Source: Phyllobates terribilis (Eukaryota). From it: a DNA stretch of 64,000 nt. Shown piece after piece: positions 1 to 64,000 of this stretch. The translations under genes were made by a program, and so were the position numbers. The stretch covers positions 596,812,001-596,876,000 of the forward strand of contig NW_027362764.1 of assembly GCF_046119375.1 (NCBI RefSeq), in the 5' to 3' direction. The notes below the pieces were generated by a model. It did not search any database and was not told the origin of the DNA. It was given only the letters and a program-made list of their open reading frames with translations. Numbering within the stretch: the stretch's first letter is position 1; each line of letters begins with the position of its first letter.

Positions 1-3000
1 AGCAGTGTGTGGGACTTGTTCTATTAGTCCATCTATACTGACCTCCATCAGGTTGCAAATTCAATATAATTTTTTTCTGCATCTAGCTCTGGAAAAATAT
101 TTCAGCTTCTAGCAGTGTGTGGGACTTGTTCTATTAGTCCATCTATACTAACCTCCATCAGGTTGCAAATTCAATATAATTTTTTTCTGCATCTAGCTCT
201 GAAAAAATATTACAGCTTGTAGCAGTGTGTGGGACTTGTTCAATTAGTCCATCTATACTGACCTCCATCAGGTTGCAAATTCAATATAATTTTTTTCTGC
301 ATCTAGCTCTGAAAAAATATTTCAGCTTCTAGCAGTGTGTGGGACTTGTTCTATTAGTCCATCTATACTAACCTCCATCAGGTTGCAAATGCAATATAAT
401 TTTTTTCTGCATCTAGCTCTGAAAAAATATTACAGCTTGTAGCAGTGTGTGGGACTTGTTCAATTAGTCCATCTATACTGACCTCCATCAGGTTGCAAAT
501 TCAATATAATTTTTTTCTGCATCTAGCTCTGAAAAAATATTTCAGCTTCTAGCAGTGTGTGGGACTTGTTCTATTAGTCCGTCTATACTAACCTCCATCA
601 GGTTGCAAATTCAATATAATTTTTTTCTGCATCTAGCTCTGAAAAAATATTTCAGCTTGTAGCAGTGTGTGGCACTTGTTCTATCAGTCCATCTATACTG
701 ACCTCCATCAGGTTGCAAATTCAATATAATTTTTTTCCGCATCTAGCTCTGAAAAAATATTTCGGCTTCTAGCAGTGTGTGAGACTTGCTCTATTAATAT
801 GTCTATACTAACCTCCATCAGGTTGCAAATTCAATATAATTTTTTTCTGCATGTAGCTTTGAAAAAATATTTCAGCTTCTAGCAGTGTGTGGGACTTGTT
901 CTTTAAGTCCATCTATACTAACCTCCATCAGGTTGCAAATTCAATATCATTTTTTTCTGCATGTAGCTTTGAAAAAATATTTCAGCTTCTAGCAGTGTGT
1001 GGGACTTGTTCTATAAGTCCATCTATACTAACCTCCATCAGGTTGAAAATTCAATATCATTTTTTTCTGCATGTAGCTTTGAAAAAATATTTCAGCTTCT
1101 AGCAGTGTGTGGGACTTGTTCTATAAGTCCATCTATACTAACCTCCATCAGGTTGCAAATTGAATATATTTTTTTTCTGCATCTAGCTCTGAAACAATAT
1201 TTCAGCTTCTAGCAGTGTGTGGGACTTGTTCTATTAGTCCATCTATACTGACCTCCATTAGGTTGCAAATACAATATAATTTTTTTCTGCATCTAGCTCT
1301 AAAAAAATATTTAGGCTACTAGCAGTGTGTGGGACTTGTTCTATCAGTCCATCTATACTAAACTCCATCAGGTTGCAAATTCAATATAATTTTTTTCTTC
1401 ATGTAGTTTTGAAAATTTATTTCAGCTTGTAGCAGTGTGTGGGACTTGTTCTATTAGTCCATCTATACTGACCTCCATCAGGTTGCAAATTCAATATAAT
1501 TTTTTTCTGCATCTAGCTCTGAAAAAATATTTAGGCTTCTAGCAGTTTGTGGGACTTGTTCTATTAGTCCATCTATACTAACCTCCATCAAGTTGCAAAT
1601 TCAATATAATTTTTTTCTGCATGTAGCTTTGAAAAATATTTCAGCTTCTAGCAGTGTGTGGGACTTGTTCTATAAGTCCATCTATACTAACCTCCATCAG
1701 GTTGCAAATTCAATATATTTTTTTTCCGCATCTAGCTCTGAAACAATATTTCAGCTTCTAGCAGTGTGTGGGACTTGTTCTATTAGTCCATCTATACTGA
1801 CCTCCACTAGGTTGCAAATTCAATATAATTTTTTTCTGCATCTAGCTCTGAAAAAATATTTCAGCCTCTAGCAGTGTGTGGGACTTGTTCTATTAGTCCA
1901 TCTATACTGACCTCCATCAGGTTGCAAATTCAATATAATTTTTTTCTGCATCTAGCTCTGAAAAAATATTTCAGCTTGTAGCAGTGTGTTTGACTTGTTC
2001 TATAAGTCCATCTATACTAACCTCCATCAGGTTGCAAATTCAATATATTTTTTTTCTGCATCTAGCTCTGAAACAATATTACAGCTTGTAGCAGTGTGTG
2101 GGACTTGTTCTATTAGTCCATCTATACTGACCCCCATCAGGTTGCAAATTCAATATATTTTTTTTCTACATCTAGCTCTGAAAAAATATTTCAGCTTCTA
2201 GCAGTGTGTGGGACTTGTTCTATTAGTTCATCTATACTGACCTCCATTAGGTTGCAAATTCAATATAATTTTTTTCTGCATCTAGCTCTAAAAAAATATT
2301 TAGGCTACTAGCAGTGTGTGGGACTTGTTCTATCAGTCCATCTATACTAAACTCCATCAGGTTGCAAATTCAATATAATTTTTTTCTTCATGTAGTTTTG
2401 AAAATTTATTTCAGCTTGTAGCAGTGTGTGGGGCTTGTTCTATTAGTCCATCTATACTGACCTCCATCAGGTTGCAAATTCAATATCATTTTTTTCTGCA
2501 TCTAGCTCTGAAAAAATATTTAGGCTTCTAGCAGTTTTTGGGACTTGTTCTATTAGTCCATCTATACTAACCTCCATCAGGTTGCAAATTCAATATAATT
2601 TTTTTCTTCATGTAGTTTTGAAAATTTATTTCAGCTTGTAGCAGTGTGTGGGACTTGTTCTATTAGTCCATCTATACTGACCTCCATCAGGTTGCAAATT
2701 CAATATAATTTTTTTCTGCATCTAGCTCTGAAAAAATATTTAGGCTTCTAGCAGTTTGTGGGACTTGTTCTATTAGTCCATCTATACTAACCTCCATCAA
2801 GTTGCAAATTCAATATAATTTTTTTCTGCATGTAGCTTTGAAAAATATTTCAGCTTCTAGCAGTGTGTGGGACTTGTTCTATAAGTCCATCTATACTAAC
2901 CTCCATCAGGTTGCAAATTCAATATATTTTTTTTCCGCATCTAGCTCTGAAACAATATTTCAGCTTCTAGCAGTGTGTGGGACTTGTTCTATTAGTCCAT

Positions 3001-4075
3001 CTATACTGACCTCCACTAGGTTGCAAATTCAATATAATTTTTTTCTGCATCTAGCTCTGAAAAAATATTTCAGCCTCTAGCAGTGTGTGGGACTTGTTCT
3101 ATTAGTCCATCTATACTGACCTCCATCAGGTTGCAAATTCAATATAATTTTTTTCTGCATCTAGCTCTGAAAAAATATTTCAGCTTGTAGCAGTGTGTTT
3201 GACTTGTTCTATAAGTCCATCTATACTAACCTCCATCAGGTTGCAAATTCAATATATTTTTTTTCTGCATCTAGCTCTGAAACAATATTACAGCTTGTAG
3301 CAGTGTGTGGGACTTGTTCTATTAGTCCATCTATACTGACCCCCATCAGGTTGCAAATTCAATATATTTTTTTTCTACATCTAGCTCTGAAAAAATATTT
3401 CAGCTTCTAGCAGTGTGTGGGACTTGTTCTATTAGTTCATCTATACTGACCTCCATTAGGTTGCAAATTCAATATAATTTTTTTCTGCATCTAGCTCTAA
3501 AAAAATATTTAGGCTACTAGCAGTGTGTGGGACTTGTTCTATCAGTCCATCTATACTAAACTCCATCAGGTTGCAAATTCAATATAATTTTTTTCTTCAT
3601 GTAGTTTTGAAAATTTATTTCAGCTTGTAGCAGTGTGTGGGGCTTGTTCTATTAGTCCATCTATACTGACCTCCATCAGGTTGCAAATTCAATATCATTT
3701 TTTTCTGCATCTAGCTCTGAAAAAATATTTAGGCTTCTAGCAGTTTTTGGGACTTGTTCTATTAGTCCATCTATACTAACCTCCATCAGGTTGCAAATTC
3801 AATATAATTTTTTTCTGCATGTAGCTTTGAAAAAATATTTCAGCTTGTAGCAGTGTGTGGGACTTGTTCTATTAGTCCATCTATACTGACCTCCATCAGG
3901 TTGCAAATTCAATATAATTTTTTTCTGCATCTATCGCTGAAAGAATATTTCTGCTTCTAGCAGTGTGTGGGACTTGTTCTTTTAGTCCATCTATACTGAC
4001 CTCCATCAGGTTGCAAATTCAATATAATTTTTATCTGCATCTAACCCAGCTAATACTTTTGGCCTAATACCACAG
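1..4075. repeat. 110-bp tandem satellite (~37 monomers, runs off left edge) with an exact 1,209-bp (11-mer) higher-order duplication
   Basis: AGCAGTGTGTGGGACTTGTTCTA recurs at 1, 111, 221 and onward. Variant pattern ~1370-2590 is repeated at ~2580-3800; ORF-track entries 1593/2802 and 1986/3195 are identical at offset 1209. Confidence 0.97.
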
Positions 4076-4159
4076 TTTGGCCACTCAGCTCTGCTCAGTT
4101 CCAATCCATTGTATTTTTGTGCAAACAACTGCAGAGTTGTGAATTAGTTAACCACCAAA

Positions 4160-7100
4160 ATGAGTGGAAAAAGGCCTGCTGCTGGTGGAAAGGGGAATAG
4201 GCGTGTTGTGAAGGGGAAAAAATGTTGTGTCCATGGGGTAGGTGCTAAAGCAACAGTAACATCTGCAGAAGATAGACCATCTTCCAGACAATCTAAAATG
4301 TCTACTTCTTTTAGCGGACAATGTGATAAGATCCCTTTCATAGAGCCATGCCAATCGCTACAAATTCCAGATGAGGCACAAAAACAGCAGGTGCTTCAAC
4401 GGATATCAAGTGCTCCTTTAAGTGGGCTCTCCTCCACCTCAACTTTAACATCACAAATACTCCAGTCCACAGAGGTGTCACCCCAATCGCACTTGCTTCC
4501 TCACAGCTCCCAAGTCTCCAGCTGCCTGTCTGACTATGGGGTAGAACTGATGGTTGAGTCTGCAGAGCTGTTTACTCATACTATAGCCTGGGAATCAGAG
4601 GTCGGCTCCAGAGCTTCTGTGAATCCAGATGAGGAAATGATCTGTACTGATGCCCAGAATCTTTATGAGTCGGATCCAGGACCAGACGCAGAAGGTTGTG
4701 ACCCTAATGTAGACCCTCATTCTCAAACTGTAACTCCTGTTGGTGGAGACAATGAGGAAGACGATGATGAGACTCAAATACCTGATTGGAGCGACAACTT
4801 TAGTTTTTTGTCAGGGCAGGAATAGGTTGGCTCTGAGGACGACAGGTGTGATGATGATGAGGTTGGAGATCCCACTTACTGTCAACCCACAGTCAGCCAA
4901 GAGATGAGGTCAGCAGAGGAGGTGGAGGAGGATGCTAGTGACGACGAGGTCAGGCTGCACCTTCCTGAACAGAGACAAGGTACTGGAAGCACGTCAACAA
5001 CTGCATCCTCAAACACAACTCTGCCTCTGACCACAAGTCGTAGTGGCTCTTCAGGTCGAATGGGTGCTAAGCCTTGCATAGCCTGGGCATTTTTTCAGAT
5101 CGATAAAGATGACCCAACTCGTGTTATCTGTAACATTTGTCAGCAAAAGCTAAGTAGAGGCCAAAAAATACATAGTTTGAGTACTTCATGCATGAACCGG
5201 CACATGGACATGAAGCATAAGTTGCAGTGGTAAGCTCACTGTGCTACAATGCGGCCTAGCTGGCAGGGCCAACCACCGTCTGCCACATCTTGTGCATCCG
5301 CGGCCTCTTCATCCTCTGTGACAGGTGGGACAGCAGTCACACCTGTTTTGGGACGCAGACCTGCCACCTCTTTACCCGCAACAGCCAGCGTGATTGGCAG
5401 GTCATCATTTTCTTTGGAGGTGGTAACATCAGCTGGTGTTCAGCGCAGTCCGACATCGATAGCACCACCTTTGGATCAAGGCAACCTAACATGTCCGCCT
5501 GTATCTTCCTCACAGACCTGCAGTTTGCCGGGGACACCCTTCTCAACCACGTCTAAGCACAACAGCCAGCCCTCGGTCCCTCAGATGTGGACAAGTAAAA
5601 GACCATTTCCTCCTAGCCATGAGAAATCTAAGAGGTTGAATCTCACCATCTGCAAGCTCTTGGCTACAGAAATGCTGCCTTTCCACCAGGTGGATACAGA
5701 GGATTTTCGAGACCTTATGTCCGTCGCAGTGCCCCAGTACCAGATGCCCAGTCGGCACTACTTCTCAAAGAAAGGTGTGCTTGCGCTCCACCAGCATGTC
5801 GCACACAACATGACCGCTTCTTTGAGTAACTCTGTGTTTGACAGGGTGCATTTCACCACAGACACTTGGACGAGTAGGCATGGACAGGGGCGTTACATGT
5901 CGCTTACTGGGCACTGGATAACTATGGTGACAGCAGGACAAGGGGCTGCTGTCCAAGTCTTGCCGTCCCCACGAGTTGTGCGTCAATCCTCTTTATCTCA
6001 AAGATCCTCCACTGCTTCTGCCTCCTCAACCTCCTCTCGGTCCTCCACCTGCACCCAAAGCCTGTCTGGTCATGACACAAGCTTTCTAACTGCGCAGAAG
6101 GGATCCTGCACACCTCCTTACTATGCTGGCAGCGGGGCTCAACGTCATCAGGCGGTTTTTATTTTGAAATGTCTGGGAAATGTGAGTCACACAGCTGAGG
6201 AGTTGTGGTCAGCTCTGGAGAACAAGTTTCATGAATGGTTGTCTCCACTGGACCTGAAACCAGGGAAGGCCGTGTGCGACAATGCTGCAAACCTGGGTGC
6301 GGCCCTTCGCCGGGGCAATGTCACACACGTGCCTTGTATGGCTCACGTGTTGAACCTGGTTGTCCAGCAATTTTTTTCCCACTATACCGGACTAGATGGC
6401 CTTCTGCAGAGGGCACGGTCGCTGTGTGCTCACTTCCGCCTTTCGCATCCCGCAGCTCAGTGACTTACATCTCTACAGATTTCGTTGGACCTGCCACTTC
6501 ACCGGCTAAAATGCAACGTGCCTACCCGGTGGAATTCAACTCTGCACATGTTGCAGCGACTGTGGCAGCACCGACAAGCCCTGGTGCAATACGTTCTGAC
6601 GTATAACCTGGGCCAACGAGATCCAGAGGTGGGGCAAATCACGCTGGAGGAGTGGTCTCAGATCAGGGACCTATGCACCCTTCTGCACAATTTTGAAATG
6701 GCAACGAAGATGTTTAGTGCTGACGATGCCATTATCAGCATGACTTTTCCGGTGATTTACATGCTGGAGCACATGTTAAACAAAATTCGGAGTCAAGTGG
6801 TGGCACAAGAGGAGGTGGAGGAAGTAGAGGAGGAGTTGTATGCGGAAGGGCTAACATCTGCAAGGTCCAGACGGTCGGCAGCACCAAGGCGGCAGGCTTG
6901 TGAGAGTGGGGGAGGTGGTTTTACCAGGGCGCATGGTAGCAGCCAAACTAGTGAGGAGGGTGCAGGAGCCCAGGAAGAAGTGGAGGACGAACTGATGGAA
7001 GACTCATCAGATGAGGGAGACCTTGATCACATTTCTGTTGTGCGAGGTTGGAGGGAGAGGACAGAGGAAGGAAGCATGATTGTTACCTCGCCACCAACAC

Positions 7101-7843
7101 AACAGGGACTTGGTGCTCCTGGATACGCAAGACACATGAGTGCCTTCTTGATGCACTACCTGCAACATAACCCTCGAATTGTGAGAATTAGAAATAATCC
7201 TGACTACTGGGTTGCCACACTGTTAGATCCCCGTTACAAAAGTAAATTTGCAGAAATTATTCCTGCCATAGAAGGAGATGCACGCATGCAGGAGTATCAG
7301 CAGAGACTGTTGCAGAATCTTACATGTGCTTTTCCACAAAACACCAGTGGTGCACGTAGTGAATCTCACATTTCCAACTTGCCAACCATGGGACCGTGGA
7401 GTGTTCAGCACTCAAACCGTAACAGAAACACAGTATCGGCTGGTAACATCAATTTTGCGGAATCATTTCACCACTTTTTTAGCCCATCCTTTGCAAGGCC
7501 ACCGGAGACAAGAAGTCTGACACATAGTCAACGCCTAGAGACGATGGTACAGGAGTATCTCCAAGTAAACATTGAAGCCATGTCGGTGTCACTAGACCCT
7601 TGCTCTTCTTGGGCTTCCAATCTGGATAAATGGCCGGAGCTCGCCACTTACGCCTTGGAGATCTTGACATGCCCCGCAGCCAGCGTTCTGTCTGAATGTG
7701 CATTCAGCGCTGCTGGTGGTGTGCTGACAGATAAGCGCAAGCGGCTCTCCACTGATAATGTAGACAGACTCACGTTCATAAAGATGAACAAATCATGGAT
7801 CCGAAACAACTTTTCTACCCCTGTGTCATCCTGGGGAGAGTAA
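4160..7843 (+). pseudogene. hAT (ZBED-like) transposase, ~1,227 codons in one frame, 3 premature stops, no frameshift
   Basis: ORFs 4160, 4904, 5249 and 6485 share a frame and are separated only by TAG 4823, TAA 5231 and TGA 6461. BED finger (CNIC...HMDMKH), catalytic TTDTW and CDNAAN, CxxH (CMAH), PTRWNST, and a C-terminal dimerisation domain (WPELA..ALEILTCPAASVLSECAFS). Confidence 0.93.
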
Positions 7844-7879
7844 AAGCTTGATGATTTGTTAAAATCACCTCACCAACCA

Positions 7880-8160
7880 TTTTAAGCTTTAAAATTACTA
7901 ATCATGTTTATCTGTATCTTGGCTGGAAAATAATTTGGGCTTTGTAGCAATTTGCAGTACTGATTCTATTAGGCCATCTATACTAAGCTCCACCAGATTT
8001 AAAATTACTAATCATGTTTATCTGTATCTTGGCTGGAAAATAATTTGGGCTTTGTAGCAGTGTGCAGTACTGATTCTATTAGGCCATCTATACTAAGCTC
8101 CACCAGCTTTCAAATTAATAATAATTTTTAGCTGCATCTAGCCCGGAAAATAATTTTGGG
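7880..8160. repeat. Diverged copies of the same 110-bp monomer downstream of the transposase (further relic at ~11545-11615)
   Basis: AAAATTACTA at 7891 and 8001, CAAATTAATA at 8111 (period 110). TTCTATTAGGCCATCTATACTAAGCTCCACCAG aligns with TTCTATTAGTCCATCTATACTGACCTCCATCAG of the left array. Confidence 0.85.
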
Positions 8161-8164
8161 TCTC

Positions 8165-8278
8165 CTTGATGCGCAAGACACATGAGTGCCTTCTTGCTGC
8201 ACTACCTGCAACATGACCCTCAGATTGTCAGAATTCGAAGTAATCCTGACTACTGGGTTGCCACACTATTAGATCCCC
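8165..8278 (+). pseudogene. Duplicated hAT transposase fragment (continues at ~9650-9720 after the Tc1 insertion)
   Basis: 8165-8278 matches ~7125-7232; 9650-9720 matches ~7321-7390. Confidence 0.85.
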
Positions 8279-8280
8279 CA

Positions 8281-9649
8281 CACTCTTCGATCAACCTTTT
8301 CATTTTAATAAAGAACAAAAAATGGTCATTTTTGAAATTATAAGCATTAGCAGGTTATTAGAAACTGAAATCAAATTGTTTTCAACTCAAAACTTTATTC
8401 TAGTTGATGTTACATTTGCACATAGGACCCCTTGTTCGAAACGAGCTTCTGAACTGTCTCGTCCATTGAATTTGTCAGGTTTTGGATGGTTTCTGCTTCA
8501 ATTGTTTTGCATGAGGACAGAATACCCTCCCAGAGCTGTTGCTTAGATGTGAACTGCCTCCCGCCATCATAGACACTCCTTTTGATGATGCTCCAGAGGT
8601 TCTGAATGGGGTTGAGGTCAGGGGAGCATGGGGGTCACACCATAAGTTTGTTCCATTTTATACCCATATCAGCCAGAGATGCAGATGTGTTATGTGCAGC
8701 TTGAGACGGTGCATTATCATGCATGAAAATGATCTTGCTGTGGAATACACGGTTCTTCTTCTTGAACCATGGCAGGAAGTGCTGCTTGAGAAACTCCACA
8801 TACATTATGGAGTTCATCTTTACCCCTTCAGGGATCCTAAAGAGCCCGAAAATCTCTCTCCCCATGATTCCAGCCCAAAACATTACTCCACCTCCTCCTT
8901 GTTGGCGCTGTAGCCGTGTTTGCGTGGCGTGTCCATCAACCAGCCATCCTCCACTCCATCCATCTGGACCATCGAGCATTGCACGGCACTCATCGTTGAA
9001 CAAAACAGTTTTGAAGTCAGTCTTCATGTATTGTTTGGCCCACTGGAGCCGTTTCTGCTTGTGTGCAGTGGATAGAGGAGGTCGACAGGATGGCTTACGC
9101 ACAGCTGCAAACCTCTGAAGGACTCTGCATCTTGTTGTTCGGGGGACGTTGGAGGCACCAGCAGCTTGAAAAACTTGTCTGCTGCTATGACAAGGCTTTT
9201 TTGCCGCTGCTCTTTTAACCTGATGTAATTGCCTGTAGGAAAGAGTCCTCAATTTTCCCTTATCAGCAGGCACACGTGTGTACTGTGAATCAGATACATA
9301 CTTCTTGATTGTGCGATGATCAGGATGAAGTGTCTTGGCAATGTTGATTGTAGTCATGTCTTGACCTAAACACTCCACAATTTGTTGCTTCTCAGCAGCC
9401 GACACATCCTTTTTTTTCCCATTTTGGCAGAAAATGTAGGCTGCTTAATAATGTGGGACAGCCTGCTTAAGTAGTTTTGCCTTTTATTGGACACACCTGC
9501 CTAACTAAATAGCACAGGTGTCTGCAATTGCTTACAGTGATATAAAGAGCCCTGACACACATCACCATCAATGAGTTTAACTGACAAACAAACAAATTCT
9601 TCCCTTATCACTCCTAAACACTTTTTGCATAATAATTTGGAACACAGTG
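8281..9649 (-). mobile_element. Tc1/mariner element with DD37E-type (TRT-like) transposase, inactivated, one end truncated
   Basis: ORF 8635-9405: HTH, DECRAMLDGPDGW, GGGGVMFW, HDNAPS. Reads on past TGA as PPCSPDLNPIQNLW, giving 37 residues between D and the (E>Q) position. Terminus AATAATTTGGAACACAGTG followed by TA at 9650. Confidence 0.85.
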
Positions 9650-9724
9650 TACATGTGCTTTTCCAAAAAACACCAGTGGTTCACGTAGTGAATCTTACAG
9701 TTCTAACTTGCCAACCGTGGTCTG

Positions 9725-11500
9725 TATGGAGTTGTTCAATAAAGGGCCCAAAATTAAGATAACATAGACGGGAGAGGTCTCTATGAATATGAATTCCTAA
9801 GTATTTGATTCCCTGTGAGGGCCAGGCAAAGGGAAAGTTGGACTGGATGCATTCCTGTAGGGATTTGGGGAGGGAGACATTGAGGGCCTCAGACTACGCT
9901 GCATTGATTTTTAAATTTGTCCATGTAACAAAGTGATCTATTTCAGCCATAATAGCAGGGATGGATATATGTGATTGAGTGATATATACTAGGACATCAT
10001 CAGCAAATGCAGAGCACTTGTACTCGGTGCCTCCCACCTCAATCCACCTAATATTGGGGTTATGGCGAATTGATGAGAGCAGGTGCTCCGTCACTAGGAT
10101 GTATAAGAGAGGGGACAGAGGACATACCTGCCTTGTCCCATTGGTGATTATGAAAAGTGATGAAAATGTTCTGACGCGCCCCCTTGGCCTTGGGACACCC
10201 GAAGCCGGACCCTTTTTGGTGGATGCTGGGGGTTGTAGTCTCCGTGGCAACGACCCGGTTCCGTGGTTCAGGGCGGTCAAACCAGTGGCGGAACTATTTA
10301 TGTGGTTTTGATGTTTAAATGTCCCACTACGCCACCCGTGGATTGCGGTCAGAGTGAACCGCCGCTGCATGGCAGAACCCTGAGGCTGGTGTTGTGGGTG
10401 CAGCAGAGCGTAGTATAACTCCCCACGGGAGGAGTATAGCCTCAGGGCAGTGTATGCGGAGGAAGGGGGTGATGGTGCAGGGCAGCAGCAGTAACGACAC
10501 GGAGTCAGTGATGCAGTTCAGGGCCTTTACTCACAGTTCTTATTATCCAGACCACGTCTGCAGGTAACGACTGCCCACGTCGTACTGTGCTCACCAGGTG
10601 ACGGGCTCAGACAACTCCCAGATAACTTTGGAGCACTTCACAGGACCCCCTTTGTGTGTCCTTTGTCTGGCCTTTCTTACCAATGCTTCTGTCCGGCTGC
10701 CTCGGGCCTCCTCTTGGTAAACTTGGCGCCAGTTTCCCTGACCCTATGTGGTGCCATCCTAGCGGGTGTAGCGAGGGCCTGCGCCACATAAAATGTCACA
10801 GCCTCCAGTTTCTAGCTGAGGGTCGTTTCCCGCCTCCACTAGTTTCGGGGACCGGTCTCCCCCTTTGGCCTGAGCCCTCCACGCAGGTGGATTCGGGCGT
10901 GCGGTGGAGACTCGCCCGTCCGCACCCCTGGGATCCCTTCGTTCCTCGTTCCTGGAGCCTTCTCCGCTCCTCTTCCTTCCTTCTCCCTCTTCCAGGCCTG
11001 GGCCTCTGTTACTAGGCCCGCTTCCGGAGCAGAGCTCATGCAGAGCCCCTGCTCCCTGTCACTTCTGCTCAGACTTCTCTGCACTGAACAAAGATGGTGC
11101 CCACCTTTTATACCCCCTTCTCAGTGCACCCAGGAACTGCTTCCTCCCTGCTCATGCAATACAGGGTTCCCCTTCCTCGGTGTTCCCTCCCCCCACTCCA
11201 GCCAGGGACAGGGACTGTCGTGCCCATCTCAGGGGCATATAGGTCACCCTTCCCCAAGGCAATGTGGTGTAATGCATGCAGGTGTCGGGGTCCTGATCCA
11301 CACTCCATCCTTACCTGAGAGTGAGATATCACACCTCTGGGTTAGGTGCAATACCTCTGTAGCAACCGAGCCCTCGGGGTGCTACAGTTCCATTTATCTT
11401 CAGCCTAGGTGACGTATTGCGATACAGGGCCGTGATTTTGGCTATAAAAGGGTCCCCTAGACCCCTACCCCACGCTTTTTATGAGAATAATATATGGCGT
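9725..11500 (-). mobile_element. L1-clade LINE ORF2 (RT) fragment, split by a solo LTR
   Basis: Removing 10172-11386 and one TSD gives GDPFIAKITALYRNTSPRLKINGTFSSLFIITNGTRQVCPLSPLL...FADD...FPFAWPSQGIKYLGI. Confidence 0.85.
10172..11386. mobile_element. Solo LTR (Ty3/gypsy-type), 1,215 bp
   Basis: TG...CA ends; 4-bp TSD GTTC at 10168-10171 and 11387-11390; end similar to the LTR at 31009-32297. Confidence 0.88.
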
Positions 11501-14500
11501 GGCAGGAGACTCTATGGAATGCTTTCTCAGCATCCAACGAGAGTATCTAATTACAAATTTTTAACTGCATCTAGCCCAGGAAATACTTTGTGCCTAGTAG
11601 CAGTGTCTGCTAGTCAGCGGATTATCCCAGCTGTTAAGCAAGCTACACCACCTGTAGTTTGGACACTTAATTTTTTCAAAGGAAATGCTTTGGGACCTCG
11701 GGATACTCAGTGAAGAGCATCAGGAGGCACCCCAAGGCATAGGGGCTGGGACTGGCGGTAGGATGCCTTGCGGTGGACAGCCGAGCTCGATCCTTATAAA
11801 AGCTTTTTAACTGCAGCAGCTTTAGTGGACGCTACTGGAGCTGGAATTACGCTGCTGCTGGCATGAGACTAGCCCTCCAATAGATCCTTGTAAAAGGATT
11901 TAAAGTGTATTCATTCAAATTAGTGAGACAATTTAAATTAAAAAGCTTAGACCTGCCTCCACCACAGGGGGGCTCGCTCGACCCACCAGCGGACATGCAC
12001 CAGTATTGGGAGAGGGGGGCTAGCCGTCAGGGTCCACCGCAGCTCTGGCACAAAGCCGGCGACACGGAGGTCGCACGGGCAGGAACGGACTGGCCGTGTC
12101 GGCTTCGTACTTTTTGGTTTTAGAAGGGCATGACATGCCTATGTCTGTGTCTCCCCTTCCTTTTACTCCTCCACCTCTTTTCTTTTCGCATGACTATATG
12201 TACTTGTCACTTTTCCATGTGTTAGTTGTGTCTTCTGAGCAGTTTGTCAGCTTTTGGACACCTTTGAAGGTGTTTTCTATGTGTTTCTATGTGTTTTTGT
12301 TTGCCTGCCATTGGCTTTAATGGTGTTCGAAGGTGTTCGACGAACAGTTCGGCGAACATACGGGTGTTCGACGAACCGAACCGAACTCGAACACTACGGG
12401 GGTGGCTCAACACTACAGAGGAAACTGGATGTCCGGTCAACACAGAATCATGAACTTCATTAAGAAGATCAGTGAGAAGCGAGAACATCACAAAGAGCTT
12501 GTCAAGTTGCAATCCCTCTGGTGCATCAACCTGAGCTTACACAATGAGCTGTCTGGGGATTTATCTCAGAGTACCCACCGCCACCCCTACACTAAGAATT
12601 TTGGCTGGATTTTTGTCCCTCAACTCCTGAACAAAAGTACATCATAAAGCATCAGCCTTAACATTCTAAATATCAAGGAGATTTGTCACAGAGAAATCAA
12701 ACAGCGCAAAAAATAGGGCCCACCAGGCCGGTCTAGTATTTAAGCACTTAGCATTGTCAACATACAGTGAATTTTTATTATCAGTAAAGAGCGTTATTCT
12801 ATGCCTAGCCCCCTCCAACCAATGCCTCTATTCCTCAAAAGCTCTCTTCACCGCCAAGAGTTCCCAATGGCCTATATCATAGTTGAACTTTGCATGGGAG
12901 AATTTCCAAGAAAAAAAAAGCACAAGTATGAAAGTAACCTTCCTTCTTCTTTGAAAGAACAGCACCCATCCCAACAGAAGAGGCATCCACCTAAACCAAA
13001 AAGGGCAAATAAACATTGGGTTGACTGAGGTCAGGAGCTTTAGAAAAGGTGTGATGCATGTGATGATCGTTCAAACTCACCTGTGGTAAGTAACAGGAAT
13101 GTGCAATATCAAAATCACCCCTGAAACCAGATAAAAAGAGAAGCTGACTCAATTTTTGCATTGTGTGTCTGTGTGTGCTACACTAAGCATGGAGAACAGA
13201 AAGAGAAGAGAACTGTCTGAGGACTTCAGAACCAACATTGCTGAACAATGTTAACAACCTGAAGGTTACAAGTCCATATCCAGAGATCTTGATGTTCCTT
13301 TGTCCATAGTCAAGACGTTTACAACTCATGGCACTGTAGCTAATCTCCCTGGACGTGGACAGTAGAGAAAAAGTGATGAAAGATTGCAATGCAGGAAAGT
13401 CCGGATGGTGGATAACCAGCCCCAAACAAGTTCCAAAGAAATGTAAGTTGTCCTGCAGGCTTAGGGCGCATCGGTGTCAGTGCAAAATATCCGTCAACAT
13501 TTAAATTCAATTAATTGTTATGGCAGGAGACCCAGGAGGACCCCACTGCTGACAAAGAGACATAACAAAGCCAGACTGCAATTTGGCAAAATGTATGTGA
13601 GTAAGCTAAAATCCTTCTGGGAAAGTGTCTTGTGGACAGACGAGACCAAGATAGAGCTTTTTGGTAAAGTATATGATTCTGCTGTTTACCAAAAATGGAA
13701 TGAGGCTGTTAGGAGGGCGGTTGCAAACAACTTTAATATAATGGAATGCAACCGACCCCGGGGTCGGCGATGCAGCCTGGTGGACTGCTGCCGAACACTT
13801 TCTGGGTGAAAAGGAAAGCAACCAACTTAAATGATAAACCCTTCCTTGTTACTGCACACTGGAACAGGTATAGCAATTCACACTATCTCCGTTAGCAGCA
13901 CGAGATATGTGCGGTGAAAACTATCTGTAGTCCTGTTACTGCACAGGGACTACACTAGCGGCGCTAGAATGCGTGTGTGACTACGCCGACGGGTACACGT
14001 GCCTCCAGCCGGCGTGCTACCAGACTGAAGGGTACTAGTCCACGTGGCTGACAGGCGATAGCCGTGGATAGGACATCTGCAGGCTGCTCAGGGTGTTAGG
14101 CGACCCCTTTTGCAGAGCCAGACTGCAAGACGAAGCTACCTGCCTATTTCCACAAGCCTGCCTATTTCCACTACACCTGCCTATGGAAACTACGTGGAAC
14201 ACAGTCGTCCACACAACAGCATCACATGCTCAATGATCAGAGCATGCCGCCATGTTTGTGGGCGGGCCTTTTAAAGACTAAGCCCTGCCCACCGTCGCAC
14301 CATTGGTGACGCCACCCGTGGACCAATCAGGTGGTGCCAGCTCACTGGGTCAGGTGGTTGCCAAACCACCAATCACGGTCCGCCAGGTCACGGGCATGTT
14401 CAGTGTGGCGGATCCTGGACTTAGATTCCAAGAGCCCTGTCTCCCTCCACAACCTATGCTTAACATTGCTAGGCACAAATACTCGAGATACAATCTGTAC

Positions 14501-14689
14501 ATCTCATGGACCAGCTAGGCGTTGGGGCTGATGATGCTGAGCAGCATCAGCCCTGGCTGGACCAGAATGGGAGACCACATAAGGTTCTGGACCTATTTCA
14601 AATCCAGCAACAGTCTAACATTATCCCCCCTTCTAACATCCCCCTCCACTTGATGCTCATTTTCCTCAATGAGCAGGGGAGCATGAATG

Positions 14690-15886
14690 TGGTCCACCGA
14701 TTCACAGGGAAGATCCTCAGATCCGTGACCCCTCCGGTGTACAGGGTACCCTTTTTTCACACTAACCATCTTAGACCCCATAATAGCCTGCAGCTCGAGA
14801 TTATCACCCCTGGTGTCAGCAGCAGGTTGGGGTTCAGCGAGTTTTGACAGGTGAACGGGTCTAAGGAGCGACACATGGAAAGTGTCGTGACTCCTCAGGT
14901 GTCATGGTAACTGTAACCGGTCCTTTACAGAGTTTACCTGGGTCAAAATTTTGAATGGGCCAATAAAGCGAGAAACAAACTTAGCAAATCTCCCGCATAG
15001 TTTAGTATTGCGAGCCAAGAGCCACACTCTGTCGCCCGGAGGCAGGACGACGAGAAGTGTCAACCGACTCTCTCTCTGTGGAGTCCATTCCGGGTGATAG
15101 ATGGAGAAGACCAGCCGGACTTTGACGGAATGATTTATCTGTCGCACAGAAGGCACACACGAGAACAAATTCCTTGACATCCTGGCGCCACCGGGGCCAC
15201 CAATAGGACCGTTGAAGGGACTTAGTGGCACGTTTGACCCCCAGATGAGCTCCGATCTTAGGGGCATGAGCCCAGGAGAGCACCACATTTTGTAAATTAG
15301 GGGGAACAAACGTCCTCCCCGATGGAACCTGGTTAGAGGACACTGCAGCCACCCTCTCTACCAGAGAGTTCTTTTTGACATAGTCTGACAAGACCCGGGT
15401 CCTGGGGACAGACAAAGAATCTGTACCGGAAGCCACAACGGTAGAGGGAACAGAGACTACCCTCCGGGTGACTGTGACCATACACTGAGACACACAATTC
15501 TCACTCCAGGAAGAAATTCTCCCCGCATTCCAGTCAATGTGTGGAGTATGAAAATGTAACCAGGGGAGACCCAATAACACCTCGTCTAATCCCCTGGGAA
15601 TAATAAGAAAGGAGATGACCTCCCGGTGGCCCTGAGGAAATGACATGGTGAGGGGAATCGACTGGTGGGTGATTTGCATGTCCAGGAGTGAATCATTGAC
15701 TACTCTAATGTTCATTGGTCTTGGCAGTAACTCTATAGGGATGGCGTGCCTCTGGGCAAACGTAGATGACATAAAATTGCCATCAGCACCGGAGTCCACC
15801 AACACCTTGGCAGTAACTGCAGATGTACCAAAGAACAATGTGACCTTATATAATAATTTGGAGGAAGAAGACCTAGAATCTAACAC
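14690..15886 (-). pseudogene. Chromovirus pol remnant: aspartic protease, integrase Zn-binding region, GPF region and chromodomain; RT, RNase H and integrase core deleted
   Basis: LVDSGADGNF (protease); WAH..KIGAHLG..YWWP..DVKEFV..C..C (integrase HHCC); GDRVWL..RFIGPFKI; degenerate chromodomain LELQAIMGSKMV..GY.VH.RG.GSED..E.VDHIHAP. No YxDD. Confidence 0.85.
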
Positions 15887-15913
15887 ACCTCCTCCAACGG
15901 TGGTAAGACCTAC

Positions 15914-16787
15914 TCATTCTCCCGACTGCTTGGAACCCTTATTTACGGGGTGCTCCAAGAGATGTGCAGGTCGGGAACGAGAGGGACTAGACTCAGTCCG
16001 GGATATATCCATAGCCTCAGGCTCCGGGTCGGGAGTCGCGGGTTTGGAAACGGGTCTAGAGAAGGACGGTGCCAACCGATACTGAGGTCTGGGAACCTCC
16101 AACTCTAATTTGTGTTCTGCATGACGCAAATCAATTTGGTTAGCAAGAGAGATTAACTCCTCCAGGGCGGTTAGAATCTCTCTGGCAGAGAGAGCATTTT
16201 TAATATGCTCAGCCAGACCCTTCCAGAACACCGGGGTAAGCGACCACTCAGACCAATCCAGTTCAGCCGCTAGGGTTCTAAACTGGATGGCATAGTGGCT
16301 GGCGGTGGCCAAACCCTGGATCAACGCAAGAAGCTTAAGAGCCATATCATGTGTGACCTGAGGACCTAGGAATATACTTTTTAGGGTCATAAGGAAAAGA
16401 CCCGCATTTGCTACAACTGGATCATTCTGCTCCCATAGAGGAGTAGCCCACTCCAGAGCCCTGTGGGAGAGTAATGAGATGACATAACCCACTTTGGCTC
16501 TTTCGGAGGGGAACAGTGCCTCCATCATATCCAACTGAATGGAGCATAAATTAATCCCTGCAGGATTTGCTGTCTCCAGAAAATTTTTCCGGGAGAGCAA
16601 AACGGGGTAATGGGGCAGTTACAGCTGTCGCAGCATTCACCACAGCCGAGTTAACCAGATTGGCTGCCTGAGAAGCCGCCTGGGTAGCTACTGCAGTGAT
16701 ATGAGCTACCGGGTCAGCTTGTTCCAGAGTCCTAAGTCTGGTATCAAGCTGCTGGATATAGCGCTGCAGTTGCTGGTTGTCAGCCAT
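15914..16787 (-). pseudogene. Chromovirus gag (RTL1/PEG10-like capsid), frameshifted
   Basis: MADNQQLQRYIQQL...LPEKFSGDSKSCR, then CSIQL..FPSERAKVGYVISLL..RALEWATPLWE. Confidence 0.85.
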
Positions 16788-17668
16788 GTTCGGCAAGACC
16801 CTGGCGCTCTGATACTGTTAGGAGGGCGGTTGCAAACAACTTTAATATAATGGAACGCAACCGACCCCGGGGTCCGCAATGCAGCCTGGTGGACTGCTGC
16901 CGAACACTTTCCGGGTGAAAAGGAAAGCAACCAACTTAAATGATAAACCCTTCCGTGTTACTGCACACTGGAACGGGTATAGCAATTCGCACTATCTCCG
17001 TTAGCAGCACGAGAGATGTGCTGTGAAAAACTATCTGTAGTCCTGTTACTGCACAGAGACTACACTGGCGGCGCTAGGATGCATGGGTGACTACGCCAAC
17101 GGGTACACGTGCCTCCAGCCGGCGTGCTACCGGACTGAAGGGTACTACTCCATGTGGCTGACAGGCGATAGCAGTGGATAGGATGCCTGCAGGCTGCTCA
17201 GGGTGTTAGGCAACCCCTTTGGCAGAGCCAGACTGCAAGACGAAGCTTCCTGCCTATTTCCACTACACCTGGCTATGGAAACTACGTGGAACACAATCGT
17301 CCACACAACAGCATCACATGCTCAATGATCAAAGAGTGCCGCCATGTTTGTGGGCGGGCCTTTTAAAGACTAAGCCCTGCCCACCGTCGCACCATTGGTG
17401 ACGCCACCCGTGGACCAATCAGGTGGTGCCAGGTCACCGGGTCAGGTGGTTACCAAACCACCAATCACGGTCCGCCAGGTCACGGGCATGCTCAGTGTGG
17501 CGAATCCTGGACTTAGACTCCAAGAGCCCTGTCTCCCTCCGCAACCTATGCTTAACATTGCTAGGCACAAATACCCTAGAGACAGTATGTACATCTCGTG
17601 GACCAGCTAGCCGTTGGGGCTGATGATGATGCTGAGCAGCATCAGCCCTGGCTGGACCAGAATGGTAG

Positions 17669-17848
<180 letters not shown>

Positions 17849-19589
17849 TAAGATTACCAAAGGATTTTGGGTCGCAATGTAGTGACCAGTGTAAAAAAGC
17901 TGAGTTTGCATCCTAGGTCATGGGTCTTCCAGCAGGACAATAACCCCAAACATACTTCAAGAAGCACCTAGAAATGCATGGAAACAAAGCAGTGTAAAGT
18001 CCTGAAGTGGTCAGCATTGAGTCCTGATCTAAATCCCATTGAACACTATGTGGAGAGATGTTAAAATTTCTATTGGGAGAAGGAACCCTTCAAATATGAG
18101 AGACCTGAAGCAGTTCGCAAAAGAAGAGTGGTCCAAAATTCCAGTTGAGAGGTGTAAAAAGCTTGCTCATGGTTATAGGAAGCGATTAATTGCAGCTATT
18201 TATTCCAACGGGTGTGCAACCAAATGTTAAGTTGAGAGTGCCAACAATTTTGGCCAGACCATTTTTGGGGTTTTGTGTGAAATTATGTCCAATATGCCTT
18301 TTTTTTCTCTATTTTTTTTGTGTTGTTCCAATACACACAAAGGAAATAAATATGTGCATAACAAAACATGTGTAATTGCAATAATTTTCTGGGAGAAATA
18401 CTTCATTTTCTGGAACAATTTCAAGGGTGCTGACACTTTCGGCCATGACTGTATGTTTATAAATTAGATGTCATGAAATACTGCTACAAAAAAAAGCTAC
18501 ATTTAACATAATAATTCAACATATAATGTCCATGAAAAGCAAATGAATCATGACAACAAGTAATACAAAATTCATGAATGTATATTGGTGCATTGTAATA
18601 TAGTATGCAATATGGAACAAAAGGATAAAGAAAAAATCTGACCTTATCCTTCTGAGACTCTGGATATAAGCTAATTTTTTTGCTTAGTTTTTTTTTATTT
18701 CTCCAAAGAGAAATTTCTAATTTAGGCATATTACAATATGCTTTTTCTAAATGATTTGGTATACTTCTATGTATGTTGATAATATAGTTATATAAAACAA
18801 TTGTATTATACAAAACATTAATTATATTAAAATTATTTTGCATTTTCTAGTTAACTCTTCTCAAACTATCAAATAATTTCTGCATGGGTTTGGCCTCAGT
18901 CTACAGTAAAATTGTGCACGGGTGATGGTCATGTAAGGGTATTGATGCTGACGATAAATACTACAATTTATATGCGGAAATTAATGTGGCAGTCTATAAA
19001 GTAGTAGGTAGATTTGGTGGTATCACATTATAGTAGGCACATTTGCATTGTGGTTTCACATTTGTTTACTTGGTTATATGTTTCTATTCAGTCTTTTTTC
19101 TTTACATTTTCAGCAATTGTATCAAAAAGTATGCACAGGTTTATTCCCATATTTTAAATGGCCAGTCAGTAACATATGAAATCTGTATATTCATGAACAC
19201 TTGATTTAGATAGACCCAAACAAAAATAAAGACGTTGCCTCTCTTTTGAAGTTTAATTAGATGTGTACAACAAACAGGAAGTTGCTATTGGAATGCAAAG
19301 TCACACCCAGGTCCTACTTCCTGCTACATAAGAATGTGAGGGTCCATGGGCAGAGGTGATCTCTCGCGGCCTCTGATACTAATGACATGGGTTCCTCTGT
19401 GCATGTGTGGCATTTTTTACTGTAAATGTTTCTCACTCAGGCTGTATATTATATAATTGTATAGGAAACCCAGATCTATGTGGTACACAAGGAAGGTCTC
19501 CATCCACTTTATGAAAATTAATCATGGTATTCAGTGCATTAGGTACATCTTCTACATACAACAGAGGCATAAGCTTGGCAGTTATAAGT

Positions 19590-20474
19590 TGCCCAGGAGG
19601 AGAGTGAGAGAGGACAGGAGCAGAGGGAAAAGGCTCCAGAGACAGAAGGGATCCCAGGGGCACGGTGAGTGCAGGAAGCCACCCATGCGCCCGAATTCAC
19701 ACTGACGTGGAGGGATTAGGCCGCAGAAGGGGACCAGCCCCAGACTAGTGGAGAACAACCAGGCTCAGCTAGCCAACCGGAGGCTGCAGCATTTGCAAGG
19801 TGTTGCAGACAAAACCCACAATTATATCGCTGAAAAGGTGGCCACATAGGGTCCAGGGGATTGCAAGTTGCCCAACAAGGCCCGAGGCCACTGGTTTGGG
19901 ACACTGATTGTGAGGCGCAGGGCAGGAGGGTGAGAGCCAGCGCAGTGAGACGACCGGGAAAGGTACATAGAACGGGGTCCCTTTTAAGTGCTCCTGAGGT
20001 ACCTGAGAGATTGCTGGATCCCTACTCCGGAGGACACAGGACGACGTGGGCAGTCAGTCCCGGCTGCAGCGGAGACTTGGAACTGCTTTGAACTGTGAGT
20101 AAAGCCTGAAGACTGCACCCCACTGTGTCCTCGACTCATTATCTGCACCATCACCTGCATTGCACCGCACCAACAACATCTACCTCCACAATTCTACATA
20201 TACTGCCCTGGAGCTTAGCTCTGCCTGTGGAGAGCTGAACCAACTCTGCTGTGTCACCATCAGCTCCAGAGGATCTGCACCGCTGCGGCGGCCCCATATA
20301 GCCACATACCACAGGTGGGGTCACGAACATTATCTCCAAAAACTTTATTCCCCTTTTACTTTTCCTTTGATTAATTGACCGCCCGGGGCCACGGGCTGGG
20401 TCACTGCCACCGTGACATCCCCAGCACCTACCGGCCCAGCTACCGAGTACCCCACGGCCCCAGGGGGCGCGTCA
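19590..20474. mobile_element. Partial LTR, same family as 31009-32297, opposite orientation
   Basis: Ends CCCACGGCCCCAGGGGGCGCGTCA, the reverse complement of the 31009 start; internal similarity extends to ~19590. Confidence 0.8.
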
Positions 20475-20839
20475 TTGGCACCCTAGTAGATACGATGTGG
20501 CACCCTCGCCAATCCCAAAGACAACGATAGTCTATACAAATAAAGGATCCAAAAGGTCAAATACAAATTGTCTATAGAACATATACTAGACCTCAGAAAA
20601 ATCAATATGGAGGAGTGTCCCCAGTATAAACAAAGGTTTGATAATAATCAAATAGTAAGTCATGCATCAAGGATTTTTCATTTCTGTCTGAAATCCAGTC
20701 TCAGGATAATCTAGCTAAAAAGCTCAGGCTATACACATACTGTATAGTATTGACATATGGAACATTATTTTATTTATCTCAATCTTAATCCCTTATTCTG
20801 CCTCGTTTCTCAGAGTTTCATCTGGAGGCTTCCAGAAAT

Positions 20840-21092
20840 TCAAGCATAACGCTCTGATGTATACTGATGTTAATTTATCCCCTCTGCTATGACGCTCCTT
20901 TGGGGCTCAAAATCTAAATTCCTTATTAGTATATTTTTGGAGTGGGGAGAAAACTGAAGTACCCAAAGGAAACCCAGACAAGTAAGGGCATAACATACAA
21001 ACTCCTTTCAGATGTTGACCTTGGTGGGTTTTGAACACTGGTCCCCAATTCTGCAGTGCTGCAGCATTTACCACTGAGCCTCAGTGCTGCCC
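20840..21092 (-). mobile_element. tRNA-derived SINE (V-SINE-like) with L2-type tail
   Basis: Minus strand has box A-like GGCTCAGTGG and box B-like GTTCAAAACC, then GGAGTTTGTATGTT..GGGTTTCC..GGGTACT..GTTTTCTCCC, then GGAATTTAGATTTTGAGCCCC. Confidence 0.7.
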
Positions 21093-21793
21093 ACATAGTG
21101 TATATCTGTAGCCTAGTTCTGCAGTAATACCCTTGATCAGCCTAGTCTTCGCTCCTATGCTTCCAGGACCAGCTTACACATTTTAAATAATTAAGAAAAT
21201 AGCTCTGAAACGCATTTGCGACTTTTAACTTTCATATGATTTATTCCAAGTTGTTTTACTAATTTACAATAAAGAAGATGGATTTAATCAAGGCATGAGT
21301 CCTATTACTAGATATTATCTTATCTCTTCTTACATTCATCTTGCTGTGCTCCAAGGGTTCCATGTACAGGATGTGCCTGACCTGCATGATTGGAAAATAT
21401 ACAGTATGTGAGCTCACTTTGTTTTCATAACTTCATTTGCAGCTTATCTCGTTCAGGTTACCTCTCTTTAGCAGTCCTGGGCTGTATGACCAGAAGCTCT
21501 ACTTCTGACTTTAAGCTGTACTCACTACAGCTGGACTCCCTTTTCTTAGGTTCACTTCCCAGTCAATCAGTCAATGTTCTTCCAGCCATGTCTGGGTATA
21601 TCTGAACCATTTCTCCAGTTACTTTTCAGATTGCCATTTCTGCAATTTTCCTGTTGCACAAACACCCAGTAAGAAACTCACATTCTTATCTTTCCCACAA
21701 CTTTCCCACAATACCTGCTGACTCACTCTAACCAGGAAGCATTCTCTTTTGCTTCCTAAACTCCTACCCATTGCAGGGATGGCTAAGTAGGAA

Positions 21794-22211
21794 AGAGAAT
21801 TTGTCACCAGGTTTTTTGCTGCTTCATCTGTTAGCAGCATAATGTAGGAAAAGAGACCCTGAATCCAACAATGTATCACAAATTTTACTGGGTGCAGCAG
21901 TTGTGAAACAATCGGAGTTTTAAGATTTAGCATGTAACAGAGATAAGAAAGCTAGCCCCATCCACACATCAGCTTTCTGTATACATAGTCTATTGACAGT
22001 GAGCTGCTTATCACAGGAGGTGGGTGTTGGTAGGATGACTTGGCACAAGGCAGCTAATCAGTGCAATACTATTCTCTTGGTGATAAAACCTTCATTGTAA
22101 GTAAACAACAGCATACAGCTTACTAAGTGACACATTGTTTAAATCAGTGTTTTAGCCCCTACCTCATGCCATCCTCAGATAACATAGCAGAAACCTGCTG
22201 ACAGATTCCCT
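21794..22211. mobile_element. Kolobok/T2-type MITE
   Basis: Inverted ends AGAGAATTTGTCACCAGGTTT / AAACCTGCTGACAGATTCCCT, with TTAA on the right flank. Confidence 0.7.
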
Positions 22212-22427
22212 TTAACGCTTCCTTACCTAGCTTACTTACTAAAACATCTTTCCTACAGCAAAACAGCCTAACAATCACGGATCTTAAAAAAAAAACACAA
22301 TACTTTGCAATAATATCAAGTAATTGCACTGCATCATGCCATGCATCACAGTTATAAGCACATAAGAACATGGTATTAAATCAATAGGAGATCTTCAGGG
22401 AAGTGTCAGTCATCTTCCACTCCTTTA

Positions 22428-23129
22428 GGCTATGTGCCCACGTTGCGGACCTGAAGCATATTTTTTACGCTTCTCCCTGGCGGGAAAATCGCATGCGGAT
22501 ATTACATGCGGTTTTCCCGCCAGGTAGAAGCGTTTGTGAGGCGTCTTTGCATGCATTTCCGCATGCGGGTTATCAAGCACTTCTCCAAGCATCACTTGGA
22601 AAAGTGCTTGACAACTTGTTCAGAATGGTAAAAAATAAAAAAATAAACTTTATACTCACCTTCTGATGCATTCTCTGCCCCGTCCGGAGTCTTGAGCGGC
22701 TCACGCTGTTGTGTGCAGGACCTGCGGTGACGTCATTGAGTCATGTGGTGGGTCACATGACTCAATGACGTGGCAGGTCCTTCAGACAACAGCGCGACGG
22801 AGGGAAAACATCAGAAGATAAGTATAAACTTTATTTTATTCTTTTTTTTACAGGTTCTTTGGTACCCAGGTCTGGATGAGAGTCTCCTCTCCTCCAGACT
22901 TGGGTACCATACGCACATTGATTCCGCAGCGCTTCCGCAAAATTAATGAACATGCTGCGGATTTTTGACTGCAGCATATACGCTGCGGAAAAATCCGCAG
23001 CATGGGCATTGACATTGCGGAATGCCATTGGGGACCATGGGGTGCGGATCTACATGCGTTTTTCAAGCGTTTACGCTGCGGAAATTCCGCAGCATATACG
23101 CTTGAAAAACGCTACGTGGGTACACAGCC
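22428..23129. mobile_element. PIF/Harbinger-type MITE with internal palindrome
   Basis: TIR GGCTATGTGCCCACG / CGTGGGTACACAGCC; TTA on both flanks; central inverted repeat around 22740. Confidence 0.8.
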
Positions 23130-24319
23130 TTAGACACCAGTATTCTGCACTGGGGCCCAGGACCTTCACGTTACACCTTTCACCACAATTATGATGATTA
23201 ATACTATCCTGAAGTTTACATGTATGTACTAGATTAATTAGAGAAAGATACAATTAATACCAGGCAGCAGAAAGTATCTACTTATCTGCATATAAGAAAG
23301 ATTGGAACTGTGGATAAAACTAAGAAAAATACAAAATAGTGATCGTATTTGTCCACCTTCTGGTAAGCAATGTGTGTTATAAAAGTATTACAGCGAATTA
23401 AAGTATATTAGTGTTACCCGCTCACATCCTCAGATTATGATGCAAGACAAGCAATATAGATAAAATAATGTAGTATTACAAAATTGCATCCTGGTGGACT
23501 CTTTCATCTCGAACAGCAAGTAGGAAAATTACAATAGCAAAGACCTGCTTTTAATATTAAGCCTGTTTGGGATGCAAAGCTTTTACTACTTTCATCATTC
23601 TTCTTGACAGCAGTCTTTCTGCTTATTTTAATAGTCTTCACTCAGTTACTATGACACAAACTCTTTATGAGTCTTGTAAAATAAACAGTGCAGCCTACAA
23701 TCTCCATTATACTGTGTCTTGGGTCTTATAATCCCATGCAATAAAAAGGCATAAAATCAGAAGAAAGCGAGGACTGGGGGAGTAGAGCCAGGGGATATAT
23801 TGTAGCATTCCAAATCCAGTAGCATTTTCATGACTAAAGTATATAGCTACTGCTCAGTAGTTAAAGTAAAAAAATAAAAAAACAACAACTTGCCTTACAA
23901 AAGTAATTTTCTAAATATAAATTTATACAGATGTATTCTTCCTTACCATTCATCTTGACTTAATATAACCTAAACATGCCTATGTGATAACCAGGTGGCT
24001 GTTATGTTGAGGGGTTATGTCCATCTTCTTATTCCATTCAAATGAGAAAACAGGCAAATAAAGAAAAATTTCTATCATCAATGCTGTTACAAGGCTGCCC
24101 AATCTCTTCTACTTCCTTTTCTGAAGGGACTTTTTACTGATAGTCAGGGGCTTTTGCCACACCATTACGATCCAGCAGCGGTGGCCCTACATGCATGCTT
24201 CTGTCATTTCGAGATGCACATGTGCGGTGGCTCACATCCCCAGCCACCTCACTTCTTCTCGATTCAGGTTTATCGGACAAGTCCTTAGCATGCACAATAA
24301 CCCTGAACTTGTTCTAAAA

Positions 24320-24670
24320 AACATACTAACATAGGTTGAATAAAGACCTAAACCATCAAGTTCAACCTTCCTCCCCCAATTGTACTCCGTACACTAACAC
24401 TACACTAACTTACTAACTGAGACTAGGCGTCACAAATGTATTAATATTATTATTACCATTTTTATTATTGCTGCACTATTACAAATAAATATGTACCCGT
24501 TTATAATTAAATTTTTTTAATTAGTTTTATATTTTTTTATTACTCTTGTGATTCTAATAATGGTATTACTAAAATCTCCATGCCTAAATCTGTTGATCCA
24601 GAAGAAGGCAAAAAGCCCAGGACACCTTCACCAAATTTCTGTCACACGTGAAAAATTCCTTCCAGATCAA
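24320..24670 (-). mobile_element. CR1 LINE 3' tail remnants
   Basis: Minus-strand GGAAGGAATTTTTC..GGCTTTTTGCCTTCTTCTGGATCAAC and GGTTGAACTTGATGG..GGTCTTTATTCAACCT resemble amphibian CR1 3' UTR motifs. Confidence 0.5.
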
Positions 24671-24699
24671 ACATTTATTTCAAATAGAACAATAATCAT

Positions 24700-26360
24700 G
24701 ACATTATTAATGTTTTCTTTTATTAACAATGGAACATGATTTCATTTCTTTTGTTGAGGCCATTGAGAAATCTGGTTCCCAGCTTGTATATCCAATAAGT
24801 CTCACGGGTGAGAAGACGTCTCTGCATATCCCCTCCACGGAAAGGTCTTTTCACTTTTTCAATACCAAAGGTCTGAAAAGAAGCCACACTGCGTTGGTGA
24901 CATGTGATAAAATGTTTAGCTGCCGCAGACACATTACAGTAAGTATTTTTAGTGTTAATAAACTCATGTAGATGTTCTGTGATACGTACTTTCATTTTTC
25001 GGGAAGTGCACCCTATTTACATTTTAGAGCAAATGGCACAACATACTGCATGTACCACATTTTGTGAATTGCAGTTAATGAACTGTTTGACACAAAACTT
25101 ATTGGAACAAAAATTATTTGTGTATGCTAATTTGCCCAGCTGCCACATTATGATTTTTTTCCTTTTCCTTGGGTTGAACTACTATTATATATGAATTTCT
25201 ACAGAATCCTGATAGTCTTATTTATACCTTTGACCAAGTGTGTTGGTGTTTCCCACATATAGTCTTTTCTCCTGTTGGATTCTTTGCTTTTTATTAATTT
25301 GGTGTATGTTAGTTCGGTATTCAATAAATTACAGTGGGGAAAAAAATTATTTAATCAGCCACCATTTGGGCAAGTTCTCCCACTTAAAAAAATGAGAGAG
25401 TCCTGTAATTCACATCATGGGAAAATTTGAAAAAAATTTCTTTCCAAATCAGACAATGTGATTTTCAGGATTTGTTTTCTCATTTTGTCTCTCATAGTTG
25501 AGGTCTACCTATGATGTCAATTACAGGCCTTTCTCATCTTTTTAAGTGGGAGAACTTGCACAATTGGTGGCTGACTAAATACTTTTTTCCCCACTGTATG
25601 TACTTATTTGGAAATTTTGCTGTGTTAGATTTATCTGTATGGTTACACAGTAGTCTATGCACTCCTCTTAGAATTTGGGGATATCATGTTACCTATCAAA
25701 GGTACCCTTCTGGCTACATAATTGCAGCCATTATCAAAGATTTTTTTCAGGATCGGATCCTCACTCAAAATAGGTAAAAATGTGTTGAATATGTTTTTAA
25801 TGCTATGAAACTGTGGACTACCCTGTAAACATGAAAAGGGCTTACTTCTGTAGGATTTATTTTTTCTTTTTATTTCCATGATTATCATCTCTGAGTAAAT
25901 CCCTGCGATCTTTATGGTTTACAATAGAAGAGGTATGATCTAACGTTCAGTAGGAGTACCCTCTTTCCCTCAATCTACTCCTAGATTGTGAAAGTTCTAA
26001 ATTTGTCGTGGCAACTACAGTTTCTTTTTAACCTTGTAAATTCTTTCACAGGAATCGATTTGATCGTATGTGTCGGATGGCTACTGTTGGCACGCAAAAT
26101 GGTATTACAAGACATTAGCTTCTTATATGTGGAAGTGTCAGTTCATTTCTCATGTTCCCCCATGAGCTTGAGATCCAGAAATGAGATATAAGAGGCATGT
26201 GATACATGAGTAAATTTAATGTTAAATGTACTATCATTCACAAACTCCATAAACCTGGGTATGGCAGATACATCTCTGACCCAGCTACCACAGCCCTTGT
26301 GCTGTGCTATTTTTAGCTGTTCAAAATAAAGAATACAATTAAAAAACAAAACTTCATTGG
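24700..26360 (-). mobile_element. Penelope-like element: RT C-terminus and GIY-YIG endonuclease, decayed
   Basis: RFMEFVND..FNIKFT..ISFLDL; LSEDPIL; FINCNSQNVV..C..C.K*IGCTSRKMKVRITEH..AAKHF..H..GIEKV..RGGD..RLLTRE.YWIYKL.T..NGLN. Confidence 0.88.
25332..25596. mobile_element. Tc1-derived MITE (265 bp) inserted in the Penelope element
   Basis: TA-CAGTGGGGAAAAAA...TTTTTTCCCCACTG-TA. Confidence 0.9.
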
Positions 26361-26369
26361 AAGCTGGAA

Positions 26370-27185
26370 CATTTTTTCTTCTATCCATTATAAATGATCT
26401 GAACCTGAGCACAACCTGTATGATGAGGCATCTGAATTTCAAGCACGAGGTGAAGTGGAGTGCACACATTAAAAAGAATGACAAATCTGAGCCTCCTCCT
26501 GCTCCCTCTTCTGCTGTGGTCTCAGCCTCTTCCTCCTTATCACGATCAACAGGGCCACCTGCCTCCCTGCATTCAGAGGATGAGATAGCATACCACCACC
26601 AATGTCAACGAGCATCTCCACACTGTCCCATAGAAGTGTTCAGCTTTCCATCCTCCAAATACTTGAGAGAACGAGGAGACACTAACCTAGCCACCCATGA
26701 GCCATGGTACTGAATGACAGCATTTCAAAATTACTTACATTTGAAATGCTGCCATTCCAGCTGGTGGAGATGGACAGTTTTGAAAAAATTATGTAGGTGG
26801 CTGTCCATCAGTTTGTTGTTTCCAACCGCCACTACATTTCCCAGCGGGCCAACCCTGCCTTGCACAAACATGTTCAAATCAAGTGTGCACTGCTCAATGC
26901 TATCAGTGGCAAGGTCCACATAACCACCGATATGTGGACCAGTAACCACAACCAGGGACGTTGCATCTCCATAACTTAACCCACTGGGTAAATGTAGTGG
27001 CGACTGGGGCAGAGGCGGAAGGAGTTCTATCTCATGTCCTACCACCACCTAGTATTGCTGGACATTTATCTGTCTCGTTTCTCTTCTCCTCCTATACTTC
27101 TTCCTCCACCGCCTCCTAATTCGGTCACAGGAACACCTGCACTACCAACTTGAGAACAGCCAGGGGGAAATTACAGCAGGCTGTT
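26370..27185 (+). pseudogene. hAT transposase fragment (end of BED finger to first catalytic D)
   Basis: TTCMMRHLNFKHEVKW; LEMLPFQLVE; RHYISQRANPALHKHV; GKVHITTDMWTS. Confidence 0.82.
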
Positions 27186-27190
27186 CTTAA

Positions 27191-28750
27191 AGAAATTGTA
27201 CACTACTTTTTACAATGGCCCCAATGTATTTACCTTGTGCCGATAAGTGTTTTTGTAAATACCTTTAGTTGTCCTTCTGCAAGTGGCGCTATCACTGGCC
27301 GCTAACAGGTATCTCGTTACCCCAGGCTGCCGCCGGCTCATCCTTCCGTTGATGTCACGTCAAGTGAGGCGTGACATCAGTGACGTGCTCCCCCTCAGTG
27401 GAAGCTGGGCTGTGGGCGGGGTTACCCTGCGCGTCACACCCAGCATCCACGCGTGCTTTCCATCTCCTCATTCATTGTGGCGCTATCGCTGGCCGCTCAC
27501 AGGCAACACGTGACCGCCGGCTGCAGCCAACTCTTACTTCTGCTGATGTCATGTCAATGAATGAGGAGAGGGAAATTTTACAACGTGGATCTGTAAAAAT
27601 TAAAAATATATATTTTTCCCACAATGCTGCTTTAGCCCCCAATATTTTCATTTTCACAAGGATAGCAGATGAAAATTGACCCCAAAATTTGTTGTGCAAT
27701 TTCTCCTGAGTACGCTGATACCCCATGTGTGGTCGACAACTACTTTTGAGGCACAGTGCAATGCTCAGAAGGGAAGAAGTGCCATATTGGAGTTCATATT
27801 TTGCTGGGCTGGTTTGATGGTGCCATGTCACATTGGCAGAGCTCCTAAGGTGCCATAACAGCAGAACCCCCTGTAAGAGACCCCATTTTACAAACTGCAC
27901 CTCTCAATGAATTCTTCTAGGGGTGCAGTGAGCATGTTGACACCACATGTGCCTCACAGAATTTCACACCATTGGGCAGTGAATAAAGAATAATTAAATT
28001 TTTACCACCAAAGTTTTGTTTTAGCCCCAGATTTTACATTTTCACACTGAGAAAGGGGTAAAAATGCTACCAAAATTTGTCAAACAATTTTTACTGAATG
28101 TAGAAATAACCCATATGTGGCTGTACAGTACTGCTTAGCCACACAGTAAGACTCAGAAAGGACCGAGCGATATTTGCCTCCTGGAGTGCAGATTTTTATA
28201 GAATAGTATGCAGACTCCATATACAGAACCCCTAAGTGCTAGAAGAGCAGAATACCCCTTCAAGTGACCCCATTTTGGAAATTATACCCCTTTGGGAATT
28301 TATCCACAGGTGTGGTGAGGATTTTAACTAGATGGGTGTTTTCCAGAAACAAGCAGCAGTGGATGTTGCTGAGTGAAAATTGCAAACTGTCGTTGTAGTG
28401 ACCAGTACGTTATACCCAGCTCATGTTTATGGAGACATGCACCCATAAATTATGTGGGTTCTCATCACTACTGAAATGCCAAAAATATGGACGCTAACAG
28501 TGTTTAGGCACACTGTGGGGCTCAAAAGGGAGGTGGGCATTTGTATTTGGGAGCACAAAATTTGCTGAACTTCTTTTGGGGGGCAAGGGTTATTTTGCTT
28601 TTACAGAGCCTTTGTGCTACTAGTAATGTGGAAGCCCAATATATTTCCGTTAACAGATGACGGACCTGAGTGGGGATTTGCTTTTTTTGTGGAGTGAGTT
28701 GAAGCTTTATTGTGATCCAAAATGTTATGTAAAATGTACCCATTTATCTT
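27191..28750. repeat. Non-autonomous DNA-transposon remnants (Kolobok-like MITE part, then a subterminal-repeat block with recurring ACCCCATTTT motifs)
   Basis: Starts at TTAA; short palindromes at 27340-27400; repeated GACCCCATTTT(A/G) motifs. Family assignment is by resemblance only. Confidence 0.4.
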
Positions 28751-28751
28751 G

Positions 28752-29097
28752 TGCCTTACACTGAACACTGATATCGGAGTTTCCATTTAAATCTCTGAGT
28801 GACATAATTCAGATGAAACCCCCAAGGGATCCATTAACTATAATGAGGCAGCCGAGTTCTCTGGACTTCATCTGGCCTCTGTTTAGCGGTGTCCTTTTTT
28901 CAGAGGATTACAAAACTGTGGCCAACAACACTTTTATGCATGCCTAATAAAAAGATGGACACCGTGGGGTCACAGAACATACGGCGTCAAAGGTGCCTCC
29001 ATCTGCCTCATTACAGGGAATCTTCCACCGGGGGTTCCATCTGAATCACGTATTTCAGAGATTTACATGGAAAACCTGGTGTAAGCGCTCAGCGTAG
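28752..29097. mobile_element. Palindromic MITE-like element
   Basis: Arms GTTTCCATTTAAATCTCTGA..ATTCAGATGAAACCCCC and GGGGGTTCCATCTGAATC..TCAGAGATTTACATGGAAAAC. Confidence 0.6.
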
Positions 29098-29849
29098 AGT
29101 GCAGGATAAATGTGAGCCGAGCCATACTGCGAACTTTGTTAGGCAGGATGAACAAATCAGCAGCAGGTGAAGAATAGAGATAAGCAAATATGTTCGAAAA
29201 ACGACCAACAATTTCAAATTCGTCACGAATATGGCACTTTGGAATTCGTGATCGGAAACACAAGCATTTTTTCTTAAAATTGGCAAAAATTTGGTAAAAG
29301 TGCGGGAAATTATTGTGTTGCCACAAAAGTATTTTTAGCACTTTGGCTACAATAGTGGTGGTGTATGATGAGCGGGGAGGAAATGTTTGATGAGGGGATG
29401 GGGAGAGCTCAGAGGAGCGACGTGCTTGTAATCTTTTTTTTTCCTAACTTTGTGTGCAAATTGCGGCTAGCCAATCAGGGCGCAGGAACCATCCACAATG
29501 TCCAGACGCCAGGGCTTGTGCCATTTGCTGCTGAAATCACATGTCCCTCTCTATGTAAAGAGCGGACATGTTGCTTTATCACCATTTTGTGATTATAACA
29601 GGTCAGAGAGGCTAATCCTGATGCAGCTCCTGATTTGATTAGAGATTTTAGCTAGTTAGCTAGACGGTTGCTTCTAAGTCAGATAGTTTAGATAGCTAGG
29701 GTCCTGTGTGGCTGTGAAATTGACCTTCCAGCAGATTTTTTTTCTTGTGCCATTAGGGAGGTCCAGACAAAGACAGCAGGGCATGTGTCATAGAAGTCTG
29801 TTGTGCACTGCTTTCATTGTACTCCATGCACGAGTACATCTTTAAAAAT

Positions 29850-32650
29850 ATATTTTTTTCTGTAACTAATGTGATTCAGCACGCCATATCTCACCTTCTC
29901 ATTTTGTTGTCGGGAAATTCAGCTGTATGCAGAGCTCATGCAGAGCAAACAAAAATATTTTTTTCTGCTCCTAACGTGATACAGCATGCCATATCCCACT
30001 TTGTCATTTTGTGGAAGTGAAATTCAGCTGTATGCAGAGCTCATGCAGAGTAAAAAAATCTATTTTTTTTGTGACTAACGTGACACAGCTCGCCATATCT
30101 CAGTTTGTCGTTTTGTGATGGGGAAATTCAACTGTATGCAAAGCTCATGCAGAGAAAACAAAAATATTTTTTTCTGTTCCTAACGTGATGCAGCATGCCA
30201 TATCTCACCTTGTCATTTTGTGGTGGTGAAATTCAGCTGTATGCAGAGCTCATGCAGAGTAAAAAATCTATTTTTTTCTGTGACAAACATGATACAGCAG
30301 GCTATATCTGAGTTTGAAATTTCTTGGAGCATATATTCTATTGTATACAGGCCTCATCCACACTAAAAAAATACTTTCTTCTGTTACTAACATGATACAG
30401 GAGGGGAGATCTCAGTTTGAAATTGTTTGGAGCATATATTCTATGTTATACAGGCCTCATCCACACTGAAAAAATACTTTCTTCTGTTACTAATGTGATA
30501 CAGCAGACTAGATTCAGTTTTAAATTGTTTGGAGCATATCTTCCATGTTATACAAGCGTCATCCACAGTAAAAAAAAATACTTTTTTCTGTTACTAACAT
30601 GATACAGTAGGGGAGATCTCAGTTTGAAATTGTTCGGAGCATATCTTTTATGTTATACAGGCCTCATCCACACTAAAAATACTTTCTTCTGTTACTAACA
30701 TGATACAGTAGGGGAGATTTCAGTTTAAATTGTTTGGAGCATATCTTCTATTTTATACAGGCCTCATCCACATAAAAAAATACTTATTTCTGTTACTAAT
30801 GTGATACAGAAAGCCATATTCCACCTTGTCATTTAGTGCTGCTGAAATTCAGCTGTGTGCAGAGCTGTTGCAAAGTAAAAAAACAATTTTTTTCAGTTGC
30901 TAATGTGATTCAGCACACCATATTTCACCTTGTCATTTAGTGCCCCTGAAATTCAGCTGTGTGCAGAGCTGTTGCAGAGTAAAAAAACTTTTTTTTTTCA
31001 GATGTTAATGACGCACCCCCTGGGGCCGTGGGGTACTCGGTAGCCGGGCCGGTCCTTTTTGGGGTAGTCACGGCGGCAGTAACCTGGTCCGTGGCCCCGG
31101 GCGGTCAAATAAAGAACAGTCAATTGGGGAAATAAAGATTTGGGGACAACGTTCGTGAAGCCACCCGTGGTATGCAGCTACATGGGGCAACCGCTGCGGT
31201 GCAGATCCACTGGGGCTGATAGTGACGCAGCAGAGTTGGTTCAGATCTCCACGGGCAAAGCTAAGCTCCAGGGTAGTATAAGGTGATTTGAAAAAGTACA
31301 TGTTGTCGGCAGGGACAGTGTAGTGCAGGGCAGGTGACGCAGCAATTAAGTTAAGGACACAGCGGGGTGCAGTCTTCAGGTTTTACTCAAAGTTGCTAAG
31401 TTCTCCAGGTTACAGTTACTGGTTTGTAAGCATCCACATCATCCTGTGTCCTCCGGGGAAGTGATCCAGCCAACTCTCAGATATCTTAGGAGCACTTGAA
31501 TGGGACCCCTTTCGGTGTACCTCTCCAAGTCGTCTCACTACGCTGGCTCTCGCCCTCCTGCCCTGCGCCTCACACACAGTGTCCCGAGTTAGTGGCGGCG
31601 GGCTTTGTCGGGCGATGTCCGGTCTTTCCCCTTGGTCCTATATGGCCCCCTTTTCAGCGATTATATGTGGACTGTGGCTACAGCACCTTAAGATAACGCA
31701 ACCTCCAGTTTGCTAGCTGAGCCTTAAAGTACTCCACTAGTCTGGGGCCGGTCCCCTCATGCGGCCTTGATCCCTCCATGGTCACTGTGAACTAGGGCAC
31801 ACGGGTGGCCTCCCGCACTCGCCGTGCCCCTTCTGTCTCTGGAGTCCCTCTTACTGCTTCGGTGTTCTTTCCTCACTCTCCTCCTGGGCCTCTCTGACTG
31901 GGCCCTTCTCCTCCACGGTTCACTGAACTCCTCTCTTGCTCCCCTGATCAGAACTGAACTCCTGCTCCAAGCACTGAAACAGGAGACTGGCCCTAAGTCA
32001 GATCTCTCCACAGAACTTCTTCTAGATGTTTCTACCTGTCTTTTATACTCTTCTGTCTGTGCTCCCCTAAACTTCTTCCTCCACCCACCTCCTCCACTTA
32101 GTTCCACCCTCCTGACAGGGACCAGGGACTGTGCTCTCCCTCAGGAGCAATCTCACCCTTTCCTAATGAAATGGTGTAGTTTTGGATGTGGGTGTGTGGG
32201 TCCCGGGTAGTGCTCCCTCCTTACCTGAGAGTGGGGTACCACACCTCTGGCTGAGATGCAGTACCTCTGTGGCAACTGGACCCACAGGGGCGCCACACTA
32301 ACATGATACAGCACGCCATATCTCATCTTATCATTTTGTGGCGGTGAAATTCAGCTGTATGCAGAGCTCATGTAGAGTAAAGAAATCTTTTATTTTCTGT
32401 GCCTAAAGTGATGCAGCACATCATATCTCAGTTTGTAATATTGTGGCTCTGAAATTCAGCTGTATGCAGAGCTCATGCAGAGTAAACAAAAATATTTTTT
32501 TCTCTGACTGACATGATGCAGCAGGGGAGATCTCAGTTTGAAATTATTTGGAGCATATATTCTAAGTTATACAGGCCTCATCCACAGTGAAAAAAAATAT
32601 TTCTTCTGTAACATCATACAGGACGCCAGAAGTCAGTTTCAAATTTTTGG
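29850..32650. repeat. ~104-bp tandem array with two monomer types in blocks, split by a solo LTR
   Basis: Type A GAAATTCAGCTGTATGCAGAGCTC at 29914, 30019, 30123, 30228; type B GAGCATAT..ATACAGGCCTCATCCAC at 30327, 30430, 30532 and onward. Confidence 0.9.
31009..32297. mobile_element. Solo LTR, 1,289 bp
   Basis: TGACGCACCCCC...GGGGCGCCACA; flanks TTAA/CTAA (4-bp TSD with one mismatch); the tandem array resumes on both sides. Confidence 0.85.
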
Positions 32651-33394
32651 ATGCAGATATTGTTCTCACAGGGGTACACATGATAAAATTGAAATTGTTA
32701 TTCTGACTACTGTGGTATGTAAAGCAGGCTATATTTCATCTTTTAATTCTTTGGTGAAGATACTGTTCTCCATACAGGGGTATATATTAGTGATGAGTGA
32801 GCACTAAATGTGCTCAACTTAGTGGTTCAGCACTTTCTCAAAACCTAACTAGATCTGTCAGAGCTGCTTGTGAAAGTACACTGCGTGTGTATCGTTTTCA
32901 GAAAGTCAGCTACAGCTTCCGACGCCATAGCAGTGCATCACCAGCATTTGCAGCTTCCAGCTCACAGACTGGTGTGCAATGTCACCACACGTTGGAAATC
33001 AATGCTGCAGATGTTGGGAAGGATTTGTGAGCAACAGAAGGCAGTTGTTGTGTACCAGCTTCAACACGCCCGTTGGAATTCAGGACAGCCTCCGCACTTA
33101 AGAGCTGATGAGTGGGCATGGATGTCTGACATCTGTGCCGTCCTCCAAAATTTTGAGTACTTCACCAAGATGGTGAGTGACGATGACGACACAATTAACG
33201 TCACCATCTCGTTTCTGTGTCTACTGAAATGCTCGCTGCTCACAATTAAAGATGAGGCATTGCAAGCGGAGCAAGGAACTATACAGGGTGATGCTACACA
33301 GCCCAGCCTCATCTCATCTCAATGCGGTTTGGGTGATAATGAGGAGGAGGAGAACATGGACAGTTGTCCTCTTGGTGAGGACAAGAAAGTCTTG

Positions 33395-34216
33395 GAAGTT
33401 TTGATACCCCTCTTTCAGTCTGTGGGAAAGCTGTATGAGTTTCTTTTAATGATGACCTTCAGTGGCCTAAACCATGGCTTTGCTTATGCACATTATTTCT
33501 CAAAACACATTGCATATCAGGCCATTGCCCAACTCTGTAGTTATGAAATTCAAGGCATGAAGATCTTTGTGTGTCGAACCACCTAGAAGTGTTAGCTGAT
33601 GTTGGACGGGCTGCCATTGCTTATGGAACAAGCTGCATTAGAGGACTTCCTTGGAGAAATGATAGCCGGAGCAGATATGGTTTCATTCTATGGCAGTCCT
33701 TTCACCAACCTAAAGAATATGGCTGTGGTGAAATAAAACTCTCACCAAGAAGCAGCCCTGGCTAAGAAAAGTCTGTGTGAAGATTCCCGGACACTCTATG
33801 GCTGCTTTTTTACTGTGGACTGGCTCCAGCAATCTATAAGATTTAAGATGCAATCTGGCCCCTTGGCAAAGCACAATTCTGTTCTCCCTCTGATATCTAA
33901 CAAACAGGTCATGCTGGAGAAACTTGCACCTACTGCTACTCAGTGTCTTCAGCTCCTTTGTGAGAAACTAATTTTTGAGCAGCAAGTCTACCAAATAAAA
34001 TTCCTGAGATATGGAAATTGGTGATGGCTTCACTTCTGGTACTGGGTGCTAATACCAAACCATGGCATGCCATTCACTGGATATTCCTGGCTGGTTGAAG
34101 ACAAGCTCATTCCCACAGAAAATTACCAGCAAGCTAAGGAGATGGTGGCCTCTATCATCATGAAGGAGTTAGCTCGTTGTACAGGAGACCGACCACCACT
34201 GCTGTCTACCTTGTGA
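33395..34216 (+). pseudogene. dnd1: Processed (intronless), 5'-truncated dead end homolog 1 pseudogene: RRM1 C-terminal part, RRM2 and C-terminal dsRBD-like domain; 4 premature stops, no frameshift; 3' UTR continues to 34247 and at ~41741-41796
   Basis: [100 protein letters not shown]. This matches vertebrate DND1 as recalled ([52 protein letters not shown]). Confidence 0.9.
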
Positions 34217-35599
34217 ACATTGTGTTGAAGCTTGCAAGGATTAAGAGTAGTGATGAGCAAGTACTAAAATGCTCAGGTACTCGTTGCTCGGGTTGAGCAA
34301 ATTGGAATACTCTGGTGCTCAACCCGAGCAACGAGCCCAATGTAAGTCTAAGGGAAACTCGAGCAGTTTTCCGGTGGCTTTCCCCGGCGGTCGGCAGAGG
34401 GCCTAAAAATTGCCCAAATTGATGGGAACAGTGCTCAAATGACATGGGAACAGCATAGGAAAGACCCCTGGAAGCATTTCTGACTCCCAGGTTACTGCTG
34501 TCAACAACGTTGTCAGAGTATTACGCCACTTTTACGAACTCACAATAAAACATACAAAAACAAAACAAAATGGATTTTCCTGGGAAATATATCAAGGAAC
34601 ATCCTTTCCAGGGTAATGACTTGTATATAAGGCAAAATAAATAACCAAAACCAAAAATACTCCTCCACACCTTGGGCTATGTTCACACGTAGCGTTTTTG
34701 ATGCGTTTTTGCACTTTTTCATTGCTTTCAACAAAGACAAATGCATTCACTGGGAAATGTCATTTTAACATTTTACAACCTTATCTGGCCATGTGGTGTG
34801 TGACACATCATCAGACACATGCATACAGTGCTGAAAAGACATGGGAACAGCATGGGGAAGACCTCTGGAAGCTTTTCAGACTCCCAGGTCACTGCCTAAA
34901 TGTGTGCAAATCACCACCATGCACCTGTCATTGCAGACTTGCAACAATCACCGTCCACGTCCTTGTCCCAGTGCAGCGTTCAGATGTCCCTACCCCATTC
35001 CTTGGAATGCAAGCACAAGTATGCAGCCAGCCACCCACCCACCCACAGGCTGCAATAATATATTACCAAACTTTTGACCGCTACTTGCACTTGAAATGTG
35101 GCCATTTAGGCTCATGCGGCGGAAGCTTTTCATAACCTCATGCCGGCGGCGGCCTGGTATCCATACTCGGTCCCCAGCCGCCACTGTTCCTCCCGGTGTC
35201 GTCTCCGCCTTCCACAAGCACGGGTCCCACAACATTACTAATGCCCTCCCCAGTGCACTTACTGGGAAGGACCGCCTAACCACAAACACGTGGACAGGTG
35301 AATGTGGCCAGGGACGGTACGAAGCCAGTCCACAGCTTTTTTTGCTGAGTTGTATTTCACCACAGCCATATTCTTTAGCTTGTTGAAAGGACTTGGGAAA
35401 CCATATCTACCCAGCTGTCATTTCTCCGAGAAAGTCCTCTAAAGCTGCTTTCACTTAAAATGTGGCCATTTAGTCTCGTGCAGGCGAAAGCTTTTCACAA
35501 CCTCATGCCGGCGGCGGCCAGGTGTCCATACTCGGTCCCCAGCTGCCACTGTTTCTCCCGATATCGTCTCGGGCTGCCAAGGGCTGCCAAAATTTTCGA

Positions 35600-36620
35600 A
35601 AAACCCCACTAAGAATTTAAAGACACATAGAGCAGGGCCACAGTAATGACAAATTCCCATTAGAAAGGAGAGAGTCTGCTATACAGTTATAGGGTATGCA
35701 GTGAGTCCAACGGCTGACCAATTTTAGGAAAAACCCCACTAAGAATTTAAAGACACATAGAGCAGGGCCACAGTAATGACAAATTCCCATTAGAAAGGAG
35801 AGAGTCTGCTATACAGTTATAGGGTATGCAGTGAGTCCAACGGCTGACCAATTTTAGGAAAAACCCCACTAAGAATTTTAAGACACATAGAGCAGGGCCA
35901 CAGTAACAAGAACGATGTGTTCCCATTAGAAAGGAGAGGGTCTGCTATACAGTTATAGAGTATGCAGTGAGTCCAACGGCTGACCAATTTTAGAAAAAAA
36001 AACACTAAGAATTTAAAGACACATAGAGCAGGGCCACAGTAACGACAAATTCCGATTAGAAAGGAGAGAGTCAGAATACAGTTATTGGGTATGCAGTGAG
36101 TCCAACGGCTGACCAATTTTAGGAAAAACCCCACTAAGAATTTAAAGACAAATAGAGCAGCGCCACTGTTTCGACAAATTCTCATTAGAAAGGAGAGAGT
36201 CTGCTATACAGTTATAGGGTATGCAGTGAGTCCAACGGCTGACCAATTTTAGGAAAAACCCCACTAAGAATTTAAAGACACATAGAGCAGGGCCACAGTA
36301 ATGACAAATTCACTTTAGAAAGGAGAGAGTCTGCTATACAGTTATAGGTTATGCAGTGAGTCCAACGGCTGACCAATTTTTTGGAAAACCCCACTAAGAA
36401 TTTAAAGACACATAGAGCAGGGCCACAGTAACAAGTATGACATGTTCCCATTAGAACGTAGAGGGTCTTCAGTACAGTTATAGGGTATGCAGTGAGTCCA
36501 ACGGCTGACCAATTTTAGGAAAAACCCCACTAAGAATTTAAAGACACATAGAGTAGGGCCACAGTAATGACAAATTCCCATTAGAAAGGAGAGAGTCTCC
36601 CATAGTGTTGGCCTATGCAG
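35600..36620. repeat. 130-bp tandem array (~8 copies, with 135-136-bp variants) in the 3' arm of hAT-C
   Basis: AAACCCCACTAAGAATTT at 35601, 35731, 35861, 36126, 36256, 36386, 36522. Confidence 0.95.
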
Positions 36621-37018
36621 TGAATGTAAGTGATGACAAAAATTTGGAGGCACTTCAATGCCCCTTGGAAGAGACGTGGAAGAGGGCCTCATAAAAAAAA
36701 TGTTCCCATTAGAAAGGAACGGGCCTCCTATACTTGTAATGCCCATGCACTAAGTGTATGGGCTGACAAACATTTACCCCTGGGGGGTATACATGGACAT
36801 ACTGTCTAAAAAATTTTTTTACGGGCATCATAAACAACCTTTAAAACAATGATGTGGGTGTTGCATCACGGACCATGGTCACCCTGGTGATATGGTGTAG
36901 GATGGGGAGATTGAGGAGGACAAGAGCAAATAGCCAAAATCAGGAAGCGTATACCCATGTCTGGGTGTGAAAAGGTGCATAGGAATACACCTCCCAAGAA
37001 AAGACACTGGATTTGAGT

Positions 37019-40000
37019 TTATGTTGCTCTGCTATCATTCAGTGGTGTTGAGAAGTCTGGCCCAATCCAGCCCTTGTTCATTTTTTTATAAGAGTCAGCC
37101 TGTCAGCATTTTCAGTTGACAGGCGGATGCGCTTATCAGTTATAATTCCACCAGCGGCATTAAAAACCCGCTCTGATAAAGCGCTGGCTGCATAGCAGGC
37201 CAGGACCTCCAAGGCATAGAGAGCCAGTTCATTCCACGTATCCAGCTTGGATACCCAATAATTTTAAGGCACAGAGGAATCACGGAGGACATTGGTACAG
37301 TCGACAAGGTACTCCCTCAGCATCTTCCAAAACTTTGCACTCCTTGTGAGAGTACCCCGCGCCTCAGGGCCTGTGCGATAAGAGGGTCTGAGAAAACTCT
37401 CCCAGATCTTTGACAGTGTTCCCCTGCCTCTGCTGGATTGGAGTTGTTTCTCTCTCGCCTGCAGTCCTTGGTTGTCCAACGAAGTGTGCTCTCTGCCGCC
37501 AGCATTTTCAGATGGGAATTTTTTTAATAGTTCCGTAACAAGGGCCTTCTGGTACAGCCCCATTTTTGTAGACCTGTCCGCCTCAGGAATAAGAAATATA
37601 AAGTTCTCTTTGTAGCATGGGTCTAGAAGTGTCACCAACCAGTAATGACTGTCACCCAAAATTTTGAGAACGCGAGGGTCATAGGAAAGGCAGCATAACA
37701 TAAACTCAGCCATGCGTGCCAGACTGCTAACAGGCAAGACTTCCGTGTCCTCACCAAGAGGATGACTGACCATGCTCTCCTCCTCCAACTACTCCTCCTC
37801 TCTGTCCTCTGGCCATCCATGCTGAACAGACGGTATGACAGCTGTGCAGGTAGTACCGTCTATAGTGCATGAAACTAGCTCCTTTCCTTCCTCCTCCTCC
37901 TCCTCTTCCTCATTGTCACCCAATCCACATTGGGTTGAGATGAGGCTTGACTGTGTGTAATCACCCTGTATGGCTCCTTGCTCCATCTCATTGTGCTCCG
38001 CCTGCAATGCATCCTCTTTGATTGTGAGAAGAGAGCGTTTCAGAAAACAGAGAAGTGGGATGGTGATGCTAATTATGGCATCATCACTGCTCACCATCTT
38101 GGTGGAGTCCTCAAAGTTTTGGAGAATGGTACATATGTCTGACATCCATGTCCACTCCTGAGGTCTTATGTGTGGAGTCTGAACTGAATACAGACGGCCT
38201 TCTTGATGCTGGTACTCAACAACTGCCCTCTTCTGCTCACAAATCCTTCCCAACATCTGCAGTGTAGAGTTCCAATGCGTGGGGAAATCACACACCAGTC
38301 TGTGAGCCGGAAGCTGCAAATGCTGCTGAAACACGGCAAGGGCGGCGGAAGCTGTAGCTTACTTTCTAAAATGGGCACACAGGTGGCGTACTTTATCAAG
38401 CAGATCTGGCAGCTCCGGGTAGGATTTGAAAAACCGCTGAACTATGAGGTTAATCACATGGGCCAGGCATGGTACGTGTGTGAGCTCGCCTCACCTTAGA
38501 GCCGCCACCAGGTTCCGGCCATTGTCACACACCACCATGCTTGGCTGTAGGTTCAGCGGTGTGAGCCACAGATCTGCCTGCTCTTTCAGAGCTGTCCACA
38601 ACTCTTCAGCATTGTGCGGTTTGTCACCTAAGCATATTAGCTTCAGCACAGCCTATTGCCGCTTGGCTGAGGCAGTGCTGCAGTGCTTCTAGCTTGTGAC
38701 TGATGTGGTCATTTCAGAGATGGAGGCTGAAGAGTTGGAGAAGGCTGAGGTGCAGGAGCCGTAGACCGTGAGGGGCAACCCTGATTGACCTAGGGCCCGC
38801 AATCCTTGGCGTCGGGAGGACCTGTTCCGTCCCAAGGTGCGCCTGGGTCCCGACTTCCACTAAATTAACCCAGTATGCCGTCAGCGAGATGTACCGTCCA
38901 TGCCCACAAGCACTTGTCCATGTGTCCGTAGTTAGGTGGACTTTCCCGGTAACTGCGTTGTTGAGGGCACGGCTAATGTTTTGGGCCACATGCTTGTGTA
39001 ATGCGGGGATGGCACAGCGGGAGAAATAGTGGCGGCTGGGGACCGAGTACCGAGAGACGGCAGCCGCCATCAGGTTGCGGAATGCTTCCGTCTCCACAAG
39101 CCTAAAAGGCAACATTTCGAGTGCAAGCAGTCGTGAAATGTGAGAATTTAGTAGTGTGGCCTGTGGGGTGTTGGCTGCATATTTGCGCTTGCATTCTAAG
39201 GACTGGGGTATGGACAACTGAACGCTGCGCTGGGACAAGGACATGGAGGGGCTTCCGGATGCTGCTACCTGAGAGTGCGAAACCTCAGGTGCAGGGCAGG
39301 AGGCATCTTCGCATGCATCATGGACAGGTGATTGGCTTGCATGCACAACAGCAGAAGAAGCAATTGTGCCACCTGCAGACACTGTTCCTGGACCATGGGG
39401 TTCGGCCCACAAAGTCGGGTGCTTTGCTGCCATGTGCCTGATCATGCTGGTGGTGGTCAGGCTGGTCGTTTTGCTACCCCTGCTGATGTTGGCCTGGCAG
39501 GTGGTGCAAATGGCCTTTTTGGGGTTATTGGCAGAGTCTTTAAAAAACAACCATACTCGGGAAGACCTAACAGTTGTACTGGCAACTTTCTTCGTGTTGG
39601 TGTTGCGGGGAACGGTTGCCTGCCTTCTGTCTGCGGCCACCACACTGCTTCATCCTGCCTGCTGGGGTGCTCTGCCTCCCTCCCGCTGTGTGCTGCTGTC
39701 CTCGCTCTGCATGTCCTCCTGCCAGGTTGGGTCAGTTACTATATCATCCACCACCTCGTATTCCACTTCCGCACCCTGGTCCTCCTCCTGACTTTCGGGC
39801 AATTGTGTCTCATCATCGTCCACCTCTTGTGACACTTTCCCACCGTCGCCTTCATGTGACCGTGGCTGCTCAAACATTTGGGCATCGCTGCACGCAATCT
39901 CCTCTTGCCCCGCTTCAAGTGGATCGGGCGAGAGGCCCGAATCTGTAAATGGAAAAGTGAACAGCTCTTCAGAGTATCCAAGTGTGGGATCAATTGTCTC

Positions 40001-40342
40001 TGGGCACTCTGCATGGTGGGAGGAAGGAGGATCAGGGTGAGGAATATGCGGTCCAGACTCACGGCTACTGAGACTTGACCGTGTGGAAGACAGGGTGGTG
40101 GTGGTGGTGGCTAAGTGACTGGAATCATTATCCGCTATCCAACCAACAACCTTTTGACACTGCTCTGGGTTCAATAGTGGTGTGCTGCGGTCCCCTAGAA
40201 ATTGGGACAGGAAGGTCAGGCAAGAATATGTGGGTGTTTGATGTGGCACAATTTCAGCTTACCCACAGCCTTGTCCTCGGCCTCTGCATGCACCATTACT
40301 ATCACATCCAGTTCCCTGTCTTTTACCACGTGCCTTGCCCAT
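37019..40342 (-). pseudogene. hAT-C transposase, decayed (stops and frameshifts)
   Basis: ATG at 40342 (MGKARGKR). ORFs 39650, 38714 (BED finger, LLALEMLPF, VHLTTDTWTS), 37789 (PTHWNST) and 37264; C-terminus DRLTLIK..GWIG ending TAA at 37019. Confidence 0.9.
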
Positions 40343-40399
40343 TTTAAATGGAGGACAGTATCTTCAACGCTCACTACAAATGACTGAGTTTGGAGCGAA

Positions 40400-40750
40400 C
40401 TTATATGTGATCCGTGTGACGGAGAAAATAGAGTTTTAAATAGCTGGCCTGTAGGTAAGTAGTTTGAACAGCAAACTGCTGTGATTTGCTTCACTGACAC
40501 ACTGAAAGAAATTTTTAATGGAGGCCAGAAATGGCAGTATTTTCTGACAACGTATATGTGATCCATGTGACGGAGAAAACAGAGTATTAAATACCAGGCC
40601 TATAGGTAAGTAGTTTTAACAGCAAACTGCTGTGAATTGCTTCACTGACACACTGAAAGAAATTTTTTATGTAGGCCAGAAATGGCAGTATTTTGTTACT
40701 AAGTATATGTGATCCGTGTGACGGAGAAAACAGAGTTTCAAATAGCTGGA
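40400..40750. repeat. 151-bp tandem repeat (~2.3 copies) just upstream of the hAT-C start codon
   Basis: ATATGTGATCC at ~40403, 40554, 40705. Confidence 0.9.
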
Positions 40751-41422
40751 TTTTTAGCGATGTAATATGGAAAGGACCTGGCTGTATTCTGCAGTGCCAA
40801 CAAGCAAATGGCGCAGAAAAACGGTGTTCTCTGGATTTCTTTTTAAGCAAGTAATGAGGATTAAGATCCAAAGAAAAGTATTCCTGGCCCCTGAGATCTA
40901 GGCCTTTGTATAGAAATATCTAACAGCAGCAGAAGGCAGAATTGGAATGGAGCCTTTTGTGCTATGTGCACTTCAGTCTGCTATATACCCTGCCTGCCTG
41001 ATATCTCTGCAGATGGATTAGTTAGTCCTCAAATGGACTGTTTGTTAAGATGGATATGTGTAATGTCCGTTTTTTTTTCCCCACATTAAGTAATACACAG
41101 GCAGATCTCTCATTGACGCAGCAGCACCTCTCACTACACTGTCCGGAGTGACTGTGACAAACATGGTGGCACCAGGTCTGATATAGACCCTATGACGCTG
41201 TGCGGCCAGCCAATCACTGTAATGCCACAACCAACATGGCTACGGCATTACAGTGAGTGGCAGGCAAACCCTGCATGTTGATTGACACTCTAAAGAGCAC
41301 CAAACATGCAGGGAGGGGACCAGACCTCCCGCCGAGCAACCCCGGAAATATTCGGCGAGCAGTGAGACGCTCGGGCGAGCACTGAGCAGTAGCGAGCATG
41401 CTCGTTCATCACTAATTAAAAG

Positions 41423-41732
41423 TAGTGATGAGCGAGTATGTTTTGTTAACCATTTTGCCTAGTATTCTCAGCCGAGCACCGAGTATTTATAGCGTGTTCG
41501 GTGATATGTTTGAATCATTCCCGTGTGCATGATTTGCGACTGTTTGACAGCTTTAATACATGTGAGGAATGTGTAAGAAGCAGACATTCCTCACATGTAT
41601 CAAAGCTGTCAAAAATCGCAAATCATGCACATGGGAGTGATTCAAACATATCACCGAGCACGCTATAAATACTCGGTGCTCGGCCGAGTATACTCGGCGA
41701 AAGGGTTAAGAAAACATACTTGCTCATCACTA
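41423..41732. mobile_element. 310-bp fold-back hAT MITE
   Basis: TAGTGATGAGC...GCTCATCACTA; ~150-bp nearly complementary arms with a ~10-nt loop; flanks ATTAAAAG/ATTAAGAG. Confidence 0.93.
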
Positions 41733-44031
41733 ATTAAGAGGTTACATTAGCGAGTCTGGTTTTTATACTAAAGATCCTGCGTGTTTTTATAGTTTTATAT
41801 GAGCACACAGAGACCATGGCTGCTGTAGCAGTGCATCCAGACCAGGATAGTGGTGGAGAAATTGCTCTACCATCAAATTGAAGATGCGAGCCATGCAAGG
41901 CACATGTATGAGGTTGCCCCAGCGTAGTGCTGCCTCCAGGTTTGCACCATTATCGCACACGGCCTTCCCTTGCTCCAGGTTCAGTGGTGACAGCCATTGC
42001 TCAATCTTGGCATGGATAGCTATCCACAACTCTTGATCAGTTTGACTGCGATATCCAAGGCATATTCATTGAAACACTGCCTGATTGCAGAGAGCCCTGG
42101 CAGCGCATTACGAATGTCGGAGGATTCTATCTGCACTGTTGTAACGTGTGTCTGTAACGGGGGGCAGGGTGGCAGTCGGTGGTGAGTGTCATGTCAGTTT
42201 CAGTGAGTAAATCCTCACCCTGGCCCACTACAGAAAAAGGGGACTCGGAGAATCCCTGGGTGTTTGTGTGTTGAGGTGTCTCTGTAGAGAATACCTCCAT
42301 ACTCACTTCTGTTTCGCCATCCTGGATGTTGAGTCTTTTAGCCTTCAGAAGGCGAAAACCAGACCAGCTTAAAAATGTAAAAACATCTTTACTTGCAGCC
42401 ACAGTCACATACAGGGAGTAGCAAGTGATACAGTCTCTTTGTGATCTCTTCACATACAGCGGCACTTTACCAGCGATGAAAGTCATGGACACCGATTTGG
42501 ATATGAAGATCAACGCCGAGCACGCCAGCTCTCTGGGTAACTCCATTCTCTGTCCCACTGCCTGACCTGCTTGGATCCACCTCCCTGATGAGGCTGTCCT
42601 GTCTTGGCACGTAAAGTGAAGTTCCCACATTGACCTCTCCATTTACATCTGTTCCTGTTGTCCCCGCTGTCTAGACTGTTCAGATTCACCTTCCAGATAA
42701 GGTTGTCCAAAAACTCCCAGACTGTGACACACACACACCCTTCTCCTGTACTTTCTCCTGTGTCCTCCTGACAGGTCCTCACTAGTCACTGTCCCTCACT
42801 CAACTCACTCTCCCTGCAATCAGGAAGTGATTCCTTTCTTCAGTAAATCTGCCACTCCCACACTGGAGCAGCTCCTAAACCCCTTAATTCTTTCCCAACC
42901 ATAACAGCATACTCTGTGTGCTATAGTGCCCACCTCTGCACTACTTCTTCTATCAATCTAATAGTTTACCCGCACCAACCTATATTGAACCTATAAGTAA
43001 CCCATCAGAGATTAGATCATATGAATGCTCATATATAAACATAGAACACAGAATTATGTGCATTAAGAGGGAAGAGGCGCATGACCGTCCTGGTCACCCT
43101 CTTACATACCTCCCTCCTAAAACATGGTTGTCCTGACCATGAAAATACCTGTAAAAAGAAACACTAATGCACATTTAAAACATTCAACAAATATGTTTAC
43201 TGTACATTAAAATGCACAATAGATCAATTCACTTTAATCACTTCTTCTTGCTAGTCAACCTTGACCTCGGTCCCACTCGGTTGGGACCTGGAACACAGAG
43301 TTCAAGTTCCTTTGAATATGGGTCCATCTGACCCCGGTCCCCTTGCTCCTGAGACCCACAAAAAAAATGTCCATCACATGCCCTCTGGCCAACAAATCCT
43401 GCTCTGACAGTCCTGGAGCAGTGACCCGGCACGATCCTCAGGTCGTCCTGACAGTTTCTCCCCCTCCCTCCTTTTTGCTGAGTATGGTCCCTTTAAGAAC
43501 CATGTACTGCTCAATAGCTCCTATACGAGAGCTCAGTCCATGGAGCAGTTGCACACAGTCCTTCAGTGTGGGATATTTAACCCTATTAGGATTCAGTCCC
43601 GTAATCCAGCAGGGGAATGCGCAAACGTGCGCAACAGAACTTGGAGAGGGGGAAACACACAAGCATATAGTCATCTTCTGGCCGTCCGGCCAGCACCATT
43701 GCTTCCTGGTGCTATCAGGGCTTCTTGCCCTTTAAGAGATGCAGAACAGTGTCTATTGGTGACCACATCCTTGGCCACCTCGGGTCGTCACCGGACTGAA
43801 CAGGGGCTCCTGCCCATAGGAACACAGTACAGTTCCTTTTGCTTGTTTCACAGTGCAACTAGCACAACTTGGGTGGCGGTTCACACACCGCCCGTTTAGT
43901 CAGCGGCTTCCGCATAGTGGCTGTAGTTTACCACCCCATTGTCCTTGAAGATCAGGACTGTCTGTCCCTACGATCCTGTAGAAGACGAGGAGCCCCCACG
44001 CTCACTCCTGGTCCTCTCGCGTACAGCTGGG

Positions 44032-45267
44032 CTAGGTGCCAGCCTCCTCTGTAGGGGTACTTGTTGCGGGGGCAGCTAGTTCATGCAGCGCCTGGGCCGT
44101 AGACAGGGTCTGCAGCAGAGTAACAGACTCGGATATTTGTGAGGTCATCTCACTGGGGTCTGGTTCCTGATCTGCAGGCACCACAATCAACTGCTGCCCA
44201 ACGGCCGCGGTTTCCGGCCACACAGGATGGTTTGCGGCCTGCTGCTGCTCTGCCTCAGGCAATATAGCGACAGCCACTGCATACGGGCCTCGGGGCCCAT
44301 ACTCCTTAACGAATGACACTCGACGACTGCCCCATAGCAAGGGGCCGCAGCCGCGAACAGATCCGGCATTCACTTATACTTTTTCGCTGGTATCAGTCTC
44401 CTGAATGAACCCATAGCCGCGGGAAAGCTCATAGTACCTCACTAGGCCGTATGTAATGCGGGCTCTGCATCTCTTAATGAATGCGGCACTCCCGCCTCTT
44501 CTTCTCGGCGATTACCCCTCGATCCACCATTCCTCCTCCTCTCTGGGGGTTCTCACAGCTTCTTGGTAAGTTGGGGGTGATGGGCTAGACGCAGGAGTGA
44601 GTGGGTCAGGGGGTGAGTCTGGATCAAGACTCATCGCCGCCATGGTCACCAGAGCTGGCTCTCCATCATCCGCAGGCACCACTGCTGCCGTTGGTCCTCC
44701 CGCCGCCCAGATTGGTTCAAGCACTTCCTCCTTGTGTAGCCTGCGCCGCTCCCAGTCCATGTGTCCAAGGCCACCGCGATGTAGCATTGTCTCAGGCTGT
44801 TGCTGCTTCACCGTCTCCTTCAGCAATGGCGCCGCACTGCTTGACACGAGGGATCCTCCTTCCAGGCTCCACCTGTCCGTAGGTGGATCCGCCTCCACCA
44901 ATTCCTCCCACTCTGACTCTGGTTCTGGGATCTTCAATGGTGAGCAGGGTTTCTTCTTTCTTTGCCGCACACACCGCAGGCGGGCACTGCTCACAGGGGG
45001 CCACAGTTTCAGCCCGGCCCGGCTTCCATGCCATACAGTTTTTTGTGCTGTTTTGCGCTCAGGATGCCCACGATGGGCGGAGCTATCGGCAGCCTCCACG
45101 CCATTATCCGCCATCTTGGAACTCACTTTGCTGGCCACCATCTTGAGATCGCCATTTTCGTCCACCTTCTTGGTTTGTACGCTTTTCAATTCTTTCCGTT
45201 TCATCTGTTTATCTTCAGGCGCCTCATCTGCGCCAGGGGCATTTTTCTTGCGGTCCTTATCCAGCAT
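44032..45267 (-). pseudogene. ~411-codon ORF with a cold-shock domain (44260-44455), two premature TAA stops
   Basis: ORFs 44512-45393 and 44032-44373 are in the same frame. The read-through contains YGLVRYYELSRGYGFIQETDTSEKV*VNAGSVRGCGPLLWGSRRVSFVKEYGPRGPYAVAVAIL. Confidence 0.75.
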
Positions 45268-45319
45268 CTTCTCTCTCTTGCCACAGGACCTGCTCACCTC
45301 GCTGTTTGGATGCTTGGAC

Positions 45320-45342
45320 TTCGCATCCTGCCGACTACGCCA
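45320..45342 (-). promoter_or_regulatory. Primer-binding site complementary to the tRNA-Ser 3' end
   Basis: Plus strand TTCGCATCCTGCCGACTACGCCA versus vertebrate tRNA-Ser(AGA/TGA) 3' end TTCGAATCCTGCCGACTACG-CCA (1 mismatch, recalled); lies 2 nt from the LTR boundary at 45345. Confidence 0.88.
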
Positions 45343-48126
45343 AATGTAGCGAGGTGGCACGGGGTGGTAGTTATGGGCGAGTCTACTGAGCAACCTTCAG
45401 CGAGCACCCCGGCACCTCGCACATGAATAAACGGATAGAGTCAGTGCTTTTAAATACAACCAACATTACTGACAGATTGCAGTGTTTAGGCAGGTGCAGC
45501 AGATATTCTCAGGCCCAGGTCTTATGCAGGGACAATAAGCCATTTCTCTACCTTCCGACTCAGTTTATTACAGCAGGCAGACTTTCACCTTCAGCACACC
45601 CTCTGTCCTCGTTGCCGCTTGTCCTAGGGAAGCTGTGGTACTCGGATAAGGCTCCTATACGTTTTCCACAGTCCCTGTTCTCTCTCGCTGTGCTACTCGG
45701 ATATAGATATATATATATATATGTACATCCCTTCTCCTCAGCCTCTGTTCGGTCCTCAGCACCTGCTGAGGGCTGTCGGCACTCTCTCTCTCTCCCGCGC
45801 ACCTTCTAACCCTGGCCTGGGTCTATGGCTGCCGGACTCTGCTTAGTGCCTAGTCTCTGTCCTCGGATCCGCGCACCTCCTAACCCTTGCTCAGGTCTCT
45901 GGCTGTCGGACTCTCTGGTACTCACATGGACCCTTGATGTCTCGTGTACTGGCCTCTTCTCTGAGTGCATTTACACCATCACTGGTCCTTACTCATGGGC
46001 TTATGGCCCCACTGCCTCGACTCCTTCTTTGCGGGGACACCCCCTTCTTCACACAAGCTCCTTTTCTCTGGAGCTCTTCTCTGACACCTTGTCCTGGGCA
46101 TGGCCGCCCGGACACTGCTACTTGACTTCCTTTCTCCTGTCTCTAAGCTCACTGCCTCTGCTCCTCCCTGCTATGTTCCTCCCCCTGGCCAGCTCTGCTA
46201 TGCTGCTGTAACTAGGCAACTACTGCACTGTACATTATAGGGAGAACACATAAAAGCATCAACATTACATTAGACATTACATTCACACGGGTACAACTAC
46301 TGCCGCACGTGGGAATAATAACAGTGAAAAGTCCTTCTTAAAGGGGTGGTGGCGTCCTTCCCCCTTACATGTCTCATTAAGGCAGAGGTTGAGGTCACAG
46401 GTGGAGGCCCTAGAGGAGGTAGAGGAGGCAGAAGCACTGGAGGAAGTGTTATATACAAAGGTTTGTCCCGCAAATCTTGGGGATTCTAAGACTTGCTGTC
46501 TAGTGACACCTTGGTGTCAAGTGGTTTAGTTCTCCATCCCCTGGTGTGTAGAAGTTTAGTTCTCCAACCCTAGCTGTTCATTAGTTTATTTTTCCAACAT
46601 CTGTTGTCTGTTAGTTTAGTTCTCCATGTTCTGGCCCAGTGCCCAGTCAGTGAGATATAAAGCCTCTGGCCATGCTTGCTTGTCCTGGTGTCAGTGGTGA
46701 AATGCACCCTGTCAGACCTAGATTTTTTCAAGGAATAGGTGATGTTGTCTGCAACATGCTGGTGTAGCCCAGGCACAGCTTTCTTAGAGAAGTAATGGCG
46801 ACTGAGAAACTGGTACTGGGGACTGCGATAGCCATCAGCTTTCGGAAACTGTCTGTATCCACCAGGCGGAAAGGCAGCATTTCTGTGCCCAACAGATTGG
46901 AGATGGTGAAGTTCAAGCTCTTTGCTTTGGCATGTGTAGGAGGAAACAATCTTTTATGTGACCACAACTGTGAGATTAAGGGCTGGATGCTGTGCTGAGA
47001 GAGGGTGGAGTAAGGTGAATACGACAAGCTTCTGGACTGTGATAGAGGTGCAGATGGAGATGTTACAATGGATTTAGAAAGATGGAGTGCGTTTGGTGTC
47101 TGACATCAGTCAAAAACAGCAGGCATGTCCACTTCCGTAACAGCTGACGGGCTCTCACTCCCTCCGACTTTAGCGGGTAAACAAGTGGAGGCTCTTCTAC
47201 CAGAGACCTGTGCGAGAACACTTGCCATGGTGCCGGAGGAGGCAGAAGCAGAAGATGCAGTTGATGGGGTGGCCAGTGGTTGGCAAGGCCTGCTAGTCTG
47301 CATTTTAGCACAGTGAAATTCCCAGATTGACCCATGTTGATCGCACATGTGCCAGTTCATGCATGTAGTAGTCAAATTATTGCATTTTTTTTACTTTACT
47401 CTGTAATTTTTAACAAAGTTGGCAGATAACATGAGTTGTCATTTTTTGAGGTCTCAAAAAGGACCCAGGCTAGGCAACTAAAGACCCTTGAACGCTACTG
47501 GCCACTGCCAGAGTTGAGGCTGAGGATACAGTGCTTGTTATAGTTGCTTAACTCTGTGTCTGTGCGGGAAGCCGCAACGTAACCTCCTCGTCTTCCTCCT
47601 CCTCAACCTCCTCAGCTGAGCTACTCAGCTGCATGCCTGTGGGTTCACACCAAGTGGGATCTACAACCTCATCATCATCCTCTCTGTTCTCCCACTCCTT
47701 GCCCTGATAGTCACACTCTTCCTCTTCCTGCCCTGACAGCACAGTACTGTATAGGTGTGTCTCAAGTATCTGAGTCTCATCAGGATCAACTCCATCTCCA
47801 GGGGTTAATATCTGGTGACGAGGGGTGGATTCTGCTGGGACCCTACTGAAAAAAATTTGGGGCATTGCTGTACATGCTTTCCCCCTCTTGAGTCTGTGAA
47901 GCTTTGGATCAGACCTCTGATGCCCCGGAATAGAATGTGTGAACAGCTCTGCAGACTCACCCATCTGTGGTTCCCAACAGTCAGTTGGGCAGTTGGAGAG
48001 TTATGACACGGGTGAAAACAAGGGTAATTGGAATGCCACCTCTGAAGACTGTACTGTGTGTGATGTTAAGGTGGAGGAAGAGGAGTAGAGGCCACTTGAT
48101 GAAGCGCTTATCATCTACTGCAGCAC

Positions 48127-49381
48127 ATGTTCTTTCTGGCCCGCATCTACAAAGTGTACCGCTGTCTCGGCACCACAGACTTGTCCCTATCTTGGATCAC
48201 TTCATACCTAACTGACTGGACATTCATTGTCTCCCACTCACACACCACCTCCTCATCTCGTCTCCTATGTGTCGGAGTCCCCCAAGGTTCAGTTCTAGGA
48301 GCCCTGCTCTTCTTCATCTACACCTTCGGCCTGGGACAGCTCATAGTCTCACGGCTTTCAGTATCACCTGTATGCTGATGACACACAGATCTACCTCTCT
48401 GGACCTGATATCACCTCCTTACTAACCAGAATATTACAATGTGTGTCTGCTATTTCATCTTACTTCTCTGCTAGATTTGTAAAACTTAACATGGATAAAA
48501 CTGAATTCATTATCTTTCCACCATCTCATTCACCCCCCCAACTGACCTATCCATCTAAGTCAATGGCTTCACACACTCCCGAGTCCCTCAATCTTGACTT
48601 TGATCTGTCCTTCAAATGTCAGATCCAAGCCCTTTCCACTTGCTGCCGACTCCAATTCTAAAATATATCTCCGGGATCCCCACATTCCTCAACCATGAAT
48701 CTACAAAAACACCAGTGGACACCCTCATCATTTCCCGCCTCAACTACTGCAAGCTCCTGCTCTGTGGCCCCCCTTCTACCACTCTCGCACCCCTCCAATC
48801 TATCCTAAACTGTGCTGGCCAACTAATCCACCTATCACCCCACTATTTCCTGGCTTCTCCCCTCTGTCAATTCCTGTGCTGGCTCCCCGTTGCCCAGAGA
48901 CTCCAGTTGAGAAACCTAACTTTTGCATACCAAGCCATTCAAAACCTTTCTCCTCCATACATCTGTGACCTTGTCAATCTGTACTTACCTGTGCGCAACC
49001 TCCCATCCTTACAAGATCTCATTCTCTACTTCCCTCTTATCTCTTCGTGCCACAATTGCATACAAGATTTGTCCCGTGCATCTCCCCTATTGTGGAACTC
49101 TCTACCACAACACATCAGACTCTTGCCTACCGTGGAAACCTTCAAAATGAAGCTGAAGACACACTTCTTCTGACAAGCATACAATTTGCAGTAATCCTTA
49201 CTTCACCATACCGCTGCATGACCAGCTGTACCCTCACCTACTGTATCCTCACCCATTCCTTGTAGATTCTTTGCGCGCCCACGCGGGCATGGTCCTCTCT
49301 CCTCTTGTATGATTCGGTGACTCCTTTTCAGATGTAAAGTGGCATGGAATAAATGGCGCTATGATAATAAATAATAATAAT
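48127..49381 (+). mobile_element. L2 LINE 3' portion (RT and tail), 5'-truncated
   Basis: SWITSYLTD..GVPQGSVLG.LLFFIYT..YADDTQIY..LNMDKTE..SRLNYC..LQSILN..FKMKLKTHF; tail GGAATAAATGGCGCTATGATAATAAATAATAATAAT. Confidence 0.92.
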
Positions 49382-49394
49382 TATACTATTTGTA

Positions 49395-49870
49395 CCCTGG
49401 GTCAATTGATGCCACTTTTCTAGTGTCAGCCCTTAATTAGGAAAATGTGGAGACTCCTGGTTGAGTCTCCATCTGCTGGGTATGCTGTAGTGGAAGAGGT
49501 GTCGGTACACATTATACTAGTTCTACTCTACAGAAATTGATGCCACTTCAGTGGTGTCAGCCCCTAATTTAGGGAAATGTGAACACTCCTGATTGGGTCT
49601 CCATCTGCTGGGTATGCTATAGTGGAAGAGGTGTCGATCCCCATTATACTATTTCTACTCTTTTGAAATTGATGCCACTTTGGTGGTGTCTGTACCTATT
49701 TTTTTATATTTGAAGACTCCTGATTGGGTCTCCATCTGCTGGGTTGGTTGTAGTGGAAGAGGTGTCGGTCCTAATTCTAACATTTCTACTCTGGTGAAAT
49801 TGGTGGTGTCAGCCTTTAATTTTTGGAAATGGGGAGACTCCTGGTTGGGTCTCCTTCATATGTATTGCCT
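49395..49870. repeat. ~131-bp tandem repeat (~3.7 copies) in the 5' arm of hAT-D
   Basis: AATTGATGCCACTT at 49404, 49535, 49667. Confidence 0.88.
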
Positions 49871-50960
49871 GTAGCAGTAGGCCTCCCAGACCGGCAGGCC
49901 TCCATTTACTTTCAGTCAACTACCCGTGTTACTATCCTTTAATTTTTTTATCAATACTAATCTATGAAACTGATTTTTCTGCCATCTGAGTGTGGCTTAG
50001 CATAAAAACAGGTTGAGCTGTTGCATGTGGTATCAGGGCTCCCAGCACAGCAGACATACACCGATCCCACACCTACCTCATCTTAATTTGAAGTTCAATC
50101 CAAAGCTGTAAATGCTGTCCCAGACCCTGATACCTCATGCATGGCCCATGGCTGATTGCTGCTGTGCAATTACAAAATTTGTACTGTGGGTCAATTGATG
50201 CCATTTTCCTGGTGTCTGACCCTAAATTAATCTGTTTTGGCAGCTTTTGGGCCTGTTTGAAGGCGTTGTGTATGTGTTTGGTTTTGCACCCCATTGAATT
50301 CAATGGCGTTCGGCTATGTTCAGCGAATATTCGACGAATAAATCAGCGAATATTGCAAAATCAGCGATCGTAACCTGAAGCAAACATTGAAATATTTTCT
50401 CATCTTTTTACCCATTTCCTTGTGCGGTATGAGTGATTGGTTGACTTTATTCTTTTGGTCGGTGCGATTACAGTGATACCAGATTTATATCTGGTTTATA
50501 TGTTAGGCTGCTGTCACACTAAAAAAACGCTTTTTTTTTTTGCAAAAACTAGTTTTTGCATCGCCATATTTTGAGAGCTATAATTTTTCCATATTTCAGC
50601 CAACATAGTAATGTGACGTTTTTATTGGTACAATTTTCGCGCATGTGACATTTTTTGATCACTTTCTAATCTGATTTATGGGAGGCAGAATAAACAAAAA
50701 CCAACAATTCAGGAATTGTTTTTTTTTGGTTTTTGTTTTTCCGTTCCACGTGTGGTAAAATTGATAAGGCAGCTTTTTTCTTTGGGTCAGTATGTTAACA
50801 ACGATACCACATTTATAATGTTTTTTTTATGTTTTGGCGCTTTTACACAATAAAAACTATTCATTGGTGTATATATCTCATTCATCTGCTGTGTTTTAAC
50901 CCTTCTGAAGTCTGCATTGCATCTCCATACCTGTATTGCTCTGCTATTCATTGGTATATA

Positions 50961-52536
50961 CACTACCGTTCAAAAGTTTGGGGTCATCCAGACAATTTTG
51001 TGTTTTCCATGAAAACTCATACTTTTATTTATCAAATGAGTTGCAAAATGAATAGAAAATATAATCCAGAAATTGACAAGGTTAGAATTAATGATTTTTA
51101 TTCGAAAGAATAATTTTCTTCTTCAAACTTTACTTTCGTCAAAGAATGCTCCTTTTGCAGCTATTACAGCATTGCAGACCTTTGGCATTCTAACTGTTAA
51201 TTTGCTGAGTTAATCTTGAGAAATTTCACCCCATGCTTCCTGAAGCCCTTCCCACAAGTTGGATTTGCTTTATGGGCACTTTTTGCGTACCATACGGTCA
51301 AGCTGCTCCTACAACAGCTCAATAGGGTTGAGATCTGGTGACTGCCCTGGCCACACCATTACAGATAGAATACCAGCTACCTGCTTCTTCCCAAAATAGT
51401 TCATGCATAATTTGGAGGTGTGCTTTGGGTCATTGTCCTGTTGTAGGATGAAATTGGCTCCAATCAAGCGCTGTCCACAAGGTATGGCATGGCATTTACC
51501 TTGTACAAATCTCCCACTTTACCAACACCAAAGCAACCCAAGCCCATCACATTACCTCCACCATGCTTGACAGATGGCATCAGGCACTCTTCCAGCATCT
51601 TTTCAGTTGTTCTGTGTCTCACAAATGTTCTTCTGTGTGATCCAAACACCTCAAACTTTGATTCGTCTGTCCATAAAATGTTTTTTCAATCTTCCATTGT
51701 CCAATGTCTGTGTTCTTTTGCCCATATTAATCTTTTCCTTTTATTGGCCAGTCTCAGATTTGGCTTTTTCTTTGCCAATTTGCCCTGAAGGCCAGCATCC
51801 CGGAGTCGCCTCTTCACTGTAGAGGTTGACACTGGCGTTTTGCGTGTACTATTTTATGAAGCTGCCAGTTGAGGAGCTGTGAGGCGTCGATTTCTCAAAA
51901 TAGAGACTCTAATGTACTTGTCTTGTTGCTCAGTTGTGCAACGGGGCCTCCCACTTGTCTTTCTACTCTGGTTAGAGCCTGTTTGTGCTCTTCTCTGAAG
52001 GGAGTAGTACACACCGTTGTAGGAAATCTTCAGTTTCTCAGCAATCTCTCGCATGGAATAGCCTTCATTTCTAAGAACAAGAATAGACTGTCGAGTTTAA
52101 CATGAAAGTTCTCTTTTTTGGGCCATTTTGAGAGTTTCATAGAACAAACAAATGTAATGCTCCAGATTCTCAACTAGCTCAAAGGAAGGTCAATTTTATA
52201 GCTTTTCAAATCAGCCAAACCGTTTTCAGCAGGGCTAACATACTTGTGCAAGAGTTTTCTAGGATTTTCTAAACATCTATTAGACTTCTTACAAAGTTAG
52301 CAAACAGAATGTAACATTATACACTGGAGTGGTGGTTGTTGAAAATGGGCCTCTATACACCTATGTAGATATTGCAATAAAAACAAGATGTTTGCAGCTA
52401 GATTAGTCATTTACCACATTAACAATGTATATAGTGTATTTCTGATTCATTTAATGTTAGCTTCATTGAAAAAAATATGCTTTTCTTTCAAAAATAATGA
52501 AATTTCTAAATGACCCCAAACTTTTGAACGGTAGTG
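50961..52536 (-). mobile_element. Tc1-like element with decayed, internally deleted transposase
   Basis: 27-bp TIR CACTACCGTTCAAAAGTTTGGGGTCAT at both ends (TA on left only); MREIAEKLKIS..SGRPRCTT; VKHGGGNVM; [11 protein letters not shown]. Confidence 0.9.
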
Positions 52537-52899
52537 CTTTAAGGTCATCACACTTGCTTGACCAAGTTAATGATCCATGTGGATCTGCCAGTCTGTTTTT
52601 GTTTCTGCAGTTTTATTATCTCCTGCTGTCTTAGGCTAGCTGATTGATTGCTAATGAGTTAAATTTGTGTTACATCTAAGCACATACTTCCCTATATATT
52701 GAGACAAAGGTAAGGGGTGGCATTTGTGTGGGGTGCATTTATGCATATAGCATTTATGCATAGTTTTTCAAAGTCCCGACGCAGTTAGATATGGCAGATG
52801 GACAGAGCAGGAGACAGGTAAGATATGCAAGACAATTAAACAAACTTTCTTCCAGGTCATCCGTTTTGCAAACAGTGTTCACCATTTGTATTTGTGCCA

Positions 52900-54314
52900 T
52901 TTATGTTCTGGCTGTTACAATCATCCACATTCACCGTTCTCCCACAAACTTGGCACATTTCATCCATATTAACCCCTCTCTCCTCTCCTCTACTATGTAC
53001 AGCTCTCATGCTCTCTTCCCAATGTTATACCACACAAACCATTCATTCCCACCTTACAACACAAGAAACGTTTCCACAAATCACTCAACCATCTGCTCAC
53101 TGTATCTTTCTACTCTAAGTCGCAGGTGATATTTCTCCTAATCCAGTACCTTCTTGTAATAATAACACTAACTCTTTCCCTGCTACATTCAGAAACCCTG
53201 CTAATCTCAATAATATTCCCAGCATGCCTTCTGTCTCTTTCAATTGTGCCCTTTGGAATGTGCGGTCAGCATGTAATAAACTCTCCTTCTTTCATGACTT
53301 CTTCCTCTCAAATTCCCTTAACCTTCTGGCTCTCAATGAAACATAGATCCAGCAGTCGGATACCACCGCCGCTGCTGCTTTCTCATATGGTGGCCTACAC
53401 TTCTCTTATACCCCGAGAACTGATAACAAATCAGGTGGAGGTGTTGGTCTGCTCCTTTCAGCAAAATATACTTTTCAGGTTATCTCCCCAGTAACCTCAC
53501 TTATCTTCCCTTCTGTTCAGGCCCACACAGTCAGACTCTACCGGTCTTTCTTCCTGTGAATGTCGGTTGTGTATCGCCCTCCAGGCCCCTCCCATCAGTT
53601 TCTGGATCACTTTGCCACCTGGCTTTTCAAACATTCTATCCTGTAACATCCCCATTGTCGTCATGGGGGACTTTACCATCCCATTTGGCGATCCCCTCTC
53701 CCCACCTGCTGTTCATCCTTTATCGCGAACATCCTCCTTCAGTCTTTCACAGCTTACTAATTCTCCTACACATGAAGATGGTAATACTCTTGACCTGATC
53801 TTCGCCTGGCTTTGTTCAATACATGAATTTACTAACTCTCCTCTTCTGCTCTCTGACCACAACCTTCTTTCATTCATTGTCACCCTCCTCAAGACTCCTC
53901 CACTTTCTACAGTTGTAGAAATATACATGCCATTAACACCCAAAAATTCATGAAAACGTTGCAATCATCATTGGCCCCAATCTCATCCCTCTCATGTCCT
54001 GACTCTGCACTGAAGCATTATAATGAAACATTGCAATGCGCCCTGAATGAAGCCGCATCTCCTACACAGAAAAACTTGGCACAGACGGTGACAACCCTGG
54101 CACACGCTGCCAACACGTTTTCTCCAGTGGTACTCCAGGTGTGCCGAATGGGTGTTGAGAAAATCGAATCTGGCCAAAGATTTCCTCCATTATAAATTCA
54201 TGCTTAAAACATATAACTCCTCCCTTCACCTCTCAAAACAAACTTACTTTAACAACCTCATCATCTCACTGTCCAATAATCCTAAACGCCTCTTTGACAC
54301 TTTTCACTCTCTCC
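52900..54314 (+). mobile_element. L2 LINE ORF2 5' portion (2A-like motif and APE endonuclease), truncated
   Basis: AGDISPNPVP; ALWNVRSACNK..LLALNET..GGGVGLLL..YRPPGP..VMGDF..SPTHEDGNTLDLIF..SDHNLL. Confidence 0.88.
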
Positions 54315-54318
54315 TTAA

Positions 54319-55060
54319 AGGGAATCTGTCACCCCCCTGGGCGATGTCAGACTACTACTATGCCCATACAGGTGATAGAAAAGTAAATCTATACATACCC
54401 ATATGGCCAGTAGCAGTGGTCTGATTCCAGAGAAATCGTCTTTTATAAAGTTTCTTCACCAGAGTCTTGGCGCCCGGGGAACACCAAGCAAACCCCTTCT
54501 ATCTGCTTATTATGCAGCTAAATCCCCGCCTCTTGGCTAAATTATCATCTTCCCCCCCTCCCCGTCACGTCACAGAGCCCTGTAACTGCCCTGTGACATG
54601 CCCTGCTATAATATTTATTATTATTTTGTGATTTTTTAAAAATATATATTTTTACAACTTTATTTTACTTTATTTTTTCACTTTTTTATTTAGTCCTACT
54701 ATGGGACTTTCACTTTCTGCAGTCTTATCGCTGCTATAAGGCATAGCAGTGCAGGATCACTGCTATGCCTTATAGCTGTCAGTGCTGCAGACACAAGATA
54801 CTTAGATCATGCACTGTGCATGATCTAACTATCTTGCTATGTCCTGGTGACCCGGATTTCATCATGATGACATCGGGTCACCATGGCAATGATCGGGACA
54901 CCGCAATGACATTGCGGGGTCTCCGATCCAAGAGCAGAGGGACTTTTGTCCCTCTGCTCGCTCAATAAATGCGTGTCAGCTGTGCAGGGTGTCAGCTGTC
55001 AGAATCACCTGACACCCGACGGCGATCGCACTCGCACAGCCTCTGTGAGGGCGCGATAGC
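54319..55060. mobile_element. Kolobok-like MITE start and other non-autonomous remnants
   Basis: TTAA-AGGGAATCTGTCACC at 54315-54333; hairpins at 54720-54890; no matching right end found. Confidence 0.45.
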
Positions 55061-55631
55061 CGAGACGTATCTATACATCTCAAGTCAGAAAGATGTTAAA
55101 ATCCTCTGTTTGGGGGACAAATCCCACAATGCACAGGAGTTGAGGACTTGGGTTAAAAAGCAGACAAATAAGTGGTTGCCAACAGTAAACCTTTTGCCCG
55201 GCCTGGTGGTGTGCGATAATGGGTGAAATCTCATAGCTGCTCTGGTCCTAGCCAATTTGACGCACATCCCTCCACTGGCACATGTGCTCAACTTGATGGT
55301 GCAGAGCATCCTGAAAAACTACCTACACATTTGTGAGCTGCTGCTGAAAGTGCGGGCAGTGTGTGTGCACTTTTGAAGTTCTTTTCCGGGTGCTTGCCTG
55401 TCTGTGCTGCAGCGTCTCTTCTGCCTTCCTGCTCACTGGCTGATATGCAAAGTACCAACAAGGTGGAACTCCACCTTGCTTATGCTGGAGAGCCTGGGCA
55501 AGCAGCAGCAGGCAATATTGGAGTTTCAGCTGCAGCACGCATGGCTGAGTCGCACTGCAGAACAACACCACTTCACCACCAATGACTGGGTCTCTATACG
55601 GGACATGTGTGCTATGTTACGCTGCTTTGTA

Positions 55632-55910
55632 CAGTACAGACCAAAAGTTTGGACGCACCTTCTCATTTAAAGATTTTTCTGTATTTTCATGACTTTGGAA
55701 ATTGTACATTCACACCGAAGGCATCAAAACTATGAATTAACACATGTGGAATTATATAATTAACAAAAAAGTGTGAAACAACTGAAAATATGTCTTATAT
55801 TCTTGGTTCTTCAAAGTAGCCACCTTTTGTTTTGATGACTGCTTTGCACAATATTGGCATTCTCTTGATGAGCTTCAAGAGGTAGTCACTGGAAATGGTC
55901 TTCCAACAAT
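55632..55910. mobile_element. Tc1 terminal fragment inserted in the hAT-E transposase
   Basis: TA-CAGTACAGACCAAAAGTTTGGAC; truncated at ~55910, where hAT sequence resumes. Confidence 0.75.
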
Positions 55911-57328
55911 CTTGGCCAATTCTGATGATACCAACATCAGACAGCGTTACTATACCGCTTATATGCCTGCTGGAAAAAAACTATTCAGGCCATGATGGAT
56001 GAGGTGGTGGTACAGGAGGAAGAGGAGCAGGAGGAGGAGCAGAGTTAATTCACACCATTACCAGGTCTGTCGTTCACACAGGGCTCGGAGGGTGGGTTAT
56101 TGTCCCAACATCAGCCAGGTACCTAACTGTACAGGCAGGGGACAGTTTGGGAGGATGATGATGAGAAGGAGGTGGGGCAGAGGACCAACCATTTCCACAG
56201 CAAAGTGGCACGTAAATCAGCTCATGGGCACCACTGGAGTTTGGCTGGTGTGATACAGATTACAGAGACGATATATCTTCCACTGAGGAAAGCTTGTCGT
56301 TGTCTCTAGGCAGCCTGACACACATGAGCCAATACATGTTGCAGTTCCTGCGGAATGATCAACGAGTTTCACATATTGTTACCAGTGCAGATTACTGAGT
56401 GGCCACCCTGATGGATCCCCGCTACAAGGACAATGTGCCATCATTACTTCCTTTACTGGAAAGGGATTGCAAAATGCGTTAATACAAGCACATGCTGGTA
56501 GAAAAACTACTAATGGCTTTCCCACCTTACAGCGGGGGCTCAGTGGAACAACAAGGCAGAGGCGGAGGAGGAAGCTGCTAACAGCACCGCCAGCACCATG
56601 GAATGCAGGGTTAGCATGGCCCAAATGTGGCAAAACTTAATGAGCATGCCACAACATCCAACACCACTCTCTGTCATGGTACATATTAGCAGGAAGCAGC
56701 ATTACAACAACATAATGGCAGACTGCCTGTGCACACATTTCTACGTGCTAACAGATGAATCTGCCCCGTTTAACTTCTGGGTTTCCAAAGTGGACACATG
56801 ACCTGAGCTTGCCCTTTATGATTTGGAGGTGCTGGCCTGCCCTGCGGCAAGTGTACTGTCGGAACGTGTGTTTAGCATGGCAGGGGGGGGGTTATCACAG
56901 ACAAACGCATCCGCCTGTCCACATCTAACATGGGTAACCTAACATTCCTGACAATGAACCAGATGTGGATCCCGCACAACTTATCCTAGACAACTATAGC
57001 AGCTGCACCCAGCCAGTCTTTAACTCTATTTGACATTTGTTTCGATTGTGGGCCTCCTCCCCAAATAAAAAAAAAACACAAAAACTGTGTTGGCTACCTC
57101 TTCCTCCGCATCTTCAACCTATACCACCCCAATCACCTCCTCTTCCCACTTGAACCTGTTCCCACTGGTTCAAGATTCTTATTTTTTATTTATACTATGC
57201 TTAGCATATGGATAGGATGCAGATGTACTAAGGGACATTATTAGGTTTTGTGTGTGCGCAATTTTACAAACTCACTGTGTGTACTCTGCACCCGTGTCTG
57301 TGATAGTAACATGAGTAGCCATGGTGAG

Positions 57329-57720
57329 TATTCTGGAGCCCATATCTGTGGGAGTATTTAGCCTTTAAGCAGCTGTGTGTATTCTAGAACCCATATCTGT
57401 GTGAGTATTTTGCCTTTAAGCAGCTGTATGTATTCTTAAACCCATATCTGTGGGAGCACTTTGCAAAAAGCTGCTGTGTCTACTCTGCAACCATACCTGT
57501 TGGGACACTGTGGCCCACTGTCTGGGTGTGAAATTTGTAAGCTGCTTCTGAGAGGGTACTCTGCACAATGGTCTGTTGGTGAAATTTGAAAGCTGCTTCT
57601 GAGGGAGTACTCTACCCCATGGTGGGTGAAATTTATTATCAGCTTCAATGGGCGAAATGTGTAAACATGCTATGTGGGTGAATTTTTTTATAAAATTCTG
57701 TGCGTGTACTCTGCCCCATG
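57329..57720. repeat. ~51-bp degenerate tandem repeat in the 3' arm of hAT-E
   Basis: TATTCT/TACTCT unit starts at 57329, 57380, 57431, 57481. Confidence 0.8.
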
Positions 57721-59163
57721 CTATGTGGATGACATTTTTAACTGGACTGGAAGTAGCAAGCATGTTATTCATTTACTTCTGATTTCACCATGACTGCTAT
57801 GGTGAATTAACCCCTTCAAGTAATTTCAATATCCACATTTGTTTGCAGGGCAATTATCCTGCTCTTTCTCCCATTTAGCTTCCTTTTGCAGCCCCCTAGC
57901 CCTGACTATGACCATTTTACAGCCATTCTAAAGCACCAAATTTCGGGTCCCCATTGACTTGTATTGCGTCCAGGTCCAACTTCAAGTTTGAGGTAAAGTC
58001 CAGGCCCAAACAAAACTTTTTACTGTATGTTAGGCGAACCTGAACATCCACGGGTTCGCTCATCTCTATAGGTAAGTCCTAGTAATATTATGAAGATTTT
58101 TTTCCCAAAAAAACCCTTAGAAAGCTTTGATTTGCTACTCTGTCAAACTTAGCTATTGTTACAATCAACTTGTTCTGAGCTTTGTTTTTCACCATTCTTG
58201 ACAGCTTATTTGCATGTACTTTCTTGACAATTTCTGTCAATTACTTTGTGAAGTTTATTGTATTTTTTTTTGCTAAGGAAAAGAAGAACAAAACTAGGCA
58301 GGTAAAATTAAGACTTAAAAGAAGACATAAATCAAAAGAAGAAGTATTGATATAACTAAGGATCAACTTTTATTATCATAAAAGAATCATGAGGCTAGTA
58401 GTTGAGTACATCACATATAATAGTGTTTTTTGTGTGTAATGTTCTAGAACCAGTTAACCATTGTCAATAGAGATAGACAATAATTGAAAAATTTGATTGG
58501 TAGAGATGAAAAATGTTGGGAGCAAAGGGGAGATTTATTTTTTCATCCAATTCCATTTATTTCAAAGTATTATTTTTCTATTGGGCAAATAGCAAATTGT
58601 AGTTTGGTGGGAGTCTGATTGATGAAGAGTTACACAGCATCACTTAACCCTTTGCATGCATCATAAAGGTACAAAACTAGCTGGAAAATCAAAGTGAAAC
58701 TTATTAAATCTAATTGCCTATTATCCCAATTAACTCTGGTTTGTCAAATTGTACAGATTTGCAACATCAGTTGAAGTTAATAAACGCTACTCTGACTGTT
58801 TGAAGACATTGACATAATTACATATGTGGCCTGGGACACTCAGGTTATTGTACGTTTTATTGCACATGACAATATTAAAACCTACAACTGTTTCACTCTT
58901 CTTTGGATAAGTGCAATCAGTTATAAAACTAATAACTCCCCAAATGAACCTCTTATATGGAAGGGTTTACATTTTATTAGGGAGTACTGTTGGCTGACCA
59001 TTTTTACAATCCAAGCTTTCAAGTCTGTAGGATAGTGTTCACTCCACCAAAAGACTACAGACTTGTTCAACGTGTGCATGGCCCATGTGTTTGTATTCAA
59101 TTTGTTTCTTGCTTTTGCAAGATTAGGGAGTTCTCCACCACTCCCTTGTGGGACATGCACATA

Positions 59164-60716
<1,553 letters not shown>

Positions 60717-62224
60717 TAAATGCCGTCCTCTGCAGCGTGTCCACATGGACTTTACCTTCAGCTCTGCTCATTTAGGTACTATACACATGATCAGTTTTTA
60801 AATACATCAGTTAGGGACTGCTCTGATGTGGGTTACCTTGACGTTGGTAGAGCGGCTTAGTATACATTTTTTGCAAAAAACGTGTCAACTAAATACTCTG
60901 TTTTTTATCACCTTTTTACTAGCACTTGCTGTTTACTGTTACTTTTTTACAACAGAGTATTTTTATACGTTTGTTTTACTGTGTCCTTGTGTTTTTCAGT
61001 CTTTTGGTGGAGTGAACACTGTCCTACAGACTTGTTCACCATGTGCATGGCCCATGTGTTTGTATTCTATATAGAAACAGGAAGTCTATTTTCCATACAT
61101 GAATCATTATCCTCTTCAACTCCTGGCTCAGCTGCTTGCTACTCCTCCTGCAAGGGATTTTGCAGTGACTTTTGATTCATACAGGGAGAAGAGACTTCCT
61201 GTCTTAACATAGAGCAGAGAAGTGAAAAGAATTATCTGGGTAGAAGGGCAAAATGAGTAATGATAAGTACACAGTGCTATATAATATGATGACTGCAATA
61301 TATTAAGAGAACAAAACTGTTGATGGGAATGCTTCTTCAACTTCTAAATATGTAACTTCTAAGTGGTGGTTTTCTTATTACTAATGGACATCCTGTACAG
61401 CTACTGTATGTCCTATATCTGGCAATGGTACAGAAGCTTTGATCACTGTAATCTCTAGATGGTTTGAATATTCAGCTGACATTGTGCTGAAATGGATGTA
61501 ACCATATCTCAGCTCTTTAAACTCTTTTATTCCAAGGTCAATAGTGACCACAGCATCTAGACCATTACTCAGAGTGGTTTTCCCTTTGTCATACCGTTGT
61601 CGGTGACGTCTGGCACAATTATTGGCTGCCCATGGCATAGTTTGCATATTTGTTTATTACTGACAAATAGGGGTCAGACTGGCGTGACTAGGGCCCACAG
61701 GTGGAATTTTCTCCAGGGGCCCAACCTAATGCTACTGTACATGTTCATCTTTATCCCTGTGTACATGAGAATTTTATTAGACAATACAGTGTGCAAAATA
61801 GAACACTTGTATCCATTGTTCTACATCAAAGTGTTTTTTACCTTAATGGAGTTATACTAAGTTTGGAAGTTCTCTCTTACCTCCGGGATGGGAGATAACT
61901 CCCCAATCCCTGAAACCGCAATCCCTTGAGATGCGCATGCTCAACCTCTGCTCTATTCAAATGTGTCTCTCTAGAACCCTGGTCGTATGAAGTTTAATCC
62001 AGAAGAGGAGATGAGGAGACCAGTGGGGGACATGGGGTGCAGCAACGATGAACAGCAGGAGTCCAGTAGGTGAGTCTATAATTATGTTTTTTTATTTCAG
62101 ACCATGAGCCACTATTTAAAAGGGATGTAAACATTTTGAATGTAGCAGCAAAGCACAGTGCCATTCAATGTTGAACAGCCGCTGCCGGGTCTTGCAGATC
62201 ATCTCCTATTCCAAAGAACAGGAG

Positions 62225-63933
62225 TAGATGAGCGAAACTTGTGATGTTCGGGATCGCTGACCATTGCCGAACAGGTAAAAAAAAGTTTGTGCTCGGGCAC
62301 CTGATCCCGAACCCGAATGGGCCCCGAACATCCGGGGTTTCCCACACTGTCATCTGCCGACCATTGGGGGTTGATGTTACTAGCCAGGGAAAGGGGCCAT
62401 TTGCCAAAGATGCTCCCTGGCTATTAATAACAGCCCACAGCTGTTTGCTTAGCGTTTTCTGGCTACTTTACAGGAGGACCCCAGAAAAAAATTGACGTAG
62501 GGTCCCCCTATAAAATCTAACTAGCAAAGGCTAAATAGACAGCTGTGAGCTCATATTAATAGCCATAGAAAGAGCCATGGTTACAGGCCCTCTCTGAGGC
62601 TAATAATATCAGCCCTCAGCAGCCCCAGAAATGGAGCATCAATAAGATGTGCAAATTCTGGCCATTAGCCTCACTATTCCCACTTAACCTGATGCAGTGG
62701 CAAGTGGGGTAATAGGGTTGGGGTTCATATCAGCCTTGTATTGACAGCTGACATGAAGCCCAGGTTAATAATGGAGAGGCGTTTATAAGATGCCACCATT
62801 ACTAACTCTATAGTAACAGTTGTGAAATAAAGACACAGCAAGAAAAAAATCCTTTATTTGAAATAAAAAAAACACACTTACTTTTCTATTTAAAAATAAA
62901 AAACAGTTATACTCACCTAACACCCATTCCATTGAAGCCATTGTCACTTGTAAAAAATAAAAACAAAAGAGAACCATATTCCTCACCTGTCCGACGTGAT
63001 GAAATAATTCACACTGTCCCATGGTGATCTCACTTATTGAACAGTCACATCAGCAGATGTAACTGCTCTACAGGACAGCTAGCTACACACTGACACAGGA
63101 GTGTAATCGCTCCTATGCCAGTGAATAGCACTGACCTGCCGTGAGAGAGGTCACTGGAGTTCATCAGCTGATGAGCTCCAGTGATTTCATGTAGGGCACC
63201 ACTGCTGCATGAGAATTTTCTCACAGCAGATCAGCGCTATACACTGCGGGAGCCATCACACTACTGTCAGTGTATCGCCAGCTGCCAGATAGAGCTGTCA
63301 CATTTCCCGGTGTGACTGTTCTATAAGTGAGATCACTGTGGGACATTCTGAATTACCTGGATTATGGCGGATAGGTGAGTATTATGGTGGTTTATTATTT
63401 TTTCTTTTTTACAGGTGATATGGGCATAGGGGATTAGGCATTACGGTGAGTATTATGGTGTTTTTTATTTTTTTACGGGACAAGGGCATCGGGGCTTAGG
63501 TGTTGGTGAGTATAATGTGTTTTTTATTTTTATAGTTATTCATTTTAACTTTTTTTTTTACTTGGAGCACATGCGCCATCTGATGAGACTACTCCTCCCA
63601 TCAGCATCTCCTGTAATCGCTGTTTACAGTGACAGCAGGTGTCGGCTGATGGGGGTAATAGTCTCATCACCCGATGCCTGTGACCCATGGTAAGCTTTTT
63701 AGCGTGAATTACCGTCACAGCTGTTGGATCACGCTGACATCCAGCAGCTTGATCCGTAAGTTCTCTGACCGGTGGAAACGATGGACAGATAACAGCGTGG
63801 GAAACCACTGATGTTCAGGCTCGGCCAAATTTTGAGGAAAATGTTCGAGAATCCGAACACAAATCCGAATATGCAAAGTTTGTGCCGACTTTGAGATTGG
63901 TGAACATTTTCCGAACATGGTCGATCATCTCTA
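62225..63933. mobile_element. Non-autonomous hAT element (1,709 bp) with internal palindrome
   Basis: TAGATGAGCGAA...TCGATCATCTCTA; perfect 8-bp TSD AACAGGAG (62217-24, 63934-41); inverted repeat at ~62950-63410. Confidence 0.9.
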
Positions 63934-64000
63934 AACAGGAGCTATTTTGCGATACCAGGCAGCAGCCACCACTCTTTGAAAGGAGCTGCCCATTGCAGCT

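What the first reader, a model, noticed from the sequence alone, without database searches (positions are those of the whole stretch)
32870..34247. dead end (dnd1) retrocopy fused in frame to a hAT transposase
ORF 32870-33586 is chimeric. hAT sequence ends at PLGEDKKVL (33394, compare HPLGEDTEVL in hAT-C) and continues in frame as Dnd1 RRM1. The Dnd1 frame then runs 274 codons to TGA at 34216 with four point stops and no indels. It crosses the KKSLCE|DS position, where human DND1 has an intron as recalled, so it looks mRNA-derived. Dnd1 is a germ-plasm RNA-binding protein essential for primordial germ cells, so germline retroposition is plausible. No poly(A) or TSD is visible, and the copy sits between two oppositely oriented, truncated hAT coding fragments (33394 and 41797). 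That fits cDNA capture at a break or transposon-borne gene capture. A transposase-RRM fusion, or dnd1-matching small RNAs from a TE-dense locus, would matter biologically.
Basis: partly seen in the sequence, partly recalled or inferred. Interest (0 to 1): 0.75.

Follow-up and report, generated by a model that had tools for sequence, protein, structure and literature searches.

The report
Dead dnd1 cDNA copy inside hAT transposon
A broken, intron-less copy of the germ-cell gene dnd1 is joined in frame to a fragment of a hAT "cut-and-paste" transposase in a poison-frog-like genome; the dnd1 piece is present in many copies, so it appears to have travelled as transposon cargo, and this copy shows no sign of function.

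Summary
Window 33395-34216 is collinear with residues 78-349 of Phyllobates terribilis dead end homolog 1-like (82% identity). It has four internal point stops, no frameshift, and the natural stop. All 126 word-search hits are DND1, not A1CF, RBM46 or RBM47. hAT homology ends exactly at 33394, and the joint is in frame (ORF 32870-33586).

The copy runs without a break through the exon 3/exon 4 junction. That junction is seen in bird genomic reading frames and matches the 154-codon exon 3 reported for fish. A spliced mRNA origin is therefore well supported. The frog parent gene itself could not be fetched.

An 8-nt target duplication (ATTAAGAG) shows that a 7.2-kb hAT element and a 310-nt miniature element later inserted into the copy's 3' tail. 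The nested hAT carries a second, inverted dnd1 scrap (about 35322-35451).

In two independent DNA data sets, 48 to over 128 different contigs cover each listed dnd1 site. The dnd1 piece is therefore a dispersed repeat. Whether this exact joint recurs was not measured.

There is no poly(A), no start codon context, no annotated fusion protein and no clear RNA evidence.

The scan noted dnd1-hAT associations on four other pieces of this genome.

Verdict: a dead member of a hAT family that carries cDNA-derived dnd1 cargo.

The parts
32788..32807 (+). hAT terminal inverted repeat stub (TAGTGATGAG...), joined directly to the middle of the transposase coding region; this is an internal-deletion derivative
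   Evidence: The 21-nt motif is found only at 32788 and 34248, with 0 expected by chance. The 10-mer also ends the MITE and the nested hAT. The stub aligns with the left end of the nested hAT for about 30 nt.
32808..33394 (+). Fragment of the middle part of a hAT transposase. It lies downstream of the BED finger and upstream of the hAT dimerisation domain and has no Pfam domain of its own.
   Evidence: 78-88% nucleotide and 66% protein identity to the inverted hAT copy at 38459-37735. 37-43% protein identity to the hAT at 6344-6814, whose reading frame ends in Dimer_Tnp_hAT.
32870..33586 (+). Chimeric open frame: 175 hAT codons plus 63 Dnd1 codons. It is a leftover frame, not a gene. Its first ATG is at codon 45 and its upstream side is a transposon end.
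33395..34216 (+). Dnd1-derived coding sequence, equivalent to residues 78-349 of P. terribilis Dnd1-like. It covers part of RRM1, RRM2 and the DSRM, has 4 internal stops, and ends at the natural stop.
34217..34247 (+). 31 nt after the stop, presumed dnd1 3'UTR. The last 8 nt (34240-34247, ATTAAGAG) are the target site of the later hAT insertion.
34248..41414 (-). Nested hAT element of 7.2 kb with its transposase on the minus strand (reading frames 37264-40249, BED finger). It also holds an internal 130-nt satellite at 35577-36775 and inverted transposase scraps at 34951-35320 and 35445-35579.
   Evidence: TIR at both ends. The 8-nt duplication reads ATTAAGAG on one side and ATTAAAAG on the other. 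zf-BED. Self-comparison. Satellite.
35322..35451 (-). Second Dnd1 scrap (RRM2 region, equivalent to about 33630-33826, with four indels). It lies inside the nested hAT between transposase scraps and is bracketed by a 135-nt direct duplication (35080-35214 / 35444-35579).
   Evidence: 83% nucleotide identity over 112 nt. Alignments. Duplication. Another, diverged contig crosses the scrap/hAT joint (X1 record 8).
41423..41732 (.). Palindromic miniature hAT-type element (MITE), inserted at the same target site and flanked by ATTAAAAG / ATTAAGAG
41741..41797 (+). 57 nt that continue the interrupted sequence after the nested insertions. It is presumed to be further dnd1 3'UTR but is not verified. 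It contains no A-run.
41800..42085 (-). End of an inverted N-terminal half of a transposase from a different hAT sublineage. It continues at 46398-48161 after a 4.3-kb insertion. It abuts the dnd1 tail.
   Evidence: 73% nucleotide identity to 6432-6147, and 46636-48161 matches 5917-4356. It is only 65% identical to the left fragment in their 88-nt overlap.

Best explanation
This is a dead, 5'-truncated copy of spliced dnd1 mRNA, running from residue 78 to the stop plus about 90 nt of tail. It sits as cargo inside a rearranged, non-autonomous hAT transposon of a dendrobatid (poison frog) genome.

The likely history is as follows. A dnd1 cDNA or retrocopy became joined to hAT sequence in the germline of a dendrobatid ancestor. 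This happened after the split from Aromobatidae and near the base of the Phyllobates lineage. hAT elements carrying the cargo were then mobilised in trans and multiplied. Their copies were scrambled by the deletions and template switches typical of hAT gap repair. This copy then decayed neutrally, acquiring four stops and losing many arginine (CGN) codons. Later it was split by a nested hAT and a MITE.

Shown: the Dnd1 identity, the exact in-frame joint, continuity across a conserved intron site, the nested insertions with target duplications, the second scrap, and the multi-copy status of the dnd1 segment.

Inferred: that the frog parent gene has that intron, that hAT transposition rather than another process did the multiplying, and the order of events. 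The in-frame joint is read as a relic or chance (1 in 3), not as a working gene.
For: Identity.

Placement: the copy falls in a 100/99-supported clade with D. tinctorius and three P. terribilis Dnd1 proteins. It is sister to the P. terribilis copies (82/79). It keeps 12 states shared with D. tinctorius that P. terribilis has since changed.

Spliced origin: in bird genomic reading frames the Dnd1 homology ends at P0001 residues 207-209. Homology begins at residues 52-56 in those frames that reach the exon's 5' end. Fish exon 3 is residues 43-196, the same 154 codons, and four exons are typical of vertebrates (PMC6382762). The window is continuous across nt 33784, and another genomic contig also crosses it (X1 record 6). 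The 5' break at codon 78 lies about 24 codons inside exon 3, so it is not an exon edge.

hAT context: TIR TAGTGATGAG, 8-nt duplications, a BED finger and a hAT dimerisation domain in neighbouring copies.

Cargo and multi-copy status: there is a second scrap 83% identical inside the nested hAT. 116,723 and 90,943 contigs from two DNA samples lie on the 2.8-kb stretch. Each listed dnd1 site is covered by 48 to over 128 distinct contigs. Most of those contigs carry the parent-like letter where the window has a private change, for example CGA for CAA at 33747 and TGT GGA for TGG TGA at 34021-34022.

Decay: 29 private residue changes plus 4 stops in 272 codons. 7 of 11 arginines are changed, 5 of them to His or Gln.
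Against: No poly(A), no target duplication around the dnd1 piece itself, and both ends truncated. The way the cDNA entered (LINE-type insertion or template switch at a break) is therefore open.

Only the left TIR of the carrying element is identifiable. The right flank is a transposase fragment of another hAT sublineage, so a complete TIR-to-TIR cargo element is not shown in this window.

No displayed contig bridges 33394/33395 with 31 nt or more on both sides, so recurrence of this exact joint is untested.

The frog parent's introns were not seen directly.

Only one (in-frame, probably ancestral) length difference in 822 nt is fewer indels than expected for a long-dead sequence.

Depth sums from contigs are not copy numbers.
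Confidence: 0.78

Rival explanations
1. An ordinary LINE-made processed pseudogene of dnd1 landed once, by chance, in hAT debris. The link to hAT is coincidental, and later deletions removed its poly(A) and target duplication.
For: The copy is intron-less and 5'-truncated, as LINE-made retrocopies often are. The locus is saturated with transposons, so any insertion would land in one.
Against: The dnd1 segment is covered by dozens to over 128 distinct contigs per site in two DNA samples. A second scrap sits inside a different hAT copy 1 kb away. Other arrangements that join dnd1 to hAT are seen in contigs, for example 34131 joined to 35238. There is no poly(A) or target duplication.
Confidence: 0.07
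2. DNA-level capture or duplication. The piece was copied from a genomic dnd1 paralogue that was already intron-less in this lineage, or from a parent lacking the intron, by gap repair or segmental duplication without any RNA step at the moment of capture.
For: P. terribilis has at least three annotated dnd1-like genes on one chromosome, two with odd ends (P0002 and P0121). Joints with short repeats (GAAGTCTTG|GAAGTTTTG at 33386-33403) fit template switching.
Against: The exon 3/4 intron is conserved from fish to birds, so the ultimate source must still have been spliced RNA. This rival changes only the last step.
Confidence: 0.1
3. A functional or recently functional host-transposase fusion gene, or a transposon-encoded RNA-binding protein that helps the element in the germline.
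For: The joint is in frame. The 822-nt Dnd1 part has no frameshift. An earlier scan note reports another in-frame dnd1-hAT joint elsewhere in the genome (unchecked).
Against: There are four stops, the first 63 codons after the joint. The transposase part is an internal fragment preceded by a transposon end, with no start context. RRM1 lacks its first beta-strand and RNP2, and the RNP1 arginine is lost. No annotated protein combines hAT and Dnd1 domains. An in-frame joint has a 1 in 3 chance.
Confidence: 0.03

Closest known systems
Pack-TIR / Pack-MULE type transduplication (host gene fragments carried by terminal-inverted-repeat transposons; Tan et al. 2021, PMC8277862)
   Same: A host gene fragment sits inside hAT-type sequence and forms a chimeric frame with transposon sequence. 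hAT is the superfamily with most animal Pack-TIRs (208 of 370), and three of the four multicopy cases were in a frog.
   Different: The cargo here is intron-less (cDNA-derived). That survey discarded such cases by design. The cargo is far more repeated than the three-copy frog example. A complete TIR-to-TIR unit with cargo is not shown in this window.
Processed pseudogene (LINE-mediated retrocopy)
   Same: It lacks an intron at a conserved site, is 5'-truncated, decayed neutrally with point stops and CpG-type arginine loss, and its parent is a germline-expressed gene.
   Different: It has no poly(A) tail and no flanking target duplication. Its 3'UTR is cut to about 90 nt. It is present in many copies associated with a DNA transposon.
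Host-transposase fusion genes (domesticated transposase domains spliced to host domains, e.g. SETMAR; from general knowledge)
   Same: A transposase segment and a host protein segment share one reading frame.
   Different: Those are intact, spliced, conserved genes that use the transposase DNA-binding domain. Here an internal, domain-less transposase piece is joined to a truncated RRM protein, the frame is broken, and there is no gene structure.
Germline-gene-derived repeats that yield small RNAs against their parent (e.g. Drosophila Su(Ste)/Stellate, AT-chX/vasa; from general knowledge)
   Same: A germline gene fragment is amplified as a repeat in transposon-rich DNA, in both orientations.
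   Different: There is no small-RNA evidence here. The resemblance is a hypothesis only.

Membership tests
DND1 (dead end) protein family | Best sequence matches are DND1 rather than the paralogous A1CF / RBM46 / RBM47 / hnRNP R-Q group | tested here: met
   All 126 hits are DND1. The top hits of the second search are frog DND1. PDB: DND1 E 2.8e-16 against hnRNP R 9e-07.
DND1 (dead end) protein family | Domain order RRM1 - RRM2 - DND1-type double-strand RNA-binding domain (PF14709) | tested here: met
   RRM_1 at 33395-33583 and DND1_DSRM at 34025-34213. The copy is collinear with P0001 residues 78-349. RRM1 is truncated at its N-terminal side.
DND1 (dead end) protein family | Intact coding sequence (a gene rather than a pseudogene) | tested here: not met
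   Four internal stops, and the first 77 codons are missing.
Processed pseudogene / retrocopy | Parent's introns absent | tested here: met
   The copy is continuous across the exon 3/4 junction mapped from bird genomic reading frames and the fish exon table.
Processed pseudogene / retrocopy | 3' poly(A) tract | tested here: not met
   There is no A-run in 34217-34247 or 41741-41797.
Processed pseudogene / retrocopy | Target-site duplication flanking the inserted cDNA | tested here: not met
   Both flanks are hAT coding fragments with no direct repeat apart from a 9-nt imperfect repeat at the 5' joint.
hAT superfamily transposon | 8-nt target-site duplication | tested here: met
   ATTAAGAG / ATTAAAAG / ATTAAGAG flank the nested element and the MITE. 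This is not shown for the element that carries the long dnd1 copy.
hAT superfamily transposon | Short terminal inverted repeats of the YARNG type | tested here: met
   TAGTGATGAG is present at 32788, 34248, 41423 and, inverted, at 41405-41414 (one mismatch), 41723-41732 and 12406-12415 (one mismatch).
hAT superfamily transposon | Transposase with BED zinc finger and C-terminal hAT dimerisation domain | tested here: met
   zf-BED in 38717-39643 and Dimer_Tnp_hAT in 6485-7840. The fused fragment 32808-33394 is homologous to the stretch between these domains but has no domain hit itself.
Pack-TIR (transposon-carried host fragment) | Host fragment lies between the two TIRs of one element that has its own target duplication | tested here: inconclusive
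   A left TIR stub is present at 32788. No matching right end or duplication was found.
Pack-TIR (transposon-carried host fragment) | Multiple dispersed copies sharing cargo and transposon joints | tested here: inconclusive
   The cargo is multi-copy (48 to over 128 contigs per site). The scrap/hAT joint at about 35450 is seen in a second diverged contig (X1 record 8). The 33394/33395 joint was not seen bridged in the rows shown.
Domesticated host-transposase fusion gene | Intact, conserved, expressed reading frame | tested here: not met
   Stops are present. No fusion protein was found in the databases. The reads gave no verdict on RNA.

The most novel reading that the evidence does not exclude
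A poison-frog hAT family picked up a spliced cDNA of the germ-plasm gene dnd1 and multiplied it to hundreds of copies or more, in both orientations. There are two possible consequences. The family may now feed dnd1-matching small RNAs (piRNAs) into the germline and so affect the parent gene. Or its founder may have encoded a transposase-Dnd1 fusion, or carried dnd1 RNA signals, that tied the element's activity to germ plasm. The near absence of frameshifts in this copy and an (unchecked) second in-frame joint elsewhere would fit a period when the fused frame mattered.
Probability: 0.1. Interest if true: 0.8.

Novelty: new member of a known kind. Interest (0 to 1): 0.42.

Why it matters
The finding is a clear vertebrate example of two duplication routes acting in series: reverse transcription of a germline mRNA, then spread by a DNA transposon. 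Published animal surveys of transposon-carried gene fragments removed intron-less cargo on purpose and found multicopy cases to be very rare. A highly repeated cDNA cargo is therefore under-described. It also explains why poison-frog annotations list several odd 'dead end homolog 1-like' genes, and it warns against counting them as functional paralogues. A repeat family matching an essential germ-cell gene is a natural candidate source of small RNAs against that gene, but nothing here shows this. The copy in this window is itself inert.

Tried and rejected
- The look-up of encoding contigs for the P. terribilis parent gene was closed. The parental introns and nucleotides, and hence dN/dS, could not be obtained.
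- A word search with a 60-residue query centred on the joint (33305-33484) found only two bird Dnd1 fragments and no joint-spanning protein. A blank here says little, because contig reading frames are short.
- A search for long Dnd1-containing proteins (334-1064 residues) found no hAT-Dnd1 fusion. The only long forms are read-throughs into neighbouring genes in birds and the LAP2alpha-tailed P. terribilis model.
- The search of earlier findings by sequence was blank.
- Reads: no run is on record as RNA. X14 and X15 are only guessed to be RNA. Their depth ratio between the dnd1 part and the neighbouring hAT (about 0.1) is the same as in the DNA runs. There is therefore no verdict on expression.
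- I considered that the left and right transposase fragments are two halves of one element split by an inversion, because they break within 88 nt of the same transposase position. I rejected this: they are only 65% identical in the overlap, and each is closer to a different hAT copy.
- I looked for a right end of the element that starts at 32788. The only further inverted TIR-like site (58059-58068) has no matching 8-nt flank.
- Pfam on piece 33596-33733 and PDB hits for it were noise.
Full report
**1. What is in the sequence**

The frame that opens at 32870 runs 238 codons to TAG at 33584. Continued through stops, it reaches TGA at 34214-34216, 449 codons in all.

Codons 1-175 (32870-33394) are hAT transposase. 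At the nucleotide level, 32808-33352 is 78% identical and 33343-33394 is 88% identical to an inverted hAT copy at 38459-37735. The protein identity is 66%. There is weaker but clear similarity to a third hAT at 6344-6814.

The neighbouring copies carry the family's hallmarks. A BED zinc finger lies in 38717-39643, and a hAT C-terminal dimerisation domain lies in 6485-7840.

The alignment shows that hAT homology ends exactly at 33394, after ...PLGEDKKVL. The reference copy reads HPLGEDTEVL at that point and then continues with transposase sequence.

**2. The downstream part is Dnd1**

- Pfam finds RRM_1 in 33395-33583 and the DND1-type double-strand RNA-binding domain in 34025-34213.
- Against solved structures, human DND1 (7q4l) scores E 2.8e-16. 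The next protein, hnRNP R, scores 9e-07.
- All 126 proteins returned by the word search are DND1, led by Phyllobates terribilis (81%) and Anomaloglossus.
- The copy is collinear with residues 78-349 of P. terribilis XP_073525821 at 82% identity.
- The four internal stops are single-base changes: TAG at 33584, TAG at 33593, TAA at 33734, TGA at 34022.
- The final TGA coincides with the C-terminus of Dendrobates tinctorius Dnd1 (...LLSTL).
- There is no frameshift.

**3. Where it sits in the family tree**

The copy falls in a 100/99-supported clade with D. tinctorius and three annotated P. terribilis Dnd1-like proteins. It is sister to the P. terribilis group, with weaker support (82/79).

It shares the one-residue deletion in EIQ-G with P. 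terribilis. It also keeps 12 states that D. tinctorius has and P. terribilis has since changed. It has 29 private residue changes plus the 4 stops.

The source was therefore a dendrobatid dnd1, after the split from Aromobatidae and near the base of the Phyllobates lineage.

Seven of eleven arginines are changed, five of them to His or Gln. This is the pattern expected from CpG decay in unselected, methylated DNA. That reading is an inference from established mutation biology.

**4. Is it derived from mRNA?**

Indirect evidence is good.

- Reading frames called on genomic contigs of bird-like origin begin their Dnd1 homology at ...G|WVG (P0001 residues 52-56). They lose it right after ...KK(T/S)L.EG (residues 207-209). 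One of them retains the upstream intron in frame.
- A paper on fish dnd states that four exons are typical of vertebrates. It gives exon 3 as residues 43-196, the same 154 codons (PMC6382762).
- An intron conserved from teleosts to birds brackets frogs.
The window runs through it and keeps 82% identity for 143 more codons.
- A contig from another genomic copy crosses the junction as well (X1 record 6).
- The 5' break at codon 78 lies about 24 codons inside exon 3, so it is not an exon edge.

I put the spliced-RNA origin at about 0.85.

**5. The surroundings**

The motif TAGTGATGAG, of the YARNG type typical of hAT ends, occurs at 32788, 34248 and 41423. It occurs inverted at 41405-41414, 41723-41732 and 12406-12415.

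The 8 nt before 34248 are ATTAAGAG. The 8 nt between 41414 and 41423 are ATTAAAAG. The 8 nt after 41732 are ATTAAGAG.

Two elements therefore inserted at one target site, 24 nt past the dnd1 stop:
- a 7.2-kb hAT at 34248-41414, with its transposase on the minus strand;
- a 310-nt palindromic miniature element at 41423-41732.

With both removed, the dnd1 tail continues at 41741 for 57 nt. It then meets, at about 41797, the end of an inverted N-terminal transposase half. That half spans 41800-42085 and resumes at 46398-48161 after a 4.3-kb insertion. There is no A-run in the tail.

On the left, a 20-30-nt transposon end at 32788 is joined straight to mid-transposase. This is the look of an internally deleted hAT.

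The left and right transposase fragments belong to different sublineages, being 65% identical in their 88-nt overlap. They are therefore not two halves of one inverted element.

The 5' joint carries an imperfect 9-nt direct repeat, GAAGTCTTG|GAAGTTTTG (33386-33403). This is compatible with a microhomology-guided switch, but that is an inference.

**6. Is the dnd1 piece cargo of the transposon family?**

Three lines of evidence bear on this.

(a) The nested hAT carries a second, inverted dnd1 scrap at about 35322-35451. It is 83% identical to 33630-33741 and has four indels. It lies between transposase scraps and is bracketed by a 135-nt duplication. It keeps TAC where the long copy has the TAA stop, so that stop arose after the two copies diverged.

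(b) Contigs of two DNA samples from two studies of the same organism label were laid on 32788-35576 at 80% likeness or more. They gave 116,723 and 90,943 contigs. At each listed dnd1 site, 48 to over 128 (the cap) different contigs were counted. Most carry the parent-like letter where the window has a private change. Examples are CGA (Arg) at 33746-33748, GGT (Gly) at 33782-33784, TGT GGA in place of TGG TGA at 34019-34024, and CGC (Arg) at 34031-34033. A single-copy locus would give one or two contigs. Depth sums are not copy numbers, so I claim only 'many copies'. Contigs also show other arrangements: 34131 joined to 35238 on opposite strands, 32921 joined to 33558, and a diverged contig across the scrap/hAT joint at about 35450.

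(c) The scan's earlier notes report dnd1 pieces in hAT on four other pieces of this genome, one of them again 'in frame'. These are unchecked leads and were not used as support.

No row that was shown bridges 33394/33395, so the copy number of this exact joint remains open.

**7. Function**

Nothing points to function.
- The transposase part is an internal fragment without a domain hit, and a transposon end precedes it.
- The first ATG of the frame is codon 45.
- RRM1 lacks its first strand.
- The first stop comes 63 codons after the joint.
- No protein in the databases combines hAT and Dnd1 domains.
- No run is on record as RNA. The two runs guessed to be RNA show the same dnd1-to-hAT depth ratio as the DNA runs.
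- An in-frame joint has a one-in-three chance.

One oddity remains. There is only one length difference in 822 nt, and it is in frame and probably ancestral. This is few for an old pseudogene.

**8. Comparison with known kinds**

The closest described kind is the Pack-TIR, a host fragment carried by a TIR transposon. In animals hAT is the main carrier, and three of the four multicopy cases were in Xenopus tropicalis, with three copies in the example given. That survey removed intron-less cargo by design (PMC8277862).

The present case differs in having cDNA-derived cargo and a far higher repeat number. A complete TIR-to-TIR unit is not shown here.

It is also a processed pseudogene in the sense that it lacks an intron, but it lacks the poly(A) and the target duplication.

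It is not a domesticated fusion gene.

I file it as a new member of a known kind.

**9. Limits**

- The reads tools allowed one call each, and their tables are truncated.
- The window holds no N runs.

Noticed in passing
P0001, P0121, P0002 (P. terribilis XP_073525821.1, XP_073525107.1, XP_073525108.1): P. terribilis has at least three annotated 'dead end homolog 1-like' proteins on one 985-Mb chromosome. One (608 aa) is a full Dnd1 joined to a LAP2alpha-like tail. Another (333 aa) diverges after ...AKPNSL and has an altered exon 2/3 junction. Some of these may be transposon-associated copies rather than working paralogues.
   Followed up: partly
window 42086-46397 (includes 44032-45267): A 4.3-kb insertion interrupts the inverted hAT fragment to the right of the dnd1 tail. 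It contains the stretch another first-reader note calls an LTR element with a Y-box cold-shock domain. Y-box proteins are also abundant germline mRNAs in frogs, so this may be a second germline-gene retro-derived piece in the same locus.
   Followed up: no
window 35080-35214 and 35444-35579: A 135-nt direct duplication (87.5% identical) of transposase sequence brackets the small dnd1 scrap. 8-12 contigs per DNA run join 35183 directly to about 35513-35516, so the usual form of this hAT lacks the bracketed insert.
   Followed up: partly
window 29844-30999, 32297-32787, 35577-36775, 40398-40744, 1-4043: Satellite arrays of 104-110, 130 and 151 nt lie inside or directly against hAT elements. The 105-nt array runs right up to the transposon end at 32788. 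This agrees with the other note that these hATs carry satellites.
   Followed up: no
window 33718-33810: Summed contig depth in this 93-nt bin is several times that of the other dnd1 bins (569k against 27k-230k in X1). A short sub-piece around the exon 3/4 junction may belong to a still more abundant derivative element.
   Followed up: no
window 41423-41732: A nearly perfect 310-nt palindromic miniature element with the same ends as the hATs is inserted at the same 8-nt target as the 7.2-kb hAT.
   Followed up: yes
runs X12, X13, X16, X18-X20 (organisms B, C, D): Runs labelled as three other organisms hold 6-8% of the exact 31-nt words of the dnd1 stretch. Related species may carry the same family or share conserved parent words.
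   Followed up: no

Follow-up and report, generated by a model that had tools for sequence, protein, structure and literature searches.

Cold-shock-domain genes under purifying selection in non-autonomous LTR retroelements of a poison frog

The non-autonomous LTR elements include the TRIM, LARD, TR-GAG and MaLR types, and to our knowledge none of these carries a host-type RNA-binding domain under selection. Such elements are usually seen as passive, having only cis signals or a leftover gag. Cassandra, Helenus and Ajax are further non-autonomous LTR retrotransposons, according to the accessible text of PMC10886601. Cold-shock domains (CSDs, pfam00313) were found in 46 RT-defined endogenous retroviruses (ERVs) of birds, at varied positions and through several captures, and the authors considered repeated capture possibly adaptive (PMC12287698, accessible sections). 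In the accessible part of one poison-frog study, 62.6% of the reads were unclassified (PMC12208295). The words "cold shock" were absent from the main text of that study and from the main text of an anuran transposable-element survey (PMC12822217), and their sole mention in the accessible text of a carp paper concerned a host gene (PMC13583293). The full-text literature searched, outside which lie subscription journals, Repbase and Dfam, described no non-autonomous frog elements with a CSD as sole gene, and a library entry may exist. The original remark that no formal description was known thus agrees with this search for the frog group, but CSD capture by LTR elements had already been published for bird ERVs.

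The window analyzed here was the whole stretch of 64,000 nucleotides from Phyllobates terribilis (NW_027362764.1, positions 596,812,001 to 596,876,000), taken from an assembly of 10.6 Gb. The element lies on its minus strand. The 5' LTR (type A, 1025 bp, TGTAA...TACA, 45345-46369) was 92-95% identical to the LTRs of family A, a separate family without a CSD, and the 3' LTR (type B, 954 bp, 42153-43106) matched those of the nearest copies in the family at 89-95% and is the normal LTR of family B, the window's own family. The primer-binding site (PBS, 45325-45342) was complementary to the 3' end of tRNA-Ser(AGA) and also occurred in autonomous Gypsy elements. It was followed by a single long, decayed frame (44032-45267), a 3' untranslated part without any gag/pol relic or Rfam match (43119-44031), and a polypurine tract (PPT, 43107-43118) closely resembling the tract of autonomous Gypsy elements. 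A 4-bp target-site duplication enclosed the unit (46370-46373 on the 5' side, 42149-42152 on the 3' side). With TG...CA ends, PBS, PPT and target duplication present and pol absent, the locus proved to be the non-autonomous LTR element that had been proposed. The tRNA-end pattern had 37 exact genomic matches; in the eight loci scanned by ARAGORN, one tRNA-Ser(aga) (L212) and one tRNA-Ala(agc) were called, and six gave no call. Rfam gave no match in the window element and two chance-level matches in seven loci, and thus no ribozyme or small-RNA gene.

The same repetitive host sequence flanked the element upstream (46370-47500) and downstream (41780-42152), and all 14 other copies of this repeat were continuous through the insertion point. 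The repeat is presumably hAT-transposase-like, and a second hAT-like copy was seen in the window at 5074-6432. Also observed in the window were a long, MITE-like inverted repeat and two sizes of tandem array, about 130 and 151 bp (41420-41735; 36003-36725; 40378-40749; 49379-49857).

Translation of 45267-44032 on the minus strand, with X for TAA, gave 411 residues with X at codons 252 (44514-12) and 298 (44376-74), which reproduced the two TAA breaks and the peptide originally quoted. The order of the protein was a basic stretch, a Pro/Ala-rich linker, a charged helix, the CSD and a tail. The CSD (PF00313, 44266-44451, minus strand), assigned by Pfam, fold and selection, was matched at residues 273-334 (about 44451-44266), with an E-value of 1.6e-4 for the entire frame and 1.3e-5 for the excised stretch; it was the sole meaningful Pfam match in the frame. 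The 25.4 bits obtained fell below the curated cut-off of 27, in a copy that is broken. Pfam and profile scans of the window element found no gag, protease, RT, integrase or CCHC knuckle, in agreement with the absences first reported, and none of nine elements scanned held gag/pol relics.

The lesions were only in part those described at first. Relative to the unbroken 461-residue frame of another family-B copy (P0001), the window frame had lost 1 nt near 44519 and 23 nt near 44461, with roughly 20 codons out of frame between the two sites, and it carried a further deletion near 44039. Because the first TAA (44514-12) falls in the patch between these two compensating deletions, it is a product of that patch and not a nonsense mutation, and the frame was regained by chance. 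The second TAA (44376-74) was a true in-frame stop within the CSD. Similarly, the ATG at 45267, from which the long frame was read, had been described as the first after the PBS, but an earlier ATG at 45326 overlaps the PBS end and opens 10 codons (45326-45294).

A DNA search of the genome yielded 137 candidates, 40 of which were scored, the window included, and 9.5 kb was fetched around each of the other 39. LTR B stood at both ends in 12 of the 39 stretches, with pairs 86-96% alike, which is the norm of the family; eight further stretches had more distant LTR pairs of their own, and LTR A flanked both sides in none. The target duplication in the 12 B-group copies was an exact 4 bp in six and had one mismatch in four, with unresolved ends in two. 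One 26-mer, with up to two mismatches, occurred in at least 32 places for family B. The predicted full CSD was borne out at family level, as 11 of 12 other, stop-free family-B stretches matched the domain, five of them above the Pfam cut-off. Family A had LTRs of about 1.1 kb, a 1.1-kb interior and the same tRNA-Ser PBS (L071-L089, L201, L202). The PBS followed the LTR in 4 of its 19 loci, most others being solo or 3' LTRs, and no CSD match was found in the two loci scanned. The CSD is not needed for movement, since family A spread on the same PBS without it.

The wider group was large. A genome profile search with PF00313 returned 33,380 first-look candidates, a figure that is not a copy number, and all of the 150 scored exceeded the cut-off. 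Open frames of at least 670 residues held 81 of these 150 matches (counted by hand). The best six, judging by their motifs, are presumably CSDE1-like copies, and most others belonged to family C. Family C measured 4.95 kb, with 1.2-kb LTRs and the same tRNA-Ser PBS, and one 26-mer (up to two mismatches) matched at least 873 places. Its LTR pairs were 99.7-100% identical in 11 of 12 young copies fetched and 79-97% in five of six older copies. Family C is young and recently mobile. Tandem LTR-interior-LTR-interior arrays of this family, about 3.7 kb apart, were noticed at L200 and other places. Family D had a CSD, the same tRNA-Ser PBS and LTR pairs 98% alike, so that the PBS occurred in four families (A-D). 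Family F had a CSD and a PBS unlike that of A-D, yet it had LTR sequence in common with family C (L198, L199). For type E, also with a CSD, the element ends were not found. Thus stop-free copies flanked by LTRs, which had been sought, do exist. The CSDs of the several families were 30-40% identical, with 28-39% identity to family C outside the C/F group, and B and C could be aligned over the helix and CSD only.

Other frogs were also represented. An NCBI protein of Phyllobates terribilis was 97% identical to the family-C CSD, and related proteins were recorded in Dendrobates tinctorius and Anomaloglossus baeobatrachus, which makes three dendrobatid frogs; the Anomaloglossus protein starts with a translated LTR end and PBS. 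It had been predicted that annotation would miss the frame, which holds for the broken window copy, but the NCBI models from three frogs already hold the protein as "uncharacterized". Contigs of four runs, whose kind is unsure, covered a young element, indicating presence only and not expression. A word-seeded protein search with the family-B region gave nothing among 377 candidates. When 1.84 billion representatives were searched with a profile, most matches were generic CSD proteins, with two named frog proteins among the 17 looked up, and Atlas searches gave only leads below 0.9. In one Anomaloglossus model (P0161), a stretch like a coiled coil and a hydrophobic run at the C-terminus lay past the CSD and appeared envelope-like by eye; Pfam gave no match there, and the model may be a fused gene.

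The two LTRs of the window copy had no significant match to each other, and the whole unit lay within one 4-bp duplication. The window copy is therefore a one-off chimera of two unrelated LTRs; matching LTRs characterize family B but not this copy. The switch from A to B mapped to the LTR end/PBS, and the exact chimera junction pattern occurred once in the genome, compared with three occurrences of the normal A junction (one mis-set row was left out of the junction comparison). A second-strand transfer between A-family and B-family cDNA at the shared PBS is the simplest explanation, and a moderately probable one, because plus-strand transfer between two co-packaged templates requires just that one junction. 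The single spacer base at the junction, which is of the B type and not the A type, counts against it. Gene conversion with two microhomology ends is a possible source of the unlike LTRs. Nested insertion, or plain recombination of two distant elements, was rejected in view of the single target duplication. If strand transfer is the true source, different satellites would occupy one particle. Intermolecular second-strand transfer has been proposed for HIV-1 recombinants, where, as in the frog copy, the provirus ends come from different RNAs; the window LTRs differ in belonging to unrelated families (PMC5651808, accessible text).

Selection among the copies was clear. In family B (38 rows, without L068 and L069, which lie in tandem with L044 and are nearly identical to it), the CSD variants found in at least four copies numbered 17 N/43 S (w 0.13), whereas singletons, which behaved as neutral, numbered 73 N/18 S (w 1.37; Fisher p 3e-10, a guide only, as shared variants are not independent events). 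The value for shared variants was 0.10 when CpG changes were excluded. The other two frames of the CSD showed no such drop (w 0.99 and 3.09). For shared variants elsewhere in the frame, w was 0.18 in the helix, 0.34 in the linker and 0.36 in the tail. The first 104 codons showed no selection (w 0.8-1.2, with 1.17 for shared variants), so the true start of the family-B protein is unsure. In family C, 11 unbroken frames gave a pooled w of 0.19 for both the CSD and the helix block; two middle blocks gave 0.37-0.38, and the N-terminus and the linker/rest about 0.6, with silent sites near saturation for distant pairs. Hence, during the mobile period of the family, purifying selection acted strongly on the CSD, and the selection anticipated among copies was found in both families. 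Such selection indicates usefulness and not cis action; a few trans-acting master copies would leave the same signal.

The predicted fold of the CSD was a five-stranded OB barrel with pLDDT 90.8, from an alignment that included seven outside CSD proteins and so leaned toward the fold; the element-only alignment (12 rows) gave no fold (pLDDT 39.5). Foldseek matched the model to Csp, YBX, LIN28 and Unr with TM 0.73-0.87, in accordance with the OB-fold that had been expected. In 20 aligned CSDs, the aromatic binding positions were kept as W/Y in 19, F in 18 and F/Y in 19, and the basic K/R in 19. At the presumed positions of the classical binding-face residues, Trp was present in none of these and His in one. 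With both of these residues lost, the affinity or specificity of the predicted CSD may differ from that of known CSDs.

The origin of the domain was less clear. It had been called Y-box-like, and YBX1 did head the all-family profile (54.1 bits), but E. coli CspA stood level with it (52.1), and family B alone was nearer to Csp (31.5 bits) than to Y-box (20.8). LIN28 (23.6), CSDE1 (18) and CARHSP1 were far below in the all-family profile. Identity to the YBX1/YBX2 structures was 29-32%, and the near-invariance of vertebrate YBX CSDs was thus not seen. The Y-box-length loop was retained in families C, D and E and shortened in family B. The tree suggested at the outset (68 columns, outside rows chosen with the element profile) grouped 23 element rows on the same side of a branch with support of 82/88, not starred, which is not proof of one origin, and the donor was not named by it. 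It contained no intact vertebrate YBX, because a search with a decayed Y-box-like copy returned only itself. Among frog host proteins, the most probable donor is YBX, with which the longer loop agrees; a bacterial or older non-vertebrate CSD is a possible source. A decayed, intron-less Y-box-like CSD without LTRs (L125/L204), probably a processed pseudogene, was also encountered. So was an intron-less, partly duplicated cluster (L105-L110, L153-L154; G000:C1:734.43-734.45 Mb), which we take from its motifs to be CSDE1-like, with one member fused to apparently LINE-like sequence.

A likely helper was found in autonomous Gypsy elements. Matches to the LTR end plus PBS numbered 2,017, and the first 30 loci taken comprised 20 gag-pol Gypsy elements, five of family D and five standing alone. 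The full autonomous Gypsy encoded a PNMA-like Gag with a CCHC knuckle, then protease-RT-RNaseH-integrase, between LTRs 99% alike (one row was left out of the helper domain scan). Its PPT was close to that of family B. The satellites were tied to the helper by PBS, PPT and short motifs, the LTRs being otherwise unrelated. No CSD was found on the sense strand of eight autonomous stretches. Furthermore, a 50-nt hairpin in all three family-D 3' untranslated regions (L193-L195; L194:3915-3974) was 92-94% identical to part of the helper LTR (L188:8666-8725), and was not found in the window element. It is a candidate packaging or dimer signal; a ribozyme was rejected, with no Rfam match and folding z-scores of -0.6 to -3.3. 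A variant of the hairpin was seen upstream of a type-E CSD frame (L196). In the helper, the ATG overlapping the PBS end opens the gag frame (L188, L159), and in B, C, D and P0099 the long frame stays open across the PBS, in another reading frame.

From these sequence comparisons, we consider it about an even chance that the pol-less satellites borrow the Gypsy helper machinery and that the CSD protein acts as a cis RNA chaperone on its own transcript. The helper would supply reverse transcription, integration and particles. The CSD protein would bind the RNA that encoded it, keep that RNA stable and unfolded, and aid its entry to the helper particle or onto the primer, and coding copies would thereby out-replicate broken ones. 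The cis benefit is suggested because selection can most readily maintain a gene of a non-autonomous element when the product favours the RNA it came from. The fuller reading, held with slightly less than even confidence, is of an old, diversified and still active frog satellite lineage, which carries a single gene, for a captured Y-box-type RNA-binding protein that works in cis for a place in, or a better outcome from, Gypsy particles, with possibly thousands of copies that contribute to the giant genomes of poison frogs.

Y-box proteins mask oocyte mRNA, and the CSD protein might instead act outside particles against silencing or for expression, by masking its RNA from small-RNA or decay pathways, by mimicking or displacing host Y-box proteins in germ cells, or by aiding export or LTR transcription. 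We regard this as rather unlikely. The same selection data on B and C would fit it, as would the Y-box-length loop in C, D and E and the basic stretches at the N-terminus of B, C, D and P0099, but the basic region of family B was without selection, and non-coding copies, those of family A among them, would presumably profit from a purely trans-acting shield. The common PBS and PPT, together with the hairpin in the three family-D copies, could also mean that the gene serves the helper, as an accessory factor of a two-part system once carried by, or now supplied to, the Gypsy element. This appears improbable, as the eight autonomous stretches, drawn from two helper families, had no CSD, the nine elements had no gag/pol relic, and the frame had no profile match to Gag. 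The nucleocapsid role "instead of gag-pol" in the original prediction, with the CSD protein as a structural Gag substitute, is very doubtful. CSDs are single-strand chaperones, and in B, C and D the domain has a helix in front of it, but there was no capsid homology (hhalign probability to Gag of 0.2-0.3%, from shallow profiles), the remainder was low-complexity and poorly predicted (pTM 0.26), and the likely helper carries its own CCHC knuckle. A passenger CSD (processed pseudogene or chance frame), as the broken window copy below the Pfam cut-off might suggest, is scarcely credible, being contradicted by the frame-specific purifying selection in B and C and by retention of the CSD in three named frog species and between families whose identity is 30-40%.

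On the reading of cis-acting satellites, the selected non-gag RNA-binding gene across deeply split families would mean active competition by the satellites, either for helper machinery or against host silencing, that could be tested via one small domain. The CSD families name part of the unclassified repeat mass of poison frogs, and, among the CSD gene models that frog annotations call "uncharacterized", many are transposons. Moreover, they provide a case, with selection shown, for repeated CSD capture by LTR elements.

Compared with Y-box proteins (YBX1/YBX2, FRGY2) and CspA, the element CSD has the same five-stranded OB barrel and RNP1 and RNP2 aromatics, but it is about 30% identical, has Trp/His replaced, and lies near the C-terminus after a charged helix. 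The TRIM, LARD, TR-GAG and MaLR types are like the frog elements in their LTRs, PBS, PPT, target duplication, lack of pol and probable dependence on a helper, as are Cassandra, Helenus and Ajax; all of these, as far as the accessible sources describe them, have no gene, a gag-derived gene or small-RNA-derived sequence. The frog frame differs from the TR-GAG/MaLR type in not being Gag-homologous (hhalign 0.2-0.3% with shallow profiles; Pfam CSD only). The Ty3/Gypsy elements with PNMA-like Gag (L188 type) have the tRNA-Ser PBS, a similar PPT, TG...CA ends and 4-bp duplications in common with the satellites, whereas they possess gag-pol, lack a CSD and have LTRs unrelated save for short motifs. 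The bird ERVs are alike in carrying a CSD within an LTR retroelement, but they are RT-defined, with E-values of 1e-24 to 1e-26 in two rows of Supplementary Table 6 (PMC12287698, accessible sections). In contrast, the frog elements are Gypsy-associated and lack pol; their one gene is the CSD frame, which has diverged strongly and bears the mark of selection, and young copies number in the hundreds.
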